Origin: a virus
Taxonomy: Duplodnaviria; Caudoviricetes
Direction: 5' to 3' (one strand)
IMG/VR virus record: IMGVR_UViG_3300035701_000039
Location: 1 to 55,692 of that record
Length of the DNA: 55,692 nucleotides
In this document: positions 1 through 55,692 of the stretch, piece by piece
How the letters are laid out: every line of letters starts with the position of its first letter
Position numbering within the stretch: the first letter of the stretch is position 1
Position numbers and translations under genes: made by a program
The notes under the pieces: model-generated
Databases searched by the model: none
What the model was told of the DNA's origin: nothing
The model's input: the letters and a program-made list of their open reading frames with translations, nothing else

Positions 1-32
1 TTCAACTTCAAGACATAGGATCCTTAGACGAG
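1..32. repeat. Terminal direct repeat (assembly overlap), copy 1
   Basis: TTCAACTTCAAGACATAGGATCCTTAGACGAG at 1-32 is identical to 55661-55692. Confidence 0.97.
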
Positions 33-120
33 ATCATAGAAGCGACCGGTTATTACCGCTGCTTAACCTGTAATGAACTTCACGCCAAGAACAGAATATG
101 CATGTTCGAGGAGTTTAAGA

Positions 121-309
121 ATGACCACCCTAAGATCAGTCAGAAGAAGACTTAGACAGTTCTTTCTAACGACTCTTAGACTGTCCCGAATGCCGAACGA
201 TGTCTTCGATGTGGAACAGGATTTAAACGACTTCTTCGCCGGCAAAATGAGGTTATGGTGGAATCCCTATCTTAAATGTCTAGTCTGTGAAAAGGGAGAA
301 TTCAATTGA
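121..309 (+). CDS. Hypothetical protein
   Basis: ORF 73..309; the ATG at 121 is the more likely start; stop overlaps the next start (TTGA). Confidence 0.5.
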   Translation: MTTLRSVRRRLRQFFLTTLRLSRMPNDVFDVEQDLNDFFAGKMRLWWNPYLKCLVCEKGEFN

Positions 310-587
310 AAGTCAAGCGGCAACATCCCATGAAAGTCCTTGAGGAGTCGATGAAGGAGAATGATTCGGTCTTAAGGGGACTTAACACGGGTAGCAAGAA
401 GGTCCATGAAAATAACAAACATAACAAAAATAACAAGACCGGGTGTAAGGGTTGCAGGTTCCTAGAGACTGTCCGCCGGGCGTGGTTTCCTCCTTGGGAG
501 TGTTGGCATCCTAGGAAGAGTAAGAGGACACCGGTAAGAGTAGATCTAGATCGTTATCTGGAAGGCTGTTCAGGAAAATTGAACTAA
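306..587 (+). CDS. Hypothetical Cys-containing protein
   Basis: 93-aa ORF with CxxC; translationally coupled to the upstream ORF. Confidence 0.55.
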   Translation: MKVKRQHPMKVLEESMKENDSVLRGLNTGSKKVHENNKHNKNNKTGCKGCRFLETVRRAWFPPWECWHPRKSKRTPVRVDLDRYLEGCSGKLN

Positions 588-600
588 TGGAGGTGATTGA

Positions 601-945
601 ACGCCATATATAAGAAAAGATCTTCGTCCCCCAATAGATGACTTACTTGAACCTCTGATTCAGAGAATTAATGAGCTTATCAGTTATACCAAAACATCAT
701 ATCCGCACCTCTTTGAAGGCATGAAAGGGTTTAAGGAATCAGGAGGTATTAAGGATGAAAAAGAGTTAACTGGAGTCTTAACCTATATCGTGTTCAAACT
801 GCTTAGAAGATTCTATGCCAATGGAGGCTGGTATGAACAGATGGATGCGGAGAAGGTGGTTGACTCTGCCATAAGCGAATTTAAGAGAAGATTCCTTTAC
901 CCCTATGAAGACATGAAGATCCGAGACAACGGAGACGTCAAATAA
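601..945 (+). CDS. Conserved small viral protein (xPYI...EFxRR...PYEDxKIxxNGDV type, DUF6899-like), apparent ACG start
   Basis: The frame of ORF 721..945 is open back to 601 (ACG CCA TAT ATA = xPYI); in-frame TGA at 598-600; GGAGGTGA at 589-596. Confidence 0.7.
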   Translation, partial: TPYIRKDLRPPIDDLLEPLIQRINELISYTKTSYPHLFEGMKGFKESGGIKDEKELTGVLTYIVFKLLRRFYANGGWYEQMDAEKVVDSAISEFKRRFLYPYEDMKIRDNGDVK

Positions 946-1191
946 CTAACTGCAAAGATCGAAAGTCTTGCTCTTAATTACTTGGCAAGGACCGGTATAG
1001 CCGGTTGACTTTCCTCAGTTTCTTTCACTTCTCTTCGATAATGAGGTCATGATAAGGGTCCATCAGGGGAGTTAGATCGTCTCTAGAGGGTAAGATGCTC
1101 ATGTCCGTGCCACTGCCCGTCTTCCCGTTTGAGAGGCATACAAGTCACCATAGGACCCGTATGAGGAAAAGAACTGTACGCCGGACAAACA

Positions 1192-1409
1192 GGAGAGGGT
1201 GACGGGTTAAATAGAGGGTATATAAGTCTGTATGTCTCAACCATCGAACTGTATGCGGGAACGAACTGTATGAGAGGAGTGGAAAGATTTATAAGAACTG
1301 AACGTGTATACGGCGCCGGTTTAACTGGGCAAACGGATGACCTGTCTGCCCGGCATACTGGTCCAGATGATACCCTTATATACCCTCTACTTAAAGGATC
1401 ACCCTCCCC
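1192..1409. repeat. 35-bp imperfect inverted repeat (1192-1226 / 1375-1409) around a 148-bp spacer; candidate origin or control locus
   Basis: Arms match at 29 of 35 positions, including a perfect 15-bp core TAGAGGGTATATAAG; region carries several GAACTGTATG-like repeats. Confidence 0.85.
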
Positions 1410-1659
1410 GTATGCTGGCTGTATGAGGCCGGAGCGAGAACGAACTGTCCGAGTGTATGTCAGATCCTCTAGAGGGAGTCCTGCACGGTGCGAATAGCCG
1501 AGTAGAGGCGGTACCTAAAATTTAGTCTTCTCGTATAGAAGTCCCATTTTTGGAAACGGTCTAACCTTCTTTCATAGAACTGTGAAAGTACATCCAAGGA
1601 GTGAAAGATTGGAATTGATGAATTGTATGACAACCGTCTATCTGTCAAACAGGTTAAGA

Positions 1660-1673
1660 GAAACCTTTAAATT
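1660..1673 (+). promoter_or_regulatory. Archaeal BRE/TATA promoter for the early operon
   Basis: GAAACC-TTTAAATT about 40 nt upstream of ATG 1715. Confidence 0.55.
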
Positions 1674-1714
1674 CTCCCTCTCCTCTGGCATACCGTACAA
1701 AGAGGAAAAGAACT

Positions 1715-2284
1715 ATGGAAAATCCAAAGACCCCACTGCCGGAAACAATCACCATTTGGCACTCTAGTCTACCGGAGAACAAAGAGTCAATTCTGAAGAA
1801 TGGTGTGACAATGGCCAAGTTCAATTTAGACGAACAACTTCAGATGATTGAGAAATCTAATGCCCTTAAGGGATCCAAAGAGCAAGCTAAGAGGAGATTA
1901 TTTGAGGCCTTTGATGAACCTTGCATTAGTGGTTTAGTCTGTTGTTCTGGTAGCAGGGAATACTCGATTCAGAATGGTCGAGCCGCTTTGGAAGTGAAAT
2001 ATTATCTTGATTGCAAAAACTTCCATGGTCCAGTTGCAGTCTTTAAAATTGTTCTTCCTCTTAGGATGCTCGAAGTTCTAACTCCAAATTATTATCGTTA
2101 TCTCATAACCAGATTCGAAGAACTCTGGGGAAAGGGTTGGTTCAAGGCGAGGATGTGGGAGGCCCGAGCGAAGAAGTGGAAGGGAATGAGTAATGTGGTC
2201 GCAACTTATGATCACTTTGTTTTGACTCATGTTCCACCAGAATATATAAAGGGAGTTGAGATAATTGAACAACCCGAAAACTAG
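1715..2284 (+). CDS. Putative ADP-ribosyltransferase-fold protein (Tpt1/KptA-like)
   Basis: N-terminal IWHSS...NKESILKNG resembles the yHgT..n..sI...Gl motif; C-terminal HVPPEYI resembles the Tpt1-like iPP motif. Confidence 0.5.
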   Translation: MENPKTPLPETITIWHSSLPENKESILKNGVTMAKFNLDEQLQMIEKSNALKGSKEQAKRRLFEAFDEPCISGLVCCSGSREYSIQNGRAALEVKYYLDCKNFHGPVAVFKIVLPLRMLEVLTPNYYRYLITRFEELWGKGWFKARMWEARAKKWKGMSNVVATYDHFVLTHVPPEYIKGVEIIEQPEN

Positions 2285-2382
2285 GTTGAACCGAAGAGAT
2301 TTCAGGATCATGTTGGGCATCCTAAGGTCCGACAAGAACCCAATGGTTCAATACAGGCCCAAGAAGGACTGGAGGGAATAAG

Positions 2383-2583
2383 ATGACCAAGATCAAGATC
2401 ATTCAAAGTTACATGTGCCGGGTCTGTAATGGTCGGCATTTCCGAGGGGATCGTAAATTCATTCCCCATCTTCAAAGGAGCACGGATGAAGAGTGCATTG
2501 AGGTTGAGCAGACCGATCTAGTTCAGGATTTCGGATTTCCAGATGTTCCTAAGCAGTTGAAGATCGGAGGGAAAAAGAAATGA
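2383..2583 (+). CDS. Small Zn-binding hypothetical protein
   Basis: CRVC...H motif; GGAGGG ribosome-binding site; coupled to the next gene. Confidence 0.55.
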   Translation: MTKIKIIQSYMCRVCNGRHFRGDRKFIPHLQRSTDEECIEVEQTDLVQDFGFPDVPKQLKIGGKKK

Positions 2584-2825
2584 AACTTACTCCCGCCCAA
2601 GAAGGAGCTCTAAGAAATCTACTTTTGCCGGATAAGGAAACGGCTTATGATTGCCATGTTCCAATAGGCACCATGTATGCCTTGGAAAAATTAGGGTTGA
2701 TTGAGTCTTTTCAAAGAAAGGGTGATATAGTCTGGGGTGGTTGGGAACGTAGCACAAAGACTTTCAGACTTACAGAACAGGGTCGAGATACCGCCATAAA
2801 TTTGATGGAGGGCAAGGTGGAATGA
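2580..2825 (+). CDS. Winged-helix-like small protein
   Basis: MKLTPAQ...LEKLGLI...FRLTEQG pattern. Confidence 0.6.
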   Translation: MKLTPAQEGALRNLLLPDKETAYDCHVPIGTMYALEKLGLIESFQRKGDIVWGGWERSTKTFRLTEQGRDTAINLMEGKVE

Positions 2826-3229
2826 CCGGCTACTATCGAATAAGACTTCCAAGTAGGGACGAACAATTCATTGATGGCACAATGTTAGATCCTAGTAATG
2901 GGGACATTATCCTTAGGGAAGACAAGGATGAGATTTCAGAAGAGGACATTGAAGAAGTACTTAATCATGAATTCATTCACTTGGCGATTGGGGATCTAGA
3001 GGGCTATCTGGTTTCAGGGGCGATTGACAGCATTTCCGGCTGGATCTGTCTACCCGGAGAGAAGGCGCATCTAGCATTCATCAGTGAAAAGTTGGTGATA
3101 TTTCAACTTCCCCTTCTGCCGACTCTTAATAGGCTGGCCTCGACCGCTTGGGATAAGGTTTATAGGCGGGTTGAGCTCTCTAACTACGGTCGTAAAGTTA
3201 ACAAAAGAGGGATGAGAAATGACAGATAA
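2822..3229 (+). CDS. HExxH metallopeptidase-like protein
   Basis: VLNHEFIHLAI motif. Confidence 0.55.
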   Translation: MTGYYRIRLPSRDEQFIDGTMLDPSNGDIILREDKDEISEEDIEEVLNHEFIHLAIGDLEGYLVSGAIDSISGWICLPGEKAHLAFISEKLVIFQLPLLPTLNRLASTAWDKVYRRVELSNYGRKVNKRGMRNDR

Positions 3230-4874
3230 GGAAGAAAGAGGAATACCGGAAGAATATGTCCGAGGACAAATCTTCCAGATCCGAAATACCGATAAGAGAA
3301 AAGAATTTGTCAAGAAGGAACTGGAGAAGAGCCAGAAGATCAACGGTAAAGACGTCGAATTCTTTAGGGACGACGTTGGTTTCGTCCTCTTAGAGAAGGA
3401 GGCCAAGATCAGGTACAATACCGCCATGGTCCAAAGGGCCTTATCCGTCGCCGTCTTGAGTGGGAAGGCACCGAGAGAACTTAGGGAATTCTACTATACC
3501 CTGAGGACGACTCCGGAACTGGTTAAGCCCTTCGCCACCGGTAATGACGATGCAATCTATCCCCTGACCCTAAGAGCCATTTGTGACTTAGAGATCCTAT
3601 GCGACATTAACCGGGACCAGTTCACGATGGGCAACCTGAGCAAGGGGTTCATTTACTACTTCCATTCTCCGATCTTTGGTCAGAAGGAGAGGAAGATCAC
3701 CTTCACGGAAGTCATAGCCAGAAGCATCATGAAACCGGAGAAGGAAGAGGAGTGGCAGTGCGGGAACTGTGAGAACATCATCGTGGTGGAGAAGAACGCT
3801 GCAGCCCTGAGGATGGTAGAACTAGGTCTATCCGAATTCACCAACTCGATCATAGTGACAGTGGGTGGCAATTTCAACCGTGCCATTTGGGAACTGGCTT
3901 CTAGGTTCAAGGATTCCAAGAACATGATCTTCATGGCGGACGCTGACGCCTACGGGGTTGACATGCTCAGGACGATCCAAGCCGGGACTGAATCATCAAG
4001 ACACCTATCGTACAAATTCCCACCGTCCAGATACCCTAAGGTTTACTTGGCCGGCTTTTTCCCCTCGATCGGGGAAAGTCTAGGGCTACCAAACGACGTT
4101 GAGCAGAAGAGGCCCTTACAGAATCCATTCGTTAAGCAGAGGGTCAACTTCCTAATGAACCATGGCCTGTTAGACCAGAGGGACTATGACACTTGGGCGC
4201 GGGACAAGACCTATGAACTGGAATCTCTCTCGGCGGGATTTGAGAACGAGAAGGGTGAACCAATAGGTCTAGGCATTTATATTGTCGAATATATGAGGAT
4301 GTTCAATATCCCGGTTAAGCCTCCAATGCCTCCAGATGACCAGTTGAAGAAGGACTTTGACGAGGCGGCAAGGAAGGAACTGCAGAGGGAAATAGACGAG
4401 AAGATTGCCTATCCAAAATTCTTCTGGTCCTATTACAACTGGCTCACCGCTCTCAAGGAAGAACTGAAGACTAAGATCTACGACTCCCTACTCCCGAAGT
4501 ATGAAGAGGCCCTAGCCCAAATCGGACCGAAAGAAATCAAGTTTCATATCTGGAAGCAATTCGAAGAGGATCCTAAGCGGGCAAGCTACGACCTAGCCGC
4601 AATCGCCCATAAGATCAAGACCAAGTTCGACATAATCATTGACTGGGCACTGGAAAAGTTTGAGGAAGCTCTAGACGAGGCCAAGGAAGATTATGAGGGT
4701 CCGGAACCAAGGACTGACACGGAATTTACGCCAATCCACAATGAGGTTAACTATGATCCCAACGGATATGATCTAGTCTTGAAGAGGATCGGGGCGAAAG
4801 ATGAGGACGTCGTGAAGGTAAGACAGGCGTTATTGACGAGGTTCATTGATGATCCTCGGTTACGGAAGGATTGA
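3219..4874 (+). CDS. DNA topoisomerase VI subunit A / Spo11-like protein with C-terminal extension
   Basis: REFYY catalytic-Tyr motif, VVEK, TVGGN, Toprim DADAYG, ELESL. Confidence 0.9.
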   Translation: MTDKEERGIPEEYVRGQIFQIRNTDKRKEFVKKELEKSQKINGKDVEFFRDDVGFVLLEKEAKIRYNTAMVQRALSVAVLSGKAPRELREFYYTLRTTPELVKPFATGNDDAIYPLTLRAICDLEILCDINRDQFTMGNLSKGFIYYFHSPIFGQKERKITFTEVIARSIMKPEKEEEWQCGNCENIIVVEKNAAALRMVELGLSEFTNSIIVTVGGNFNRAIWELASRFKDSKNMIFMADADAYGVDMLRTIQAGTESSRHLSYKFPPSRYPKVYLAGFFPSIGESLGLPNDVEQKRPLQNPFVKQRVNFLMNHGLLDQRDYDTWARDKTYELESLSAGFENEKGEPIGLGIYIVEYMRMFNIPVKPPMPPDDQLKKDFDEAARKELQREIDEKIAYPKFFWSYYNWLTALKEELKTKIYDSLLPKYEEALAQIGPKEIKFHIWKQFEEDPKRASYDLAAIAHKIKTKFDIIIDWALEKFEEALDEAKEDYEGPEPRTDTEFTPIHNEVNYDPNGYDLVLKRIGAKDEDVVKVRQALLTRFIDDPRLRKD

Positions 4875-5071
4875 TTAGAATGGCTAAATCAAAACATGAT
4901 CGGCAGAAGAATAAGAGAACATATCTGTCTGGGGTAAGTAAAAGCCGCACCCTCTCCAGACGGATAGAAAAGGCACGTTCCTCAAAATCTCAGGGTAAAC
5001 CTAAGGAATGTATGGATAGAGTCATGAAGAGGGTCAGGGAAAAGCACCCGGATCTATTTGGAGTGGATTAA
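4871..5071 (+). CDS. Basic hypothetical protein
   Basis: 66-aa K/R-rich ORF in a coupled gene string. Confidence 0.45.
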   Translation: MIRMAKSKHDRQKNKRTYLSGVSKSRTLSRRIEKARSSKSQGKPKECMDRVMKRVREKHPDLFGVD

Positions 5072-5294
5072 GATGAACAAGGGTTGGCCATTTCCTCTGG
5101 TAGTAGTCTATTCGGTTAGAAGCGGTGAAGTAGTTCCGGGAAAGTTGGCTAAATTCCTCCACTTTCTAGGATTCCACTTCTGGGTGACTCTTTACTCATT
5201 TGACCCTCCCTATCCTTCTTACCTCAGATATTGTAAATATCCGGCTTGTTCCAAGAGACAGGCGAGGACCGATATAGGTTGGGAGGATTATTAA
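5058..5294 (+). CDS. Hypothetical protein
   Basis: ORF in a coupled gene string; CxxxxC motif. Confidence 0.5.
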   Translation: MEWIKMNKGWPFPLVVVYSVRSGEVVPGKLAKFLHFLGFHFWVTLYSFDPPYPSYLRYCKYPACSKRQARTDIGWEDY

Positions 5295-5536
5295 TGCTCT
5301 TTAGGACTAGGGATGGGACGTTCAAGGATCCTGAGACGATCGTTCTCCTAAATGCTATCGAACATTTCAGTCGTATGAGCTGGGATGACAAAGGGATTAG
5401 CATTCATGGGATCAAGGACATAATGGTTGAGGGTTGGATGAAGGGAGTGGTTAAATTCCTGTCAACGGAAGAATGGGAGAAGATGGCCAAGGAAATTGAG
5501 GTAGAAAAGAAGAAGGCTGATTCATACGTCGTATAG
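5294..5536 (+). CDS. Hypothetical protein
   Basis: ORF 5246..5536; the ATG at 5294 overlaps the upstream TAA and follows GGAGG. Confidence 0.55.
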   Translation: MLFRTRDGTFKDPETIVLLNAIEHFSRMSWDDKGISIHGIKDIMVEGWMKGVVKFLSTEEWEKMAKEIEVEKKKADSYVV

Positions 5537-5677
5537 GAAAATAAGATTGGGAGGCGATTAAGTTGGGAAAAGATTTCAAGTGTGGATGCAGGTACAGCAT
5601 GGGGCATTGGTTCCTTTGCTCGAAGCATCAAGACGAATTAGAAGAAAAATTGGAAGACTTTACAGTGGTGTGAAGAC

Positions 5678-5938
5678 ATGGAAGTGAAAATAGGAAATCA
5701 TATCTTTGGAAACAACGAGATGGTGGAATCCATGCTCAAGACCGGCATGGCTAGACTGTATGACCTTTCACCGGGAAGTCGAGAAGCACATGATGACGAA
5801 GCAATCTTCCTGAACGGGAAGAAGATCAAATCCACCCCAGAGGAACGTAAGGCCTACTGGAAAGGGATACTGTCTCAACCCATGAAAGTGGAGACAGAAA
5901 TTCAACCGGGAGAAGAGGTGCCTAACCCATGGCAGTAA
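5678..5938 (+). CDS. Hypothetical protein
   Basis: 86-aa ORF with GGTG-type ribosome-binding site. Confidence 0.55.
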   Translation: MEVKIGNHIFGNNEMVESMLKTGMARLYDLSPGSREAHDDEAIFLNGKKIKSTPEERKAYWKGILSQPMKVETEIQPGEEVPNPWQ

Positions 5939-6723
5939 AAAGGAAGGATTTGGGACCGGTTAATACGACCGAATGTGGGATAGTCATTGAGAGGATCGCT
6001 CTACCAAGGGGACAGATCCATAGGGACTATATCGCCCATTGCCTCCGTTGGTCCTATGTCCTGAAGCAGGTCAAGATTGGGATGAAGATTATAGATGTCG
6101 GTTGCGGGTCCTTTCCCTTACTCAAGGCACTCTACTCTAACAAATTGAAACCTTCTCTGTACTTGGGTGTAGACTTAAGAAAATCTGTCATTGAGAAGAT
6201 GATGGCATTTAAGACCAACTTTCCTGTAATCGGGGTGAATACGGACATTAGGGTTGACAAGCTAAGTCATGCTGGTAGTTTATGCGATGAAGCATTTGAT
6301 ATCGCTGTCTGTCTAGAAGTCGTTGAACATTTTGAGGAGAGATATGTTGATCATGTTCTGTCAGAGATCAGAAGGGTTCTTAAGGTCGGAGGCCTACTCC
6401 TACTTTCCACTCCCAACTTTAACGGTTCAGCGGCTAAACATCACATTCATGAATATACCGCCGAAGAACTAGGCAAACATATCTGGAAATACTTTACGGT
6501 TGAGAAGATGATTGGAACTTTTGCTAGCCAACGGGACATCGAACCGGTGCTTAGCCCGGCCGAGCGGGAAGTCTATGAGGGTTTAAAGAGCTGGTTCAAA
6601 CCGGAAATCATATCCATTATGTTCTCGGCTCTTCATCCCTATCAAAGCAGGAACATTCTGTGGATCTGTCGAAAGGAGGACAAGATTAGGAGGGATAATA
6701 GCGTCGACATGCAATCGGTTTAA
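5929..6723 (+). CDS. Class I SAM-dependent methyltransferase
   Basis: IIDVGCG motif I, CLEVVEH, LSTPN, HIHEY. Confidence 0.88.
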   Translation: MAVKRKDLGPVNTTECGIVIERIALPRGQIHRDYIAHCLRWSYVLKQVKIGMKIIDVGCGSFPLLKALYSNKLKPSLYLGVDLRKSVIEKMMAFKTNFPVIGVNTDIRVDKLSHAGSLCDEAFDIAVCLEVVEHFEERYVDHVLSEIRRVLKVGGLLLLSTPNFNGSAAKHHIHEYTAEELGKHIWKYFTVEKMIGTFASQRDIEPVLSPAEREVYEGLKSWFKPEIISIMFSALHPYQSRNILWICRKEDKIRRDNSVDMQSV

Positions 6724-6730
6724 TGAGTAC

Positions 6731-6943
6731 ATGAAGACCTTAGGGACAGACCCAACGAAACGTCATGCCCTGAAGGATGTCGTAGACATATTGAACCACT
6801 GCGTCGGTTGCAAAGAATGCAATGATGCCTATGACGACTGGTACTATTCCCCTAGCAACCCCAATTTCGAGAAGTACAAAAAATGGGATTCTAAATTTCG
6901 AAAGAAGGTACAGACTAGACAGACCAGTAAGGAGACGATCTGA
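6731..6943 (+). CDS. Hypothetical protein (HxxxCxxC)
   Basis: 70-aa ORF. Confidence 0.5.
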   Translation: MKTLGTDPTKRHALKDVVDILNHCVGCKECNDAYDDWYYSPSNPNFEKYKKWDSKFRKKVQTRQTSKETI

Positions 6944-7050
6944 TTTGGTCATTCCGTTCGAAGCTGTAATTGGATTTACAATCGTTGCTCTATGCTGCAT
7001 CGCCCTCTATGTGTTTAGGAAGGTTGTTTGGCGTTAGTTGGGGGGTTAAC

Positions 7051-7659
7051 ATGTCCATCATTGGGAATTTAGACAAGTGGGTCCTAGACAAGGATCCTCT
7101 CTTCATTCAACACCTTGACCGGCTTCAGACGTGTCATAGATGCAGGTTGAGAAAAGAAGGTCAACATCTATGCCCCGGTCTAGGCAACCTGAACGCCAAG
7201 GTCATGTTCGTAGGGGAAGCACCAGGTAGGGTAGAGAATCCAGATCTAAGAGGCTTACCCTTCGTTGGGAACAGATCGAGTGACCTGCTCTTGGATGCCG
7301 TCTATACCAACTGGCCGAAAGGGTACGACGAGGTCTTTGTGACGAACGTGGTCAAGTGCAACCCTCCCATGAATAGGAAACCAGAGGAAGACGAAATAAA
7401 GTCATGTTCACCTTTCCTTAGGGAAGAACTGGCCCTTGTCAAACCTAAGGCAATCGTGGCTTTGGGAAGGACTGCTTCTAACTGGTTTGGGATTAGCGAA
7501 AGTTTAAATACGGCGAGGTGGAAAGAGTATACATGGAACGGGTGTCTGTTGTTCGCGAAATTTCACCCAGCCTACATCCTAAGGTTCGGTTATCAGGCCG
7601 TCCTTCAGTACATGGCTGAATTCAAACTCATGAAGAAGAGGATAGATGAATTTGCCTAA
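7051..7659 (+). CDS. udg: Uracil-DNA glycosylase, family 4 (Fe-S)
   Basis: CxxC, VMFVGEAPG, PFVG, TNVVKCNPPxNRKP, HPAYIL; start taken as ATG 7051. Confidence 0.93.
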   Translation: MSIIGNLDKWVLDKDPLFIQHLDRLQTCHRCRLRKEGQHLCPGLGNLNAKVMFVGEAPGRVENPDLRGLPFVGNRSSDLLLDAVYTNWPKGYDEVFVTNVVKCNPPMNRKPEEDEIKSCSPFLREELALVKPKAIVALGRTASNWFGISESLNTARWKEYTWNGCLLFAKFHPAYILRFGYQAVLQYMAEFKLMKKRIDEFA

Positions 7660-7846
7660 GAAAGAAAAAGTCAAATGTCGAACATGTGGGAAAGAAGGCG
7701 AAATTGAGTCTGACGTTCTAATGATTGAACAGGCGTTCAGGATTCATTTCGACGAAAACGGTTACGAATATTTCCTCTGTTCAGACTGTGAACCCGCAGA
7801 GAAACCAGAAGACCGGGATTCAGAAGAAGGAGAAGTGCGATGGTGA
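7646..7846 (+). CDS. Zn-ribbon protein
   Basis: CRTC...CSDC. Confidence 0.6.
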   Translation: MNLPKKEKVKCRTCGKEGEIESDVLMIEQAFRIHFDENGYEYFLCSDCEPAEKPEDRDSEEGEVRW

Positions 7847-8412
7847 TGTTGGTCATCATAGAGGGAGTAGACGGTACAGGCAAGAGCACCTTAATAGACT
7901 CCTTGAAGAGGTCATTCTCTCGGACCGTCTATGTGTTCAATTTCTCATACCCCAAAAGCTGGGAAATGTTCCAAGAAGCGGCAATGGCCAGAGGAGAATA
8001 TTATGGGGCAATCAAGATTTTCAAGGTCATATTTGAGAAGGATCCTGATGCCGTCATAATCTGCGACAGGTTCCATCTTGGCGAATTCGCTTATGGACCT
8101 GTTATGAGGGGCTACCCGGAATGGTTGGCAGAAGAGGTTCTCAAAGTTGAAGACGAGATCCTTAAAGAGATCGGAAGGGATAACGTCAGGTTGATAATCA
8201 CAGGGGTGTCTAAACCGGAAGTAGCGATGAAGAGGTCTAATAGAACCGGAGAATACCTCAAGGACCTGAAGGAATATACGGAAGTCAATCTGAGATACTC
8301 TTTAGCTGCTGATAAAACCAAACTTCCATGGATAGTTCTTCAACCAGACTATCTTAATCGGGGACAGATGCTTAAACGGGCAATAGGGTTCATAACGGAG
8401 AAATTGACATGA
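7840..8412 (+). CDS. Deoxynucleoside monophosphate (thymidylate-like) kinase
   Basis: IIEGVDGTGKST P-loop; ICDRFH...YGPV. Confidence 0.9.
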   Translation: MVMLVIIEGVDGTGKSTLIDSLKRSFSRTVYVFNFSYPKSWEMFQEAAMARGEYYGAIKIFKVIFEKDPDAVIICDRFHLGEFAYGPVMRGYPEWLAEEVLKVEDEILKEIGRDNVRLIITGVSKPEVAMKRSNRTGEYLKDLKEYTEVNLRYSLAADKTKLPWIVLQPDYLNRGQMLKRAIGFITEKLT

Positions 8413-9374
8413 GAGTATTCAAAGGGAATAACGTGCCGGGCCTCTACGCCGACATTCTGAGAGAAATTCTCTTGGAAGGAAAAGAAGTGGGTCCTAGAGG
8501 TTTGAAGACGAAGGAACTTAGTCCGGTCTGTATAGAAGTGACGGATCCGAGAAGAAGGTTGTTCGGTCACCCGCACCGGAAGGATGTCAGCATTTTCACC
8601 TACATAGAAGGTCTTTGGATCCTAAGGCATGAGAATAAACCGGATAGATTGGTTCATTACGTTCCAGCAATGGCCAATTTTGTTAATGAAGAAACAGGGG
8701 AACTAGACGGGGCTTACGGTCCAGCTATAAGTACCCAATTGGATCAATGTTTTCAGAGACTTAAGGCGGATCCAGATACCAGACAAGCAGTAGTCATGAT
8801 CAATCAACCTCAACTTCATAGACTCCCAACGAAAGATTTTCCTTGCACCCTTACCTTTCAATTCCTACTTCGGGACGACTTTCTAGATCTGATCGTCAAT
8901 ATGAGGAGTCAAGATGCTTGGCTAGGTTTAATCTATGATACTGGAGAATTTCAGTGGTTTCAAGAGATAATGGCGGGCTGGCTTGGAGTGAATCTAGGGA
9001 GATACTATCATATTGATGGAAGCCTTCACCTCTATGAGAGGGATTGGAAGAAGGCACAAGAGGTTGTGGATTATGATTTCAACTTCGCCCTTTATGATCA
9101 AGCTGTAGTCCTAGATGCTCGGTTAGGAAAATTCGATTATGACCAAATTGAACGTCACATGGCCTTTTGGGAATATGCCTGCAGGAAAGGGGATTTCAAT
9201 TCGGTTGAAGAATGGGAAATTCATAACGATTTCTATATGAATTTGGCTGACATAATTATGGCTTACAATCTGCGACTTGAAGGGCACAAGGAAGAAGCCT
9301 ATGAAATAGTCAGACACAACAAAAGTGATTTAGGTTTAATCTATGAGACAAGGTGGAGAAGAAATGCCGAGTAA
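8409..9374 (+). CDS. Thymidylate-synthase-fold enzyme, probable dCMP (hydroxy)methylase
   Basis: GAYG, TRQA, DFPCT catalytic Cys, MRSQDAWLGLIYD (Asp where ThyA has Asn), SLHLYE. Confidence 0.85.
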   Translation: MRVFKGNNVPGLYADILREILLEGKEVGPRGLKTKELSPVCIEVTDPRRRLFGHPHRKDVSIFTYIEGLWILRHENKPDRLVHYVPAMANFVNEETGELDGAYGPAISTQLDQCFQRLKADPDTRQAVVMINQPQLHRLPTKDFPCTLTFQFLLRDDFLDLIVNMRSQDAWLGLIYDTGEFQWFQEIMAGWLGVNLGRYYHIDGSLHLYERDWKKAQEVVDYDFNFALYDQAVVLDARLGKFDYDQIERHMAFWEYACRKGDFNSVEEWEIHNDFYMNLADIIMAYNLRLEGHKEEAYEIVRHNKSDLGLIYETRWRRNAE

Positions 9375-9552
9375 AGAGAAGGAATTATTCCATAAGGAAG
9401 AAGTCCCGGAATCAATGATTGATCCGTGGGAGAAACCGACTCTTATCGTTAAAAGAAGGGATAGTTATGAACTCCATTTCAAGAACAGAGTGGAATTTAT
9501 GACTTTAACGGGCAAGTATTTAGGCTGGAGTGAAGTTGAAGTTGTTGAGTGA
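9364..9552 (+). CDS. Hypothetical protein
   Basis: ORF 9343..9552; likely start is the internal ATG (MPSKE) after GGAG. Confidence 0.5.
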   Translation: MPSKEKELFHKEEVPESMIDPWEKPTLIVKRRDSYELHFKNRVEFMTLTGKYLGWSEVEVVE

Positions 9553-10060
9553 CAAACAGATTTTGGACCTAATAGCATCTGGGGACATTAAGATAGAACC
9601 ATTCGATAGGAAAAGACTGGGGCCAGTAAGTTACGACCTGACCACTGAAAGCATAGAACCGGGTTTCAGAGGGGTCTATAAACTAGTTTCAAAAGAGCGA
9701 ATTAGACTGTCGAATAAGGTCGTGGGGTTAGTATGCATGAGGTCTAGGACAACCCTTCAGGGCTGGTTCGGTTCCTTTAGCGCTTTAGTCGATCCCGGTT
9801 ATTGTGGTAACTTGATTTTTCTAGTCTATAAACCTGCTCTTATCGCCGTTTCTTCGATCGGGGAAATGAACGATATGTTTCAGATTATGTTCTTCAAGGT
9901 CGGGGATGTGGAGCAGGCTTATAACGAGAGGGAGTTGAGCACGGCCATGAATAGGAAAGGTTGGTCTCCGTGGTTGAGAGAAGCCGTAGACACTTTACCT
10001 CCAGATGAAGAGAAGGAATCAGGTCTTGAAACAGAGGTCCAAGAGAATCCTGTCATATAG
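9530..10060 (+). CDS. dcd: dCTP deaminase / dUTPase-fold protein
   Basis: LLSDKQI, IEPF, PVSYDL, RS, VDPGYxGNL, QIMF. Confidence 0.88.
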   Translation: MKLKLLSDKQILDLIASGDIKIEPFDRKRLGPVSYDLTTESIEPGFRGVYKLVSKERIRLSNKVVGLVCMRSRTTLQGWFGSFSALVDPGYCGNLIFLVYKPALIAVSSIGEMNDMFQIMFFKVGDVEQAYNERELSTAMNRKGWSPWLREAVDTLPPDEEKESGLETEVQENPVI

Positions 10061-10199
10061 GATCTTATCTATTGTGTCTGAATTCCTTATCGTCTATCTA
10101 GTCACAGGTTCAATTGTGATTCCTACCATCACTACTCCCGCCTGCATATTCATTCATACCGGTCTTCATTATCTTATTGAAAGGATCTGGAAAGATTGA
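10005..10199 (+). CDS. Small membrane protein (DUF2061-like)
   Basis: RSxKRILSYRILS...YLVTGS...HYLIERIW pattern; two hydrophobic segments. Confidence 0.6.
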   Translation: MKRRNQVLKQRSKRILSYRILSIVSEFLIVYLVTGSIVIPTITTPACIFIHTGLHYLIERIWKD

Positions 10200-11680
10200 A
10201 CGAAATAGAAGGGATTAGGATTAAGCTTGGAAATGCCAAGAATATTTTTGACGTCATGGACTGTTGCAAGGATTGGAGAGAAATTTTAAGTCTCAGGATC
10301 AAGTCCACTCTTAGACCCTACCAATTACCTCTCTCTGACAAGATGATAGAATATGTCATTTCAGAAGGGATAATCGGGAATGAAATCAGCAGCCTCTGGT
10401 CCAGACAAAGTGGGAAGACTGAAACCGTCGCCTTCACGAGTTTAGTCTTAGGGACCTTCCATAACCTATTCCTAGGAGAGGATTTCGGTTGTGGCCTCTT
10501 TGCCCCGGTTGAAAGCATGATCACTCACGTCACGAGGAACAGGGTTAGACAGAAGTACAAGATGATTAAACACTGGCTGGAAAGGGACGCCCATATAATT
10601 CAAACTGCCGGAGAAGGATATACCGCTGCAACCTTCACCCTTCTGAATCTGGTCAACAACAAGGAATTAACCATAAGGTCTCTATCTGCTGGAGAATCAG
10701 CCTCGATCATTGGTGAAACCTTTAACCTCTTGGTAATTGAACAGTCAGAAATTGTTGACGCCCTCAAACTGAAGACAGACATATTTCCTATGGGAGCAGC
10801 GAAGGGAGGAGTAAGAATAATGACCGGGACAACCTCACCCTACTTTAGGAATGAGTATTTCAGGGAGGCTATTGAGAAGTGGAATAAAGATCCTAAACTG
10901 AACAAGTCCACTTCCGACTTCGTAGAGATGATAGACTGGAAAGAAGCGGCTAAAGTCTGTCCGGCGTATGCCCGTTATGTAAAGAGGGAAAGGGATAAAC
11001 TAGGGGAAGACTCAATAGAATTCAAGACCCAATACGGTTTAGAATGGGTAGGAGTAGCTCTTAAGTTCGTTGCTTGGGAAACCTTAGCCGTTCTTGAGCA
11101 GGACTACCAAAGTCTCAAGGAGAGGTTAAGGTTCTTTGCTGTGGATCCGGCTAGAGCAGGGGACTCGACGGTTGTTACAGTCATAGAACTAGACGGGGCG
11201 TCTATCCATATACTGGGCTGGTTAGAATTGGAAGGTCTAGACTTTGAGACCCATCAGGTCCCTACTATAGTTGAGTGGTTAAAGCAGTATGACCCTCTCA
11301 GGTACGGATTAGTAGATATTGCCGGTCTAGGTCGTCCCGTCTATGATATGTTGAAGAAAAGACTGTGGCCATGGGCTAGACTAGATTCTTATTATCCATC
11401 TGCATCGGGGAATGATGAGGTATTTAAGGCAATGGATCGGGAATTTGCTCATAAGAGAATCTTCTATCCCAAGACGGTGGCTGACGACCAGAAGAAGAAC
11501 AAGGCCAAATTCATCGAGCAGATGTTGGATCTGGAGAGGAAATATACTGGGTTCAGCCTCAAACTTTCAGCCCCTCATATCAAGGGAAGGCATGACGACT
11601 ACCCATGCAGTTTAGCGATGGCTGTATATGCATTGAAGGAGAAAGCGTTTAAGCCGGGTGTTTCCTATGTTGAACTTTAG
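10196..11680 (+). CDS. terL: Terminase large subunit
   Basis: LRPYQ, SRQSGKT Walker A, LLVIEQSE Walker B variant, TGT, AVDPARAGD and HDDYPCSLA nuclease motifs. Confidence 0.93.
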   Translation: MNEIEGIRIKLGNAKNIFDVMDCCKDWREILSLRIKSTLRPYQLPLSDKMIEYVISEGIIGNEISSLWSRQSGKTETVAFTSLVLGTFHNLFLGEDFGCGLFAPVESMITHVTRNRVRQKYKMIKHWLERDAHIIQTAGEGYTAATFTLLNLVNNKELTIRSLSAGESASIIGETFNLLVIEQSEIVDALKLKTDIFPMGAAKGGVRIMTGTTSPYFRNEYFREAIEKWNKDPKLNKSTSDFVEMIDWKEAAKVCPAYARYVKRERDKLGEDSIEFKTQYGLEWVGVALKFVAWETLAVLEQDYQSLKERLRFFAVDPARAGDSTVVTVIELDGASIHILGWLELEGLDFETHQVPTIVEWLKQYDPLRYGLVDIAGLGRPVYDMLKKRLWPWARLDSYYPSASGNDEVFKAMDREFAHKRIFYPKTVADDQKKNKAKFIEQMLDLERKYTGFSLKLSAPHIKGRHDDYPCSLAMAVYALKEKAFKPGVSYVEL

Positions 11681-11737
11681 AATAGTTCATCCTTTCATCT
11701 TTTTAATGCAGTTATCCTTCTTATGGCCTGTTTCATT

Positions 11738-11752
11738 AAAAACATTTAAATA
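11738..11752 (+). promoter_or_regulatory. BRE/TATA promoter for the structured RNA
   Basis: AAAAACA-TTTAAATA at 11745-11752; canonical spacing puts the start site at about G11776. Confidence 0.7.
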
Positions 11753-11774
11753 GAAGATCAGCGCTTATATCTAA

Positions 11775-11911
11775 TGCCGATACCGAACCTTACCGTGACA
11801 AACCACATTGTCGCGGAGATAGGGCGCTACTCTTGTGGAAAGGTCTTTGAACAAAGACTGGGAGTGTGTGATACTGTCCCCACGTTCACGGGATAAGCAA
11901 TCGGGTCGGTA
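11775..11911 (+). ncRNA. Predicted ~136-nt structured RNA (four-way junction with complementary loop and bulge)
   Basis: Ends pair (UGCCGAU-A-CCGA / UCGG-GUCGGUA); 9-bp hairpin 11793-11816; long arm 11818-11878; own promoter and T-tract. Confidence 0.7.
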
Positions 11912-11914
11912 AAC

Positions 11915-11922
11915 TATTTTTT
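11915..11922 (+). terminator. Oligo-T terminator
   Basis: TATTTTTT directly after the closing stem. Confidence 0.6.
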
Positions 11923-11930
11923 ATAGCTAG

Positions 11931-11944
11931 TTCAAGTTTAAATA
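11931..11944 (+). promoter_or_regulatory. TATA promoter for the protease/portal operon
   Basis: TTCAAG-TTTAAATA; the same core occurs at 11745 and 40038. Confidence 0.65.
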
Positions 11945-11968
11945 TTTCCGACCGCTCTATCTTCTTAG

Positions 11969-12853
11969 GTGATTAATGTGCCTCCTATTCGTTATAGTGA
12001 AGAGGAAAGAGCGAAGCAGCACGCAGAAATTTTATGGCCGACAGTCCGGATACACACAGAGAAGGCTTGGGGATCAGGGACCATCGTCTATTCTGAAGTG
12101 AACGCTAAAGGGGAATTCGTCTCTTATGTTTTGACCTGCCATCACGTCATTGCCGACAATATCAAGATCGAGAAGAAATTCGATCATAGGGTCGGATATG
12201 ACATCAAGAAGGAGATTAGAATACCGGTAGAGATAGAATTCTTCTATTACGAGAAAATGTCCAGATGTATGGGCATAGCTGGATCCTGCAAGGCTGATAT
12301 AGTCGCTTATGACGAAGATGGTGACATTGCTCTCTTAGAATTCAAAAAGACGTCTAAGACCCAACCTGTAGCAACCTTATTCCCGAAGAATCGGGAAGAT
12401 GAAGTTCATGTCTTCGACGAGGTATGGGCCTGCGGTGCAGCATTAGCCCACGAACCTATAGCCACTAAGGGTATCATAAACTTCATGAATGAAATCCTCG
12501 AGAATGGTGTCGAATACTGGATGAGCAGCGCCCAGATCATTTTCGGCAATTCCGGAGGATCCCTATTCAGGTATAGCGAGGAAAGAGACAAGTATGAATT
12601 CCTAGGCATGCCTGCCCGTATAAGCATCTCCATGTCCGGCTTCAGTGCTGATCCTATAACCCACATGGGGTTCTTTGTCCCCATAACTAGAATCTATGAA
12701 TTCTTGGACAACCATTTCTTCCAGTACATATACGACAAGAACGAGACGTTTGAGACCTGCAAGAAGAAGATGGAAGACTTCAAGAAGGAACAAGAGAAGC
12801 TATTACTAGCCAAATTCGGCGGTTCTCCAGAGCAGGACAAGAGGGAGAAATAG
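11969..12853 (+). CDS. Trypsin-like serine protease
   Basis: GSGT, LTCHHV (His), DIALL (Asp), GNSGG (Ser). Confidence 0.92.
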   Translation: MINVPPIRYSEEERAKQHAEILWPTVRIHTEKAWGSGTIVYSEVNAKGEFVSYVLTCHHVIADNIKIEKKFDHRVGYDIKKEIRIPVEIEFFYYEKMSRCMGIAGSCKADIVAYDEDGDIALLEFKKTSKTQPVATLFPKNREDEVHVFDEVWACGAALAHEPIATKGIINFMNEILENGVEYWMSSAQIIFGNSGGSLFRYSEERDKYEFLGMPARISISMSGFSADPITHMGFFVPITRIYEFLDNHFFQYIYDKNETFETCKKKMEDFKKEQEKLLLAKFGGSPEQDKREK

Positions 12854-12855
12854 CA

Positions 12856-13071
12856 ATGGGCTTGCCGAATGGAAAGTGTGATTCATGTGGAGAAAAGGTT
12901 GATGTCCTCTTTCCAGTCGGCATTCTAGACGAATTGCCTACGGGTGGAGAAGCTCATGTTCAACGTTGGTACTGCATCTCTTGCAAGGATACTCTAGAAG
13001 AAGAGGCGGGAGAGGCAGATGATAAGACCGACGATGACGATGAGCAGCCAAGACCTTTTAACCCGAAGTGA
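12856..13071 (+). CDS. Zn-finger protein with acidic tail
   Basis: CDSC...CISC. Confidence 0.6.
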   Translation: MGLPNGKCDSCGEKVDVLFPVGILDELPTGGEAHVQRWYCISCKDTLEEEAGEADDKTDDDDEQPRPFNPK

Positions 13072-13075
13072 TTAG

Positions 13076-15622
13076 ATGCCAAGAGCAAAAATAGCGAAGA
13101 ACCAGCCGAAGATACCCTCTTTTTCTAGGAGGGAGAAGGCATTAGCGGTTCTAGGAAGATTAGTCGGCGTAAAGCTGGAGAAGACTACTCCAGTCCAACC
13201 AACTTTTGTCTTTGAACCAGAACCTCAGATCAGATACCCTGTTTATGATTACATCAATCTATTTGAGGTAGCCACTACTTCATGGCCGCTCAGACGGGCA
13301 TTCCGGGCGATCATTCAGGAATGCATAAGGAACCGTTGGACGATCAAACCGGCCTTTAAGTGGAAGTGTGACAAATGTGGCAAGACGTATGACCACACCC
13401 CGAATGAGAATCAGTTGAAGGAAGGGGAAAAACCGAAGTGCGAGGCTAATGGGTGTGGTGCTGAATTAAGACAACCATCCGAAGATCAGGCTAGGATTCT
13501 AGAACGTCTTCTTAAGAGACCGAATGGGGACTACCATTTCGATGACTTTGTTAAGTCATCTATATTCTACGACTTGTCCTTAGACGACTGGTACTGGGGC
13601 ATGTCCTTCAAGCGGGTTCCTAAGACTGAAGGCGGCAAGGTAGTCGTTCAGGAGAAGAAGGTAGTCTACGAGAAGGTCCCTAAAGAAATATTCGTTGAGG
13701 ATGCAAGGTTCATCTTCCCAGTAGCAGACGAATTCGGACACCTAGGCGGTTACGAATGGTTCTGTTCAGAATGTTATGATAAACAGCCCGGGGATCAGCC
13801 GGTAGTTGCTATCAGACAAGACATGAGTCTAGCAGATCGACAAAAGGCTATAATCTGTCCTCTCTGTGGGGAAGTAATGGAACAGACGGCCTACGTTCAG
13901 GAAATAGGCGGGATGGTGACGGCAAGGTTCACCAAGAACGAACTTATTCATGGGTCCAGTTCCAGAGTAGCACCTGCCCTCTTTGGGAATTCTAAGATCG
14001 TAAGCGTATGGAAGCTAGTTCAAACGGTCTTAGCCATGGACGATTATAATTGGGAAGTCTACAGCACCGGAAAGGTTGGAAGCATCATTGGCTTTCCGGG
14101 AGAGGACCAGTTAGAAGTCGACGAGAAGAAGAAGGCCATAGAAGAGGAAATCAAGGCCCTTGACGCTAAAGACATTCAGAGTGGAAGGTACAAGTCTTCT
14201 AAGAAGATAAGGACCCTAATGCTCGGTCTCAAGAAGGACCAGCAACCGATCAGGATTCCTATCATGGAAGACATGAAGGCGATGCAGTCGATCGAATTCT
14301 ACAGGCTCTACATGGAAGCAATTGCCGGAATATATGGGGTTACACCTGAATTCGTGAGCACAACGGACGTGGCCGGAGGAGGGATAAAACTCAAGATTGA
14401 TGTTCAGAACAGGACGACTCAGGAGCATCAGGCTGGATTTGCGGATCTATTTAACGACGACCTACTCCCCAAGTTCGGGATAACCGACTGGTTGTTCATC
14501 TTCAATCCGATAGAGGGAAGGGACCAATTAAGGGACTCTCAGACCGAACACACTAAGGCTGCTACCGCCATGACTTGGGCTCAGGCTGGGTTCAATGTAA
14601 GTCTAGGACCCGGAAGAGAATTGATCGTCACTGGAAAAGCGAACATACCTAGGGTTCAAGAACCTTCTAGGGCGGGTGAAGCACCTCGTTTCATGGAAGG
14701 CAAACCTGAATTCTGGCAGGGAGGAGAACCCACTAGGACAGGCGGCGAACGACTAGAATTGGGTGAGAAACCCACGGTTGAAGGGATGGGTGAGGGTGAA
14801 GTCCGTCTACCCATTTCTTGGTATTCAGCTTCTCAGATACGGATATGGGACCGGGTCTATGCTCTCAACAATGACAAAGATGAAGTCTATGTCGTGGTTA
14901 ACAATCATGAAGTGCAAGGGACTAGAACTTCGGCTACTAATCTTAACTACGCTGTAGCTTACCTTCTCGATAACGTTCTGGAATACATTAGCTCAAAACT
15001 AGCTGGAAAAGTGGGATTTAACGAAGATGACTTTAAGTCCGGGCAAAAGAAGATCGTGACTGGCTTTCGAAGGAAATTTGAGCCAGAACTTTTGATAAAC
15101 CTAGCTAGTTACTTAGATTCAATCGGCATGGAAGCCCTTGGTGAAAAGATTGATAGTCTGAGGATGAGACTAGAACAGATCAAGCCCAAGAAACTAGAGA
15201 TTCAGGGAGAACCGAGTACGGAAACGGCGTCTGGAGAAATGTTGGAACCGATATTTGAACAGAAGTCTATTCTTCAGGCTCGTGCTCCTTTCGGGGTTTC
15301 ATGGCAGGAGGAAACATTGTTCAAAGCTTTCAAGTCGATAATCAAATGGGCGCAGGATGAGGTTAAGAAGGGGAAGAACAAGGAAAAGGTGACGCACGAG
15401 GCCCTAATCAAGGCTCAACATACTTTGGACTCATCCTATGAGGAACTGGTTAAGCGGGCAATTGAGCATGCCAAGAAGAGGACGAAGAAGATCGTAAATC
15501 TTTCGCCCGATGAATTGAGAAGGATCAACGCCTATAAAGAAAACAGTCTCAACGATTTTGATAGGATCCTAAGAGATTCTCTAAAGGAGACGAAGAAGAA
15601 TGACGGAGAAAACATTGAGTAA
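13076..15622 (+). CDS. Portal protein with two Zn-ribbon insertions and a long C-terminal extension
   Basis: Position after terminase; LLKRPN, IAGIYGVTPEFV and FNDDLLPKFGI portal-like segments; CDKC/CxxxxC and CSEC/CPLC. Confidence 0.85.
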   Translation: MPRAKIAKNQPKIPSFSRREKALAVLGRLVGVKLEKTTPVQPTFVFEPEPQIRYPVYDYINLFEVATTSWPLRRAFRAIIQECIRNRWTIKPAFKWKCDKCGKTYDHTPNENQLKEGEKPKCEANGCGAELRQPSEDQARILERLLKRPNGDYHFDDFVKSSIFYDLSLDDWYWGMSFKRVPKTEGGKVVVQEKKVVYEKVPKEIFVEDARFIFPVADEFGHLGGYEWFCSECYDKQPGDQPVVAIRQDMSLADRQKAIICPLCGEVMEQTAYVQEIGGMVTARFTKNELIHGSSSRVAPALFGNSKIVSVWKLVQTVLAMDDYNWEVYSTGKVGSIIGFPGEDQLEVDEKKKAIEEEIKALDAKDIQSGRYKSSKKIRTLMLGLKKDQQPIRIPIMEDMKAMQSIEFYRLYMEAIAGIYGVTPEFVSTTDVAGGGIKLKIDVQNRTTQEHQAGFADLFNDDLLPKFGITDWLFIFNPIEGRDQLRDSQTEHTKAATAMTWAQAGFNVSLGPGRELIVTGKANIPRVQEPSRAGEAPRFMEGKPEFWQGGEPTRTGGERLELGEKPTVEGMGEGEVRLPISWYSASQIRIWDRVYALNNDKDEVYVVVNNHEVQGTRTSATNLNYAVAYLLDNVLEYISSKLAGKVGFNEDDFKSGQKKIVTGFRRKFEPELLINLASYLDSIGMEALGEKIDSLRMRLEQIKPKKLEIQGEPSTETASGEMLEPIFEQKSILQARAPFGVSWQEETLFKAFKSIIKWAQDEVKKGKNKEKVTHEALIKAQHTLDSSYEELVKRAIEHAKKRTKKIVNLSPDELRRINAYKENSLNDFDRILRDSLKETKKNDGENIE

Positions 15623-15701
15623 ATGGGCCATTCGTGCCCATGACGGCACCGAGTATAGGAAAGTCGCTGTTTCAAGTTTAGGAGTGTTGAGTACAAGATG
15701 A
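15600..15701 (+). CDS. 33-aa peptide paralogous to the N-terminus of the next protein
   Basis: MTEKTLSKWAIRAHDGTEYRKVAVSSLG vs MSEKGLPARAIYGFDGTNWVKVKVDADG; ATGA coupling. Confidence 0.65.
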   Translation: MTEKTLSKWAIRAHDGTEYRKVAVSSLGVLSTR

Positions 15702-16498
15702 GTGAAAAAGGCCTGCCGGCCCGGGCAATTTATGGTTTTGACGGTACCAACTGGGTAAAGGTCAAGGTTGATGCAGATGGAAAGGTCTATATTACTAATA
15801 CAGATCTAACCACTATTCTCGCGGCGGTACAACATACCACTTATGGTCTTTCTGCCCTCAAGACCCTGATAGATTCAATCATAGCAAAAACTGATCTCAT
15901 ACCTGCAGGTGGGATAGCAACTGAGGATAAACAAGATACTATCATTGACAAAACAGAGAATTTGCCTTCAGATCCCGCAGACGAATCCGCTGTAGAAGCA
16001 GCCATAACCGCCGCTCATTCTGCTACCGAGACAAAGATTGAGAGGAAAATAACACACATGGATTTCTGGGCGGATAATACGGCGCAGGTCATTTTGACGA
16101 CAATAGCAACTGCCGACTATGCTCTGTCCGCTTTAACCGTGGCCGGAATACCTAACGGAGCAACTTTAGTTCGCGTCGTTGCCCTGCTCAAGATAGCGGT
16201 TATTCGGGATACAAGCGCCTCCAACAATGCTGTGAATGGAGCAACTGCCCTAAAAGTTGATGCTGATGTTGCTTATGGTTCATTGGTTACGGCTATAGAT
16301 ATTGCAGACAATTCATGGGCTGTTCTGGTGGCGAATGGTGCAGACCGGGGCGGGGACATTATGATTGGAGACAACGATGTCAAGACCGAAATAACCGGGA
16401 ATGGGATTTTTTACGCCCGGTTAGAGAACATAGCCTGTGACGGGAACAATCTCAGCCTTGAAGACGTTGCTTGGGGAGTAAGGGTTTACTTTTACTGA
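15698..16498 (+). CDS. Virion structural protein (fibre/spike-like)
   Basis: A/T/D-rich; KTDxLP / KTExLP helical repeats; beta-rich C-terminal domain. Confidence 0.65.
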   Translation: MSEKGLPARAIYGFDGTNWVKVKVDADGKVYITNTDLTTILAAVQHTTYGLSALKTLIDSIIAKTDLIPAGGIATEDKQDTIIDKTENLPSDPADESAVEAAITAAHSATETKIERKITHMDFWADNTAQVILTTIATADYALSALTVAGIPNGATLVRVVALLKIAVIRDTSASNNAVNGATALKVDADVAYGSLVTAIDIADNSWAVLVANGADRGGDIMIGDNDVKTEITGNGIFYARLENIACDGNNLSLEDVAWGVRVYFY

Positions 16499-16508
16499 GG
16501 CATAGTCT

Positions 16509-18527
16509 TTGGGCTGGTTGTCCGGTTGGGGTAGAAAACGTGTCAAACTTACAATAGATGCCGATGACATTGACGCCGACTTAACAGATTTTCCTATTCT
16601 AGTCTACATATCAGCAAGTTCTGGAATCAATGCCGAGGATATGAGTTGTGTCTTTGATGAATTAATTTCGGATGCTAACAGGAAGAAGATAGCGGTTACA
16701 ACAGGCGATGGCGTAACTGAGTGCAAAGTTGAAATAGAGAAATGGGATGACGCTAATGAAAAGGCTTGGTTGTGGGTTAAAGTTCCCACAATAGACGATG
16801 CAAATAACACGGATCTGTACCTTTATTATGATCGCAATCATGCCGACAATGATGCTAATGTCGGTGATCCAGAATCAACTCCTGCCATGGCTGTTTGGGA
16901 TACTAATTTCTTGTTAGTTCAACACATGGAAGATACTGTCCTTGGTGAAGTTTGGGTTAGGCAGGGCAACTGTATAGGTCCAATCGCCGATCAATGGATC
17001 CTCGAATCTTCGGTTATATATGATATTGATCCCCAAATTCTTACTGGAGAAACGAATGTTTTTAAGATGTGGTACCTGAACGAGAATGCTGGAAGTTATG
17101 GTATTTATTATGCCGAATCTACAGATGGACTGTCTTGGACACTCTATAGCAGCAATCCTGTTTTAGCGAGCATACGCAGGGTTTCCATATTTAAAGATGG
17201 TTCAACATTTTATCTATACGGCAGTCCTGATGACGTAAATATTAAACGTTATCACAGTTCTGACGGTTTAAGCTGGACTGATGATGGAATAGTTCTTAGT
17301 CCGAGTGGCAGTGGGTGGGACAGTGTAAGATGCGTTAATTCTTTCGTTTGGAAAGAATCAGCTAATGACTGGAGAATGCTGTACGAAGCGGAAGGAAGTT
17401 TTTGGCAAATTGGTTATGCTACATCCACCGACGGTTTGTCTTGGTCTAAAAGTGGGAGCAACCCAGTAATTCCTGCTCCTAGTGGTGGAGTTCGTGGTGG
17501 TCCATTCGTACAGAAAATAGGTTCCACTTACTGGTGTTGGTGTCATGGTTCAACTGGTGGATTTCTACCAACGGACATTTATCGTTACTATAGCACTAAT
17601 TTAACATCTTGGACGCAAAGTCCTTCTGGAATTGATTTCGCTCGGACTGATTCAGATGAGGGTCCGAGTAGTGGTGCTGGACAAGTCGCGGATCCAAGCT
17701 TGTTAGAAATGGGCGGCAATGTCTACATGTGGTACACGGCCTGTATAACTCAAAACAGCGGAGACATGCACATTAAACTAGCAAAGGCGACTGGGACTTT
17801 TGCTCAAATTATTCTTGCTCCAATAATTTTAGATTCCACAACTAACAACTTGGACGGTACAAAGAAAGACGGTACTCACCCCGCCGTAAACACTAATAGC
17901 AAAATAGCTCATGGTCAGACTCAAGCTTCTGCGGATTACATTGACTTTGGAACTTCAGCAATTTTAAAACCTACTAGTGTCACTGTAGAAGCGTGGGTGA
18001 AAAGTTCTGCCGATACCGGATATATTTTTTGCAAATCATGCGACAATAAGGGTGGACATGTGGCTTATGGTGTGAATTGGGGCGTTTACGCCGCTGGAAA
18101 AATATGGGTCCGCATACAAAAAACTAATGGCGGTTTAAGCCCAACATTTTTAGATTTGAGCGTAACCGTGGCAACAATGAATGATGGCAACTGGCATCAT
18201 GTGACTTTTACTTATGGCGGAGTTGGTACTCCTATAAATCTCTATTATGATGGAGTATTAATAGGCACATCGGCGAATGGAGTAGCTCTTCTTTACGTGT
18301 CAGATATGAATGCTGGAACAGCAGAATATGATATTGTTGGGTGGGAAATTCCATTCGTAGGGGTTTTAGATGAGTTAAGGATTTCTGGTACCGCAAGAGC
18401 GGCTGGTTGGGTTAAGGCGACCTATGAAACCGGAAGGGATCATTTGTTGGTTTGGGGAACGGAAGAATTATTGCCAAGAGGGGCAGGTTCAATTATTCCC
18501 TTTATGGAGGAGATGATCCTTGGCTGA
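16509..18527 (+). CDS. DUF2341 + glycoside-hydrolase-like beta-propeller + LamG/concanavalin adhesin
   Basis: DLTDFPILV, EIEKWD, WVKVP, LYLYY; four YxxSxDGxxW-like repeats; DGNWHHV, LYYDG, LDELRIS. Confidence 0.85.
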   Translation: MGWLSGWGRKRVKLTIDADDIDADLTDFPILVYISASSGINAEDMSCVFDELISDANRKKIAVTTGDGVTECKVEIEKWDDANEKAWLWVKVPTIDDANNTDLYLYYDRNHADNDANVGDPESTPAMAVWDTNFLLVQHMEDTVLGEVWVRQGNCIGPIADQWILESSVIYDIDPQILTGETNVFKMWYLNENAGSYGIYYAESTDGLSWTLYSSNPVLASIRRVSIFKDGSTFYLYGSPDDVNIKRYHSSDGLSWTDDGIVLSPSGSGWDSVRCVNSFVWKESANDWRMLYEAEGSFWQIGYATSTDGLSWSKSGSNPVIPAPSGGVRGGPFVQKIGSTYWCWCHGSTGGFLPTDIYRYYSTNLTSWTQSPSGIDFARTDSDEGPSSGAGQVADPSLLEMGGNVYMWYTACITQNSGDMHIKLAKATGTFAQIILAPIILDSTTNNLDGTKKDGTHPAVNTNSKIAHGQTQASADYIDFGTSAILKPTSVTVEAWVKSSADTGYIFCKSCDNKGGHVAYGVNWGVYAAGKIWVRIQKTNGGLSPTFLDLSVTVATMNDGNWHHVTFTYGGVGTPINLYYDGVLIGTSANGVALLYVSDMNAGTAEYDIVGWEIPFVGVLDELRISGTARAAGWVKATYETGRDHLLVWGTEELLPRGAGSIIPFMEEMILG

Positions 18528-18807
18528 AGAAGGAAGCTTCTGGACGAGCGATGAAGGCATACTTCTCCGTTTAGAAGATCTAGCCGGGGACTTCACCTTT
18601 AAGACTTACAATGGGGCGCTGCTGGGGAATTTCAAAGAGGCAGGGTTCGAGAAGCTCGTTTGGGTAGGAGTGGAGGATGACAAGATCTGTGAGGATTGCC
18701 TAGACCACGTCGGACGGGTTTGGAGGTCCTATGGGTTTCTACCTAAGATGCCGAGGCATGTTGGCTGTCGTTGCTGTTGGGATGTAGAAATTTCATTGGA
18801 GGATTGA
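18520..18807 (+). CDS. Minimal MuF-like head morphogenesis protein
   Basis: WxxxxDDKICEDC...PRHVGCRCCW. Confidence 0.8.
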   Translation: MAEEGSFWTSDEGILLRLEDLAGDFTFKTYNGALLGNFKEAGFEKLVWVGVEDDKICEDCLDHVGRVWRSYGFLPKMPRHVGCRCCWDVEISLED

Positions 18808-18811
18808 CGGT

Positions 18812-18880
18812 TTGGAGAAGAGTTATCTGGCAGGTCTATTTGACGGTGAAGGTTGCGTTTCATTAATAGAATTAAAATAA
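18812..18880 (+). pseudogene. LAGLIDADG homing endonuclease remnant
   Basis: Translates to LEKSYLAGLFDGEGCVSLIELK*. Confidence 0.8.
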
Positions 18881-18900
18881 AATGAGGAGGAAAAGAAAGA

Positions 18901-19269
18901 ATGACTGAAGTGAAAGACCTAACCTATTCGAAGAGTCAAAGGAAGTCTAAACTGAAAGAGATCGTCGGACCAGACGGCACTAAGCATCAAGTGCCACAGG
19001 AATATTGGAGGGCAACAGTCCTAAGAGACCCGATGGGAGCAACGGCACAATTGGCTGCTCGGAACAAGGATCCTGACCTTGAGAAGATTAGGATAATGGA
19101 CATACCCATCAAATCTTTCGTCGAGGCGCCGATCATAGATCTGGAGAAGCCAAATGAACCGATTCAACCGCCCATCATTTCTAGACCGTTGATTTCAAAT
19201 CTCAGTCAGGACACGGCAAAGCGATTAGGATTTAGGTCTGAGCAAGAAGGTAAAACGAAGAAGAAGTGA
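18901..19269 (+). CDS. Hypothetical head-module protein
   Basis: 122-aa ORF with a strong GAGGAGG ribosome-binding site. Confidence 0.7.
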   Translation: MTEVKDLTYSKSQRKSKLKEIVGPDGTKHQVPQEYWRATVLRDPMGATAQLAARNKDPDLEKIRIMDIPIKSFVEAPIIDLEKPNEPIQPPIISRPLISNLSQDTAKRLGFRSEQEGKTKKK

Positions 19270-19273
19270 GAAA

Positions 19274-19687
19274 ATGAGGTTGGATCCGAATAGCGTGATT
19301 AAGCGGCCTAGATTTTTGACTTCAACTCGAAGACCCGGGTATGATATAGACTTTCATCCTCGCGCTTTTGACAAACCTCTCGCATGTCGGGTTGGAAGAC
19401 ATCCTACTCTAAGAAGGATCATTGGTCCCGGTGGCATACCCCATCTCTATTGCCCCAAATGTGGTTCAAGCATTGGGGAAGGTCTGCATACCGGAACGTG
19501 GAGCAAAGACGACATAGACCGTTTGACGAAGATCAAGCAGGGATTATATTCGGCTCAGAAACCTAGGACGAAGAAAGAGATAATGAATGAGGCTTGGGAG
19601 AAGCACCAAGCATCGGCGGGTCAACGTAAGGAACGAATGGAAGCTTCGATTGAGAGGTTTGTAAAAGAGCGAATGCTCGATGAATGA
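19274..19687 (+). CDS. Zn-finger protein
   Basis: CxxxxH...CPKC; IIGPGG resembles IVGPDG in the upstream gene. Confidence 0.65.
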   Translation: MRLDPNSVIKRPRFLTSTRRPGYDIDFHPRAFDKPLACRVGRHPTLRRIIGPGGIPHLYCPKCGSSIGEGLHTGTWSKDDIDRLTKIKQGLYSAQKPRTKKEIMNEAWEKHQASAGQRKERMEASIERFVKERMLDE

Positions 19688-21455
19688 CTTTTCTTCTAAG
19701 CCTATTAAGTTTCTTTATTTTGAAATAGCTAGGCTTAGGACCCTCTACGATTCTAAACCAGAAATACGTGAGGCTATAATAGAACGGTATGGGCAGGTAG
19801 TGAAGGAACTTGATGGTAGAGGAGCCAAATGGTTCTGGGCACCTCATCTAATAGACCAATTCATTGACATCAAGAAGGCCTTTATTAAACCCAACAAGCC
19901 GGCATGGAGGATCTTTACTCCAGAAGAAGTCTTTGACATTTCCGGATTTGAACTTCCTGTTCTGGTTGACGTCAAGATAGATGGGATGAGGCTTCAGATC
20001 CATAATGATGCTGGGGTACAAATCTATTCTGAAGATGAGGGCCTGAACAAGACTCATAAATTCAAGGAACCTCTAGAGGACATTAAGAAACTGCCGGAAG
20101 GAACGATCCTAGACGCCGAAGGGGTTCTAGTCGCTGATGGACAGGTTCTTCATAGGACTAGTTTCATTGGTTACGTTAACGGGAAGGGGTTTGACGAGGA
20201 GAAGGACAAGCAGACTGAATTTTGGGTCTTTGACGTCCTCAGATGGGGAAATAAGGATCTTACCGATGAGCCATTATCAGTCCGGTTATCCTACCTAAAG
20301 AAGGTTCCGGAATGCAAGCACCTGAAGGTGTTCAAGGCCGGGGAAGAAGCTTTCATCTGTAAGACTAGAGAAGAGGTTCTAACCGCGGTCAAGAAGGTTG
20401 CAGGGAAGAAAGGATCAGAAGGGGCAATGATTAAACTCCTTTCCAGCACATACGTCAAGGACATTCATAATAAAGGCTGGATAAAACTCAAGAACCTCAA
20501 GGAGGTAGACTGTCTAGTAGTTGAGATTGAACAACCCAAACACCAGAAGGGTCCTTTAGAAGGCAAACCGGTTGAGGGAGTATTCAACTATCATGTGGCT
20601 GCTGGTCCATACCCGGAAGCAGATGGTAAGGTTCTTCTAGACAAGGTTTCAACTAAAGTCCGAGAGTATGAGGGGAAAGTCTATGCTCACCTCGGTAAGA
20701 CCTTTAATACCGAGATCAAGGCGAAGGTTGGGGACATAATAAGGGTCTGGTCACCGGAAATAAACAGGTATGAGGTTAAGGATACGAAACTTTATACTTA
20801 TGGAATCTATGAACCCAAGGTTCTGGAATGGGTTCACGAGAGGAATATACCGGATAGTCTGAACGTCCTCAATCGTTTGGCGGAACAGACTTCAGAATTA
20901 CATCCAAGAGAAGTTAATAAGGCTGGGGATTGGTGTGTAGATGGCGGAGGAAATTGGATCACGATTTCCGGTACTCATGTCTGCGTGGGTATTAAAGATC
21001 AAATGGAATTTCAAGGGTCCAACCCTATTCAGGAGACTCGAGTTCGAGCAGCTTTATCTAGACTACCTTTGGGAGATCGTAAAGACTTCAAAAGGGTTTA
21101 TATCCGGGATAGGTTGAATCTATCCGGATATGACGCCACTTTTAAGAGGGATGTTGATGGTTCTTCTTCCATGTTCGTGGCGAAAGAGACTTTGGAAGGT
21201 GAGGACTGGAACAATTTTTCTAATCACGTCATTTCTCACGAAGTAGGTCATAATGTATTCGTTAGAAATCTGACCGAAGATCAGTCTTCGGATTGGAGAA
21301 CTTTCTTCTATGACGCAAAAGATAGTTTTCCGTCCGAGCATTCGCAAATAAATCCGGATGAAGGGTTCGCTGAGGCCTATAGCAGATATCAAACTGGTTT
21401 GCCACTCGATCCCAAAATAAAGGATAAGATTGAGGGACTCGGGATAAAGAGATGA
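19680..21455 (+). CDS. ATP-dependent DNA ligase fused to a C-terminal zincin-like metallopeptidase
   Basis: KIDGMR (motif I), LDAEG (III), VFDVL (IIIa), EGAMIK (IV), WIKLK (V), OB-like region; then WITISGTH, HEVGH and EGFAEAY. Confidence 0.9.
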   Translation: MNDFSSKPIKFLYFEIARLRTLYDSKPEIREAIIERYGQVVKELDGRGAKWFWAPHLIDQFIDIKKAFIKPNKPAWRIFTPEEVFDISGFELPVLVDVKIDGMRLQIHNDAGVQIYSEDEGLNKTHKFKEPLEDIKKLPEGTILDAEGVLVADGQVLHRTSFIGYVNGKGFDEEKDKQTEFWVFDVLRWGNKDLTDEPLSVRLSYLKKVPECKHLKVFKAGEEAFICKTREEVLTAVKKVAGKKGSEGAMIKLLSSTYVKDIHNKGWIKLKNLKEVDCLVVEIEQPKHQKGPLEGKPVEGVFNYHVAAGPYPEADGKVLLDKVSTKVREYEGKVYAHLGKTFNTEIKAKVGDIIRVWSPEINRYEVKDTKLYTYGIYEPKVLEWVHERNIPDSLNVLNRLAEQTSELHPREVNKAGDWCVDGGGNWITISGTHVCVGIKDQMEFQGSNPIQETRVRAALSRLPLGDRKDFKRVYIRDRLNLSGYDATFKRDVDGSSSMFVAKETLEGEDWNNFSNHVISHEVGHNVFVRNLTEDQSSDWRTFFYDAKDSFPSEHSQINPDEGFAEAYSRYQTGLPLDPKIKDKIEGLGIKR

Positions 21456-22228
21456 AGAAGAAGATTTACTTAGATTCAAAATTCAACTCAGTTCCTAAAT
21501 CTGGGGCCAAATATGAGGTTGAATTAACCATAGAAGATGAACAGACAGTCGAGGAAAAATGGAAAATTCTGACTGAAAAGGACCGGGTCGCTAAGCAGGA
21601 TGAAGGCGGGGATGGAGGACATTGGGTCACGGTTAACGGACGACACATCTTCATCGGGGATGAGGAGCAGGGGAATTGGGAAGTCAATTATGAGAAGGTG
21701 TCTGGTTCAAGGCAGAAAGTCGGAGAGAAGACTTACCTTTACAATCAGGATTCAGATGCCTTTCCCGAAGAAGAAAAGAAGAAGATCAGTTCAGCCCTTT
21801 TACTAGAGGACAACAAGATTAAGAATAGATTTTCTTCTGTCCTCTTAACCAAAGGGAAGGACTATTTTGGAATGAATTGGAGGGAATTTGACGGTGAGAA
21901 ATGGGCTAACACCTTGGAAATTTCTAATTCGTCTCCTGAAGCCGTAATGACGATGGAGCATGAGTTCGGGCACGAATACACCAATTACGCCCGGGAAGAA
22001 GGATTGAATGAAGAATTCGAAACGGACTTTAAGAAGGCACGAAAAACTGACGGTTTAGATACAAGCGCATTTTCTCTTACCCCGGAACAGTCCAAGAAAG
22101 ATATAGATGAAGACATCGCTAATGCCTACGCCGCCTACGTCGTGGATCCAAAAGCCCTTAAAGAGGCCAGCCCCAATCGTTACGAAGCCATTAGGGGTCT
22201 GGTTGAGAAGGTGAGGGGTAAACCATGA
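21452..22228 (+). CDS. Zincin-like metallopeptidase with WVTVNGRH motif
   Basis: GGHWVTVNGRHIFI, HEFGH, EDIANAY, LKEASPNRY. Confidence 0.75.
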   Translation: MKKKIYLDSKFNSVPKSGAKYEVELTIEDEQTVEEKWKILTEKDRVAKQDEGGDGGHWVTVNGRHIFIGDEEQGNWEVNYEKVSGSRQKVGEKTYLYNQDSDAFPEEEKKKISSALLLEDNKIKNRFSSVLLTKGKDYFGMNWREFDGEKWANTLEISNSSPEAVMTMEHEFGHEYTNYAREEGLNEEFETDFKKARKTDGLDTSAFSLTPEQSKKDIDEDIANAYAAYVVDPKALKEASPNRYEAIRGLVEKVRGKP

Positions 22229-23634
22229 AGATAGAGAGGATCACCGAAGAAAAGATTGAGACGATCATGGTCTCAGATGAGAATTTCAATTTAGTCATTT
22301 ATGCCTCACCCGGGAAAATGAAGGACGAGGATATTGAGGGGATCATTGAGGATTATCGGCGAAGGAAAGAAACCAAAGGATTTTCTAAGGTTGAGAAGAA
22401 AGAATCTGATTCCATGTATCTACCTCGTCATTCTTGCATGCTCATCTGGTCCGGGGTCAAGACACTGATAGTGAAGGAGAAACACTTTGAAGGCATGCTC
22501 AAGAAGAAAATGAACCTCTGCGATGACAATTACAAATATGGGGACATCATTCTCACTCGGATGTTTGAGATGTCTAGGGAAGAAGTCGACAGGAGTAGGA
22601 AGAGGAGCAGGTTAACGGATCTGGACATGGAGGACTGGAAGGGAGCTAAAATCTTCTACGGGTATGACTTTGAATTCGAACCTTTAGAGGAACCGCAAGA
22701 GGTTAAGGTTCCACATGGCGCCCAAACCTTCTTTAATATCGAGAAGGCTGAAGGTCCTACCTTACCTGAATACGAGGGACTGGCTAAACCGGGTGAACCG
22801 TTACCAGACAAATATTACAAGTTCCATTCTAATGTCAAGGATCCTAAGTTCGTACTTCAGAGGCATTATCCGACTGGGAAGAAGGTGCCGATAAAACCGG
22901 GTGAAGAAGAACCTCAGATGTATAAGAGCTTCGTAGTCGAGTATGATGAGAAACACCCTGAGGCTTTGACCGGTCTAATGTCTGATCTGATAGACCAATA
23001 CGAGGAACTAGACGAGAAGGAACGGGTCAAGATCGAGAAGAGTACGTTTGGGGTCCTCTTCGAGGGTTTAGTGGTTAAGATCCGAGACCATTTGGATCTG
23101 AGGATGGAGATAAGCGATTCTAAATTAGTAGGTGTCACCATTCACCCACCGGTCCCGGGAGGAATAACGGCTTGGGACGCCTTTAAATCTCGCATGACTG
23201 GCGAAGAAAAGACTCAGGTCACGCCTAAGTACGAACACCCTCATCCTTGGCTGACTAGGGAAGGAGAATTAAGATTTCCAACGAGGCACAAGGAACCTCA
23301 AGAGGCCCATTACCTAGAAGTCGCTAGGATGGACATCATAGACACTGGACCGGTTAAGTTCGGGGTTCAGAGGGAAGACCTGCATGAATTCTTCTTCTAT
23401 GGGAAGATTTTAAAAGGCCGATGGGTGATAAGGAAGCTGAAGATAGGAACAGAAGCAGCTCATTGGGCTTGGTTGCTAATGAAACCATCCGACCAGAGAC
23501 CATTAGACCCTGTTCTGCATCGGGATAATGGGCACATTAAGATAGAACGAGTAGCTGAGCCAACGACAGAAGAACGTTCCCATATAGAAGAAGAGACTCA
23601 AGCGGCTAGGGCGGAAAGAGGACAGGAAATTTAG
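22225..23634 (+). CDS. ASCH-like domain + LigD-type 3'-phosphoesterase domain protein
   Basis: MYL...LIWSGVKTLIVK (ASCH-like); FVLQRH, HLDLRME, IDTG, FYGKILKGRW (LigD PE motifs). Confidence 0.8.
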   Translation: MKIERITEEKIETIMVSDENFNLVIYASPGKMKDEDIEGIIEDYRRRKETKGFSKVEKKESDSMYLPRHSCMLIWSGVKTLIVKEKHFEGMLKKKMNLCDDNYKYGDIILTRMFEMSREEVDRSRKRSRLTDLDMEDWKGAKIFYGYDFEFEPLEEPQEVKVPHGAQTFFNIEKAEGPTLPEYEGLAKPGEPLPDKYYKFHSNVKDPKFVLQRHYPTGKKVPIKPGEEEPQMYKSFVVEYDEKHPEALTGLMSDLIDQYEELDEKERVKIEKSTFGVLFEGLVVKIRDHLDLRMEISDSKLVGVTIHPPVPGGITAWDAFKSRMTGEEKTQVTPKYEHPHPWLTREGELRFPTRHKEPQEAHYLEVARMDIIDTGPVKFGVQREDLHEFFFYGKILKGRWVIRKLKIGTEAAHWAWLLMKPSDQRPLDPVLHRDNGHIKIERVAEPTTEERSHIEEETQAARAERGQEI

Positions 23635-23975
23635 GCTCTTATACCGTCGAAGGTTATTGTCAGGGCTATTTGAATCTTGAATTCTAACTGTAATAATTCC
23701 CTAATCCCTTCAGACGTTATGAAGTACTGATGTCGGAAACGATCTGGCTTCGTACGACCTAAACCCGGTCTGGTTCTAAGCCAAGGCAATTTTTCTAAAC
23801 TTGAGGATATGAAATTCTTCTTCTTCAATTCGGCTATGAGAGAATAGAAATGGCCTAAGGGGAAGTCGAATTGAAGGGCGGACATCTTCTTCCTGATCTG
23901 GTAACGAGTGATGTAAGGATGGTCCTTGAGCACCTTGAGGATTATGCATTTTTCTAGGATATACTTGTCTCTCAT
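23631..23975 (-). CDS. PadR-like winged-helix regulator
   Basis: ILKVL...YQIRKK...FYSLIAELKKKNFI...YFITSEG. Confidence 0.8.
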   Translation of the reverse strand: MRDKYILEKCIILKVLKDHPYITRYQIRKKMSALQFDFPLGHFYSLIAELKKKNFISSSLEKLPWLRTRPGLGRTKPDRFRHQYFITSEGIRELLQLEFKIQIALTITFDGIRA

Positions 23976-25063
23976 ACGTGGTACTTCTCGGGGTGAATGA
24001 ATAGGTTTATTATATGGGGTAAATGACTTAGGTCCTTAAAGTTATTGGAATTGAGACGGAGGATCCTGATGCCGAATGAACCAATGTACCTATCCCGTTC
24101 AGCGTCTCTCTCCTTCTGTCCCGGAATAGCAGTATGAAATATACCATCTACCTCAATTAGGAGCATTCGATCGAAGTCAAAGAAGTCCAGATGGTAGAAG
24201 GAACCCCTAGATTTAGATTTAAGCAAAGTGGACAATAAGGTGGCAATTCGCGCACAGAAGTTGAATAATGGACAATAATTCTTTCTGTGGTAATTTATAA
24301 ATTTCAAGCCATGATTCTCCCGTTTGACGTCCAAATCTATGATGGAAGACAAGAACTCTTGGATCTGTCGTCCCACATATTGAACATTCGCCGCCGAGAG
24401 TCTGGATAAGTTTAAGACGCATTTTCCTTTTAAATCTTCTTTCATTTTCTTGTTGTTTCGGAAGAATTTTTCTCTTATTCTTGGAGTAATATTCTCGTTT
24501 GTACTGTTTAAGCTTTTCTTTATTCTTGAGTCGCCATTTATGCTGCTGTTCTCGGTATTTATCCGGATACTTTGCCCGCCAACGATAGACAGCCGCCTTC
24601 CAGACTTCAGGGTGTTTCTGGTAATGTCTTCTATTTGCTTCACTTGCGGGCATGAATCGTTTCTCTCCGAACAACTCCTTAGATAGAGTAAAGTTAATTG
24701 GGTTATATAATCTTTACTAATTTTTGATGGGAATGGACAATTATGGATGAAATTGTTCTCCTCATTAAGGAGGACTAAAGCGGCGAAGGTGTATTCCTCT
24801 AGGGTGGACCAGCAGTTGATGTAATACCGTTTAGACACGTTCGAAGAATACTTGATGAAGGCCCGTTCCTTAGCTGAAGTCGGAGGCATTGGCCGCTTAA
24901 TCGCCTTCAAGAAGGCTCTGTAACCATTGAACCTGTGCATGATCATGTCATAGAGGAAAGGATCCTTCTTCTTGACCTTCTGGTATCTGGGCGAGTGATG
25001 TGGATCCGGGAATAGGGAAATGAAGATTTTCTTCAGTCTCTGTCTAGTCCAAGGATCATTCAT
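23972..25063 (-). CDS. DUF559 / Vsr-like endonuclease interrupted by a 510-bp in-frame insertion
   Basis: STLE...FIHNCPFPSK and SRGSFYHLDFF...IEVDGIFH...RDAERD...GIRILR flank the insert; likely start ATG 25063. Confidence 0.75.
   Translation of the reverse strand: MNDPWTRQRLKKIFISLFPDPHHSPRYQKVKKKDPFLYDMIMHRFNGYRAFLKAIKRPMPPTSAKERAFIKYSSNVSKRYYINCWSTLEEYTFAALVLLNEENNFIHNCPFPSKISKDYITQLTLLYLRSCSERNDSCPQVKQIEDITRNTLKSGRRLSIVGGQSIRINTENSSINGDSRIKKSLNSTNENITPRIREKFFRNNKKMKEDLKGKCVLNLSRLSAANVQYVGRQIQEFLSSIIDLDVKRENHGLKFINYHRKNYCPLFNFCARIATLLSTLLKSKSRGSFYHLDFFDFDRMLLIEVDGIFHTAIPGQKERDAERDRYIGSFGIRILRLNSNNFKDLSHLPHIINLFIHPEKYHV
24212..24721 (-). mobile_element. Promoter + HNH cassette inserted in the DUF559 gene
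   Basis: 510 bp between repeated Ser-Lys codons (TCAAAA / TCTAAA); TTATATAA at 24703-24710; HNH ORF fills the rest. Confidence 0.7.
24219..24674 (-). CDS. HNH homing endonuclease (nested, alternative frame)
   Basis: Basic helical N-terminus; LGGECSICG...FHH...LLCANCH. Confidence 0.88.
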   Translation of the reverse strand: MFGEKRFMPASEANRRHYQKHPEVWKAAVYRWRAKYPDKYREQQHKWRLKNKEKLKQYKREYYSKNKRKILPKQQENERRFKRKMRLKLIQTLGGECSICGTTDPRVLVFHHRFGRQTGESWLEIYKLPQKELLSIIQLLCANCHLIVHFA

Positions 25064-25226
25064 TTCTCTCTTTAAACTTCTTGACAAATTCCATCATGCC
25101 CTTAAAGATGTCTAACTTCTTTGTCAGGCCCAATAACTCTCCGATGTACCAGAAGTCTGAATACTCCTTCGTGGTCAGGTCTAGAAGAAGCTTCTTCCCC
25201 TTAGGTTTCTTATCATTAGGGTTCAA
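25056..25226 (-). CDS. Small RHH-like regulator
   Basis: 3' part of ORF 25056..25346; TTG at 25226 after GGAGGGAG; KKLLLDLT followed by two helices. Confidence 0.55.
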   Translation of the reverse strand: MNPNDKKPKGKKLLLDLTTKEYSDFWYIGELLGLTKKLDIFKGMMEFVKKFKERNE

Positions 25227-25386
25227 GTTTAGCTCCCTCCTTAACCTTCTTCTTGATGTAGTCACGAAAGGCCTCTTCTGCGGCATCATAAAGTTTAGTC
25301 TTAGCCACGCTCGAAGTAGACCTGAATTTCGTCCATAGGACATCATCCACTTCGACCATTACCTTTTTCCTAGTCAACTTAGACAA
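25216..25386 (-). CDS. Ribbon-helix-helix protein (56 aa, not in ORF track)
   Basis: MSKLTRKKVMVEVDDVLWTKFRS...LYDAAEEAFRDYI. Confidence 0.75.
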   Translation of the reverse strand: MSKLTRKKVMVEVDDVLWTKFRSTSSVAKTKLYDAAEEAFRDYIKKKVKEGAKLEP

Positions 25387-25387
25387 C

Positions 25388-25451
25388 TCTTAATAGTATT
25401 AAAGCTCAGACTAGTTAATAAACTTTTAAATTTTGATGATAGGGTATATTA
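25388..25451. promoter_or_regulatory. Divergent AT-rich promoter region (RHH operon vs protease-capsid operon)
   Basis: Adjacent, oppositely oriented TATA-like boxes TTTATTAA (-) and TTTTAAAT (+). Confidence 0.6.
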
Positions 25452-26720
25452 ATGTTCGGACAGTCTATGTATTCGTACAACACAGGGAGTACAATGTCAG
25501 AACTAAATGGATGTCCAGACACCCTTCTCAATTCTGAGTTGGAAATATACAAACATCCATTGGTTCAATCCCTGTTAGATGCCCTTCCCCAACCTCTTAC
25601 TCGCACTCCTTGGTCATTCACTTTTCCCATTTCTAAGAAGATGGAAGAAGAAGGAAAAATCATTATCGCTGGTTATGCTTCCGTAGAGGTCATTGACAGC
25701 CAGAACGAACTTATACCCATACCGGTTCTAAAGGAGGCTTGGGTAAAGTTCAAGGCTAATAAGTATTTTGCTACTGGGTCACTCATGCATTCTAACATTC
25801 CTGTCATTAGGATCCTAGACGAGTACAAAGATTCTAAGGGTCAGGTCTGGAAGAGTGAAGTCGACGACACCGGTCTCTTTATCGTGGCCGAAGTCAGGAA
25901 CGATATCGAGAAGGGGTTGCAGACGATTGAACTTATCAAGGATAATAAACTTACCGGGTTCAGTATAGGAGGGGAAGCCCTAGCTTCTTCTATCATCTGT
26001 GAAGGGAAATGCTACACTAGGATAGACAAGATGGAATTACACGAAATAGCGGTTGTGGACCGTCCGGCAAATCAACCTTCCGTCTTTACCATAGTCAAGT
26101 CGGATAGGTTGAGAAAATTGGCGGAATTGACTGAAGCCCTTCCTGATCTAATCATCAGTCCGGGAGTAGCCAAGGTCGCAGGTTCAGTAGCCGAATTAGG
26201 AGAAGGTCACGATTTCGACCTGATCATAACCGCTTCTGAAGGTTCATTTGTTGACCGGGCAATTCAAACCCGGATTTTTAATGAGCTGAGAAGAAAAGGG
26301 AAAGAAGACCTTTGGAAGAGTCTACATGTCATTCACGAACCGGAAGGTCTAGGACCCTTTACCGATCACTATGACCTGTTCGATCTTGTCCTGTTAAGGT
26401 CTACTCCCCATAAAAGGGACATGACCTACACCGGAGGGGAAAAGACTAAGAACTCCCTCAAGGACAAACTCGTAGAGGAATTCAAACTTAATCCGGGTCA
26501 AGCTGGTTTATTGATCAACTGGCTTGGCGATGCCGCTAAGAAATTAGTGGCTGTTGGGACAAAGAAGGAAAAATTCGAGTGTCCCATTCTAGTCTCAGTA
26601 GAGAAACTAGATGAGGCAATAGACAAGGCCAATTCAAGTAGGATAATGAGAAAATCCATATCTCATCTTGATGAGGCAATTTCAAAGTTATCTCTTAACC
26701 GAGAAACTATAACCTCGTAA
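25452..26720 (+). CDS. HK97-type prohead protease fused to a Pol-beta-superfamily nucleotidyltransferase-like domain
   Basis: IAGYASVEVIDSQNE, LMH, GFSIGG, EIAVVDRPAN; then VAGSVAELGEGHDFDLII. Confidence 0.88.
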   Translation: MFGQSMYSYNTGSTMSELNGCPDTLLNSELEIYKHPLVQSLLDALPQPLTRTPWSFTFPISKKMEEEGKIIIAGYASVEVIDSQNELIPIPVLKEAWVKFKANKYFATGSLMHSNIPVIRILDEYKDSKGQVWKSEVDDTGLFIVAEVRNDIEKGLQTIELIKDNKLTGFSIGGEALASSIICEGKCYTRIDKMELHEIAVVDRPANQPSVFTIVKSDRLRKLAELTEALPDLIISPGVAKVAGSVAELGEGHDFDLIITASEGSFVDRAIQTRIFNELRRKGKEDLWKSLHVIHEPEGLGPFTDHYDLFDLVLLRSTPHKRDMTYTGGEKTKNSLKDKLVEEFKLNPGQAGLLINWLGDAAKKLVAVGTKKEKFECPILVSVEKLDEAIDKANSSRIMRKSISHLDEAISKLSLNRETITS

Positions 26721-26736
26721 GAGGAAGGAAAGAAAG

Positions 26737-27270
26737 ATGCCAGAAATTAAAGAACCGGAAAAACCTAAGGAAGAGGAACCGAAAAAGAAAGCATGCGAGG
26801 AACCAGATAAATATCCTAAAGAGGAAAAGGCTGAGGCCGCTCCCCATTGGGCTATTGAACTGGGAGCAAAGATCGACAAGCTTGCGGATGCCATAATTCG
26901 TTCAGCGGCTAAACCTGAAGAGGTTAAGCCGGAAGAGGAAAAGCCGAAGGAGAAGACGAAGGCTGATGCTTATCCCAAGCCACCTGAGGAAGAGAAACCG
27001 AAGGAAGAGGGAAAAGCTGAACCGGAGAAGTATCCTTACGGCAAGGACGAGCAGAAGTTCAAGACCATGATCGAGGACGCAATCAAGTCGGCCAATATAC
27101 CGGATGTTGTTGAGAAAGCAATTTCGAAACGTCTGGTCGAGGAACCGATCGAGAAGCGCGCTAAGGCTGTGGGTCCTGAGAAGGAATCCGAAGTCGACAT
27201 TTCTCCAGAAGCACTAGGCAAGTTGTCTTTTAGAGAAGTCGAAGCACTGGCGAAAAGACTGGGGTCTTAG
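26737..27270 (+). CDS. Capsid scaffolding protein
   Basis: E/K/P-rich low-complexity protein between protease and capsid genes. Confidence 0.75.
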   Translation: MPEIKEPEKPKEEEPKKKACEEPDKYPKEEKAEAAPHWAIELGAKIDKLADAIIRSAAKPEEVKPEEEKPKEKTKADAYPKPPEEEKPKEEGKAEPEKYPYGKDEQKFKTMIEDAIKSANIPDVVEKAISKRLVEEPIEKRAKAVGPEKESEVDISPEALGKLSFREVEALAKRLGS

Positions 27271-27272
27271 AT

Positions 27273-28376
27273 ATGCCAGAAACAATGGAAGAATTCCTAG
27301 CCAAGTTCTACGGTCCTAGAAAGAGACTGTTGAAGACCGCAACCCAAATATCGGATGCGGCAGTCGCTGCTGGGTCTAGAACGATCTGGGAACCAATCTT
27401 TGGCGCTAAGGTCTGGTCATGGCTGAATCTGGAAGCTAACGTATTCGCTATTCTGCCGAAGGAACCATGGGGCAAGTCAGGCTGGCGCATACTAACCGCT
27501 CGAGCTCACGAATCGGGTGGAGGCATAGCTGAAGGCGCAGAGGGTGGAGCAATTCCAGCGTCTGTGACTCTCACCTTTGCTGAGGTATTGGCCGCGCCTA
27601 AACTGGTCAGCCACACCTTCGACATAACGGAACTAGCGGAATTTCTAAGCTCAGCCGACGACGCAATAGACCTGTTCCCGATTTACCGAGAGGAAATTGG
27701 GAAGGAACACGCCTCCTGCATCAACAAAATGCTGGTTGGGGATGCTAACACTGTGGCCGGGAATAACTTCGAATCTTTGGACCGTGTTATAGCGGCTAAA
27801 TCCGAAATAACCGGTGGAAGATACGGAGCTAACGATCTAGACATTTATGGTCTAGACCGAGACAGTCCGACGACCTACGATGCTTACGTAAGTCACAACA
27901 GCGGCACAGACAGGGACCTAAGTCTGTCTCTCATTGATACCGTACTTCAAAATGTATGGGATAATGGAGGCTTACCTAAGGTCATTCTGACCAAGACCGA
28001 CAGCATGATGCGATGGCAGCAACTCCTCGAAGCCGAAAGACGATTCATGGACACCGCTAGGGTAGTCCCTACCTACGGCGGCGTGCGTGGACCGGCTCCG
28101 GGTGTAGAGGCAGGATTCCTAGTCGCAACCTACTTTGGCATACCCATCATACCGAGCATAGACATTCCAGTGGATGACACTATAGGTCCAATATTCTTCA
28201 TCGACACCGATTTTCTCAAGTTCGCGGTTGCTCAACCGACGACCTACGTGGAATCGGGCAAGGGTGAAGGATTCATCTATAGGGGATACTTCAAGACTCA
28301 GGGTCTGTACAAGACAAGGGGCGAGCTTAGGGCATACCGGTTCAACGTTCACGGCAAGCTAGTAGACCTGAAGTAG
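27273..28376 (+). CDS. Major capsid protein (HK97 fold)
   Basis: Size and position; GAKVWSWLNLEANVFAILPKEPWxKSGWR, ESLDRV, TYFGIPII, HGKLVDLK typical of archaeal tailed-virus capsid proteins. Confidence 0.92.
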   Translation: MPETMEEFLAKFYGPRKRLLKTATQISDAAVAAGSRTIWEPIFGAKVWSWLNLEANVFAILPKEPWGKSGWRILTARAHESGGGIAEGAEGGAIPASVTLTFAEVLAAPKLVSHTFDITELAEFLSSADDAIDLFPIYREEIGKEHASCINKMLVGDANTVAGNNFESLDRVIAAKSEITGGRYGANDLDIYGLDRDSPTTYDAYVSHNSGTDRDLSLSLIDTVLQNVWDNGGLPKVILTKTDSMMRWQQLLEAERRFMDTARVVPTYGGVRGPAPGVEAGFLVATYFGIPIIPSIDIPVDDTIGPIFFIDTDFLKFAVAQPTTYVESGKGEGFIYRGYFKTQGLYKTRGELRAYRFNVHGKLVDLK

Positions 28377-28378
28377 AC

Positions 28379-28482
28379 GGTTAGTCCGGAAGGATTAACC
28401 TTAACTTCTCCCCTTTACTTGACGGGGAAGGTCCGGTATAGGACCTTAAACTATACCAAATAATAAAAAAGGAAGAAAGAAA
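28379..28482 (+). promoter_or_regulatory. Intergenic RNA element A: GNRA hairpin, pyrimidine tract, H-type pseudoknot, A-tract
   Basis: GGTTAGTCC-GGAA-GGATTAACC; AAGGTC/GACCTT with GGTATAG/CTATACC. Confidence 0.65.
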
Positions 28483-29319
28483 ATGGGAACGAACGACTTA
28501 AGTCTTGGAAAAGCTGCTTGTCCTTTCCTAATTACGGGAAGACGATCAAAGCACTTTGATATGGACGGTAAACTATCGGTTACTTTGGATACGACCGCAT
28601 TGGCCGCAGTTGAGACAAGAGAGTCAGTTGCTAGTGAAATAAAACTGACAACTAACAGCTCTTACTTGACCGGGGATAGTCTGGTTTATTCCGGTGGAAG
28701 AGGATCATCCGCCTTAAAGATCAGCTTGACGCACTCCGGTCTAGGTGGCGGACACGGAATATACGTGGCTTTAACTAATACCGGGGCACAGGTTACGGCT
28801 GGTCACGGCGTAGTCGGAATCAAATGCGTGGTTACAAATACTGTCGCATTGAGTAATGGTGTCATATACGCCGCTCAGTTCATAGCTAAACACAACCACG
28901 CCACCAATGTAATGACTGCCGAAGCCAGCCTTATTGGAGTTGAAGCTTGGGCTTACCTCGCCAACGATGGACCAGCCAGAACAGCGATAGGAGCAAACTT
29001 TGCTATCCATAACGAATGCACAGCGGCAATTGGGGCCGGTTCAGTCCACAGAGTAGTTCAGATAGTATGCGATCTAGCCTCGGGCGCTCAGGCGCCAACT
29101 GAAGGTTCTGCTCTATGCATTTGGAACTTTGTCGGGGCATGGGACAACGCTATCAACATCGTCAATTCTAGCTCGGGTTTCACTAATTTCGTGAAGTTCA
29201 CTGATGACGAGGCGCCAGCCAAATCGACAGAAGCGGTAACTGGCACTCAAGCCGGGTGGATCAGGGTACTTATCGGTTCAGTGACGGGATACATACCAGT
29301 TTATCCGACCCACGATTAG
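28483..29319 (+). CDS. Virion structural protein (beta-rich spike/decoration)
   Basis: G/A/T-rich; C-terminal GWIRVLIGSVTGYIPVY trimerisation-type motif. Confidence 0.7.
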   Translation: MGTNDLSLGKAACPFLITGRRSKHFDMDGKLSVTLDTTALAAVETRESVASEIKLTTNSSYLTGDSLVYSGGRGSSALKISLTHSGLGGGHGIYVALTNTGAQVTAGHGVVGIKCVVTNTVALSNGVIYAAQFIAKHNHATNVMTAEASLIGVEAWAYLANDGPARTAIGANFAIHNECTAAIGAGSVHRVVQIVCDLASGAQAPTEGSALCIWNFVGAWDNAINIVNSSSGFTNFVKFTDDEAPAKSTEAVTGTQAGWIRVLIGSVTGYIPVYPTHD

Positions 29320-29365
29320 GCAAGTTAAATAACTGGGAAGACTAGATAGATATAGGTGTCAAAAA

Positions 29366-29707
29366 TTGAGGAAGATAAACCTGAAGCCCTATAAGGTGTC
29401 AATCACTACACCAGAGGGGATTAAGGAATTCGACTATGACATTAAGACGTCTATCGAGTCTATTCTACTGTCCTCGGGACCAATGACCGAACAGAAACTG
29501 TCGATGGTTGAGGTGCTTAGGAATGCTAGGCTGGCTGAGAAAATAAAATCAGCTCAGGATGACATTCTACTCGAAGAAAGCGAGTATAGCACCTTAAAAC
29601 AATCCTTCGACGCCTTCAAGGGGTATAGCGGGAACGAAGTCGAAATGTGTCGTCGGGTGCAAGAAGCGGATCATGTAGACGTCCAAGAGAAAAGAAAGAA
29701 ATCATAG
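29366..29707 (+). CDS. Hypothetical protein (possible chaperone)
   Basis: 113-aa ORF with AGGTG ribosome-binding site and TTG start. Confidence 0.65.
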   Translation: MRKINLKPYKVSITTPEGIKEFDYDIKTSIESILLSSGPMTEQKLSMVEVLRNARLAEKIKSAQDDILLEESEYSTLKQSFDAFKGYSGNEVEMCRRVQEADHVDVQEKRKKS

Positions 29708-29797
29708 GTTAGTAAACCTTTTCTTAAGTTTCTACTCTAGCCAGAAGAGTAAAACAAACTGGTTCAAAATAAAAAAAAGAAAAGAAGGAAAGAATGA
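29706..29797 (+). promoter_or_regulatory. Intergenic RNA element B: hairpin, T-tract, H-type pseudoknot, A-tract
   Basis: AGGTT-AGTA-AACCT; TACTCT/AGAGTA with AGCCAG/CTGGTT. Confidence 0.55.
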
Positions 29798-30061
29798 ATG
29801 GCTCTTACAATTGTGCAAGAATATAAAGGATCCTTAGCCGGCTTGCTTAAGGTCATCATATACAAGATCACGGACAGTGACGGGAGCGGAGGAGTAGTCA
29901 ATGCAGCGGTAAACCACATCTGTTGGGCAGGGGCAACTAACCTGACTAGAGCGGTCTTTATGAGTACGATCTGGACTGACGATTCAGAGGCAATAACTCT
30001 CGGGACGGAAGGAAGTGCTGGCGACGTTATAAGGCTCATAGTTCTGGGATGGGGGGGTTAG
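29798..30061 (+). CDS. Small beta-rich virion protein
   Basis: 87-aa ORF in the structural module. Confidence 0.65.
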   Translation: MALTIVQEYKGSLAGLLKVIIYKITDSDGSGGVVNAAVNHICWAGATNLTRAVFMSTIWTDDSEAITLGTEGSAGDVIRLIVLGWGG

Positions 30062-30259
30062 ATGTCCAAAGAAGAAAAGAAGGACTGTGCTGAGGGGCTC
30101 ATCAAACTCGTCAACAAGCCCAATGCTTGGAGAATGGAAGCCACTCACGTGCTGATAGACTTTGGACACGACATCAAGACCCTCAAGATGGAATGTGCTG
30201 CCGTCCTCGGCTTAGCAATCCTTATATTGGGCGTCATGGTTAAGTTAGCATTAGGGTGA
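30062..30259 (+). CDS. Small coiled-coil + transmembrane protein
   Basis: C-terminal hydrophobic helix. Confidence 0.65.
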   Translation: MSKEEKKDCAEGLIKLVNKPNAWRMEATHVLIDFGHDIKTLKMECAAVLGLAILILGVMVKLALG

Positions 30260-30263
30260 GACG

Positions 30264-30437
30264 ATGACAGACATAACTTTTACCGTATTCAAGAAATCCT
30301 ACGCCGACAACATTACTGATGCCGCCTTTCAAACCGCGTTGAAGACGGACTTAGACGCCCTGACGTGCAATACCGTTTACGAATTAAGCATCGAGCACGT
30401 TCAAGGATTTTGGGTAGTCATACTCGTCTACGCCTAG
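30264..30437 (+). CDS. 57-aa hypothetical protein (not in ORF track)
   Basis: GGGTGA ribosome-binding site; MTDITFTVFKKS...VVILVYA fills the gap. Confidence 0.6.
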   Translation: MTDITFTVFKKSYADNITDAAFQTALKTDLDALTCNTVYELSIEHVQGFWVVILVYA

Positions 30438-30446
30438 GGATAGATC

Positions 30447-31184
30447 ATGACCTACACGCCGAAGTACGCCTCTCAAGCTAAGGTAGCGGGAATAACCCAG
30501 TTTACGGCAGGGGCTGGAACTACCCCGACCGAGACTCAGGTTCTTACTTGGATAGAAGAGGTTGAGGCGGACGCGGATGCTAGGTTCTTAGCTTCTTATA
30601 CCGTGACTGACCAGATCATAGACGTGGATCCAAAACTGAACTACCCTCCCAAAGGTACGATCGCTTGGTTAGAGGCAATCGCCGGGGCTGAATTCGAAGA
30701 GGCCAATGCCGGGGTATTAATACCTCCCTTCAAACCGGTAGTGAGCGTTACATCCATATATCGAAGGACTACCAGTCTAACCGAGACAGCTGTATGGGAA
30801 CTTCTAACTGAGGGTCCGGGATCAACGGCCAGCTTCATAATCATGAAGAAGCCGACTAAGACGGGGCAGTATCTGGGAGTAGCAATCTTCTTCTACCAGA
30901 ATGAACCGTACGTCGGCTTCGGTAGGTTAAAGATGACCTACGTCTACGGATGGAACCTGAACACGACGATAATAGGCGAGTGGTGCTCCCTTAAGGTCGC
31001 ATTGAAAGTTCTTGAGGCTCTAAAAGAGGCCAACACCCCGGTAGGAAGCGGGGACTATAGTCTAATGGACCTGAGGATCGGTCTAGTAGACATCGAGACG
31101 AGGGCGAAAGGAATAATCAAAAGAGTGGAGGAATTAGAAGAACAGTACTTCCCTAGCAAGAAGTTAGGTATAGCATTCTTCTAG
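30447..31184 (+). CDS. Head-tail adaptor
   Basis: YAS..KV, WIEEVEADAD, LKMTYVYG; position after the capsid genes. Confidence 0.75.
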   Translation: MTYTPKYASQAKVAGITQFTAGAGTTPTETQVLTWIEEVEADADARFLASYTVTDQIIDVDPKLNYPPKGTIAWLEAIAGAEFEEANAGVLIPPFKPVVSVTSIYRRTTSLTETAVWELLTEGPGSTASFIIMKKPTKTGQYLGVAIFFYQNEPYVGFGRLKMTYVYGWNLNTTIIGEWCSLKVALKVLEALKEANTPVGSGDYSLMDLRIGLVDIETRAKGIIKRVEELEEQYFPSKKLGIAFF

Positions 31185-31234
31185 GTTCATTGCCCGGAAG
31201 GGCATCCCAATAAAATGTTGATGTTGGTGAATAA

Positions 31235-31591
31235 ATGGGAAAATTTCAAGACCTCTTGAGCAAGGAGGGTGAGACAGTGTCTCATTACGTTCATTCCTTT
31301 GAGAGCAGTAGAAATTCGACTACTAATCTCAAGATTTCTAAATGGGCGGCTTCTGTAAATATAAAGGCCTGTGTCAGAAGCCAATCGAAATTACCTGACC
31401 ATAAGGATGCTGGTCTGCATTTTCTAGACCATATTGTTCTTCTGACTGAAACTGTTATGAACCCCTTAGACGTCGTGAAGTGGAACAGTAAATATTATGA
31501 TGTTTCGCTCGTAGAAGGACAATTCTGGAAAGGAGTATTGCAATATTATAAGATCACGTGCGAGGAACGTATTGAATTTCTAGGTGTTTGA
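31235..31591 (+). CDS. Head closure (stopper) protein
   Basis: Size and position; GETV...LDVVKWNSKYYDV. Confidence 0.7.
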   Translation: MGKFQDLLSKEGETVSHYVHSFESSRNSTTNLKISKWAASVNIKACVRSQSKLPDHKDAGLHFLDHIVLLTETVMNPLDVVKWNSKYYDVSLVEGQFWKGVLQYYKITCEERIEFLGV

Positions 31592-32549
31592 TATGGTAGA
31601 CATAACTGACCCCGTTCGGACCATCGTAGGTTTACTGAAGTCGTCTAGTACCGGCATTGGGACAACGGGCTATGAGATAACCAACGATGCCGGAACAGGA
31701 CTAACCATATCGAATGGGGATATACTCGTCTCTTATGCTTTGAGTCGGGAAGAACTTAAGGATCTGTTCGGAGGAAGTCAGGATTATGACGTCATCATTA
31801 CCGTCAGGAAAGGGGAGGTAGAGGACGACTGGATAGGCCTATCAACCAAGCAGTGGAAGGTTCCGGTAATAATCGAGGTTAACATAATAGACAAGTGGTC
31901 GGGAGCAGGTTCAAATCTGCAGACCATAACTGCCGTTCTAGTCCGGGAAAAGGCCGAGAATGCTATTAGGAAGTTCATCAAGAACAAGACGAATGCTCCG
32001 GGCGGTTCAGTTCATCGTTGGTTAGGCAAGACCTACAGAGACGAAGAGGACAGAAGCCTTAAACCCATCATTTTCAAGTGTACCATAACGACTGAATCGT
32101 GGACCTATTACGACCCTCCGATCGAATACTGTCCTGCCGGTGAACAGATAACAGGCGGAGGATTAGAAAATACCTTGGAGGGTTGGGACAGTGGCGGGTA
32201 TGGCACCTATTTCAGCGACTCTAATCCTCATGGCGGCAGTTGGATGCTCGTACTACAGCTCAATGGATGTTCTGGAGAAACCAGTTGGATTAAACAGACC
32301 CTCTCCTCTTCTATTAGAGTCGCATGCGTAAGCCTATTGAGGTTGTTCGTGATGGGGACGGTGATTGTTACTCTCACATACGAGGACAATCCCGATCAGG
32401 AGATAGAATGCGTAGGGAATTTCTGTGAATGGACGGAATTTGATCTGACGGGTGACCTGATAACCGGAAAGGTCTTAACCGCGATAAAGATAGAGAACGT
32501 TAGTGCAGACGCTTACGTTGATGATGTCTCTCTGGTGGGGTCCGGATGA
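31584..32549 (+). CDS. Tail terminator-like protein with a C-terminal carbohydrate-binding-like domain
   Basis: Position; C-terminal GGLE...WIKQ...YVDDVSL jelly-roll pattern. Confidence 0.6.
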   Translation: MFDMVDITDPVRTIVGLLKSSSTGIGTTGYEITNDAGTGLTISNGDILVSYALSREELKDLFGGSQDYDVIITVRKGEVEDDWIGLSTKQWKVPVIIEVNIIDKWSGAGSNLQTITAVLVREKAENAIRKFIKNKTNAPGGSVHRWLGKTYRDEEDRSLKPIIFKCTITTESWTYYDPPIEYCPAGEQITGGGLENTLEGWDSGGYGTYFSDSNPHGGSWMLVLQLNGCSGETSWIKQTLSSSIRVACVSLLRLFVMGTVIVTLTYEDNPDQEIECVGNFCEWTEFDLTGDLITGKVLTAIKIENVSADAYVDDVSLVGSG

Positions 32550-33091
32550 ACAACCTAACGATCGTCATACCCGTCTCAGAGGATCCTAAGGTCATAAAGG
32601 ATTTCATAATTGGCAATGAGAAAATCCTAACTGAGAATCGGGTCATAGTAGTCAATCGGAGAGGAGGAGAAGAATTGAAGCCCTTCTCGACGATATGGTT
32701 CTCTAAGGAGTCCACCTTTTGGGATGCCAGAAGGGAAGGTCTAGATCTAGTCGAGACGGAGTATACCCTCTGTCTGGATTCGGACACTATACTCCCGGAA
32801 GGTTACATCGAGGAAGCCCTCACGATTCTTCAACTGAGAAGGTATGTAGCGGTAGTGGCTATAGACTACGAGGACCTTCAAGGCCATTTAGCGTTCGGGA
32901 CGAGCATCTGGAGAACCGTTATTCTAAAGGACCTTTACGACTGGAATAAGAACAGAGAAAATCCTTCTCGGGGATGCGAATGCGTCCATATGTGGTCCAA
33001 GGTTAGAAGGTCCAAATTCAGAGTTGAAACCCTCAACATGAGGGCTAAACACCTAAAAATTGAAGGAGGAAATAAAACACGACTGACGTGA
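32546..33091 (+). CDS. GT-A (family 2-like) glycosyltransferase
   Basis: LTIVIPV, VIVVN, ARREGL, LCLDSD (DxD). Confidence 0.82.
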   Translation: MNNLTIVIPVSEDPKVIKDFIIGNEKILTENRVIVVNRRGGEELKPFSTIWFSKESTFWDARREGLDLVETEYTLCLDSDTILPEGYIEEALTILQLRRYVAVVAIDYEDLQGHLAFGTSIWRTVILKDLYDWNKNRENPSRGCECVHMWSKVRRSKFRVETLNMRAKHLKIEGGNKTRLT

Positions 33092-33999
33092 TAACCCCTC
33101 AAGATGTAAGTGTCTATTACGACACGGAAGACACCTTCGGAGACGGAGGAAGTGCAGGCACGCCTGTATTCTCTTGGATAGGGATAATAGACGACGTGAT
33201 GAATTCCTACGGCAACTCCATGCTTGAATGTCGTGGCATTGGAGGCATAGACGTGAATGCCTTAGCCGTTGGAATGAAGGACCCGGAAATAACTCTCAAG
33301 TGGATAGTCCAGAAGAAGAGGAGCGTGGCAACAGCCTTTGACCCGGCCACTTTCTTCGCCTATGCAAAGAGCTTTCCTACCGGATTGGCCTTAGGCTACG
33401 AGGCGACATTCGGCGCTAGTCACTTTAGTCTCTGGTACAAGGGCATGCAGATGGACTCTCTAGAGGTAGAGTTTACAGTTGACAGTTTCATAAAGGCCTC
33501 TTCTAAGTTCGTCGGCCAAGACATAACTAGTGCCAATGCCGTGATCGGGGCGGCGAGCAGGGCATCTAATCCCCTCGACCTAGCCAACAGTTATTCCTTG
33601 CCATTAACTGGCTTCGACGCTGAAGTATTCGTTAATGCGGCGGGAGCAGGGGACAGTCCGATCGCCAATCTTAAGAGGGCGAGCTTCTACATAAAGAACA
33701 ACCTGACTAGGATCCCTGTTGTTAGGACGAGCAATGCAACCCTTCTCAAGTACATCCTCAAGTCTAGGAGAGAATTGGGAGGAGAATTGACCGTCTACGT
33801 CGAAGACAAGACGCAGATAGACTACCTGCTTAACGCCACGCCCTTGGACATTAGAATAGACCTCGAGAAGAGCGGTAATACACCCTACTTCGACTTTACC
33901 GGCGCCAAGATAGACATGGGCAACTTGACGACTAGACTGAACGAAATACCATGTGAGATAAGTCTGCCATTCACGGCGACTGGAATCTCAGTGGGTTAG
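33088..33999 (+). CDS. Tail tube (major tail) protein
   Basis: YxxEDTFG N-terminus, IKNNL, RRELGGELT, LPFTA; followed by a chaperone pair. Confidence 0.82.
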   Translation: MITPQDVSVYYDTEDTFGDGGSAGTPVFSWIGIIDDVMNSYGNSMLECRGIGGIDVNALAVGMKDPEITLKWIVQKKRSVATAFDPATFFAYAKSFPTGLALGYEATFGASHFSLWYKGMQMDSLEVEFTVDSFIKASSKFVGQDITSANAVIGAASRASNPLDLANSYSLPLTGFDAEVFVNAAGAGDSPIANLKRASFYIKNNLTRIPVVRTSNATLLKYILKSRRELGGELTVYVEDKTQIDYLLNATPLDIRIDLEKSGNTPYFDFTGAKIDMGNLTTRLNEIPCEISLPFTATGISVG

Positions 34000-34007
34000 G
34001 TGGTGAC

Positions 34008-34361
34008 ATGAGAAAAGAAATAACCCTTAAGAAAGAGGATTTTGGTTCTGATTGGGAGGGCAAATACGTCTTTGAGACTATGAGCTGGGGAACAAGCAAC
34101 GAGATAACGAGCGACTGTACCTCGATCAACCCGGCGACCAAGAAGAGCTCAGTAGACCTTAAGACGCTCCAAGCCAGAATGCTTGATGCTACCTTAGTCG
34201 AGAAACCTAAGGGCATAACTCTAGACGTCCTGATGCAGAAGGACGGCATACCGATGGTCCTAGGAGAATTCCTTATGTCGGTAGCAGACCACGTCAACGG
34301 CTTCGGTGAAGAGGACAGAGAAACACTAAAAAAATTAAAGCGGCGATGGGGTTTGGAGTAG
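34008..34361 (+). CDS. Tail assembly chaperone (gpG-like)
   Basis: Directly after the tail tube gene; ends near an A7 slippery site. Confidence 0.75.
   Translation: MRKEITLKKEDFGSDWEGKYVFETMSWGTSNEITSDCTSINPATKKSSVDLKTLQARMLDATLVEKPKGITLDVLMQKDGIPMVLGEFLMSVADHVNGFGEEDRETLKKLKRRWGLE
34328..34334 (+). other. -1 ribosomal frameshift slippery site (A AAA AAA)
   Basis: Correct phase; -1 frame runs into ORF 34346..34624; downstream stem GGGTTTGG/CCAGACCT. Confidence 0.75.
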
Positions 34362-34624
34362 GTCAGCCAGACCTAGCCCTTTATAGACTCATCAAAGGCG
34401 GGGATACAGGCCTCAATATCCGACTAGCAGACCTCTTAGACAGGGAGATGGAAGTACCTAATCTAAGGGATCTGATAAGGAGCTTCTTAACCGGTCAGAA
34501 GCTCAAGGTGAAGATTAAGGGTTTACCGGTCCCTCTAATAAAGAGGTTGGAAACGATCCAGAGGGAAATAGACGAGCAGATCCAGACCGAAATAAACAAG
34601 GCGAAGAGGAAGACAAACACATGA
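34346..34624 (+). CDS. Tail assembly chaperone extension (gpT-like)
   Basis: Overlaps the upstream ORF in the -1 frame. Confidence 0.7.
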   Translation: MGFGVGQPDLALYRLIKGGDTGLNIRLADLLDREMEVPNLRDLIRSFLTGQKLKVKIKGLPVPLIKRLETIQREIDEQIQTEINKAKRKTNT

Positions 34625-35022
34625 GTGAAGAATGCGATGTAGACTTCGACCTTAGGGTAGAGAATGTTCAGGAGGTCCTAAGGATCCTAGACGGTTTCCC
34701 TGAGTATGTTCACGACGAACTTTATACTTCCATGGAGAGGATAGCATCGGAGAAGGAAAGGGAATTGAAACAGATGGCTGGCTGGACGGACAGGACAGGA
34801 CACTTCAGGAGAAGTCTATACGTTGCACCGACCTTCGATCCGATAGGGATAGAATTCGGTTCTTTCGCCGCCTACGGTTTTTGGGTCGCTAATCCCCACG
34901 GCACTTGGAGTCCTACATGGTGGGAGGAGTGGATCGAGATTTGTGTCCGTCAGATGGAGGACAGGTTACTAGGGGCATTGGATAAGATAATCAAGAAATT
35001 CAACACGGAGTATGGTACCTAA
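34621..35022 (+). CDS. HK97 gp10-like tail completion protein
   Basis: DRTGHFRRS...YGFWV motif. Confidence 0.7.
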   Translation: MSEECDVDFDLRVENVQEVLRILDGFPEYVHDELYTSMERIASEKERELKQMAGWTDRTGHFRRSLYVAPTFDPIGIEFGSFAAYGFWVANPHGTWSPTWWEEWIEICVRQMEDRLLGALDKIIKKFNTEYGT

Positions 35023-35552
35023 TGGGGATGTTAGAAGGAGGCGGAGGAGGAGGCGGTCCTACCCTATGGATGGCAATTGCCGCTAGGGACAGGACAGGGG
35101 ACACGTTCGACAGGGTAAGCAACAAGGTCAATAAACTCCAGACGATGTCGGTCAGGGCGATGGGCAAGATTGGAAGTCTAGCTATGTCCTTCGCGACACT
35201 AGGCCGGGTGACTGGTCTTCTAAATGAGGAACAGGCCCGGACTATAGGATTAATGGGCACGGTTATAAGGATCTTCACTACGGGTTACTATGTGGCCAAG
35301 ACGATCGCAACGGCAGTCACATGGGCTCACAATGCCGCCTTGACTTGGGAAGTGTCTCTAATGACCCTCGGCATAGGAGTAGCAATTGCGGCGGCTGCGG
35401 CTATAGCGGTTCTAGCGATGCAGACTCAGAAGGCGGCAGACGCTCAAGGATCCTATAACGCCGAATTGGAGAAGGGGACTAAGATGGAACAGAGAAGAGC
35501 GGCTAATCAGAGATTAGTACGGAGAGGCGAGTTTGAAGAAATTATTGACTGA
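35022..35552 (+). CDS. Very short tape-measure-like protein
   Basis: IAARDRTGDTFDRV start typical of tape measure proteins; Ala-rich hydrophobic helices; no other candidate in the genome. Confidence 0.6.
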   Translation: MGMLEGGGGGGGPTLWMAIAARDRTGDTFDRVSNKVNKLQTMSVRAMGKIGSLAMSFATLGRVTGLLNEEQARTIGLMGTVIRIFTTGYYVAKTIATAVTWAHNAALTWEVSLMTLGIGVAIAAAAAIAVLAMQTQKAADAQGSYNAELEKGTKMEQRRAANQRLVRRGEFEEIID

Positions 35553-35904
35553 GACTCAAAAATCAGAAAAACGTCTGGCGTATAAAAATAATCCGACCTA
35601 TTACAGGTTAAAACAGAGAGGATATTATCATGCCCTTCGAAAGAAAATTTTGATTCTTCTAGGTGGAAAATGTGTCTGGTGCGGTTATGATAAGAATTGG
35701 AAGGCATTGACAATTGATCATGTTCGTGGCAATGGATCAGAAGAGAGAAAACTGCTAACTCATAGAAAAAGTGCTGGTGTTAAGACGTATAAATTCATCT
35801 TGAAGAGAATTCAGGAGGGTTCAAAAGACTATCAGTGCCTCTGTGCAAATTGTAACCTCATTAAGAAAATTGAACAAGATGAATGTAGGAGAAAGAAAGA
35901 TTGA
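35533..35904 (+). CDS. HNH homing endonuclease
   Basis: LGGKCVWCG...TIDH...YQCLCANCN; AT-rich; flanked by ATTGAC on both sides. Confidence 0.88.
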   Translation: MKKLLTETQKSEKRLAYKNNPTYYRLKQRGYYHALRKKILILLGGKCVWCGYDKNWKALTIDHVRGNGSEERKLLTHRKSAGVKTYKFILKRIQEGSKDYQCLCANCNLIKKIEQDECRRKKD

Positions 35905-37751
35905 CAGTCAAGAATTTTACTGTCAAGAAACGTCGGGGTGTCTTAGGCGCTTACGATAATGCGAGTGGACAACTTATATACGGTGGGTCCACGAACGAGG
36001 GAGGAGTAAACAGTCTAAATTGGGACGACGTAATTCAAGCGGCGATCGATCACGTTGATACTTCTGGCACCGTCACCGTTGAGGGGATAGATTTCAAATT
36101 CTCTCTGGACAATGGGGTTAACATTCCCGAAGGGGTAACGGTCTACGAGAAATTTCTTGGGAGGAAAGTGACTTATACCCAAGGCAAGGGGGAAGGTCAT
36201 TATCACGTCGCCGGGGACATAAGTTCAGGCACCCTCAATCTGGATAGAATTCCTTCTCATAGTTCTGCCAAGCATACCGAATCCTATGCTCCGTCAAGCC
36301 ATTATCACTCATGCGCAGAACTGACAGACCATGGCAAGACTCTACATGACTTACTTGACATTGATGCCGGGACGGTGGAAGGGGCGACGGTAAGTGAAAT
36401 TCGGTACCACGAACCCATGGCCCATGAGCATGTTGAGTCTGAAATTACTGATCTGGTCCACGACGCTGTCAAGATCAAGGGGAAGGAAGTAGACGATTCT
36501 GGAATCGGGGACGGCAAGAAGCTTGGTTACAATGCTGTTTCCGGGAAGATTGAGTACCAGACCGGAGGGACGGGAGGAATGGAAGTTCATGGCAACGAGT
36601 ATCATGAACCGGACTTTCTGTCGGAAGAAGTGGATCCTTCTATCGACTCAACCCTGAAGGGAGTGACTAAGGCCCAAGTTCAGGATCATGATCCTAAAAC
36701 TCATTCTCATCCAGAATCCGAAGTTACAAATCTGGTTACTGATCTGGCCTCTAAAGAAACACCTTCCGGTTCACAGGCGAAAGTGGATGCCCATAAGGAT
36801 CTAAGCACCGGGGTTCATGGTGTAGGAGCAGGCGTCGTTTCTAAAGTCGGGGATATAGCGGTTGATTCTAACTTATCAGTTGCTGCTCAAGACGCTGTAT
36901 CAAAGAAGCATACTCATTCTAATCAGACTTTACTGGATTCTTATACCCAGACGGAAGTTAATTTGGCCGATGCAGTTTCTAAAAGACATAGTAATAGCCT
37001 AGATCATTCTCATTCTAACAAGACCCTTCTCGATTCCTACACCCAAACAGAGGTTAATCTTGCTGACGCCGTGACAAAGAAACACGCTCAGGTTCATGGA
37101 AGTGGAGATCATACCGGGACTATTGGAACCCCTACTCAGGTCGGTCTAGCAAACGTTACTAATGATTCTCAACTTAAACGGGCGGACGGGGATTTGAATT
37201 CATTTACCTTAAAGGGGACACCGGTTGCAGCAGATGTTCTTCTAGTAGAGGACAGCGCTGCTAGTTTTGCTAAGAAGAAGATAACGGTTGGAAGTCTACC
37301 CTCAGGAGGAGGAAGTGAACTTGAAACCGTGGTGGTTGCTACTGCTGATACTCCTAATACCACAACCACTTTGGCGGATGCAACTGGCTTAGTCTGTGCA
37401 TTGTTGGCTAATTCAACTTACATTATCGAGGGGTTCATTGTTTGGAGTGCAAGTGTGGCAACCGTTGGAATCAAGTTGAGTGCGACTGGTCCAACAAGTC
37501 CAACATTATTGGCTGGTCACTTCATAACGGATGCGACTAATGGGACACCAGATAGTTCTTCATTCAACGCTAATGATGTAACGGTAACTACTTCAGCTTC
37601 GGCATTTACGGTTGGAAACGTAGCGGCATTGCATTGTATCGTTAAGACCGGAGCTAATGCCGGCAACTTCCAGATCAGATTCGCCGCTGAAACAACAGGT
37701 ACAATCACGATAAAGATAGGTTCTACTCTAAGGTGCAGGAAAGTGGCCTAA
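35901..37751 (+). CDS. Tail fibre protein with His-rich repeats
   Basis: HxH motifs, HEHVESEITDL, HSHPESEVTNL, VGLANVTN; beta-rich C-terminal domain. Confidence 0.8.
   Translation: MTVKNFTVKKRRGVLGAYDNASGQLIYGGSTNEGGVNSLNWDDVIQAAIDHVDTSGTVTVEGIDFKFSLDNGVNIPEGVTVYEKFLGRKVTYTQGKGEGHYHVAGDISSGTLNLDRIPSHSSAKHTESYAPSSHYHSCAELTDHGKTLHDLLDIDAGTVEGATVSEIRYHEPMAHEHVESEITDLVHDAVKIKGKEVDDSGIGDGKKLGYNAVSGKIEYQTGGTGGMEVHGNEYHEPDFLSEEVDPSIDSTLKGVTKAQVQDHDPKTHSHPESEVTNLVTDLASKETPSGSQAKVDAHKDLSTGVHGVGAGVVSKVGDIAVDSNLSVAAQDAVSKKHTHSNQTLLDSYTQTEVNLADAVSKRHSNSLDHSHSNKTLLDSYTQTEVNLADAVTKKHAQVHGSGDHTGTIGTPTQVGLANVTNDSQLKRADGDLNSFTLKGTPVAADVLLVEDSAASFAKKKITVGSLPSGGGSELETVVVATADTPNTTTTLADATGLVCALLANSTYIIEGFIVWSASVATVGIKLSATGPTSPTLLAGHFITDATNGTPDSSSFNANDVTVTTSASAFTVGNVAALHCIVKTGANAGNFQIRFAAETTGTITIKIGSTLRCRKVA
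36909..37085 (+). repeat. Tandem coding repeat in the tail fibre (period 96 nt)
   Basis: HTHSNQTLLDSYTQTEVNLADAVSKRH / HSHSNKTLLDSYTQTEVNLADAVTKKH. Confidence 0.85.
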
Positions 37752-40024
37752 TGAGTCTGACAGTCCCTACTATCTCAGTGACCGTCGGCGGAGATACAAT
37801 AGCGACAGCAGAAATACTCTCCTTAACCTTGCATTTAGGTTGCACGACTGAAGTGTCCTCTTTTGAAATGGTTATGGATAATGGCAATCCGGATTATAAC
37901 ATTGGCGACTATTACCCCGGAGGAAGCAAAGAATTCACTCTGGGCGACGCATTCGTCGTTAAACTGAAAAGGGGTTCAATCACTGGAAGTACAAACCCGC
38001 TTCTAACCGGCAATGTCGAGGTTATAGACGTTCTAGATGAAGCTGAAGAATTCAATTACCGTAACGTCGTCATACTCAGGGGAAGATGCAAAGGCCTTCA
38101 ACTCTTCGCTAGGAAGTTCAATGGTGACCTGATAGACCAAGTAGGAACGGGGTATAAGGCCTTCAAGAGAACGGCGGGAGAAGCTGAAAGCCTAATCGCC
38201 TTTCTAATCGACAACTATACCTCTCTGTCTCATACCAGAGTGAACAGCGCTATAACCGCTCAGGCCGCCTCTGCTCAGAAGGATGTCAGCGTAACGGATG
38301 GAACCAAATTCACGGCTGGCGACCTAGTCAAGATTAGAGATGGAACGACTTGGGAGTATAATAAGGTTGCAAGCATTGCGACCAACGTCTTAACCATGAC
38401 CAGTAATTTAGTCAATACCTATGAAAACACTGGGTACGTGGATCTGGATCTGATTAAGGACACTAACACGAGTTATACGGAAATGCTGTTCAGCCACGAG
38501 ACTATTTTTGACATTATCAAATTCATAGCGGACACCGCATCTACTTCTGGCGGAGTGATAGGTTACGATTCCAGAGTAGAGTACGACGGTTGTTTCGCCT
38601 TCGTCTCCAAGGGTAGCATAGCAGAACCCTATAACCTGACGGGAGAATGCCAGATCGAAAGGTATATGGAAAGCATCGAAGCGGTAAAGAATAAAATTAC
38701 GGTCTATGGGAAGGCTGAGGCGTCTAGACCTGCCAACTTGGATGACTGGACTGAAGGTTTAGAAACCGTGACTATGACGGATGCGGATATAGATTCAAGT
38801 TTATCGGCTACTTATGTTCTAGTCTCGACCAACACCTATTATCAAGCTGAACGCATGCTGGGGCTTAAACAGGTAAAGATAACAGCCATGGTTGACTTTT
38901 TCGTTACAGATGCCGGTTACTATAAAATCACTTATCAGATAGGAAGCGGGGCAGAAACAACGATCGTCACAGACCAGTTAGTTAGTTGGTTAGAATATCA
39001 TACCTTCACTCATGATGTATCGCCTGCCGTCTGGACCGACTTAGGAGAAACCTTAACGGTCAGGTATTACATTAGGACGGACGGTCCGACTATTTATGCC
39101 AAGGACTATAAGGCGATTTGGGATACAATCGAGACTGCTTTCTGGGGCTGTACCGGGACCGGCGTCAGCATGGGAGTCTCTCAGGCCACGAAATACGCCG
39201 GGGACGCCAGCATAGACCTGATTATGCCGTCGACCACCTATGGAAGCCTCTACATCAACTTCTTTGAATTCTTAGGGGAATATCTGAGTCTAAGTAGGCT
39301 TCAGAATGTCAGGTTTTTTGTCCTCATAGAAGACGTGGTCAATGTCCTTGGAACTATAAGGGTCACATTAACCGATTCGAATGACGTCGACGCCTACCAA
39401 GACGTTTCTATTACTAAAGGATCATGGTCCGAAGTGAACCTAGCGACAGACTATAAAAGTAGGGGCGACTGGACTGTAGGCGCTGGTTTCAAGTGGGAGT
39501 CGATTAAGAAGACCGATGTTAAAACATCTGCATCTGCCGCCGCCTCTTGGTACATGTGTGTTGACGAGTTCCATCTAGCCTATGAGAGGTGGGGAGGAGG
39601 AACGGACAATGCGGCAGTCGATGGCTTTGCCGAGGATGTTGCAGACAGTCAAGCCAAATATGGGGTAAAAGAACACGTGGTCATTAACGACATGCTCCTG
39701 AGCAATGAGGAATGTGAGGCTAAAGCCCAGTCCCTCCTAGCATTCATGAAGGACAAAAGGATAACTCTAGAAGTTGAAACCGAAAGTCTGGACTGGGGCG
39801 ACTATGCCTTCACGCCCGGAAATAAGACTACTTTAGTGACCGGGAAAATGGGTTTGAGTGATGCTTACCGAATAGACTCCATCGACGTGAGAATAGATTC
39901 TAAAGAGAATAAACCCCAATTCACCTTCATCCTAGAGAATACCCCGCTTAGGATGGCTGACTACCTCCACGGCCTTGCCAAGAAGGTTAGGGAACTAGAA
40001 CGGGACTATGCAGGAATCAGGTAA
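37751..40024 (+). CDS. Baseplate hub / tail tip protein with inserted beta-sandwich domains
   Basis: VKNKITVYG, SQAKYGVKE, C-terminal coiled coil; likely start ATG 37751. Confidence 0.78.
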   Translation: MSLTVPTISVTVGGDTIATAEILSLTLHLGCTTEVSSFEMVMDNGNPDYNIGDYYPGGSKEFTLGDAFVVKLKRGSITGSTNPLLTGNVEVIDVLDEAEEFNYRNVVILRGRCKGLQLFARKFNGDLIDQVGTGYKAFKRTAGEAESLIAFLIDNYTSLSHTRVNSAITAQAASAQKDVSVTDGTKFTAGDLVKIRDGTTWEYNKVASIATNVLTMTSNLVNTYENTGYVDLDLIKDTNTSYTEMLFSHETIFDIIKFIADTASTSGGVIGYDSRVEYDGCFAFVSKGSIAEPYNLTGECQIERYMESIEAVKNKITVYGKAEASRPANLDDWTEGLETVTMTDADIDSSLSATYVLVSTNTYYQAERMLGLKQVKITAMVDFFVTDAGYYKITYQIGSGAETTIVTDQLVSWLEYHTFTHDVSPAVWTDLGETLTVRYYIRTDGPTIYAKDYKAIWDTIETAFWGCTGTGVSMGVSQATKYAGDASIDLIMPSTTYGSLYINFFEFLGEYLSLSRLQNVRFFVLIEDVVNVLGTIRVTLTDSNDVDAYQDVSITKGSWSEVNLATDYKSRGDWTVGAGFKWESIKKTDVKTSASAAASWYMCVDEFHLAYERWGGGTDNAAVDGFAEDVADSQAKYGVKEHVVINDMLLSNEECEAKAQSLLAFMKDKRITLEVETESLDWGDYAFTPGNKTTLVTGKMGLSDAYRIDSIDVRIDSKENKPQFTFILENTPLRMADYLHGLAKKVRELERDYAGIR

Positions 40025-40031
40025 CTGGTTG

Positions 40032-40045
40032 GCAAGGTTTAAATA
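40032..40045 (+). promoter_or_regulatory. TATA promoter
   Basis: GCAAGG-TTTAAATA about 30 nt before ATG 40077. Confidence 0.6.
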
Positions 40046-40076
40046 TTCGCTCACCCCTTAAGGTATCAGGGATAAA

Positions 40077-40385
40077 ATGGATCCAATAGCAGAAACATTG
40101 TACGCCTTCTATCAGGCCATAGTTGCTAACCCCATCGCTCGGGGCGCCTTATTCGGTCTGGTTAGATCAGGCACTGGCTACATACAGAAGAAATGGAAGG
40201 AAAAGACCGGAACCGAATTCGACCCGAAGGTATTAGGCACGACAATAGTGAAGTACGAAGTTGCGGTCAATGCCCTTGCTGTCCTAGTACCAGCCGAATA
40301 TGCCGGACCAGTCGTCGTTCTCGCTGACATTATCTTCTCGGCAGCCAAGAAATTGAAGAATGGGACTTTACCAATTTCTCCGTAG
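40077..40385 (+). CDS. Small hydrophobic protein (holin-like position)
   Basis: Own promoter, end of the tail module, amphipathic helices; followed by a T-tract at about 40411. Confidence 0.55.
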   Translation: MDPIAETLYAFYQAIVANPIARGALFGLVRSGTGYIQKKWKEKTGTEFDPKVLGTTIVKYEVAVNALAVLVPAEYAGPVVVLADIIFSAAKKLKNGTLPISP

Positions 40386-40420
40386 ACCCATACACTTCAA
40401 CCATCCCTCATTTTTTATTC

Positions 40421-40458
40421 GTATGTCCGTCATACAGTTCTAGGAACAGCCTTAAATA
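40421..40458. promoter_or_regulatory. Operator-like GTATG-N5-CATAC site plus TATA box at the start of the second early region
   Basis: CATACAGTTC (40431-40440) is the reverse complement of GAACTGTATG; CTTAAATA at 40451. Confidence 0.6.
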
Positions 40459-40496
40459 CTGGTTTAGACTCCCTGTCCTTATAGAAGAGATGTTAG

Positions 40497-40697
40497 ATGG
40501 GGAAAATAAAAGTAATGGATCTAATCAACGGGCATACCTACACCTTCCAGAATGATAATTCCGCCTTAAGCTATTTTGCCGGCCTATGCAATTCATCAAT
40601 GACTGAAATCGTAATTGACCACGTCAAGGGCGAGATTGTCATCCAGAATGAGGCCCGGACAGAAAAGAAGGTTGTGGGGAGGATCATAGATGACTGA
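40497..40697 (+). CDS. Hypothetical protein
   Basis: First ORF after the promoter. Confidence 0.55.
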   Translation: MGKIKVMDLINGHTYTFQNDNSALSYFAGLCNSSMTEIVIDHVKGEIVIQNEARTEKKVVGRIIDD

Positions 40698-40787
40698 TAT
40701 GGGCAAATGGCTACTCCGTAGGATCATGCTCAGACAGGGATTCACCGAGATGGAAGTAGCTGAGGTTCTAACAGAGGTGAAGGAACA

Positions 40788-40967
40788 ATGATAACCGAAG
40801 AGGAATATACGGCCTATGAGAAGGTTCGACTGTCCGGAGTCACCAATATGTTTGATGTGAGAACTGTTGAAATCCTTTCCGGGTTGAGCCGTGAGAAGAT
40901 TTTCGAGATCATGAAATCATACGAGGAATTAATGAAGAAGTATCCAGAGGTTAGGGGAAATGTGTAG
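40788..40967 (+). CDS. DUF5049-like small protein (59 aa, not in ORF track)
   Basis: VRLSGVTNMFDV motif; GAGGTGA ribosome-binding site. Confidence 0.7.
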   Translation: MITEEEYTAYEKVRLSGVTNMFDVRTVEILSGLSREKIFEIMKSYEELMKKYPEVRGNV

Positions 40968-41115
40968 ACAATCCGGTTTCAATTGGTCTGGGGTTCACCT
41001 TCCCTCCTGTGAAGATTCAGAATTGACTTGCCCACAGTGCGGGGAACAATTAAAGAAGGATCCGGTTGGAGGACATTACCTGAAATGTCCAAGGTGTGGT
41101 TTGGAGACGAGTTAA
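40960..41115 (+). CDS. Zn-ribbon mini-protein
   Basis: CPQCG...CPRCG. Confidence 0.6.
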   Translation: MCRQSGFNWSGVHLPSCEDSELTCPQCGEQLKKDPVGGHYLKCPRCGLETS

Positions 41116-41237
41116 GATGGATGAGGAAAGATTCGTCCTCTTAGAAAAGATCAGAAAGTTGATAGAGGATAGTCACAAATTTAATGGTGGTCAGGTCGAC
41201 GATATCATGAACAAGGTTGGGGAGGCCTTAGAGGAAT

Positions 41238-41474
41238 ATGACTAATAGAAGAGTGGGGACGCCGCCTAATCCATCCCTCCTTTCTCCCCTTCTCAAGCAC
41301 CTCTTTGTCGGCGACGTTCCCCTTCTATACCCAATGAAGAATGTGGGTAGACAGATGGAAGTTGAACTGTGGTTGGGAACAATCACTTTAGAAACTAAGG
41401 ATCTCAATCTCACCCCGATCATGAAGAATATCATACTGAGATTACCGGATCAGGCACAGGAGTATGTAGTTTAA
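41238..41474 (+). CDS. Hypothetical protein
   Basis: 78-aa ORF in a coupled gene string. Confidence 0.5.
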   Translation: MTNRRVGTPPNPSLLSPLLKHLFVGDVPLLYPMKNVGRQMEVELWLGTITLETKDLNLTPIMKNIILRLPDQAQEYVV

Positions 41475-41650
41475 TGACTAGTCAAAGATGCCCGGCCTGT
41501 GCTAGAGAAGGAAAGAAGGGCAGGCTTAGACTCAAAGAGGATCAGGATTATGAACAGACCCAGTTTAGGGGAACGATGAACAAGATCTGGAAGTGCAAGA
41601 AGTGTGGAAAGGAATACATAAAGGTGAGTAGGTCATGGCGGAGAGCATAG
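41474..41650 (+). CDS. Zn-ribbon mini-protein
   Basis: CPAC...CKKCG; TAATG coupling. Confidence 0.6.
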   Translation: MTSQRCPACAREGKKGRLRLKEDQDYEQTQFRGTMNKIWKCKKCGKEYIKVSRSWRRA

Positions 41651-42303
41651 ATCAAAACTACATCATTTCAGAAATGATTAAGCACCGTCTAAATGAGCTC
41701 TTATTCTCTTTCGACCCACTTCATCTGGAACATAAACTCTTCAACATGGCGGTAGAGGATTTTCTTAACTACCTTCGATATACATGGTCCGTAGCCCTTC
41801 AGGAGTGGATGCCCGCCGAGGTTGAGGATAATGAACCCAGCCCCTCTGAGAAGTTAAGGTTTCTAATCTTTGACTGGTTAGAGAAGGATCCTAAGGCGGC
41901 CAAAGAGGAATTAGACGCATGGGTCAGTCTCTGGCTGGTTAAGTGGCGGGAAAGGATCAAGTTGCTATTCGGGGCAGAGGAACATAATAGGAATATAGAA
42001 CAGGTTCAAAGGTTGGCCCAGAAAGGAAGTAGCATGATGGGGCACGAAGAACTTAAACAATTCAAAGAGCCTGTCCTCTTCACCTTCATTAGCCAAGGGG
42101 AAATAGCCGGTACCGAGATTCTTACTGACACTATTATCAAGAGAGAAGCGGGGAAGCTTCGACACGCCCCTAGGGAGATAAAGGAGAAGGTACAATTTCT
42201 GAACACCTGCATGGTGGAAGCAAGGGCGCTAAGCCGGACTGCAGGGCATTTCATATTCGTCTCGGTAAAAGACTTTAAATGGAGGGTTGAAACGAATGGA
42301 TAA
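41635..42303 (+). CDS. Hypothetical helical protein
   Basis: 222-aa ORF with AGGTGA ribosome-binding site. Confidence 0.7.
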   Translation: MAESIDQNYIISEMIKHRLNELLFSFDPLHLEHKLFNMAVEDFLNYLRYTWSVALQEWMPAEVEDNEPSPSEKLRFLIFDWLEKDPKAAKEELDAWVSLWLVKWRERIKLLFGAEEHNRNIEQVQRLAQKGSSMMGHEELKQFKEPVLFTFISQGEIAGTEILTDTIIKREAGKLRHAPREIKEKVQFLNTCMVEARALSRTAGHFIFVSVKDFKWRVETNG

Positions 42304-42577
42304 GAAAATATTGAGAATGGTTTATACCAAAATCTCCGGTGCAAGAGAAGCGACAGCCGGATGTGAAGTCCTCGATATACCACAAGTCCTAGAAAGATTA
42401 GACGAGGCCATAGAAATATGTGGAACATTTAGAGACATGGGAAATTTGGGTGCCGTTCAGATCACGCTTGGGGAAATAAGGAAGGAAATCAGGAAGGTTA
42501 AGGTCTATGGAGACCGGCTTAAACCGGATCGAGAATTGTGTGACATCCTAAACGAGATGCTGAAGGTGCTAGGTTGA
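42287..42577 (+). CDS. Hypothetical protein
   Basis: ORF in a coupled gene string. Confidence 0.55.
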   Translation: MKRMDKKILRMVYTKISGAREATAGCEVLDIPQVLERLDEAIEICGTFRDMGNLGAVQITLGEIRKEIRKVKVYGDRLKPDRELCDILNEMLKVLG

Positions 42578-42759
42578 ATTTGAATAAGGTAACCTTTCCG
42601 CTCCTTTTCTGGTTAGAGTGGACCATCTTCCATCTTTTCCTAATCAGTATAGTAGAGGACTTGGTGACGAGAATTGCTCTAGTCATCCTCTACGTCTGGG
42701 TCATGTTAGGTATTATAGTCATGGGAAGAATCGAATATGAAGGAAAGAAAAACCTGTAG
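42574..42759 (+). CDS. Small two-helix membrane protein
   Basis: Two hydrophobic segments. Confidence 0.55.
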   Translation: MNLNKVTFPLLFWLEWTIFHLFLISIVEDLVTRIALVILYVWVMLGIIVMGRIEYEGKKNL

Positions 42760-43024
42760 GTGCGGAAAAGTATACTGGGTCAGTCCGCCTAAGAAGGGAG
42801 AGGACGTCCTAAAATACGAATTGAAATATGCCCTATGTCAAAGGTGCCGCAATAGACTTAACCAGCAAAGACAGGATCCTAGAAGGAGTTTAGTCCAAGA
42901 GGTCAAGGACGACAACTTGAAACAGGACATTCAAACCTTGGTCTGGTTGGAGAAGAATAGACCAGATCTGGCAAAGAGACTTAGAAGCCGGGGAATAGGT
43001 ATAAATAAGACGAAGGACTTATAA
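42737..43024 (+). CDS. Zn-finger protein
   Basis: CRCG...CQRC. Confidence 0.6.
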   Translation: MKERKTCRCGKVYWVSPPKKGEDVLKYELKYALCQRCRNRLNQQRQDPRRSLVQEVKDDNLKQDIQTLVWLEKNRPDLAKRLRSRGIGINKTKDL

Positions 43025-43030
43025 GGTTAG

Positions 43031-44014
43031 GTGTCTGGTAGTTTGAAAGCGGCAGTCTTCTATGGAACGTACGGGCATTGGACTCAAAGTCTTTTGAATG
43101 CTGGCATTCCATTAGCCTATCATTACCAACCTAGACTCGACATCGACCCGGATAATGAACAGGTCGGTTGGATTAGCGATCCCCTAGCGAAACAGATCCT
43201 ATTCATGAATTTTCCAAATGTTGAATTTAGGCCTCCTTCCGCGAATGACGAACCCTATGACCTGATAGTCGGTTCGCCTCCTTGTGTAGGTTTTTCAAGG
43301 GCTAATCCCAAGGCCAGACCAGATCATCCTCTCAACAAACACACCTTCAACTTTTTCAAGTGGGTAGTCCTTAACGGACCCAAACATTTTCTGATGGAGA
43401 TGGTTCCGGGCATTCTCAAGTCAGGAGATCCTATCCTCGGCCCCGGCATATTCAGTCAGTGTCTCAATCTTATCAGGAATTATTATCAATGGGATTATGC
43501 TGTCATGAATGCTGCCGATTATGGAGCTGCCCAGACCAGAGAACGTCTTTACATCTGGGGACGGAGAAGGGGTCAAGAACACTTGGAATCCCCATTGGCC
43601 ACCCTTGAGAAAAGAGGATGTTCATCTATCCAAGAGGTCCTTAATCCAGACTTAATTAGGTATTGGGATGGAAGAAAACCTGATGGTAAACAACTTCTCA
43701 ACCTAATCGGTAAGAATGGGAAGAGGATTGCTGGCGCTTGGGGAAGTCTTACAGAAAAGAAGATTGGAAATAGGACCCTTAAACCAGATGGTCTTATGTT
43801 TACCATTACAAGTACGAGTGTGAGGGACTGTCTTCATTATTCGACTCAACGCCTTCTATCAATACCCGAATTGAAGGTCCTCATGGGCTTTCCGGTTGGC
43901 TACTTTATCCCTCCGGTCAACGCGGGTTTAGCCTCTAAGATCGTGGCCTCGGGCGTGGACATCAGATTCGCCTCCTACTTACTGGAACATATCAAGATGG
44001 TGTTGGAAGCATGA
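43031..44014 (+). CDS. C5-cytosine DNA methyltransferase (divergent)
   Basis: GSPPCVGFS (IV), MEMVPG (VI), AQTRER (VIII), RLLS..ELKVLMGFP (IX); motifs I and X degenerate. Confidence 0.88.
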   Translation: MSGSLKAAVFYGTYGHWTQSLLNAGIPLAYHYQPRLDIDPDNEQVGWISDPLAKQILFMNFPNVEFRPPSANDEPYDLIVGSPPCVGFSRANPKARPDHPLNKHTFNFFKWVVLNGPKHFLMEMVPGILKSGDPILGPGIFSQCLNLIRNYYQWDYAVMNAADYGAAQTRERLYIWGRRRGQEHLESPLATLEKRGCSSIQEVLNPDLIRYWDGRKPDGKQLLNLIGKNGKRIAGAWGSLTEKKIGNRTLKPDGLMFTITSTSVRDCLHYSTQRLLSIPELKVLMGFPVGYFIPPVNAGLASKIVASGVDIRFASYLLEHIKMVLEA

Positions 44015-44162
44015 GTAAGAACAAGAAATACCGAATCATAATCGAGGTTACGGATCAAGAACTTCAGACCGGTTTATATGGAAGTGTGAACGACATGTCC
44101 AAGATTTTCGATAAGGTTCTGGCGAAGGCGAAGGACCAAGGTTTCAAAGAGGAAATGGAAAG

Positions 44163-44594
44163 ATGATTTATTCGGCAACAGTCAAGGAATTGAAGAAGGG
44201 GCAAGTTCACCCCCATTTATGTCGTATCCTAGTAACTAAGGGAAGAATACCTTTTGGTTGCAAGAAGAAAATTGATGTAGATGCTAGAAAGTTGCAACCT
44301 AACGAGGACCTAATGAAGGAGTACATAAAGGAATTTAGGCGGTTTAAACTCGACATCACGATTAAAGAAGGAGCATTGGAGAAGGCTTTTAACATTACCC
44401 ATTTCGAGACCAGATATCGAAGACAGATCCTGTCAGATTCAGACTCTATAACCCTCATCAGAAGGATCAAGAAAGAGCATCAAGACGCGGTGTCATGGCC
44501 TATGGGCATTTGTATTGTCGCCGAATGGCCGGATAAATATCCCATATTTGTAGTCTTGGAATCCCTAATCAAATCGACCATCGGGGATCAATGA
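44163..44594 (+). CDS. DUF488-like protein
   Basis: RILV...P, LQPNEDL, FETRYRRQI pattern. Confidence 0.55.
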   Translation: MIYSATVKELKKGQVHPHLCRILVTKGRIPFGCKKKIDVDARKLQPNEDLMKEYIKEFRRFKLDITIKEGALEKAFNITHFETRYRRQILSDSDSITLIRRIKKEHQDAVSWPMGICIVAEWPDKYPIFVVLESLIKSTIGDQ

Positions 44595-44887
44595 TGAGAA
44601 GAAGCATCTTAGAAATGCATTATTCCCTTCTTAAGCGGATTCGTACCAGTCCGGTTATTCTTACTCATCTCATGGCTGACTGTCGACTTAATCAGGGATC
44701 CTGTAAGGGTCTATTAGAATTTCTTATTGGCAAGGGTTGGGTCAAGAGAAATCCTCCATTACGAATTCGATTTAGAAAATCATTCAAGAAATCGTATTAT
44801 ACCCTGACGGATGAAGGACGGCGAATATTGTCCGCCATAGAACTAGTTTACCGGGAATTCAATCTTTCTTTAGAGGTTCTGCCATGA
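44591..44887 (+). CDS. Archaeal winged-helix regulator
   Basis: RRSILE...THLM..CRLN...LIGKGWV...YTLTDEG. Confidence 0.8.
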   Translation: MMRRSILEMHYSLLKRIRTSPVILTHLMADCRLNQGSCKGLLEFLIGKGWVKRNPPLRIRFRKSFKKSYYTLTDEGRRILSAIELVYREFNLSLEVLP

Positions 44888-45099
44888 AGATGAAATGGAC
44901 TAAGAAAGAAGAAGAAGTCTTAAAGAGATTGTACCCTAAAGCGGATATACCATTCGCGGAGATCCTTAAAGTATTTCCGGGAAGGTCTATGTCCGGTATT
45001 CAAAATCATGCGACCGGCAAATTGGGCCTTCATAGAGGGAAGAGTGGAGAAATCAATCAGGAACAACTAATCAAATTGGAAAAGGCGTTTAAAATATGA
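44884..45099 (+). CDS. Myb/SANT-like HTH protein
   Basis: WTKKEEEVLKRLYP...GRS..GI...LGL. Confidence 0.7.
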   Translation: MKMKWTKKEEEVLKRLYPKADIPFAEILKVFPGRSMSGIQNHATGKLGLHRGKSGEINQEQLIKLEKAFKI

Positions 45100-45911
45100 G
45101 ATTAGAACATGAGTATCTAAGGAGCATAGCCCTTACGGCTGACCTTCACGTTGGTTCAAGGTTTGGGTTATGTCCCGGGGCATATATAAGCCCGACCGGT
45201 GACGAACTGGGAATGGCCATGAATGCTGGTCAGAAGAACCTTCTAGAGTCTTGGAACCTCTACGTGGCGAAGATGAAGGAGATGAAGGTTGATACGGTCT
45301 TCCTAGTTGGTGACATCTGTGCTGGGGCTAACCTGAAGGAAGGTGGAGTATTCATGATGACTACCGACATGAACGAACAGGTCGAAATGGCCGCATCCCT
45401 CTTGAAACCCCTATGCAAGGGGAAAAGAGTTGCAGTCTGGAGTGGAACACCCTACCATGAGGCTAGAGACTTTAGGATCCACCAGTTGCTAGCGGAATAC
45501 CTTGACGGCAAGTTCTATGGGTCCATATCTAACATGAGGTTGGAACCGACGAAGAAGATAGTCAACGTCGCCCACGCCACTACTCAGGCAATGGTGTATC
45601 CAGAGACCGTGCTTAGCCGTGACATCCTCTTCATGAAGGAGGCTGAGGCCCTTCAGAAACTGTACAAGATCCACGCTATAGTCCGTGCCCATAGACATTC
45701 ATACGTCGAGATCCATAAGCATGACGTCCATTACATCAGTCTCCCCTGCTGGGAAGCCTTCACTCCCTATTACAAGAACGTTCAGTGGTACTTCAAGAAT
45801 CAACCCGACATAGGTGGCGCCTTAATGCTCATAGACGATCAAGAACGTTTACGCTTTATGCACTTTTTATTCGCTTGCCCCAAGATAGCAGACAGACTGG
45901 TATCGGGTTGA
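45096..45911 (+). CDS. Calcineurin-like metallophosphoesterase
   Basis: ADLHVG, GDICAG, GTPYHE, AH, AHRH. Confidence 0.85.
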   Translation: MRLEHEYLRSIALTADLHVGSRFGLCPGAYISPTGDELGMAMNAGQKNLLESWNLYVAKMKEMKVDTVFLVGDICAGANLKEGGVFMMTTDMNEQVEMAASLLKPLCKGKRVAVWSGTPYHEARDFRIHQLLAEYLDGKFYGSISNMRLEPTKKIVNVAHATTQAMVYPETVLSRDILFMKEAEALQKLYKIHAIVRAHRHSYVEIHKHDVHYISLPCWEAFTPYYKNVQWYFKNQPDIGGALMLIDDQERLRFMHFLFACPKIADRLVSG

Positions 45912-46099
45912 AGAAGCTTAAAGAGATAGATGGTTGGATTGAGAATGACGAGAAGAAGAAAGTCAAGACCGGCATCCCGTCTAAGTGTCCCAGGTGTGGA
46001 TCTAAACTCTGGAAGACCAACGCCCTTCAGTCCTGCGGAATATATTGGGTCGGATGCCAGAACCTCAAGTGCAGATGGTGTGAGATTTACAGAGAATAA
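45908..46099 (+). CDS. Zn-ribbon protein
   Basis: CPRCG...CQNLKC; TTG overlaps the upstream TGA (3' part of ORF 45785..46099). Confidence 0.6.
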   Translation: MKKLKEIDGWIENDEKKKVKTGIPSKCPRCGSKLWKTNALQSCGIYWVGCQNLKCRWCEIYRE

Positions 46100-46196
46100 A
46101 TGGTGAATTGATGCCAGTACATTATAAATCGAAAGGCCTCTTCAGTCTCGATAACATATACCAATGCCTGAAGAGGATTAAGGAAGAAATCATGCA

Positions 46197-46712
46197 TTGG
46201 TGGAGAGGATGTTAATGTCCAAACAAGAGAAAAGAAAGAATTTCCCTACGAAGATTATAGAGGAAGTCTTTGAGGAACAAGGCCGGCAATGTTCTAAGTG
46301 TGATAAATCCCTACTCTATGGTTATCATGCCCATCACAAGGACGGGGACAATACCAATATCCAGAAAGAGAATTGTCAACTCCTCTGTCCCGGATGCCAT
46401 GGAGGGGAACAGTATAAGACTCTTCTGGAACAAAAGAAGGCCGCTATAGTCGACTTAGACAAACTGATCCTTACCGGGACAGAGAACAAGGCGTCAGGAG
46501 CAACTATAGAAAAGTTACTGGATGCCATCAAGATGAAATTAAGTCTTCAGAGGCAGGTCATGGACGATCCACCATTAGAGGTTCCGAGTGGTGTCAAAGC
46601 GGAGACATATATAACCGTCATGGAACATGGCATAAAGGAGTACGAGAAGGGGATCAAAGAGGGCATCCTCAAAGGGATTGAAATAGCCAAGGAACTAATG
46701 AAGAAGGTTTGA
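46197..46712 (+). CDS. HNH endonuclease with helical C-terminus
   Basis: CSKC...AHHKDG..N...NCQLLCPGCH. Confidence 0.85.
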   Translation: MVERMLMSKQEKRKNFPTKIIEEVFEEQGRQCSKCDKSLLYGYHAHHKDGDNTNIQKENCQLLCPGCHGGEQYKTLLEQKKAAIVDLDKLILTGTENKASGATIEKLLDAIKMKLSLQRQVMDDPPLEVPSGVKAETYITVMEHGIKEYEKGIKEGILKGIEIAKELMKKV

Positions 46713-46713
46713 G

Positions 46714-46950
46714 ATGGGTTCATCTGAGTCTTCCAGTTCCATAATTCCTAAGGAGGCCACTAGATGTCTGCGTGACGGAGGCATCCTTGTCGAACTTGAG
46801 ACGTACTTGGAACAGAGGACTGGTTCAGACGAGGTTTGGGTTAAGAGAACATGCTCAACCTGTTCAAAAATCTATATCAGTCCGGTCACTGTTTACCCGA
46901 TGAAAGAGGAAAGTACCGACCCCGGTAAAGGATCATTGAGGTGGAAATAA
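46714..46950 (+). CDS. Zn-ribbon protein
   Basis: CLRD...CSTC. Confidence 0.55.
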   Translation: MGSSESSSSIIPKEATRCLRDGGILVELETYLEQRTGSDEVWVKRTCSTCSKIYISPVTVYPMKEESTDPGKGSLRWK

Positions 46951-48038
46951 TGGTCAAGAAGAAAGAAGAGGAAAAGGATCCTAAGAAGTTAGAGAATGGT
47001 TCCAAGATAAAGGATAAACCGACCGACGAAAAGACGCCGGCAGACCATGAGGAGGACGTTACCAGTCCGGCCATGAGAAGGTTAGAGGACCTTCCCGGAA
47101 TAGGACCCAAGACCGCCGATAAACTTCGAGAATTAGGTTATACTCTAGTCGGGGTCGCTACCGGTAGAGCAGATGAAATTGCAGCAGAGATGAAGATTTC
47201 TTTCGTCATGGCTAAGTCGTGGGTTACAGCGGCGCAAGAAGCCCTTCTCACCAAGATGAAGCTTAAGACGGCTACGGATCAAGATAGGGAAAAGAAGATT
47301 AGACAGCAGTTCATTAAGACTGGTTCTTCGATCTTCAACGACCTAATAGGAGGAGGATTTCCTACTATGGCCACGACCGGTCTAAGCGGAAGGTTCGCTA
47401 CTGGGAAGACACAGGCGTCTTTTGACGGAGTAGTTGACTGTCTAACCCGTCTGAATAGAAAGGTCGTCTACATAGAGACGGAACCTAATACGTTCAGCCT
47501 TGACCGGCTCAAACAGATAGCTAAATGTCGGAAGGTAGAGGTGAATTGGGATAACCTCTTCGTCTGCGAGTCCGACCAGATACCGACCGCCAAGGCGCAG
47601 TTCCTCCAGTATAAGGTCGTCCAGAAGGCCCTAGAGAAGGGAGAGGATATTGGCCTTGTCGTGGTTGATTCCTTCACCGCTAAGTTCAGGCCGGGTTATT
47701 CCAGAAGGGAGATGTTGCCGGTGAGGACGAGAGAATTTACCGAACACTTTCTCCTTATAGACTACCTCGCCGCCCGGTATAATATAGCATGGGTTTTGAC
47801 CTGTCAGGTCATAGGGGCGCCGGATCCGGGTCAGAGTCTAGGGATCAAGGTTAAGACTGGAGACTCGTTCTATCCTGTCGGTGGAGAATTTCTGCTCCAT
47901 TCAGTCAATACATGGGTGGGACTGCAGCAGATAAAGACTGAATTGTGGCGTGCGACCTTATACGACTCGAGTTACCTAGCCAGACAGTCTAGAGACTTCA
48001 TGTTGTCACCTTCGGGGATCATAAATGCACCAGAATAG
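46941..48038 (+). CDS. radA: RadA recombinase
   Basis: LEDLPGIGPKTADKL HhH, GRFATGKTQ Walker A, YIETE, LVVVDS Walker B, PVGG..L.H. Confidence 0.93.
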   Translation: MEIMVKKKEEEKDPKKLENGSKIKDKPTDEKTPADHEEDVTSPAMRRLEDLPGIGPKTADKLRELGYTLVGVATGRADEIAAEMKISFVMAKSWVTAAQEALLTKMKLKTATDQDREKKIRQQFIKTGSSIFNDLIGGGFPTMATTGLSGRFATGKTQASFDGVVDCLTRLNRKVVYIETEPNTFSLDRLKQIAKCRKVEVNWDNLFVCESDQIPTAKAQFLQYKVVQKALEKGEDIGLVVVDSFTAKFRPGYSRREMLPVRTREFTEHFLLIDYLAARYNIAWVLTCQVIGAPDPGQSLGIKVKTGDSFYPVGGEFLLHSVNTWVGLQQIKTELWRATLYDSSYLARQSRDFMLSPSGIINAPE

Positions 48039-48183
48039 TAAATTCAAAGTCAAACCGTTGAAGGCCTGTCTATTATGCCTCACGGCTGGGAGGGTCTTAA
48101 TGGTGCATAGGAAGAGGGCCTTAATCCTGAGTTACTCTATCTTAGTTCCCTGCCCAAGGTGCAAAGGAAGAGGATTCATCTGA
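48025..48183 (+). CDS. DnaJ-type Zn-finger mini-protein
   Basis: CLLCxxxG...CPRCKGRG. Confidence 0.6.
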   Translation: MHQNSKFKVKPLKACLLCLTAGRVLMVHRKRALILSYSILVPCPRCKGRGFI

Positions 48184-48314
48184 ACTGCGACTATTGTGGG
48201 GCGGGTAGACCTAACCTGTTCAATAAGCATGGTGCATTCTGCAACGTCGAGTGTTATGTTAACTTCGCAATAAATGGTTTCAGGAGGAAAAGACCGAAAA
48301 ATGCCCAAGGTTAA
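48180..48314 (+). CDS. TRASH/FCS-type Zn-finger mini-protein, apparent CTG start
   Basis: NCDYCG...FCNVEC; CTG overlaps the upstream TGA. Confidence 0.6.
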   Translation: MNCDYCGAGRPNLFNKHGAFCNVECYVNFAINGFRRKRPKNAQG

Positions 48315-48434
48315 AATCAGAATGAGTAAATGGACCATATTCGGCCACTTAAGATGTCAGGTCGAATTGGAAGGTACCGTTGAAGAATTAGTTCAGCTAA
48401 AGGAAAAGGGTTTCGATTCCGTAGAGGTGCGCTG

Positions 48435-49073
48435 ATGCCGATATTCGTTGACGACAGAGAACCGGAAGAGGTCATTAAGGGTCTTAGACGTCAGAACCTA
48501 GCAGTTGAAATTCACCACAATGACAGTGGGGACTATGTCTTTGGAGAAGTGGCCATCGAGAGGAAGACAATATCGGATCTAATCGGCTCCGTCTGTTCTA
48601 AGAAGCACAGGTTATGGGACCAACTAGGCACGATGAAAGATACATACCAGCAACCGATGCTTCTAGTCGAGGGAATGATCAACTGGAAGGATCCTTATCT
48701 CTCCGGCATCCTGACTACAGTCCTCCTCTTCTGGAAGTACCAGACAATATTCACTCTGGGAATGGAAGAGACTGCTTTGGCGGTCGGTCACCTGTTCACT
48801 AAGCAGGGAATAGGAAGGAGCGGTAGGATTCCACCTGCCGCCGTTAAGAAACACTCCACCCCTAAGGAAATCCTCTGGGAAATGCTCCAATGCATAGAAG
48901 GCGTCGGACCCAAGACGGCGAAGAAGATCCTTGATGTTATCCCATTAGAGGATTTGGTGAACATGGACATCTTCCGATTAGACGAGGAGCTTAAGTCGGT
49001 TCATGGTCTCCCGTCCAGATCTAGGAAATTGATGACTCAAGTCTTCCGTGGAGGAGAGGTCGAGGAGCATTAG
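48435..49073 (+). CDS. xpf: XPF/ERCC4 structure-specific nuclease (short form with HhH)
   Basis: VDDRE, GDY, IERKT..DL, IEGVGPKTA. Confidence 0.92.
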   Translation: MPIFVDDREPEEVIKGLRRQNLAVEIHHNDSGDYVFGEVAIERKTISDLIGSVCSKKHRLWDQLGTMKDTYQQPMLLVEGMINWKDPYLSGILTTVLLFWKYQTIFTLGMEETALAVGHLFTKQGIGRSGRIPPAAVKKHSTPKEILWEMLQCIEGVGPKTAKKILDVIPLEDLVNMDIFRLDEELKSVHGLPSRSRKLMTQVFRGGEVEEH

Positions 49074-49133
49074 TATTACACACATGTGGGGTCACACACA
49101 CTTTGATGGATATTAACCATAGAGGTTCACAGA

Positions 49134-49427
49134 ATGTCTGAAGAAATAAACCAGAATAATCTCTTCATGAGGAAGAAATTGACCGAATTAGCGGCGATGT
49201 TTAAGGAGAAGAGACAAGGGAATATGAAACTCTTCAAGAAGATTAAAGCCCGATTCTGTCTCCAAGAGGGAGTAAACCCCAGAACCGCTGATTCCTACTG
49301 TAAAATTTTAGAATCTTCTGGTTTACTTACAATTTCTTCCGGGGAGAAGAGATGGAAGTATAATACGAAAGAGGAATGGGATCTGTTCTCAGTCACTCCT
49401 ATTACTTACAGGAGAAGAGGGAGGTGA
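49134..49427 (+). CDS. Small wHTH-like protein
   Basis: GVNPRTADSY..ILESSGLL. Confidence 0.55.
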   Translation: MSEEINQNNLFMRKKLTELAAMFKEKRQGNMKLFKKIKARFCLQEGVNPRTADSYCKILESSGLLTISSGEKRWKYNTKEEWDLFSVTPITYRRRGR

Positions 49428-49431
49428 ATGA

Positions 49432-50616
49432 ATGACAAAGAAAAAGACTGTTGAGGGTGGAAAAGTGAGAGACATATCAGAAGAGGACATGGAACGTTTA
49501 CGGAATATAGCCAAGGCCAACAAGAAGACCGTCGATTCCGTCCTAGAGGAATGGGACAAGGAATACAAGAATATCACTGATGCCGGCCTGTCGAATGCCG
49601 GTCACTTGGCCGTCTTTGCCGTCATGAACAACTACCGTCGGGTCAAGTTGAAGCAGAATGCTCCCCTGAGAAAGAAGAAGGAGACTATAACCGTCTCTGG
49701 GATCATTGCCGGCGACATGGGCATCTGGGACAAGGCAGAACAGGTACGTAGGCAAGTCAAGGCCTTCATAGACAAGAATGGGATTAAGGCGGCACAGGAG
49801 GCCCAAATGGTCGACGGTGAAAACCACATCTTGGACCAGAGGGATAAACTCTACGGTAGGCCCAACCCTAATCACCTTAAACCCCTTAACCCGAACCTAC
49901 ATGTGCTAGACCGCACCCTATTCGGCTTCTTCAAGCATAACGGAGAGAAAACCTTCAAGTGGGGTTCACTGCAGACGGGAGATAACCGTCTGGCGAGAGG
50001 ATGGAACAAGGTCAAATTCTATACCCCATGCCAAGTCACCGTTATAGTGAGGGAAGAGACAGACGAGGACATCAAATTGGGTTCATCCTCTGCCGAAGAG
50101 TCGATGAGCGTCTTCAAAGCCATAAAGGAAAATTGGAATATAAGGAAGATCATAGACGAGACCCTAGGCGAACATACTATAGAAGTGGAGGGCAAGAAGG
50201 TCAAAGTCAAGGATCAATGGACGGCAATCAAGGACGTCGACAAGCATCACGAGAACTTCAAAGACGCCTGGGACAGAAGGATATTCGTCAAGGGAGTAGT
50301 CGCATGGATCAACATAGACAGACCAACTCCATTCGGCGCCGTCTGGATGGGCCTGATGAACCCGGACAACGAAGATGAACTGGTCAGAGTCCTGATACCG
50401 GAACAGGTCACTGTAGACTTCGGTGAATTAAGTGAGATCTATGTCTTCGGGAAGACCAAGAGGAGCAAGTACAAGGATCAGGAAACAGAGAAGTTAGTGG
50501 ACGGGGACGTCGTCATCAATGCGGTCGGAATATACCCGGTAGTCTCGACACCTAAGGCGAACACCTCAGCGGAAGGACTCGGAGAAGAAGAGACAGTCGA
50601 GGGTTGGTTAGACTAG
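49432..50616 (+). CDS. Probable RPA-like single-stranded DNA-binding protein
   Basis: Helical N-terminus, OB-fold-like beta segments (VKGVVAWI, IYVFGKT, INAVGIY), acidic aromatic tail EEETVEGWLD. Confidence 0.7.
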   Translation: MTKKKTVEGGKVRDISEEDMERLRNIAKANKKTVDSVLEEWDKEYKNITDAGLSNAGHLAVFAVMNNYRRVKLKQNAPLRKKKETITVSGIIAGDMGIWDKAEQVRRQVKAFIDKNGIKAAQEAQMVDGENHILDQRDKLYGRPNPNHLKPLNPNLHVLDRTLFGFFKHNGEKTFKWGSLQTGDNRLARGWNKVKFYTPCQVTVIVREETDEDIKLGSSSAEESMSVFKAIKENWNIRKIIDETLGEHTIEVEGKKVKVKDQWTAIKDVDKHHENFKDAWDRRIFVKGVVAWINIDRPTPFGAVWMGLMNPDNEDELVRVLIPEQVTVDFGELSEIYVFGKTKRSKYKDQETEKLVDGDVVINAVGIYPVVSTPKANTSAEGLGEEETVEGWLD

Positions 50617-50671
50617 CCCTCTTAATCCCCTTTTGTTAATATTCCTCATATATTGTTGGAAGTATATAATC

Positions 50672-51034
50672 ATGAGAAAATTAACCAAAAAAGAAAAGAT
50701 AGAAATGCATCTCCCTGATAAGGATAGTGAGGTCCTCCTAATAGAGACCGGTTTCTTTGAAATGATAGGGAATGATCTCAAAAGAAGGTTAGGTTTACCC
50801 AGCATTAAAGAGGAAACGGCGAGAAAGATCTGCGCCTACCGTAATTGGGCCGGGGAAAAAGGATCCTGTGAGAACTGTTCCAAGATAGAATGGTATCCAG
50901 ATTATGGAAAAGCCGATATGGTCCGGTTCCATAAGGAAAATCTGTTTGATCCGTGGAGATGTAAGTCGTGGATCTATTACCTATCAAGATTCAACCGGTT
51001 AAGACTGAGACTATTTGGTAATCTACATGATTAA
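50672..51034 (+). CDS. Hypothetical Cys-rich protein
   Basis: ORF 50633..51034; ATG 50672 follows an AT-rich promoter-like stretch. Confidence 0.55.
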   Translation: MRKLTKKEKIEMHLPDKDSEVLLIETGFFEMIGNDLKRRLGLPSIKEETARKICAYRNWAGEKGSCENCSKIEWYPDYGKADMVRFHKENLFDPWRCKSWIYYLSRFNRLRLRLFGNLHD

Positions 51035-51476
51035 AAAGAATGAAAGACCACGGATCGAGGTTGGCATTTCATCTCCATTTAGTCAGGGGAACGTTTGTTC
51101 GGAAAAGGAAAGGGAGTTCAGGCTTAGAGAACTCGAAGAAGAGATTAAAACAGGTTGGTTAGATAAAGAAATCGTGCCTTATATTAAACGGATTAACCTA
51201 TATCCTTTTCTAGTCACAACCCAATCCTGCTGTGGACACGGAGAAAACCCGATGACAGGAAGACGGGCTCATATTGATTTCAGAAGTCTTTTATCAGAAA
51301 CAGACACTATAAATAAGATTTCGAGGCCATTCGATTCTAAAAGGAACCCTTCAGATTCCGCCCTCGAATTGGTGATTGAACCTTACGGTATAAGATACCT
51401 TCTCTGGTTGAGAAATGATGCTTGGAAGGAGCAATTAGAGGATTTCATATCCGTTCTAAGAGAGGTTAAGTATTGA
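51015..51476 (+). CDS. TYW3/Taw3-like protein
   Basis: LDKEI...IN...VTTQSCCGH resembles the TYW3 iD..I...iN...TTSSCSGR motif. Confidence 0.65.
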   Translation: MVIYMIKKNERPRIEVGISSPFSQGNVCSEKEREFRLRELEEEIKTGWLDKEIVPYIKRINLYPFLVTTQSCCGHGENPMTGRRAHIDFRSLLSETDTINKISRPFDSKRNPSDSALELVIEPYGIRYLLWLRNDAWKEQLEDFISVLREVKY

Positions 51477-54028
51477 CTAAACTGGGAATCATAACCGCCG
51501 AGACCCTGATGGTGGAGAAGCACAAACAGAAGATGCCCACCATAGTCCTAATAGGGCGGGATGAGACCGGTAAGAAGAGGATGTGGAGGACTATATTCTG
51601 GCCCTACATGTACCTGACCGAAGAAGATTATATCCGGATCAAAGACCAGAAGGGTTATTCCCTGAGCAAGTGGGTCAGGGACTTTGAGGGGACTAAGGTC
51701 AGGTCCCTAAACAAGAAGGCCTTGACTAAACTGATCCTGACCGACAGTCTATGTTCTCTCGACGTCATCAAGTTTCTGATCAAATATGGCAAGACTTCTT
51801 TATCAGGGCCGGTCTTCTCCTATGAGGCGGACTTGGCCACGCCGACCATGCTCCCCATAAGGTTCTTGATCGACAAAGGAATAAGATCGGGAGTGGACAT
51901 CAGTAGAGATGGAGAGTTAACCCCGATTGACTTCGTCATCAACCTGAGGAAGTGGCATCTGGACTTTGAAGCCCTGTCGACTAAACAGTGTGGTTCCGGT
52001 CCAAAGAAAGAGGATCCTATACCTATCATGAGCTTCCATGACAACTATAATGACACCCTTTACACCCTTTTAGTAGTCAATCCCAAATGGCCCAAGTCTA
52101 GGCGAGATGCCTTCCATTACGGTTTCAAGACCGTTTATAAGACTCATCTAATTATGGGTTTCAAGAACGAGGGACTGCTTTTAGAGGCCCTAGTGAGACT
52201 GGTTAACGAGTTAGACCCCGATCTCTTCTCCGCTTGGAATCTGGACCGGTATGATATAGTCAAATGGACTCAGAGAATGACGGAACAGCATCTGGATCCT
52301 AAGACCCTAAGCCCCTTCCGCAGTTTCAGCTGGAAACGCCTGCCGTACAGGATTAAGGGTAGGATCCTATTCGACCTAATGAAGGCATTCAAGAGGTTCA
52401 CTGATGCCGAATTAAGATCTTATGCCTTAGGTGCGATATCTGAAGAGGAGGGGTTAGCCATAGAGAAGGTGCCTCTTAAGAAACCTACTCAATGGATCTG
52501 GGATAATGATCCGGACGTCCTATTCAGAAGGAATGTCAACGACGTCTTGATCCTGAAGGCATTAGACGACAAGTATGAACTGATCGAGATGTTCGACGAC
52601 CTTAGGAGAGAATTCGGTGCCCTATTCCATGAGGTCCTTCTTAACTATCGGGTTCTAGACACCGCCCTCATGAGGTTCATCAACGGTAAGATCGCTCTTA
52701 GCACGGCGTTCAAGGCGAAGAGGAATAAGGAATCGTACCTTGGGGCTGTAGTCGTTGAACCTGTGCCGGGAGAATATCCCTTCATAGTCCAGTTCGACTT
52801 TAATAGGGAATACCCATCTCTGATCAAGGCGTTCAACATCGGTCCCGAGACTTATCGAGACGAGAATTATACCGGACCCTGCTATACGATCGAGTACAAG
52901 GGGAAGGTCTTCAAGTTCGTCAAGTTCCCTAAGAGTCTTCTAGCCCAATTGATTGACTTCTTCTTCCATAAGAGGGACGAGTATGAGGAATGTTATCGGA
53001 AGGCGATTGAGGCCAAGGATGAAGTCAAGATCAAGATGTGGTACCGTAAGATTTTCAACATCAAGAAGATGACTAATGCAATCTATGGCGTCATGGATTA
53101 TCCTTCCTTCCGTCTTTACAGACAGGAATGTTCTGCCGCAACCGCCATCTTGGGGAGGATAGGGATAGAGCAGATCACTAACATTCTTAAACCTCTCGGT
53201 TACGAGTTGATCTACGGGGATACAGATTCTAGTTTCGTTCCCCTCAAGTCTAGGATCAAGGAAGAGGCGGTTAAGAAAGCTCAATGGCTGGCCGAACAGA
53301 TTAATATAGGTCTGTCTGAATACTTTAAGAAGACCTATGGTTTACCGTCCGCCCCGACCGGTCTAGGAGTTAAGAAGATATACGACTCATTCCTTCTGAT
53401 AGCGAAGAAGAATTACGCCGGAAGGTCATTCTGGGATGAGAAGAAAGGTTACAAAATTGATTACGATTTCAAGGGTTTAGAAGTGATCAGGTCTGATTCT
53501 AGTTCCTTCGAGAAGGAGGTTATGGAGAAGATAGTCCGCATGGTTCTAGACGGGTTTAAATCCGATATTGGCGGGGTAAGAGACGATGCGCTCCTAAGAG
53601 TGTCTTCTAGAACGTTAGACCCTCTTATGGTCTCTTACCCTCTCCAAATATCAGGCAACCTTAAGGACTATCCTAAACCGGACAAGAATGGTAAACTCCA
53701 AATGCCCGCCCATATCAGGGCAGCAGTCTACAGCAATATGTACCTCAACACCGATTACGGCAGGGAAGATAAACCTAGACGGTTACCGATTAAAGAGATG
53801 TTAGATATCAGTTCGGGTCAGTCTACTCTATTCCAATCCGACGTCATATATCCTTCTGAATGTGAATGGAATGGGTTCAAGTTTAAACTTGGCGGCATTT
53901 CGATAACAGAAGATTCAGAGATACCGATATGGTTCTTGGAGAGGATAGACTGGGAGAGGATAAAGAAGCGTCTTACCGGCAAGATAGATAAGATCATGGG
54001 GCTTGTAAAGGTTGAAGTGGACCCCTAA
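51473..54028 (+). CDS. polB: Family B DNA polymerase
   Basis: Exo I DFE, Exo II WNLDRYD, motif A DFNREYPS, motif B KKMTNAIYG, motif C YGDTDS, KKNY. Confidence 0.96.
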   Translation: MTKLGIITAETLMVEKHKQKMPTIVLIGRDETGKKRMWRTIFWPYMYLTEEDYIRIKDQKGYSLSKWVRDFEGTKVRSLNKKALTKLILTDSLCSLDVIKFLIKYGKTSLSGPVFSYEADLATPTMLPIRFLIDKGIRSGVDISRDGELTPIDFVINLRKWHLDFEALSTKQCGSGPKKEDPIPIMSFHDNYNDTLYTLLVVNPKWPKSRRDAFHYGFKTVYKTHLIMGFKNEGLLLEALVRLVNELDPDLFSAWNLDRYDIVKWTQRMTEQHLDPKTLSPFRSFSWKRLPYRIKGRILFDLMKAFKRFTDAELRSYALGAISEEEGLAIEKVPLKKPTQWIWDNDPDVLFRRNVNDVLILKALDDKYELIEMFDDLRREFGALFHEVLLNYRVLDTALMRFINGKIALSTAFKAKRNKESYLGAVVVEPVPGEYPFIVQFDFNREYPSLIKAFNIGPETYRDENYTGPCYTIEYKGKVFKFVKFPKSLLAQLIDFFFHKRDEYEECYRKAIEAKDEVKIKMWYRKIFNIKKMTNAIYGVMDYPSFRLYRQECSAATAILGRIGIEQITNILKPLGYELIYGDTDSSFVPLKSRIKEEAVKKAQWLAEQINIGLSEYFKKTYGLPSAPTGLGVKKIYDSFLLIAKKNYAGRSFWDEKKGYKIDYDFKGLEVIRSDSSSFEKEVMEKIVRMVLDGFKSDIGGVRDDALLRVSSRTLDPLMVSYPLQISGNLKDYPKPDKNGKLQMPAHIRAAVYSNMYLNTDYGREDKPRRLPIKEMLDISSGQSTLFQSDVIYPSECEWNGFKFKLGGISITEDSEIPIWFLERIDWERIKKRLTGKIDKIMGLVKVEVDP

Positions 54029-54338
54029 ACAAATCCAGATTCTAAGGGACAAGTTCGAGAGGGTCAGTTGGACCGAACTTAAAGGCCTCTTCCCGGACGT
54101 CAGCAAGGAGGTCATATATAAGAAGGCGAGGACCTTAGGCCTTAACAGGTCTGGTCTATCAACATCCAAGGGAAGGTACCTTAATTATGCCCTATGTCAT
54201 AGAGACGGTAGAATCCTACGGTATGAAATAATCTGGAAGAAGAATACACCGACCTGTCCCCGCTGCGGGAGAAGGTTGAGGTTGATGCCCCGAGTAAGCG
54301 AGTATAAAGGTGAGAAGAGAATTGAACTCCGAACCTAA
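54012..54338 (+). CDS. Myb-like HTH + Zn-ribbon protein
   Basis: WTPKQIQIL...KARTLGL; CHRD...CPRCGRRLR. Confidence 0.7.
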   Translation: MKWTPKQIQILRDKFERVSWTELKGLFPDVSKEVIYKKARTLGLNRSGLSTSKGRYLNYALCHRDGRILRYEIIWKKNTPTCPRCGRRLRLMPRVSEYKGEKRIELRT

Positions 54339-54729
54339 AATGGTATATCTGGCATTTGCCTTTTCGGGCAATCCAACAGAGAACACTAGGAAGGAGAGGG
54401 AAATGGCTCTTAAACTGATGGATATTCACCCGGATTGGTTCATCCTGTCCCCTCATTTCGCTATAGATGTTCTACTAGACGGTTGTCTTGACTGGGGAAA
54501 AAGGAAAAGTAATTTTACCCAAGAGAGGAGGATAAAGGCCGGGATGATGTGTTTGGCATTTCTCTTCAAGTCTGATATAATGATTCTTGGTTGCGAACCC
54601 ACATATAAAGAAAGCCCCGGTGTGACGTGGGAGTATGTCATTGTTAGACTCTGGAATGAAAGTTTTAGAAGGGATAACCCAATCAAAATCATTACTCTTA
54701 AAGAGGCCTTAAAAATTGAAGACGAGTGA
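54310..54729 (+). CDS. Nucleoside 2-deoxyribosyltransferase-like protein (DUF1937/DUF4406 type)
   Basis: VYLAFAFSG, SPH, SDIMI, SPGVTWE. Confidence 0.72.
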   Translation: MRRELNSEPKMVYLAFAFSGNPTENTRKEREMALKLMDIHPDWFILSPHFAIDVLLDGCLDWGKRKSNFTQERRIKAGMMCLAFLFKSDIMILGCEPTYKESPGVTWEYVIVRLWNESFRRDNPIKIITLKEALKIEDE

Positions 54730-55063
54730 AATGGGAGAAGAGATGAAGAAGATGCTCAATGAACTAGTCCGCATCTTCTTGGATAGAAACATCCAATATG
54801 CCGGAGAAGAGGAATGGGCAGCCAATTTCAGAAGGAATGCCGAGTTGAATAGGATCCTAAGGATCGACAGAGTCATAACTAAACCTTATGGAAAGTCCTT
54901 GGCCTTCGTCGTCGATAAAGTCGACCGGGCAATTAATGGCATCATTCAGACTAACGAAGGGACGGTAACAGAAATGACCCATATTGGAGACTCGATCGAT
55001 GACGCCATTGTCTACCTGTTCATAACCAAGATGCTTCTCAAGGAGGACGAGTTAATTGAATAA
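54716..55063 (+). CDS. Nucleotide-modification-associated all-alpha protein (DUF1599/MazG-like)
   Basis: RNIQYA....ANF, K.DR, DSIDDAIVY. Confidence 0.7.
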   Translation: MKTSEMGEEMKKMLNELVRIFLDRNIQYAGEEEWAANFRRNAELNRILRIDRVITKPYGKSLAFVVDKVDRAINGIIQTNEGTVTEMTHIGDSIDDAIVYLFITKMLLKEDELIE

Positions 55064-55201
55064 GAAGGTTATTGCCGGCCTCTTAAAGGAACTTCAGAAA
55101 GAGGTCTGTAGTCCTAGAACCTGCCCCGCTAAATCCTACGACGACTGTTCCATCTGCAACATCCATAAGCTGACTAATAGGATCATGGAGGAGGCCAGCG
55201 A

Positions 55202-55423
55202 TTGTTAGACTTTCTAAGTTATGGCGGTATGATCTGTCTTCTTACCGCTCTTGTTCTGAATAGAAAGTATTTGAGATTATCAGATGCCCTTAATCTAATC
55301 GGTTCTTTAAGTCTGACTATTTGGGCAATTGTATTTCAAACATGGGCAATTTTCATCCTTGATTTCGTTTGGTCTATCATTTCAATTATCAAATTGCTTA
55401 AGGATTTGAGAACATGCCGATGA
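55202..55423 (+). CDS. Small three-helix membrane protein
   Basis: LNLIGS...ILDFVW pattern; hydrophobic. Confidence 0.65.
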   Translation: MLDFLSYGGMICLLTALVLNRKYLRLSDALNLIGSLSLTIWAIVFQTWAIFILDFVWSIISIIKLLKDLRTCR

Positions 55424-55692
55424 GTGAACGAAAAGGGAATGAGATAAGACAGAAGAAGAAACAGATCGTAGAAGCGGTCAAGAAGGCCATCGACTCGATC
55501 ATAGCGAAGGTTGACGCGAAGGAATCCCTCAGGGATGAGGACCTTAGGTTCTTAAAGACCGCGATGAAGGAATGGCCGGCCCTAGAAGAAAGTCTAGCAG
55601 AGTCTAAGGAAGAGATCGGTCTTCCGGAAGGACGTCTAAAGGAATTCATCGAGAGGTTGCTTCAACTTCAAGACATAGGATCCTTAGACGAG
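55414..55692 (+). CDS. Junction-spanning hypothetical protein (continues at 33..155; 133 aa)
   Basis: Frame stays open across the overlap: ...QDIGSLDE|IIEATGYYRCLTCNELH... Confidence 0.8.
   Translation, partial: MPMSERKGNEIRQKKKQIVEAVKKAIDSIIAKVDAKESLRDEDLRFLKTAMKEWPALEESLAESKEEIGLPEGRLKEFIERLLQLQDIGSLDE
55661..55692. repeat. Terminal direct repeat (assembly overlap), copy 2
   Basis: Identical to 1-32. Confidence 0.97.

Follow-up and report, generated by a model that had tools for sequence, protein, structure and literature searches.

A structured non-coding RNA with a covarying loop-bulge contact on a putative moron-like cassette of a probably archaeal virus

The window, by which we mean the whole stretch of 55,692 bp that was analyzed, is a complete virus record with direct terminal repeats. 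A 288-nt gap separates its large terminase gene (terL) from a peptidase gene, and the sequence at 11776-11910 within this gap is, judged by the substitutions found among its relatives, a genuine structured non-coding RNA. We consider it probable, with moderate confidence, that this RNA is an accessory factor which acts in trans, is carried by a mobile, moron-like cassette, is locked within one molecule and binds a protein, and that it does not belong to the core of the packaging motor.

Relatives, fold and coding potential

Relatives were sought by a TerL search of viral contigs, which gave nine loci, and by scanning collections of viral, metagenome and genome sequences for patterns; two covariance models (R1, R2) were also made. 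The RNA family found has four lineages with full-length sequences, plus a single half copy. The window-type lineage includes the window, L002 and L004, and the L005-type lineage includes L005 and L009 (TerL ~85% identical, RNA ~85% identical). The third lineage, L134, was found in the 91-kb virus G003, whose genome is complete and carries terminal repeats; the window TerL has no match there. The fourth, L202, is a 2-kb contig that scored 62.4 bits with R1 (E 8.6e-14). The half copy, L171, consists of the 3' half only, cut by the contig end; it came from the metagenome scan, which otherwise returned the same contigs again.

A first scan of genome contigs found no copy, and L202 was the sole true match among the 39 stretches returned by a second one. 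Chance matches only were obtained when viral contigs were scanned with 14-mers, blastn over the 130 collected loci gave the known copies only, the contigs of four sequencing runs held no further full-length variant, and nothing similar to the RNA was found by blastn among GenBank phages. Several candidates were rejected: the match to the pattern ATAAGCNATCGGGTCGG was a coding gene of unrelated phages, L135 and L136 were chance matches, and L221, the sole return of the last viral scan, was a chance hairpin.

The coordinates of the RNA, its neighbours and the corresponding slots in relatives are listed in Table 1.

Table 1. Positions of features in the window and of the slot behind terL in related loci.
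Feature	Sequence	Coordinates	Strand	Remarks
Large terminase subunit (terL)	window	10196-11680	+	phrog_2, E 1.8e-13; Terminase_6C, E 0.0038; left flank, outside the RNA
Archaeal-type TATA box TTTAAATA	window	11745-11752	+	23 nt upstream of P1
Unit that some relatives have and others lack (promoter, RNA, terminator)	window	11747-11924	+	
ORF, 40 aa	window	11774-11896	+	overlaps the RNA; ATG at about the predicted transcription start
Structured ncRNA, four-way junction P1-P4, ~135 nt	window	11776-11910	+	RNAalifold, pair counts, covariance model, z-score
P1, 5' strand	window	11776-11785	+	pairs with 11902-11910; A11782 bulged; nine pairs
P2 arm	window	11788-11824	+	P2a 11788-11792/11820-11824; AGA bulge 11817-11819
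P2b, 9-bp hairpin	window	11793-11801/11808-11816	+	loop ACCACA 11802-11807
Loop half of the tertiary pairing, CCACA	window	11803-11807	+	partner 11834-11838
P3 arm	window	11825-11870	+	P3a 11825-11833/11861-11870; bulge UGUGGAAA 11834-11841
Bulge half of the tertiary pairing, UGUGG	window	11834-11838	+	partner 11803-11807
P3b, 7-bp capping hairpin	window	11842-11859	+	GAAC loop
P4, short arm	window	11877-11893	+	GUUC loop
T6 run, likely archaeal poly-U terminator	window	11917-11922	+	from sequence only
Second TATA box	window	11937-11944	+	promoter of the downstream peptidase gene
Trypsin-like peptidase	window	11969-12853	+	PF13365, E 4.1e-12; right flank of the RNA
Portal protein	window	13076-15622	+	phrog_18178, E 1.4e-17
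S78 prohead protease	window	25452-26720		separate from the trypsin-like peptidase
Slot	window	11681-11968		RNA alone
Slot	L001	4486-4885		84-aa ORF only
Slot	L002			RNA alone
Slot	L003 (TerL 98%)	3507-3807		unrelated 98-aa ORF only
Slot	L004	4239-4815		84-aa ORF and RNA
Slot	L005	4483-5130		RNA and 116-aa ORF
Slot	L009	212-1295		HNH-like ORF (99 aa), RNA and 116-aa ORF

The fold had been drawn by hand in the initial annotation, with a closing stem, a four-way junction, a 9-bp hairpin, a long bulged arm capped by a 7-bp hairpin and a short further arm. All of these elements were found where they had been placed, and RNAalifold, which was run on the MAFFT alignment without structure input, gave the same junction. 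The window RNA reached a covariance-model score of 162 bits. Folded as a single sequence, 11776-11910 was more stable than all 200 dinucleotide shuffles. The z-scores of the four lineages were -3.51 (window), -3.31, -2.56 and -2.75, and in the same order 0, 0, 3 and 1 of 200 shuffles folded as well. The minimum-free-energy fold of the window departs from the four-way structure in P3 and P4, and for these arms the covariation supports the hand-drawn version over the minimum-energy fold.

Base pairs were counted in two alignments, and the counts have low statistical power because the lineages are few and, apart from L202, derive from sediment samples that are related. In A4, a MAFFT alignment with five distinct rows, 50 pairs were scored, those of the loop-bulge helix among them; 95.9% of the cells are paired and eight pairs change on both sides. 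With the 3' partners slid by 1-3 columns as a control, 36-47% of the cells were paired and 0-1 double-sided changes were seen. In A5, a model-fitted alignment which includes L202 (six rows, 45 nested pairs), 95.1% of the cells are paired and 9/45 pairs change on both sides, compared with 0-2 in the slid controls and with 1/500 shuffles that reaches nine; the A5 counts lean toward structure because the alignment was fitted to the model. The covariation among relatives on which the structure had been proposed to stand or fall was thus found, the base pairs being kept.

The compensatory changes in A5 fall into P2b (five of nine pairs), P3a (three pairs) and P4 (one pair, where L134 has U-A in place of C-G). 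For the inner two pairs of P4, L005 and L134 have A-U and U-A, and the window-type lineage has A.C and C.A. P3b is nearly invariant in A5, and 8/9 pairs of P1 never vary, the closing pair being G-U, G-C or A.C; the invariance of P1 in L202 and of P3b in L134 is partly built in, because the search patterns required those sequences. Inspected by eye as a kink-turn and a T-loop, respectively, the AGA bulge of P2 and the P4 arm did not fit the consensus of these motifs, and both assignments were dropped.

ARAGORN found 0 tRNA or tmRNA genes in the window, and no gathering-level Rfam match was obtained in its whole length. With Rfam 15, nothing was hit over the RNA at E-values up to 10 in the window (11600-12050), L202 and L005, nor at E-values up to 1 over the L134 RNA. 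A known family of unrelated function, which had been named beforehand as one possible outcome, therefore did not turn up in any of the four lineages.

Small ribozymes are common in viral genomes, and a new self-cleaving or otherwise catalytic RNA would be in keeping with the compact fold, which has a tertiary contact and, at the junction, invariant nucleotides. No known ribozyme class was matched, however, the only hit being Pistol at E 3.4 upstream of the L005 RNA, and there is no indication of a cleavage site, so that we regard catalysis as highly improbable.

The initial annotation had also offered an alternative in which the same DNA is a leaderless gene for a protein of 40 aa and the RNA fold is incidental. 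The frame is indeed open and ends at the same stop in the window-type lineage and in L005, and its ATG lies near the predicted transcription start. Nevertheless, the ATG is kept in only 2/4 lineages and is replaced by GTA in L134 and AAG in L202. Indels of +1 and -1 shift 17 codons in L005, L134 has a -1 indel only, and past residue 5 the peptide is shifted in L134 and unrelated in L202. In the unshifted C-terminal part, 5/7 substitutions between the window and L005 are non-synonymous (counted by hand). The tblastn similarity between lineages jumps across frames and strands, and the ORF has no PHROG match. Substitutions keep the base pairs and not the codons; with start codons lost and the frame broken as well, the peptide gene was ruled out as a candidate and its probability is close to nil. 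The homologs thus conserve the pairing and not the peptide, so the structured RNA stands.

The loop-bulge contact

The complementarity of CCACA in the P2 loop with UGUGG in the P3 bulge, noticed from the window alone, was confirmed and covaries across the four lineages: the window CCACA/UGUGG becomes CCACG/CGUGG in L005, CCAUG/CAUGG in L134 and CCGUUU/AAACGG in L202. The pairing has been rewritten three times, with five to six Watson-Crick pairs kept in 4/4 lineages. In A4, 100% of the cells of this helix are paired and 2/5 of its pairs change on both sides. The pairing segment of L202 lies inside a 17-nt loop, and a 6-bp run such as the one found there was reached in only 13/5000 composition-preserving loop shuffles. 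These comparisons are good evidence that the P2 loop and P3 bulge segments pair.

Covariation of this kind would be compatible with pairing within one molecule or between molecules. P2 and P3 abut without a linker; this could lead to coaxial stacking, which would hold the loop and the bulge far apart and favour intermolecular pairing. The RNA might then assemble with itself and have no motor role, the loop of one molecule pairing with the bulge of the next to give dimers, rings or larger assemblies in the manner of ROOL, GOLLD or manA. In line with this, the complementarity covaries in all four lineages, and precedent exists in that natural RNAs, among them phage-associated ones of <200 nt, form homo-oligomers, according to two sources (PMC12286853; bioRxiv 10.64898/2026.07.01.735769). 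Like the window RNA, ROOL, GOLLD and the manA motif are phage-borne structured RNAs with no assigned function whose self-complementary surfaces could drive homo-oligomers; their hosts are bacterial, whereas the window virus is probably archaeal. ROOL and GOLLD are several-fold larger than ~135 nt, and all three motifs are presumably among the Rfam models, none of which matched here.

Intramolecular pairing would produce the covariation just as readily, however, and loop-to-internal-loop contacts in junction RNAs are usually intramolecular. P2b and P3a are both ~9 bp long in the window and 8 and 8-9 bp long in L202, in which the shorter P2 goes with longer loop flanks; these near-equal lengths may hint at a distance constraint within one molecule. 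By a rough geometric consideration, intramolecular closure would be allowed, with P2b and P3a meeting at the contact and P2a together with the 3-nt bulge bridging the base. We therefore regard self-assembly of the kind outlined above as unlikely. The wider proposition that intermolecular loop-bulge pairing drives the assembly of a ring or cage, by an RNA on an exchanged mobile cassette, is rather unlikely; if true, it would be the first known case of an archaeal virus with an RNA-only quaternary assembly or a pRNA-like ring. The loop-bulge pairs most likely form within one molecule, and in the reading which we prefer the five pairs would lock the shape of the four-way junction. The RNA is short enough for a biophysical test of intra- versus intermolecular contact.

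Transcription signals and the slot behind the terminase gene

The distance from the TATA box to P1 is exactly 23 nt in 4/4 full-length lineages, in which the spacer sequence differs. With archaeal promoter spacing, 23 nt would place the start at or beside the first P1 base, and the claim that the box is positioned for a start at the closing stem was borne out. As an 8-mer, TTTAAATA is not enriched in the window (five matches, 2.85 expected; 13/100 shuffles reach five). Of the T-tract described as following right after the stem, the presence held but the position did not, as the T6 run starts 6 nt past 11910 and not directly behind it. A T5-6 run is found 6-7 nt after P1 in 3/5 lineages (window type, L134 and L171), and in L005 and L202 the 45 nt behind P1 contain no T5 run. 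Neither a sigma-70 promoter nor a hairpin terminator was found at the RNA. The sequencing runs listed for this DNA included no RNA-seq run. For archaeal transcription, a poly-U stretch is described as sufficient for termination in PMC7289017. With a fixed TATA-P1 spacing in 4/4 lineages and a T-run in 3/5, the RNA looks separately transcribed, as the initial annotation had held, with the start and end predicted from these signals. Positions 11745-11922 would accordingly form one self-contained unit that leads from the TATA box through the ~135-nt RNA to a poly-T terminator.

A different arrangement would be a cis-acting leader or riboswitch-like aptamer which controls the downstream gene, i.e., the peptidase gene in the window and the 116-aa ORF in L005. 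L005 and L009 lack a T-run, and an ORF with a Shine-Dalgarno-like GAGGTG (by eye) follows ~40 nt downstream; the RNA in L005 could act as a leader. The SAM-I aptamer has a four-way junction in which a pseudoknot of the P2 hairpin loop packs neighbouring arms, and the window RNA recalls it in having a four-way junction with a P2-loop pseudoknot. In the window RNA, however, the partner is a bulge inside P3 and not J3/4, no P2 kink-turn is seen by eye, Rfam gave no match, and a terminator and a separate promoter follow in most lineages. A T5-6 run stands behind the copies of the window, L134 and L171, and in the window and L171 the downstream gene has a TATA box of its own; moreover, each lineage has a different gene downstream, these genes are without homology, and no riboswitch family was matched. 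Taken together, we hold a leader to be quite unlikely.

The unit of promoter, RNA and terminator is present in some viruses and missing from their close relatives. In L001, the TerL of which is 99% identical, similarity to the window covers 11690-11746 and 11925-11968 and nothing between. In a wetland contig from run X7, 11678 is joined to 11925 and the slot is empty; the X7 and L001 junctions show that the right-hand boundary at ~11925 recurs. No copy was found in the 42 kb of G001 (76% complete, TerL 99% identical), and a copy outside these 42 kb is possible. The right-hand junction, ~25 nt around the second TATA box, is conserved in every TerL-linked variant and may serve as a recombination point. 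From the contents of the slot (Table 1), the gap between terL and the next gene can be described as a cassette hot spot. The gene after the slot codes for the PF13365 trypsin-like peptidase in the window lineage and for a Clp protease (PF00574) in L005 and L009 (L009 1296-1886).

In G003, a single copy of the RNA is located at 56744-56883, 25 kb apart from the virus' own TerL gene, which is on the other strand (82005-83606). No protein gene is common to the neighbours of the RNA across the lineages, and the ORFs 3' of it in L009 and L134 are unrelated. The unit would therefore be one that occupies a swap slot after terL and has also moved into an unrelated virus. It combines its own promoter and terminator, both predicted, with a presence/absence polymorphism between conserved flanks, and is, on this comparison, a moron-like accessory cassette. 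Like phage morons, it has the order promoter-cargo-terminator between conserved genes, is present or absent in relatives and is common to unrelated viruses; it differs from them in that the cargo is a structured RNA and the signals are an archaeal TATA box and poly-T.

This distribution bears on the role in the packaging motor which had been suggested for the RNA. The unit is missing in a virus with a 99%-identical TerL and in the X7 contig, and the G003 copy is 25 kb away from TerL. An optional, mobile unit far from the packaging genes in G003 weakens a motor role, and the suggestion was not upheld. Its most specific form would be a ring like that of the phi29 pRNA, seated on the portal and serving as a terminase scaffold in place of the missing small terminase. 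The model RF00044, which we take to be the phi29 pRNA family, was not matched by the window RNA at gathering level or at E-values up to 10. Phi29-type viruses have a small protein-primed genome and a packaging ATPase that works with the pRNA, whereas the window virus has 55.7 kb, direct terminal repeats and a nuclease-bearing TerL and is probably archaeal. The resemblance is nonetheless considerable, since both RNAs are virus-encoded, about 120-170 nt long, separately transcribed (predicted for the window RNA) and built around a multi-helix junction, with Watson-Crick complementarity between a hairpin loop and a bulge loop, in the phi29 pRNA the CE and D loops (PMC5066667). The window RNA stands beside packaging genes, directly after terL, in two related lineages, and no TerS was recognized. 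Against such a ring, the slot has no RNA in L001, L003 and the X7 contig, none is found in the 42 kb of G001, and the copy in the complete virus G003 is remote from TerL. The core is a four-way junction, whereas that of the phi29 pRNA is three-way (helices A, C-E and D). According to PMC5066667, the pRNA is essential and unique to phi29-like phages, with a three-way junction and pairing of the CE and D loops; the window RNA, in contrast, is optional among near-identical viruses. A TerL with an RNaseH-like part, combined with terminal repeats, is unlike phi29-type motors. We consider a pRNA-like ring very unlikely and retain the accessory cassette as the preferred reading.

Virus, probable host and possible role

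The location between terminase and portal which had been given for the RNA is correct as far as the terminase is concerned; the next gene, however, codes for the peptidase, and the portal gene starts only at 13076, with a 71-aa ORF between the two. The TerL has a weak match to an RNaseH-like nuclease domain. The earlier observation that no small terminase is recognizable was reproduced: no TerS was found, and a DUF2061 ORF occupies the position expected for it. This ORF (10005-10199) overlaps the start of terL and matches DUF2061, a predicted membrane protein, with an E-value of 3e-07. The window also codes for a capsid protein of HK97 type and for a tail tube protein.

The replication and repair genes of the window have an archaeal flavour and comprise a Rad51/RadA-type protein, a Topo VI-A/Spo11 Toprim protein, a family B polymerase and an ATP-dependent ligase. 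Because of these genes and the TATA-type promoters, and because the L202 contig was binned to an 'uncultured archaeon', an archaeal host is likely for the window virus. The genome to which the 2-kb contig was binned (G006) has 1.3 Mb, and the other genomes of its order have 0.5-1.2 Mb; the binning of so short a contig is weak evidence for the host of L202. A TerL search across this order gave one weak match, which is uninformative on the host. The RNA was found in 0/117 other genomes of the order and in 0/150 other sampled genomes of the phylum and is therefore not a conserved host gene.

The genomic context and the pattern of conservation in P1, P3b and P4 suggest what the RNA on the cassette might do. 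The rigid fold and the invariant surfaces of P1, P3b and P4 would bind a host or viral protein in trans, and the RNA could serve as a decoy, sponge or cofactor in a virus-host conflict or in host takeover. The copy in G003 has ORFs of the YunG, DruA-like, DUF7685 and HNH-like kinds shortly upstream (L134 2790-4415; ~54.8-56.4 kb), DruA being a Druantia protein family; this accessory region of the 91-kb virus may be related to defence or anti-defence. On the 3' side of the RNA, at L134 4905-5092, GNRA-capped hairpins were seen by eye; the z-score of this stretch is -1.31 and it has no Rfam match, so that a second RNA is unsupported there.

To our knowledge, hardly any structured non-coding RNA has been described for archaeal viruses, and a search of the archaeal-virus literature yielded no paper on such an RNA. 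If the preferred reading holds, archaeal tailed viruses would exchange RNA cargo through moron-like slots just as they do protein genes. The natural variants of near-identical viruses with and without the RNA are a ready genetic comparison. Window 2837-3112 and L134 (minus strand) have one protein in common (36% identity over 100 aa, E 2e-09), which fits gene exchange among viruses of one habitat.

Follow-up and report, generated by a model that had tools for sequence, protein, structure and literature searches.

Why should a virus carry genes for the healing and sealing of nucleic-acid ends amongst those that build its head? The question is raised by a complete 55,692-bp record (‘the window’ is this whole stretch), the source of which is a tailed, probably archaeal virus. 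A preliminary description had noted a ligase, a LigD-type phosphoesterase and a nucleotidyltransferase motif within the capsid-assembly genes, and read them as a packaged end-joining system; here, we examine each domain, its occurrence in related proteins and the readings that might account for it.

Layout of the head module

The four elements of the preliminary description are found in the ORF list at the positions given for them, all on the plus strand (Table 1). The upstream edge of the module is marked by a small MuF-like ORF (Pfam Phage_Mu_F, E 0.0036, below cut-off; PHROG minor head protein, E 5.3e-5), syntenic in loci L002, L004, L005 and L011, which is followed by two small ORFs that are kept in L002-L005, L010 and L011 and gave no match in family searches, Pfam included. 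The 137-aa ORF overlaps the start of ORF A by 8 nt, and overlaps of 4-8 nt chain it, ORF A, ORF B and ORF C together. At the downstream edge, the major capsid protein is recognised by SU10_MCP (Pfam, E 9.9e-8) and phrog_24667 (E 5.1e-34), with tblastn matches to capsid genes of haloarchaeal viruses; the 177-aa ORF preceding it is termed scaffold-like on its position and composition only.

The kit genes ORFs A, B and C lie between the MuF-like gene and the protease (ORF G), scaffold and capsid genes, a synteny held in L001-L005, and are indeed far from the replication genes, as had been proposed, with PolB at 51473-54028; the virus encodes its own thymidylate synthase as well as PolB. ORF C is separated from the protease ORF G by a minus-strand island, absent from the preliminary description, in which GC drops to 0.41; it is kept in L001-L004 and L008, and is outside the repair kit.

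Table 1. Features of the head module, with positions in the window
Feature	Position	Strand	Basis
MuF-C-terminal-like small head protein, 95 aa	18520..18807	+	upstream edge of module
Two small conserved ORFs, 122 aa and 137 aa	18901..19687	+	ORF list
ORF A, 591 aa, ligase and zincin-like metallopeptidase	19680-21455	+	Pfam, PHROG, motifs
ORF A leader module, N-terminal 64 aa	19680..19871	+	comparison with L011
Ligase core: adenylation domain aa 94-271, presumed OB region to ~aa 415	19959..20924	+	PF01068
ORF A junction motif WITISGTHVCVG (aa 426-437) and zincin-like domain	20955..21455	+	alignment A5
ORF B, 258 aa, second zincin-like protein	21452-22228	+	motifs, alignment A5
ORF C, 469 aa, ASCH-like module and divergent LigD 3'-phosphoesterase	22225-23634	+	profile searches
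ORF C N-terminal 60 aa, common to P0001 and P0012	22225..22404	+	sequence comparison
ASCH-like (PUA-like) module, ORF C aa 63-170	22411..22734	+	profile A10
LigD-type 3'-phosphoesterase domain, ORF C aa 209-426	22849..23502	+	profile, motifs, relatives
Island: PadR-like wHTH (114 aa), DUF559 protein (371 aa), small ORF	23631..25386	-	ORFs, Pfam
ORF G, 422 aa, prohead protease and NTase-like domain	25452-26720	+	Pfam, motif
HK97-type prohead serine protease domain, ORF G aa 58-225	25623..26126	+	PF04586
NTase-like domain, ORF G aa 231-330	26142..26441	+	alignment A4, weak profile/structure leads
Two (K/H)LDEAI repeats, C-terminus of ORF G	26598..26690	+	alignments
Scaffold-like protein (177 aa) and major capsid protein (367 aa)	26737..28376	+	downstream module edge

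A DNA ligase joined to a peptidase

The fusion of an ATP-dependent ligase to a peptidase is borne out in ORF A, which combines a match to the ATP-dependent DNA ligase family PF01068 (aa 94-271, E 4.9e-22; 79 bits, the cut-off being 26.2) with a C-terminal HEVGH domain. The PHROG match is likewise to a ligase (phrog_114, E 1.3e-20), motifs I, III, IIIa, IV and V can all be placed (K99 in KIDG, then aa 143-149, 181-187, 247-252 and 267-271), and amongst proteins of solved structure it comes nearest to DNA ligases of archaea and to DNA ligase 4 (E 7.5e-10). A search of the complete record with PF01068 located the ligase at 19959-20492, with ORF A as the sole match. Amongst NCBIfam models, that for the NHEJ ligase domain (E 5.4e-20) equals the general ligase model in score, all such scores falling far short of the family cut-offs. 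The OB region that presumably follows the adenylation domain gave no Pfam match.

Ahead of the ligase, the first 64 residues are 44% identical (E 1e-17) to part of a 247-aa protein of L011, which continues after this leader with GKWVTLEGGQHIFI and a G..G..S.HDVDLLV motif, and has no ligase; on this alignment, the leader is a module common to another, non-ligase cargo protein in relatives. The C-terminal domain carries HEVGH at 520-524 and EGFAEAY at 561-567 (E-x-x-AEA), with a weak likeness to lethal-factor-type zincins (Pfam ATLF, E 0.1; homologue P0019, E 4.4e-5; profile A5 of the zincin-like domain against lethal factor 2l0r in the PDB, E 0.012).

ORF B is a further peptidase, missing from the preliminary description; it holds junction motif HWVTVNGRHIFIG at 57-69 and HEFGH at 170-174, has a 99% identical orthologue in L004, and gave no Pfam match above threshold.

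A divergent LigD-type phosphoesterase

ORF C by itself matches nothing in Pfam, PHROG or NCBIfam, and the Pfam LigD_N model has no direct match in the whole genome. A profile built with the ORF C domain as its first row nonetheless matched 3p43 (E 2.5e-6), 3p4h (5.3e-6), 3n9b/2lj6 (3.2e-4) and 5dmp (7.2e-4), all five being solved phosphoesterase (PE) superfamily chains or chains aligned over the PE domain, and the LigD-type call made previously is thus upheld. The ASCH-like module claimed alongside it is borderline: profile A10 aligns over its full length with 1wk2/2dp9 at E 1.2e-3, and Pfam ASCH gave no match.

Alignment to the solved chains finds the catalytic His/His/Asp/Arg/His set intact (H214, H289, D291, R293 and H338), with W342 in the place of a Tyr and an insert of ~70 aa between H214 and H289-x-D291-x-R293; the roles of all six positions we take to be those reported for Pseudomonas LigD. 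A transitive link is provided by LigD_N, which matches relatives P0040, P0058, P0084, P0087 and P0048 on the corresponding residues, and P0018, a close homologue, at E 0.008. In the Atlas, the domain scores 0.93 to LigD_N clusters by features, and by structure reaches a TM of 0.83, as measured on a 124-aa, mostly archaeal LigD_N cluster. We suggest that this is a Mn-type enzyme of the LigD superfamily, which would clean 3'-phosphate or 3'-ribonucleotide ends.

A nucleotidyltransferase-like domain within the prohead protease

The protease domain of ORF G matches Peptidase_S78 (PF04586, E 2.2e-9; 38.1 bits, the cut-off being 21), phrog_80 (E 2.1e-12) and TIGR01543 (E 8.1e-10). That a nucleotidyltransferase (NTase) motif is fused to it stands; the ‘Pol-beta type’ of the preliminary description comes down to the motif plus weak profile and structure leads, and describes at best a minimal palm. 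The motifs are G244-S245 ... D253-x-D255, HEPEGLGPF (295-303) and LFDLVLLR (309-316); in AGSVAELGEGHDFDLIITA (aa 243-261) the G, S, D and D are unvarying in 10/10 homologues (alignment A4), as is G[SG]...DxD in 17/17 aligned rows. Against the PDB, 43 of 44 weak matches are to Pol-beta-superfamily NTases (best E 0.07), and rows 2-10 of 10 in the Atlas structure search are NTP_transf_2/Polbeta (TM 0.43-0.54); hhalign aligned the motif alone, at 8-11% probability, and Pfam gave no match. The ~100-aa GS...DxD domain is probably a Pol-beta-fold nucleotidyltransferase, the weakest of our domain calls.

The polymerase of LigD has a primase-polymerase fold, and we rejected it as an identity for this domain, which would amount to no more than a reduced palm of the Pol-beta/Pol X kind.

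A ...KLD.A.S.L-like tail closes the proteases of most aligned relatives, irrespective of the inserted domain, and the C-terminal repeats of ORF G are a possible capsid-targeting tail.

The same domains in related proteins

The PE profile matched 146 representatives, distant relatives in which further modules were sought by local phmmer. Of the 146, 68 bear the ligase module of the window in the same polypeptide as the PE; 17 bear its ASCH-like module, and 14 its NTase-like one, which precedes the ligase. The usual orders are NTase-LIG-PE and ASCH-LIG-PE. Close relatives shuffle these modules (ligase and PE in P0007; ligase, ASCH and peptidase in P0019-21), and L005 has a single protein, 985 aa or longer, in which the order is ligase+ASCH+PE+PE. 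This recurrent fusion in single polypeptides argues that the four domains (ligase, PE, ASCH-like and NTase-like) belong together as a unit of function, in keeping with the earlier proposal.

The proposed link to head assembly also gained support. The head-maturation protease XkdF forms the end of 18 of 101 Pfam-scanned PE relatives, and DUF2213 occurs in 2 of 101; XkdF is the terminal domain of P0142, P0134 and P0137; P0050 and P0098 join LIG-PE to an S78 protease akin to that of ORF G (E 1e-19), and the protease part of P0048 resembles annotated prohead proteases of cultured phages. In L016, an unrelated, bacterial-type phage contig, the order is portal, MuF-like gene, an 838-aa NTase-LIG-PE-protease polyprotein and capsid gene. 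The domains identified here are, then, fused to one another and fused or adjacent to head-maturation proteases, and these fusions, with the position between MuF and capsid genes in L016, tie the kit to head assembly; together with the head-gene location in the window, this suggests that a repair kit may be delivered with the viral DNA.

Relatives of the kit proteins also contain zincin peptidase, GNAT, DNA methyltransferase, Acb1 and MuF domains, as well as UDG, pyrimidine-dimer glycosylase, and D12 and C5 DNA methylases. The close relatives L010 and L011 have neither ligase nor PE, so the kit is dispensable.

A model for delivery and repair

Synthesising these observations, we favour, by a modest margin of belief, a reading in which the region encodes a four-activity end-repair unit that is delivered with the incoming genome, the repair of DNA nicks, gaps or breaks being its best interpretation. 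The unit would comprise an ATP-dependent DNA ligase, a 3'-phosphoesterase, an ASCH-like nucleic-acid-binding module and a minimal Pol-beta-type nucleotidyltransferase, in the style of a ‘polyvalent protein’: modules joined to zincin-like peptidases that would separate them by cutting, with one, the NTase-like module, inserted in the prohead protease. We speculate that the kit proteins are made late, together with the head proteins, and that the NTase-like domain rides into the prohead on the protease, whilst ORFs A-C, in which we recognised no capsid-targeting signal, may enter via leader modules or other contacts. The peptidases might then trim the kit proteins, which would exit the capsid along with the DNA; in the new cell, damage to the incoming genome would be healed and sealed by 3'-end cleaning, optional nucleotide addition and then ligation, which a pre-adenylated ligase could start. 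We infer that the proteins are encapsidated and ejected, that they act on DNA and not on RNA, and that they serve in counter-defence. No Ku is encoded by the virus, just as the preliminary description had said; with neither Ku nor a LigD-type polymerase, its label of ‘end joining’ is unsupported, and nick or gap repair is equally indicated because DNA glycosylases are co-fused.

It is possible, though we think it unlikely, that these are ordinary, unpackaged intracellular enzymes of replication, repair or genome maturation, located in the late head operon by chance, with the ligase sealing Okazaki fragments or concatemer nicks before packaging, the PE and NTase cleaning ends, and the protease fusions of other phages being accidents of gene order. 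As the sole ligase of a PolB-encoding virus, ORF A could simply serve as the replication ligase, and both the lack of a recognised packaging signal in ORFs A-C and the absence of the kit from L010 and L011 sit well with this; against it stand the repeated in-frame fusions to head-maturation proteases, the L016 gene in which kit and protease are one, the fused zincin, GNAT, methylase and Acb1 domains, which are characteristic of polyvalent proteins that are injected, and the conserved 64-aa leader that carries a different cargo in L011.

Repair of RNA, by a kit packaged or not, strikes us as rather improbable. Here, where anticodon nucleases or HEPN RNases of the host have cut, the PE would remove the resulting 2',3'-cyclic or 3'-phosphate ends, the NTase would rebuild 3' ends such as CCA, and the ligase would reseal tRNA or other RNA bound by the ASCH-like module. 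ASCH domains are generally predicted to bind RNA and are usually linked to it, LigD PE acts on 3'-ribonucleotide ends, the NTase-like module is similar to minimal NTases, one relative has a PNK 3'-phosphatase domain, and amongst 52 related ligase domains, 3 score with Pfam RNA_ligase and 5 with the capping-enzyme model (P0103 with an RNA_ligase/capping-type score of E 5.9e-5). ORF A, however, does far better on ATP-dependent DNA ligase models and lies nearest to solved DNA ligases, Pfam found no 5'-kinase domain in the window, and the co-fused glycosylases and methyltransferases, which act on DNA, disfavour this reading. That the domains are degenerate passengers, serving solely as internal head filler or scaffold and non-catalytic after ejection, we regard as highly improbable: the large insert and Tyr-to-Trp change in the PE, and the divergence of the NTase-like and ASCH-like modules beyond the reach of Pfam, would fit, but very distant relatives keep the ligase KxDG and motifs III-V and the PE H/HxDxR/K/W and GR motif, the NTase motif is as invariant as described above, and the peptidase HExxH plus Glu is kept.

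Comparison with known systems

Our literature search found no description of a ligase, PE and accessory domains in head genes. Bacterial LigD (Ku-dependent NHEJ, e.g. Pseudomonas aeruginosa; PE 3n9b/3n9d/2lj6) likewise unites an ATP-dependent ligase, a PE of the same superfamily with the His/His/Asp/Arg/His set in common, and a nucleotide-adding activity. The virus differs in having neither Ku nor an AEP primase-polymerase, with the ~100-aa Pol-beta-type module instead, in the insert and Trp of its PE, and in splitting the modules over several head-operon genes, joined to zincin peptidases and the prohead protease. Archaeal NHEJ sets are split into Ku, Lig, Pol and PE, so that PE and ligase are separate polypeptides, as in the virus; the stand-alone archaeal PEs (3p43, 3p4h/3ta5/3ta7) provide the best solved matches to the viral profile, but are cellular repair genes of ~120-150 aa, whereas the viral PE, insert included, reaches ~220 aa, is joined to an ASCH-like module and lies within a morphogenesis module. 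Family X polymerases (TdT, Pol mu, Pol beta and a 174-aa viral Pol X) share the palm motif G-G/S ... D-x-D with the NTase-like module at a non-significant E of 0.07-1.2, the likeness being confined to the motif, and neither fingers, thumb nor 8-kDa domains could be recognised in the module.

The heal-and-seal logic is shared with T4 Pnkp and Rnl1, which repair tRNA against a host nuclease by end-healing (3'-phosphatase) and end-sealing; these are, however, a HAD phosphatase/kinase and RNA ligases that act on RNA, are made after infection and have no link to head genes. Short peptides, or riding on protease or scaffold, give entry to the prohead for T4 IPI-III and Alt and via the C-terminal targeting region of the HK97 protease, and such internal proteins are trimmed by the head protease, ejected with the DNA and first to act in the cell. 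The proposed kit would resemble them in entry, trimming and ejection, but known cargoes are inhibitors or ADP-ribosyltransferases, rather than a ligase-based repair set.

A further parallel is offered by the polyvalent proteins of phages, multi-domain proteins of unrelated activities with a lethal-factor-related zincin-like metallopeptidase as hub, in which modules of the GNAT and Pol-beta NTase families occur. Their genes are associated with those for MuF, portal and head, and the prediction is that the proteins are packaged, then injected to counter host defence (Iyer, Burroughs, Anand, de Souza and Aravind 2017, PMC5512222). In the text of that paper, ‘LigD’ occurs 0 times and ‘ligase’ solely in a remark on RNA ligases, and a unit of ATP-dependent DNA ligase, LigD-PE and ASCH-like module fused to prohead proteases is absent from it. 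In our virus, the polyprotein is partly divided into separate genes; the GNAT, DNA methylase, Acb1 and MuF domains of polyvalent proteins recur in the relatives of its kit proteins.

Organisation of the head module

The preliminary description had placed an ATP-dependent ligase, a LigD-type 3'-phosphoesterase (PE) and a protease with a nucleotidyltransferase (NTase) motif between MuF and scaffold, far from the replication genes; this layout and its coordinates hold, on the plus strand (see the table), as does the distance from the PolB, Toprim and thymidylate synthase genes. Nearly all long ORFs of the window lie on the plus strand. A 137-aa ORF and ORFs A, B and C are chained by overlaps of 8, 4 and 4 nt, from which we read the four as one unit, most likely expressed as such.

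The record is that of a complete virus (55,692 bp). Its two ends have 32 identical bases in common, which we rejected as real termini and read as an assembly overlap only. When the capsid protein was compared with 50,697 GenBank phage records (tblastn), nine matched at 26-30% identity, eight of them haloarchaeal tailed viruses and the ninth a Methanofastidiosa virus; because of these matches, and of an archaeal LonB-type protease in the related locus L011, the host is probably archaeal. No provirus was found in 185,579 species genomes scanned with the PE domain and the capsid alignment, and the window contains no Rfam family and no tRNA. A scan for sigma-70 promoters and terminators was set aside, the model being uninformative for a probable archaeal virus.

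Two further genes of the head module deserve mention. Terminase and portal are separated by the gene of a trypsin-like peptidase (11969-12853; Trypsin_2, E 4.1e-12), a second head-module protease besides the S78 prohead protease; and a 672-aa protein with DUF2341 and LamG/concanavalin-like domains (16509-18527) sits between the portal and the MuF-like gene, an unusual site for a lectin-like protein.

Genes of the head module and of replication in the window
Feature	Coordinates	Strand	Remarks
TopoVI-A/Spo11-type Toprim protein, 551 aa	3219-4874		Toprim E 2e-8; away from head module
Thymidylate synthase	8409-9374		Away from head module
Terminase	from 10196		Start of head module
Portal	from 13076		Head module
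MuF-like gene	18520-18807		Upstream of ORFs A-C
ORF A	19680-21455	+	PF01068 ligase, E 4.9e-22, then HExxH domain
ORF B	21452-22228	+	Junction motif and HEFGH
ORF C	22225-23634	+	ASCH-like module and PE
Island between ORF C and protease	23631-25386	minus	
ORF G	25452-26720	+	S78 prohead protease, E 2.2e-9
Capsid protein	27273-28376		
PolB	51473-54028		Replication gene, away from head module

A ligase fused to a zincin-like peptidase

The adenylation domain of ORF A scores 79 bits against PF01068 (gathering cut-off 26.2) and 82 bits in the search of the whole genome, where it is the only ligase encoded. The motif I lysine is K99, within KIDG, and the stretches ILDAEGV, FWVFDVL, EGAMIK and WIKLK, which we take to be ligase motifs III, IIIa, IV and V, align with the motifs of chain 3gde. 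Pfam finds no C-terminal OB domain (PF04679) in ORF A; the approximately 145 residues that follow the adenylation domain are conserved in relatives, with ligase-module matches extending to q405-415. Beyond these come a junction motif, WITISGTHVCVG, and a domain with HEVGH...E-x-x-AEA, so that the ligase-peptidase fusion first proposed is upheld, K99 and motifs III-V being intact and the HEVGH domain C-terminal to them. ORF B has the same junction motif, together with HEFGH. These HExxH domains weakly resemble the lethal-factor-type zincin (ATLF matches the window at E 0.1 and the relative P0019 at 4.4e-5; 2l0r is matched at E 0.012), to which Iyer et al. 2017 (PMC5512222) likewise relate the metallopeptidase hub of the ‘polyvalent’ proteins.

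The junction motif, which frequently follows GG or DWC, can be written W-[IV]-T-x-x-G-x-H-[IV]-x-[IV]. It occurs at 20955-20990 and 21623-21658 of the window, in the related loci L001, L002, L004, L007 and L013, and in the homologues P0001, P0015 and P0018, and marks domain boundaries in head-module proteins, before peptidase, GNAT and other modules and within some proteases. It is confined to this viral clade, with none in 146 distant PE-family representatives.

A LigD-superfamily phosphoesterase in ORF C

Taken alone, ORF C has no match in Pfam, PHROGs, NCBIfam or the PDB, nor any in the 50,697 GenBank phage records (tblastn), and PF13298 (LigD_N) matches neither ORF C nor anything else in the window genome at E<=10. 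A close homologue, P0018, reaches LigD_N at E 0.008, below the cut-off, and a narrow PE profile made from 10 close homologues (A1) gave nothing meaningful against the PDB. Among 1.84 billion proteins, the same narrow profile recovers 297 cluster representatives at E<=1e-3, and 38 at E<=1e-10. LigD_N is present in 16 of the 101 family representatives scanned with Pfam (best 2.3e-15), and in P0040, P0058, P0084, P0087 and P0048 it covers the same residues as the PE profile.

A profile in which the window domain is the first row (A3) matches five PDB chains and nothing else, each of them a PE-superfamily chain or one aligned over that domain: 3p43 (2.5e-6), 3p4h (5.3e-6) and, more weakly, 3n9b/2lj6 (3.2e-4) and 5dmp (7.2e-4). 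In the A3 alignment ORF C keeps H214, H289-x-D291-x-R293 and H338, which, by the work on Pseudomonas LigD, we take to be the metal- and phosphate-binding residues, and has W342 at the Tyr position. An Atlas look-up with the homologue P0011 gave feature scores of 0.93, 0.91 and 0.90 to LigD_N clusters; 24 of the 30 matches were LigD_N, and the TM, taken on a LigD_N cluster of 124 aa, was 0.83. Judged by its profiles, then, ORF C is to be assigned a PE domain of the LigD superfamily, as had been suggested at the outset, with the catalytic set present.

An insert of about 70 residues splits this domain, separating its first His from the HxDxR strand. P0018 bears a whole zincin peptidase domain at the same place, so the loop tolerates insertions. 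At its C-terminus P0018 (669 aa) has a DUF6932/Polbeta NTase (E 9.2e-11). Another homologue, P0022 (L005, 7922-10876), has two tandem PE domains in a single open frame (985 aa or more), one short and canonical-looking (FVLHRHYGSDLNTHFDLRW), the other of the long type with insert; L005 and L008 come from opposite ends of a single 51-kb contig, and the ORF therefore runs up to the contig end.

Residues 63-170 of ORF C form what may be an ASCH-like module, a weaker call than that of the PE. A 15-row profile (A10) aligns with 1wk2/2dp9 (TTHA0113), a chain we take to have the ASCH-family fold, across 112 of 117 positions (E 1.2e-3). Pfam ASCH does not match the module, a four-sequence profile (A7) gave nothing meaningful against the PDB, and a search for a short stand-alone homologue found none.

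The prohead protease and its nucleotidyltransferase-like module

ORF G adjoins the scaffold and capsid genes and matches Peptidase_S78 at 38.1 bits (gathering cut-off 21). Residues 231-330 make up the NTase-like module, in which G244-S245...D253-F-D255 fits hG[GS]-x(8-13)-D-h-[DE]-h. In all 10 homologues the module is fused to an S78 protease, and HEPEGLGPF, DLVLLR and G244-S245...D253-x-D255 are invariant or nearly so in the same 10; every one of the 10 rows of alignment A4 has G, S, D and D, and every one of the 17 of A9 has G, D and D.

The module has no Pfam match, and direct phmmer of the ORF G C-terminus against the PDB gave nothing meaningful. The best PDB match of the 17-row profile (A9) is non-significant (E 0.07), with 43 of the 44 weak matches listed belonging to the Pol-beta superfamily (TdT, Pol mu, Pol beta, Pol X and minimal NTases). 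The Atlas model of the homologue P0174 returns NTP_transf_2/Polbeta in nine of 10 structural rows, at TM values of 0.43-0.54, all below the naming bar, and hhalign against two NTase-bearing relatives aligned the motif alone, at 8-11% probability. Of the prohead protease fused to a Pol-beta-type motif, as proposed at the outset, the S78 fusion and the signature stand; the fold, like that of the ASCH-like module, is one of the two weaker domain calls. We consider an NTase fold in residues 231-330 probable, from which a polymerase function does not follow.

Most of the relatives' proteases end, in our alignment, in a similar ...KLD.A.S.L tail, whatever domain is inserted before it, and we read this tail as a putative capsid-targeting end, by analogy with the C-terminal end of the HK97 protease.

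Fusions of the same modules in related proteins

The four modules of the kit (ligase, PE, ASCH-like and NTase-like) recur in other combinations among close relatives: ligase and PE in P0007; ligase, ASCH-like module and peptidase in P0019-21; leader, GNAT, ASCH-like module and PE in P0001; PE and peptidase in P0015, with an NTase added in P0018; and ligase, ASCH-like module, short PE and long PE in the L005 ORF of at least 985 aa.

Beyond these, 146 distant PE-family representatives (P0024-P0169) were compared with the window modules by local phmmer. Of them, 68 contain the ligase module, 17 the ASCH-like module, 14 the NTase-like module and two the S78 protease, all lower bounds, because Pfam sees a ligase in P0048 and P0142 that phmmer missed. 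Among the architectures, 37 are ligase-PE, eight ASCH-ligase-PE, seven NTase-ligase-PE and 68 PE only. The Pfam scan covered 101 of 150 listed representatives (from the 297), the first 49 hand-picked and the remaining 52 taken in rank order from 85 left-over proteins of at least 150 aa. Besides ligases (45), these 101 include 18 XkdF head proteases, two DUF2213, 15 MBL-fold hydrolases, five D12 and one C5 DNA methylases, one UDG and two pyrimidine-dimer glycosylases, with single cases of Acb1, MuF, PNK 3'-phosphatase and NTP_transf_2. Whole architectures were resolved by Pfam in a set of 10 proteins, eight of them outside the 101. P0142 joins NTase-like module, ligase, PE and XkdF; P0137 has the same modules plus a methyltransferase, P0134 is NTase-like module, PE and XkdF, and P0093 has a pyrimidine-dimer glycosylase together with NTase-like module, ligase and PE. 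The protease part of P0048 matches annotated prohead proteases of cultured phages, and P0048 has no relative in viral contigs.

Three details of this distant family are set down in passing: inteins and LAGLIDADG endonucleases lie inside some ligase-PE polyproteins (A2, A8), the MBL-fold hydrolase adjoins the ligase in its 15 cases, and the anti-CBASS nuclease Acb1 is matched at E 2.6e-22.

Gene order and an independent locus

Loci L001-L005 keep the order portal, MuF-like gene, 122-aa and 137-aa ORFs, ligase/PE genes, island, protease, scaffold and capsid. Of ORF A, only the first 64 residues recur in L010 and L011 (44% identity); there they run into the junction motif and an NTase-like motif of another kind, and neither locus has the ligase or the PE. 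The 64-aa leader thus reads as a conserved ‘handle’ to which different cargo can be joined, and the kit as optional.

In L011 the place of the ligase is held by a 247-aa protein (5560-6300) made of the leader, the junction motif and the NTase-like motif G..G..S.HDVDLLV, and the wHTH/DUF559 island on the minus strand before the protease is replaced by the LonB-type protease (6797-8632; Lon_C E 1.1e-21). In L002 an extra 333-aa gene (10935-11936) separates the PE gene from the minus-strand island; its product is hydrophobic and signal-like at the N-terminus.

A partial contig, L016, encodes an 838-aa protein 53% identical to P0142, with GS...DLD at residue 90, KIDG at 218, HGDLR at 544 and an XkdF-like region at 726-831. 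Next to it are genes for a portal resembling Bacillus phage portals, a head morphogenesis protein of the MuF type and a capsid protein with its likeness in Nitratiruptor phages. By its gene content, then, L016 is a bacterial-type phage with a predicted repair kit at the position of the head-protease gene.

Relation to known systems

The kit had been proposed to be a Ku-less end-joining system. The absence of Ku stands, PF02735 having no match at E<=1 in the complete window genome. No primase-polymerase (AEP) family is found among the Pfam matches of ORFs A, B, C and G, and where prokaryotic non-homologous end joining (NHEJ) has an AEP domain, the window's nucleotide-adding candidate has a Pol-beta-type motif. 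With neither Ku nor a primase-polymerase domain, the kit falls outside LigD/NHEJ as a family; it is, rather, a Ku-free, primase-free combination of predicted end-healing and sealing enzymes.

The closer likeness is to the polyvalent proteins, multi-domain phage proteins predicted to be packaged and injected (Iyer et al. 2017, PMC5512222). These combine several unrelated catalytic domains with a zincin-like metallopeptidase, as ORF A combines ligase and HExxH domain. The window's relatives join ligase, ASCH-like, PE, GNAT, NTase and metallopeptidase modules, the last with weak similarity to lethal factor, and association with MuF, portal or head genes is found both in the window and in L016. 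‘LigD’ occurs neither in the text of Iyer et al. 2017 (PMC5512222) nor in that of Iyer et al. [quoted passage not shown] We rate the kit as a variant of the polyvalent, capsid-delivered effectors, in an arrangement undescribed in that literature.

A model for the function of the kit

From these comparisons, the four kit domains clearly appear to work together, and as clearly appear tied to head assembly. We incline, by a little, to a model in which the kit is capsid-delivered cargo that mends the entering genome, and the packaged route is the most economical mechanism: the kit proteins would be encapsidated as polyvalent cargo, processed by the zincin and head proteases, ejected along with the viral DNA, and would then repair the genome as it enters. 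Counted against packaging are that the sole ligase of the genome is the one in ORF A and that close relatives dispense with the kit. That these are non-packaged enzymes of replication or maturation we regard as unlikely, if worth keeping in mind.

The substrate leans towards DNA on two counts, the ligase being of the DNA ligase family and its partners in the fusions being DNA glycosylases and DNA methylases; repair of RNA, for which an ASCH-like DNA/RNA reader might also serve, seems to us rather improbable. Least credible by far is that the domains are inert filler, the signature residues of ligase, PE and NTase-like module being kept. To return to packaged repair of DNA, the co-fused glycosylases point to the mending of nicks or gaps, in which a phosphoesterase is needed for 3'-blocked ends, no less than to double-strand end joining.

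More speculatively, and as a possibility we would not call probable, tailed viruses of archaea and bacteria alike might carry a self-contained DNA repair kit in the capsid, assembled as polyproteins anchored to the head-maturation protease and comprising a mini NTase, an ASCH-like DNA/RNA reader, a 3'-end cleaner of the LigD type and a ligase that may be pre-adenylated. Injected with the genome, it would mend the DNA wherever restriction, CRISPR or another host nuclease had nicked or broken it, before any viral gene is expressed. Injected phage proteins known so far block or modify host factors; if true, the proposal would add a new principle, the mending of host-nuclease damage to the entering genome, and with it a class of counter-defence by repair instead of inhibition or DNA modification. 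A further outcome is a large branch of the LigD PE superfamily, for the most part unannotated, made up of the 297 cluster representatives and typically ligase-fused; small modular enzymes of this kind could be of practical use in DNA end repair.

An insertion in the minus-strand island

The DUF559 gene of the island contains a 535-bp segment (24191-24725, minus strand) not present in L001 and L004, which are otherwise 89-98% identical. The net gain of 513 bp (171 codons) is in frame, giving a DUF559 protein of 371 aa vs approximately 200 aa in its orthologues. In another frame of the segment, a 151-aa ORF (24219-24674) has no Pfam match and carries CxxC...HH...CxxCH, an HNH-like pattern; the segment looks like a mobile HNH cassette that has kept the frame of its host gene open.

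What the first reader, a model, noticed from the sequence alone, without database searches (positions are those of the whole stretch)
24212..24721. HNH gene with its own promoter nested inside another gene without breaking its reading frame
Seen: a 510-bp insert splits the DUF559 domain between PFPSK and SRGSFY, carries TTATATAA plus a 151-aa HNH ORF in another frame on the same strand, and has no stop in the host frame for 170 codons despite being AT-rich. The RNA ends can pair (AGUAAAG / CUUUGCU), but I could not build a canonical bulge-helix-bulge, group I core or intein ends. Inference: a non-canonical archaeal mRNA intron, or a selfish element tolerated through dual coding. A chance open frame in a dead gene is possible.
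Basis: partly seen in the sequence, partly recalled or inferred. Interest (0 to 1): 0.72.

Follow-up and report, generated by a model that had tools for sequence, protein, structure and literature searches.

The report
Homing HNH cassette read through in-frame
A small selfish DNA-cutting gene has inserted itself into another gene of a sediment virus in such a way that the invaded gene can still be read straight through it, an arrangement first described in 2025 in mycobacteriophages.

Summary
The C-terminal half of that gene is a Vsr-like/DUF559 nuclease domain. Five insert-free alleles in other viral contigs, and an insert-free contig in one sediment run, define the insertion's position and net length. 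Three assemblies carry it in two allele backgrounds and share a sharply bounded tract of flank substitutions, as co-conversion would give. The insertion encodes a 151-aa HNH endonuclease in the third frame (PHROG HNH, E=8.5e-12). The host frame has no stop through 171 codons. Given the HNH protein and the genome's codon usage, that has P about 7e-5. All 5 free-standing relatives have 5-14 stops in that frame. I found no BHB, group I/II or intein signature. Best reading: a homing HNH cassette tolerated by read-through (dual coding) in a beta-hairpin turn. That is the architecture published in 2025 for the 'ShiLan domain' (PMC11855218), here in an unrelated gene of a virus with archaeal-type replication genes. 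Absence of splicing is inferred, not shown. It is a new member of a very young known kind.

The parts
23972..25087 (-). Host gene: helical N-terminal domain plus Vsr-like/DUF559 nuclease domain. It is 371 aa from the TTG at 25087, and more likely 363 aa from the ATG at 25063. It is read continuously through the insert.
   Evidence: ORF list. Pfam DUF559 at 27.2 bits against a cut-off of 20.6. The database copy P0001 starts at residue 9. Foldseek on the AF2 model of the empty allele gives 3r3p (I-Bth0305I catalytic domain, TMt 0.75), 3hrl and 1cw0 (Vsr).
24212..24724 (-). Mobile insertion of 513 nt (171 codons), absent from close alleles. The borders are ambiguous by a few bases because the flanks are also changed.
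   Evidence: Alignment A1 with L002, L003 and L004. ORF lengths 1116 against 603 nt. An empty contig in run X2 skips 538 nt with 25 other letters between, a net 513.
24219..24674 (-). HNH endonuclease ORF, 151 aa from TTG (144 aa from the ATG at 24653). [quoted passage not shown] Its stop codon ends 7 nt before the end of the insert.
   Evidence: ORF list. PHROG HNH families phrog_2255 (E=8.5e-12), phrog_3106 (1.2e-10) and three more. tblastn hits to annotated phage HNH endonucleases, best E=3e-6. CxxC..HH..CxxCH is visible in the translation. Pfam HNH gives only E=0.9.
24703..24710 (-). TTATATAA, a possible archaeal TATA box 29 nt upstream of the TTG and 50 nt upstream of the ATG of the HNH ORF.
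   Evidence: It is the only copy in the genome, but the count is at chance level (1 found, 0.97 expected). The promoter function is inference.
24663..24668 (-). GGAGAG, a Shine-Dalgarno-like motif 9 nt upstream of the ATG at 24653.
   Evidence: Read from the sequence. A GGAG/GAGG/GGTG motif lies at -16..-4 in 24 of 49 ORFs of this genome. Its function is inference.
23631..23975 (-). Downstream PadR-like gene. Its ATG overlaps the host gene's stop (ATGA), which suggests translational coupling.
   Evidence: ORF coordinates. Pfam PadR at 18.7 bits, under the cut-off of 27. The coupling is inference.
25056..25346 (-). Upstream ORF (96 aa). Its stop overlaps the host gene's ATG at 25063. Its conserved C-terminus is also found in L003.
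   Evidence: ORF lists. Alignment A1, columns 1-110.

Best explanation
This is a homing-endonuclease cassette of the 'hidden, out-of-frame HNH' type. A 513-bp element consisting almost entirely of an HNH endonuclease gene sits inside a Vsr-like/DUF559 nuclease gene of a tailed virus. It lies at the DNA that encodes a conserved beta-hairpin turn (FPS-PK-GSYY). Inferred mechanism: the HNH is made from an internal start (a GGAG-N9-ATG site, perhaps with its own TATA-like promoter). It cuts insert-free alleles in co-infecting genomes. Repair from the filled allele then copies the cassette together with some 20-45 bp of flank on each side. The element is not removed at the RNA or protein level. Instead its length is a multiple of three, and the codons of the HNH gene are chosen so that the host's reading frame (+1 relative to the HNH) has no stop. 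Ribosomes therefore read the host gene straight through and make the nuclease with a 171-residue unstructured loop. They also reach the host stop, which overlaps the start of the next gene. Shown: mobility (empty and filled alleles, two backgrounds, flank tracts), HNH identity, a non-random open frame, and the lack of known intron or intein signatures. Inferred: expression of the HNH, cleavage of the empty site, absence of splicing, and the reason why read-through is selected (host protein function, or expression of the coupled downstream gene).
For: Mobility. Five insert-free alleles occur in viral contigs (L002, L003, L004; L023, L024). Seven insert-free representatives are found among 29 hits, and only the window's own protein covers the insert. 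In run X2 one contig spans both junctions and another joins across the insert. L008 and L009 carry the insert with open host ORFs of 371 and 370 aa. L009 has an L002-type C-terminal part (0 differences from L002 beyond base 81) and the window an L003-type one, so the same insert (4 of 513 bases different) sits in two backgrounds. All 3 filled alleles differ from both empty ones at 8 sites within 43 nt to the left and 7 sites within 21 nt to the right. Window against L003 shows 0 differences in the 317 nt further left and 3 further right. HNH identity: five PHROG HNH families, best E=8.5e-12, while the host-frame translation of the insert hits 0 families in PHROGs and in Pfam. Relatives are free-standing genes. 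Open frame: P=7.3e-5. All 8 Leu codons followed by an A/G-starting codon are CTY, against 2 of 6 of the other Leu codons (Fisher p=0.015). The one Met-Arg pair uses CGT, where the genome uses AGR for 72% of Arg. All 5 free-standing relatives have 5-14 stops in the same frame, and 0 of 749 windows of 151 codons in this genome's ORFs are open in +1. Site: the AF2 model of the empty allele (pLDDT 84) puts the insertion in the turn 121-125 between strands 114-120 and 126-133. In the model of the filled protein both flanks keep their fold and residues 123-295 are all below pLDDT 50. Precedent: PMC11855218 (abstract and sections 3 and 4 read) describes the same architecture, also with the HNH in the third frame and its stop at the very end of the insert.
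Against: There are no RNA or protein data, so absence of splicing rests only on the lack of known signatures. All filled copies are about 99% alike, with 6 variable sites in 513 nt. Persistence of the open frame over time is therefore untested. The codon statistic is post hoc, because the finding was selected for being open. The insert lies only 5 residues before the conserved Asp of LDFF, so the nuclease may well be inactivated. The catalytic-looking E/D of the family are not invariant, and the host protein's function is unknown. Pfam does not call the HNH (E=0.9), nor its relatives L011 and L012. PDB sequence search gives only chance-level hits. The TATA-like motif is at chance frequency. 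For runs X3-X5 not all differences were listed (31 rows hidden), so I verified the open frame only in the window, L008 and L009.
Confidence: 0.7

Rival explanations
1. Chance: a homing HNH gene landed in a dispensable gene and killed it. The length divisible by three and the stop-free host frame are accidents with no consequence.
For: The finding was selected because the frame is open. The +1 frame can only acquire stops at Leu/Ile/Val/Met codons, so it is the easiest frame to be open. This K/R/E-rich HNH has only 12 at-risk codon pairs, the lowest density (0.079 per aa) among the six HNH genes compared. Permuting the gene's own synonymous codons gives an open frame in 335 of 20,000 trials, or 1.7%. 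The host gene family is sparse and its function is unknown.
Against: P=7.3e-5 under genome codon usage, before a further factor of one third for length. All 5 free-standing relatives have 5-14 stops in this frame, and 4 of 5 have at least one unavoidable stop. Codon choice is site-specific: 8 of 8 against 2 of 6. Independent published cases show the same architecture and the same phase (PMC11855218).
Confidence: 0.12
2. Read-through is selected, but not for the host protein. The nuclease is dead, and the open frame only keeps ribosomes running to the host stop so that the overlapping downstream PadR-like gene (ATGA overlap) is still translated, or so that the mRNA stays stable.
For: The three genes of the minus-strand cluster overlap start-to-stop (25063/25056 and 23975/23972). 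The insert is 5 residues from the conserved LDFF Asp. The host-frame peptide has no confident structure. It changes freely: 5 of 6 variable sites are non-synonymous in the host frame against 3 of 6 in the HNH frame.
Against: Nothing distinguishes this from retained host function. The insertion is in a hairpin turn and both flanks keep their predicted fold. This is a variant of the best explanation (same element, same read-through), not an alternative to it.
Confidence: 0.25
3. RNA intron: the insert is cut out of the mRNA, either by the archaeal splicing endonuclease at a relaxed bulge-helix-bulge or by self-splicing.
For: The virus has archaeal-type replication genes (RadA/Rad51, PolB, ATP-dependent ligase, Topo VI-A-like Toprim). 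The insert ends can form a 7-bp helix (sequence). HNH genes often ride in group I introns (established knowledge).
Against: BHB scan: 6 of 14,641 position pairs pass a loose filter against 3.64 in shuffles, and none lies at borders that restore the gene. Rfam gives 4 chance-level matches and no intron family. MFE is -119.8 kcal/mol against -129.1 for shuffles, and 19 of 20 shuffles fold at least as well. Only about 57 nt of the insert lie outside the HNH ORF. An intron explains neither the open frame nor the length.
Confidence: 0.05
4. Protein-level removal: an intein-like or other self-excising insert.
For: The insert is in frame. The first residue after it is Ser where empty alleles have Pro, the same change reported for the ShiLan element (PMC11855218, section 3.2).
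Against: The host-frame translation hits no Pfam family at E up to 10 and no PHROG family. It has pLDDT below 50 throughout. It starts with Lys and ends with Lys rather than Cys/Ser...His-Asn. The endonuclease is in another frame.
Confidence: 0.02

Closest known systems
ShiLan-domain and Pacc40 'hidden HNH' insertion elements in mycobacteriophage DNA methylases (Arsenault, Gosselin & Gogarten 2025, PMC11855218; abstract, sections 3 and 4 and passages read)
   Same: The insertion is present in some alleles only. It is in frame and stop-free in the host frame. An HNH ORF in the third frame fills almost the whole insert, and its stop lies within the last bases. No intron or intein signature is found. 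The host-frame peptide has no recognisable domain and low-confidence structure. The first residue after the insert is Ser/Thr where empty alleles have Pro.
   Different: The host gene differs (a Vsr-like/DUF559 nuclease, not a methylase). The virus differs (an uncultured sediment virus with archaeal-type replication genes, not an actinophage). The HNH is shorter (151 against 195 aa). No Mycobacterium phage appears in the 15 tblastn rows shown or among the organism names listed for the 34 records. I could not fetch the ShiLan sequence, so homology is untested. That paper holds no occurrence of 'synonymous', 'codon usage', 'by chance' or 'co-conversion'. The codon test, the flank tracts and the coexisting alleles in one sample are therefore added here.
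[quoted passage not shown]
   Same: The endonuclease is encoded in an overlapping frame of an in-frame insertion. Filled and empty alleles coexist. Purifying selection acts on the endonuclease frame and relaxed selection on the host frame.
   Different: There the carrier is a true intein with splicing domains, and the endonuclease is LAGLIDADG. Here there is no Hint domain.
Free-standing homing endonuclease genes that split a gene into pieces: mobE in the nrdA of an Aeromonas phage (PMC3045599) and 'fractured genes' (PMC2677866). I saw only the search listing and the start of each abstract; the rest is recalled.
   Same: A free-standing HNH-type gene is inserted inside a coding gene without an intron.
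   Different: In those cases the host gene is broken into two ORFs whose products reassemble. Here the host frame is continuous.
Group I intron-encoded HNH endonucleases such as I-HmuI (recalled; mentioned in PMC11855218)
   Same: An HNH homing endonuclease sits at a conserved site of a phage gene, with co-conversion of flanks.
   Different: There is no ribozyme: no Rfam match, about 57 nt of non-ORF sequence, and no excess structure.
Archaeal bulge-helix-bulge introns in mRNAs, such as cbf5 (recalled)
   Same: The possible archaeal setting, and an insertion inside a protein-coding gene.
   Different: There is no BHB at borders that would restore the gene. Known BHB introns carry no endonuclease gene (recalled).

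Membership tests
Out-of-frame HNH in-frame insertion element (ShiLan type) | The insertion is present in some alleles and absent from close homologues | tested here: met
   Five empty alleles in viral contigs. Three filled assemblies (window, L008, L009). Both forms are in run X2.
Out-of-frame HNH in-frame insertion element (ShiLan type) | The length is a multiple of three and there is no stop in the host frame | tested here: met
   513 nt with 0 stops in 171 codons in the window. The frame is also open in L008 and L009.
Out-of-frame HNH in-frame insertion element (ShiLan type) | An HNH ORF in another frame of the same strand fills nearly the whole insert | tested here: met
   456 of 513 nt, in the third frame, with the stop ending 7 nt before the insert's end. 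PHROG HNH at E=8.5e-12.
Out-of-frame HNH in-frame insertion element (ShiLan type) | No self-splicing intron or intein signature | tested here: met
   Rfam, BHB scan, fold, and Pfam on the host-frame peptide.
Out-of-frame HNH in-frame insertion element (ShiLan type) | The insert is retained in the mRNA and the protein | not testable with these tools
   No RNA run is listed for this DNA. This is also not shown experimentally for ShiLan (PMC11855218, section 4.4).
Out-of-frame HNH in-frame insertion element (ShiLan type) | Sequence homology of the HNH to the ShiLan HNH | not tested
   The paper gives no accession. The ShiLan sequence was not fetched.
HNH endonuclease (beta-beta-alpha-metal fold) | A significant profile match to HNH families | tested here: inconclusive
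   Five PHROG HNH families match, from E=8.5e-12 to 2.6e-4, and tblastn reaches annotated HNH genes. Pfam PF01844 gives only 10.2 bits against a cut-off of 21.4.
HNH endonuclease (beta-beta-alpha-metal fold) | The CxxC ... HH ... CxxCH zinc and catalytic motif | tested here: met
   It is visible in the translation (CSIC ... FHH ... CANCH) and aligns with the window's second HNH-like ORF. The motif definition is recalled.
HNH endonuclease (beta-beta-alpha-metal fold) | Site-specific cleavage of the empty allele | not testable with these tools
   Needs an enzyme assay.
DUF559 / Vsr-like PD-(D/E)xK nuclease (host gene) | A profile match above the curated cut-off, and the fold | tested here: met
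   PF04480 at 27.2 bits against 20.6. Foldseek hits 3r3p (TMt 0.75), 3hrl (0.59) and 1cw0 (0.45).
Archaeal BHB intron | Two 3-nt bulges separated by a 4-bp helix, formed by the two junctions | tested here: not met
   6 loose candidates against 3.64 in shuffles. None lies at borders that restore the gene.
Group I / group II intron | A conserved ribozyme core | tested here: not met
   No Rfam intron family at E up to 10. Fold z=+1.37.
Intein | Hint splicing blocks, and the terminal residues Cys/Ser ... His-Asn followed by Cys/Ser/Thr | tested here: not met
   0 Pfam families. The insert starts with K and ends with K. Only the residue after it (Ser) fits.
Gene split into pieces by a free-standing endonuclease gene | The host gene is broken into two separately translated ORFs | tested here: not met
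   There is one continuous ORF of 371 aa.

The most novel reading that the evidence does not exclude
The insert is removed after all, by a mechanism that leaves none of the known signatures. This could be an RNA excision that does not use a canonical BHB, or a protein excision without a Hint domain. The Pro-to-Ser change at the first residue after the insert is seen here and reported independently for the ShiLan element. It would then be a mechanistic requirement rather than a hitch-hiking flank change.
Probability: 0.05. Interest if true: 0.9.

Novelty: new member of a known kind. Interest (0 to 1): 0.55.

Why it matters
Homing endonuclease genes are thought to survive inside genes by hiding in self-splicing introns or inteins. 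A third way is to be read through as a harmless loop while the endonuclease is encoded in an overlapping frame. That has so far been proposed from one group of mycobacteriophages (PMC11855218). This locus shows the same solution, in the same relative frame, in an unrelated gene. The virus has archaeal-type replication genes and comes from sediment. The locus adds three things that a term search did not find in that paper: a quantitative test that the open frame is maintained by codon choice, flank co-conversion tracts, and filled and empty alleles coexisting in a natural sample. If the arrangement is general, gene callers and intein or intron surveys will systematically miss such elements. It would also give a natural case in which selection acts on one frame only to avoid stops.

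Tried and rejected
- Word-based homologue search with the HNH protein found nothing: 7 candidates, none scored.
- The viral-contig scan with the HNH gave only one 25%-identical relative.
- PDB sequence search with the HNH gave only chance-level matches to merlin and others, E 0.12 or worse.
- Pfam on the free-standing relatives L011 and L012 gave no HNH family. L012 matched Endonuclease_7 at E=0.0049, under the cut-off.
- The Atlas search gave viral clusters, one of them with PF01844 in 41% of members. This is a lead only.
- For the host organism, the genome-contig scan with the host-protein family returned only one weak hit in a Melainabacteria MAG, which says nothing about the host.
- The RadA search gave mostly unnamed metagenome proteins. 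The nearest named cellular ones were a Bathyarchaeota RadA at 30% and a 57% hit labelled Caldisericum MAG. The archaeal host therefore stays an inference.
- No RNA holder is listed for this DNA, so expression and splicing could not be examined.
- The sigma-70 promoter and intrinsic-terminator scans were at shuffle level: 3 against 3.7, and 1 against 1.8.
- I looked by eye for a -1 frameshift site leading from the host frame into the HNH frame. I saw no X XXY YYZ heptamer between 24713 and 24653.
- Supplements and the GitHub material of PMC11855218, which hold its survey of further elements, were not seen. They may list cases closer to this one.
Full report
**What is there.**

The window is a complete viral record of 55,692 bp with direct terminal repeats. 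Nearly all of its genes are on the plus strand. A small cluster on the minus strand lies between a 469-aa ORF and the prohead protease gene. It holds four features:
- an upstream ORF at 25346..25056;
- the host gene at 25087..23972 (371 aa from TTG; 363 aa from the ATG at 25063, which is where the database copy P0001 starts);
- a PadR-like gene at 23975..23631;
- inside the host gene, a 151-aa ORF at 24674..24219 in another frame of the same strand.

The host stop overlaps the PadR-like start (ATGA). The upstream ORF's stop overlaps the host ATG.

**The insert is real and sharply defined.**

A scan of viral contigs with the host protein gave five relatives. Three of them (L003 and L002 at 98%, L004 at 69%) cover the whole query in only 567-600 nt. 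The DNA alignment shows one block missing from all three. The ORFs are 1116 and 603 nt long, so the net insertion is 513 nt, at 24212..24724. A second scan found two more empty alleles, L023 (56%) and L024 (51%).

An exhaustive profile search of 1.84 billion representatives gave 29 hits. Only the window's own protein covers the insert. Seven proteins of 128-200 aa match on both sides of it in two stretches. In the protein alignment the empty alleles read FPS-PK-GSYY, a conserved stretch. The filled allele reads FPS-K...(insert)...SR-GSFY.

**It is mobile.**

A metagenome scan with the HNH protein found two further filled alleles, L008 (99%) and L009 (97%). Their host ORFs are open, at 371 and 370 aa. 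L009 differs from the window at 4 of 513 insert bases but at 44 sites in the C-terminal part. There it is identical to the empty allele L002 beyond base 81. The window's C-terminal part is of the L003 type. The same insert therefore sits in two allele backgrounds, and each background also exists empty.

All three filled alleles share 8 substitutions within 43 nt to the left of the junction and 7 within 21 nt to the right, against both empty alleles. Further out, window against L003 shows 0 differences in 317 nt on the left and 3 on the right. This is the pattern expected from co-conversion of flanks during homing.

Contigs of four sediment runs were laid on the region:
- In X2, one contig spans both junctions (24108-24800). 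Another joins 24190 to 24729 with 25 other letters between, a net loss of 513 nt, and reads as an empty allele.
- X3 has a 55,690-nt contig with the insert.
- X4 has a 2,752-nt contig with the insert.
- X5 has a contig across the 3' junction.

Thirty-one difference rows of that call were not shown. I therefore verified the open frame only in the window, L008 and L009.

**The nested ORF is an HNH endonuclease.**

Pfam alone does not call it (E=0.9). It does match five PHROG families annotated as HNH endonuclease, the best at E=8.5e-12 and 1.2e-10. tblastn finds 34 phage records, with best E=3e-6, under genes annotated as HNH endonuclease. The translation shows CxxC ... HH ... CxxCH. The Atlas search gave viral clusters, one with PF01844 in 41% of members; this is a lead only.

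Its relatives are free-standing genes:
- 157- and 180-aa ORFs in L012 and L011;
- two ORFs of 126 and 143 aa in the record that carries the empty allele L002;
- a second HNH-like ORF in the window at 46197..46712.

The host-frame translation of the insert matches nothing in Pfam at E up to 10, and nothing in PHROGs.

**The open host frame is not chance.**

The host frame is +1 relative to the HNH frame. A stop can arise there only where an HNH codon ends in TA or TG and the next begins with A or G. That is possible only at Leu, Ile, Val and Met codons. The HNH has 12 such at-risk pairs, and none makes a stop.

| Test | Result |
|---|---|
| Probability of an open frame, given the protein and genome codon usage | 7.3e-5 |
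| Random synonymous versions that were open | 3 of 20,000 |
| Permutations of the gene's own synonymous codons that were open | 335 of 20,000 |
| Leu codons followed by an A/G-starting codon that are CTT or CTC | 8 of 8 |
| Other Leu codons that are CTT or CTC | 2 of 6 (Fisher p=0.015) |
| Genome-wide share of CTT or CTC among Leu codons | 32% |
| Free-standing relatives with stops in this frame | 5 of 5, with 5-14 stops each |
| Free-standing relatives with an unavoidable stop | 4 of 5 |
| 151-codon windows of this genome's 49 ORFs that are open in +1 | 0 of 749 |

The only Met-Arg pair uses CGT, whereas 72% of the genome's Arg codons are AGR.

These figures are conditional on a finding that was picked because the frame is open. 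They are one line of evidence, not several.

Six variable sites are known in the insert. Three are synonymous in the HNH frame and one in the host frame, and none makes a stop. That is too few to test selection.

**Not an intron, not an intein.**

- Rfam gave four chance-level matches in 23500-25600 and no intron family.
- A scan for bulge-helix-bulge geometry covered 121 x 121 candidate splice-site pairs. Six passed a loose filter against 3.64 in shuffles. None lies at borders that would restore the gene.
- The RNA of the insert with its flanks folds at -119.8 kcal/mol against -129.1 for shuffles (z=+1.37).
- Only about 57 nt of the insert lie outside the HNH ORF.
- The host-frame peptide has no Hint domain. 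It begins and ends with Lys.

**Where it sits in the protein.**

The AF2 model of the empty allele L003 has mean pLDDT 84. It has a helical N-terminal domain and a C-terminal alpha/beta domain. The nearest compact structural matches of that domain are the I-Bth0305I homing-endonuclease catalytic domain (3r3p, TMt 0.75), a DUF559-like protein (3hrl) and Vsr (1cw0).

The insertion is in the turn (residues 121-125) between strands 114-120 and 126-133. In the model of the filled protein both flanks keep their secondary structure, with pLDDT about 72-94. Residues 123-295 are all below pLDDT 50. A hairpin turn is a plausible place for a tolerated loop. However, it is only 5 residues from the conserved Asp of LDFF, so loss of activity cannot be excluded.

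**How the HNH could be made.**

A GGAGAG lies 9 nt upstream of the ATG at 24653. A comparable motif precedes 24 of 49 ORFs in this genome. TTATATAA lies 50 nt upstream of that ATG and is preceded by a purine-rich stretch. It is the only copy in the genome, but one copy is what chance gives. Both are motif-level inferences.

**Setting.**

The virus encodes a Rad51/RadA-type recombinase with a helix-hairpin-helix motif, a family B polymerase, an ATP-dependent ligase and a Topo VI-A/Spo11-like Toprim protein. The RadA has a large family of relatives on contigs of 40-60 kb. Its nearest named cellular relative is a Bathyarchaeota RadA at 30%. An archaeal host is likely but not shown.

**Comparison with what is known.**

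A full-text search led to Arsenault, Gosselin and Gogarten 2025 (PMC11855218; I read the abstract, sections 3 and 4, and found passages). They describe the 'ShiLan domain' of mycobacteriophage DNA methylases:
- an insertion with a disjoint distribution;
- no stop in the host frame;
- an HNH in the third frame, starting 18 bp in and ending within the last four bases;
- no intron or intein signature;
- a low-information host-frame peptide predicted to loop out;
- Ser/Thr instead of Pro after the insert.

They describe a second case in phage Pacc40. The present element has every one of these features that can be tested by computation, in the same relative phase. It occurs in a different gene and virus lineage. 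A 2026 preprint (10.64898/2026.09.14.751524; abstract and one section read) describes an out-of-frame endonuclease inside a true intein.

The terms 'synonymous', 'codon usage', 'by chance' and 'co-conversion' do not occur in the ShiLan paper. 'ShiLan domain' occurs in 2 papers of the library. [quoted passage not shown] Supplements and the authors' repository were not seen.

**Verdict.**

The best explanation is a homing HNH cassette that persists by being read through in the host frame. It is a new member of a kind described once before. The open points are experimental: whether the insert is really kept in RNA and protein, whether the HNH cuts the empty site, and whether read-through serves the nuclease or only the downstream gene.

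Noticed in passing
window 46197..46712 (+): A second HNH-like ORF of 171 aa. PF01844 scores 15.2 bits, under the cut-off. It is 30% identical to the nested HNH over the metal-binding motif. It is free-standing and has 14 stops in its +1 frame.
   Followed up: partly
L014 760..1191 (-) and 1462..1842 (-), in the record that carries the empty allele L002: Two free-standing HNH genes of the same family (143 and 126 aa) lie close together next to a tail-fibre-like gene. The 126-aa one is 40% identical to the nested HNH. These viruses seem to carry several such genes.
   Followed up: partly
window 22225..23634 (+) against L003 4941..6986 (-): The neighbouring 469-aa gene is one ORF in the window and in L008. 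In L003 its two halves lie in two ORFs (340 and 335 aa), separated by an extra segment that includes an HEFGH motif. L009 looks like the L003 type. This is a second presence/absence polymorphism right next to the first.
   Followed up: no
window about 25100: Contigs of all four runs laid (X2-X5) stop matching the window at 25100/25101 and run on with other sequence. The upstream ORF also differs between the window and L003. A recombination boundary therefore lies directly upstream of the invaded gene.
   Followed up: no
window 46941..48038 (+), and protein P0127: The virus encodes a RadA/Rad51-type recombinase, with more than 100 relatives on viral-sized contigs. One relative (P0127, 291 aa) carries LAGLIDADG domains (PF00961, PF14528) and is probably an intein-bearing copy.
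   Followed up: no
window 3219..4874, 19680..21455, 51473..54028, 8409..9374, 43031..44014 (+): Topo VI-A/Spo11-like Toprim protein, ATP-dependent DNA ligase, family B DNA polymerase, thymidylate synthase and C5 cytosine methylase. This is an archaeal-type replication set in a tailed virus with an SU10-like capsid protein and an S78 prohead protease.
   Followed up: partly
window 24685..24717 (-): A local hairpin (AGUAAAG ... CUUUACU) encloses the TTATATAA motif at the 5' end of the insert. It appears in both the minimum-energy and the centroid fold.
   Followed up: no
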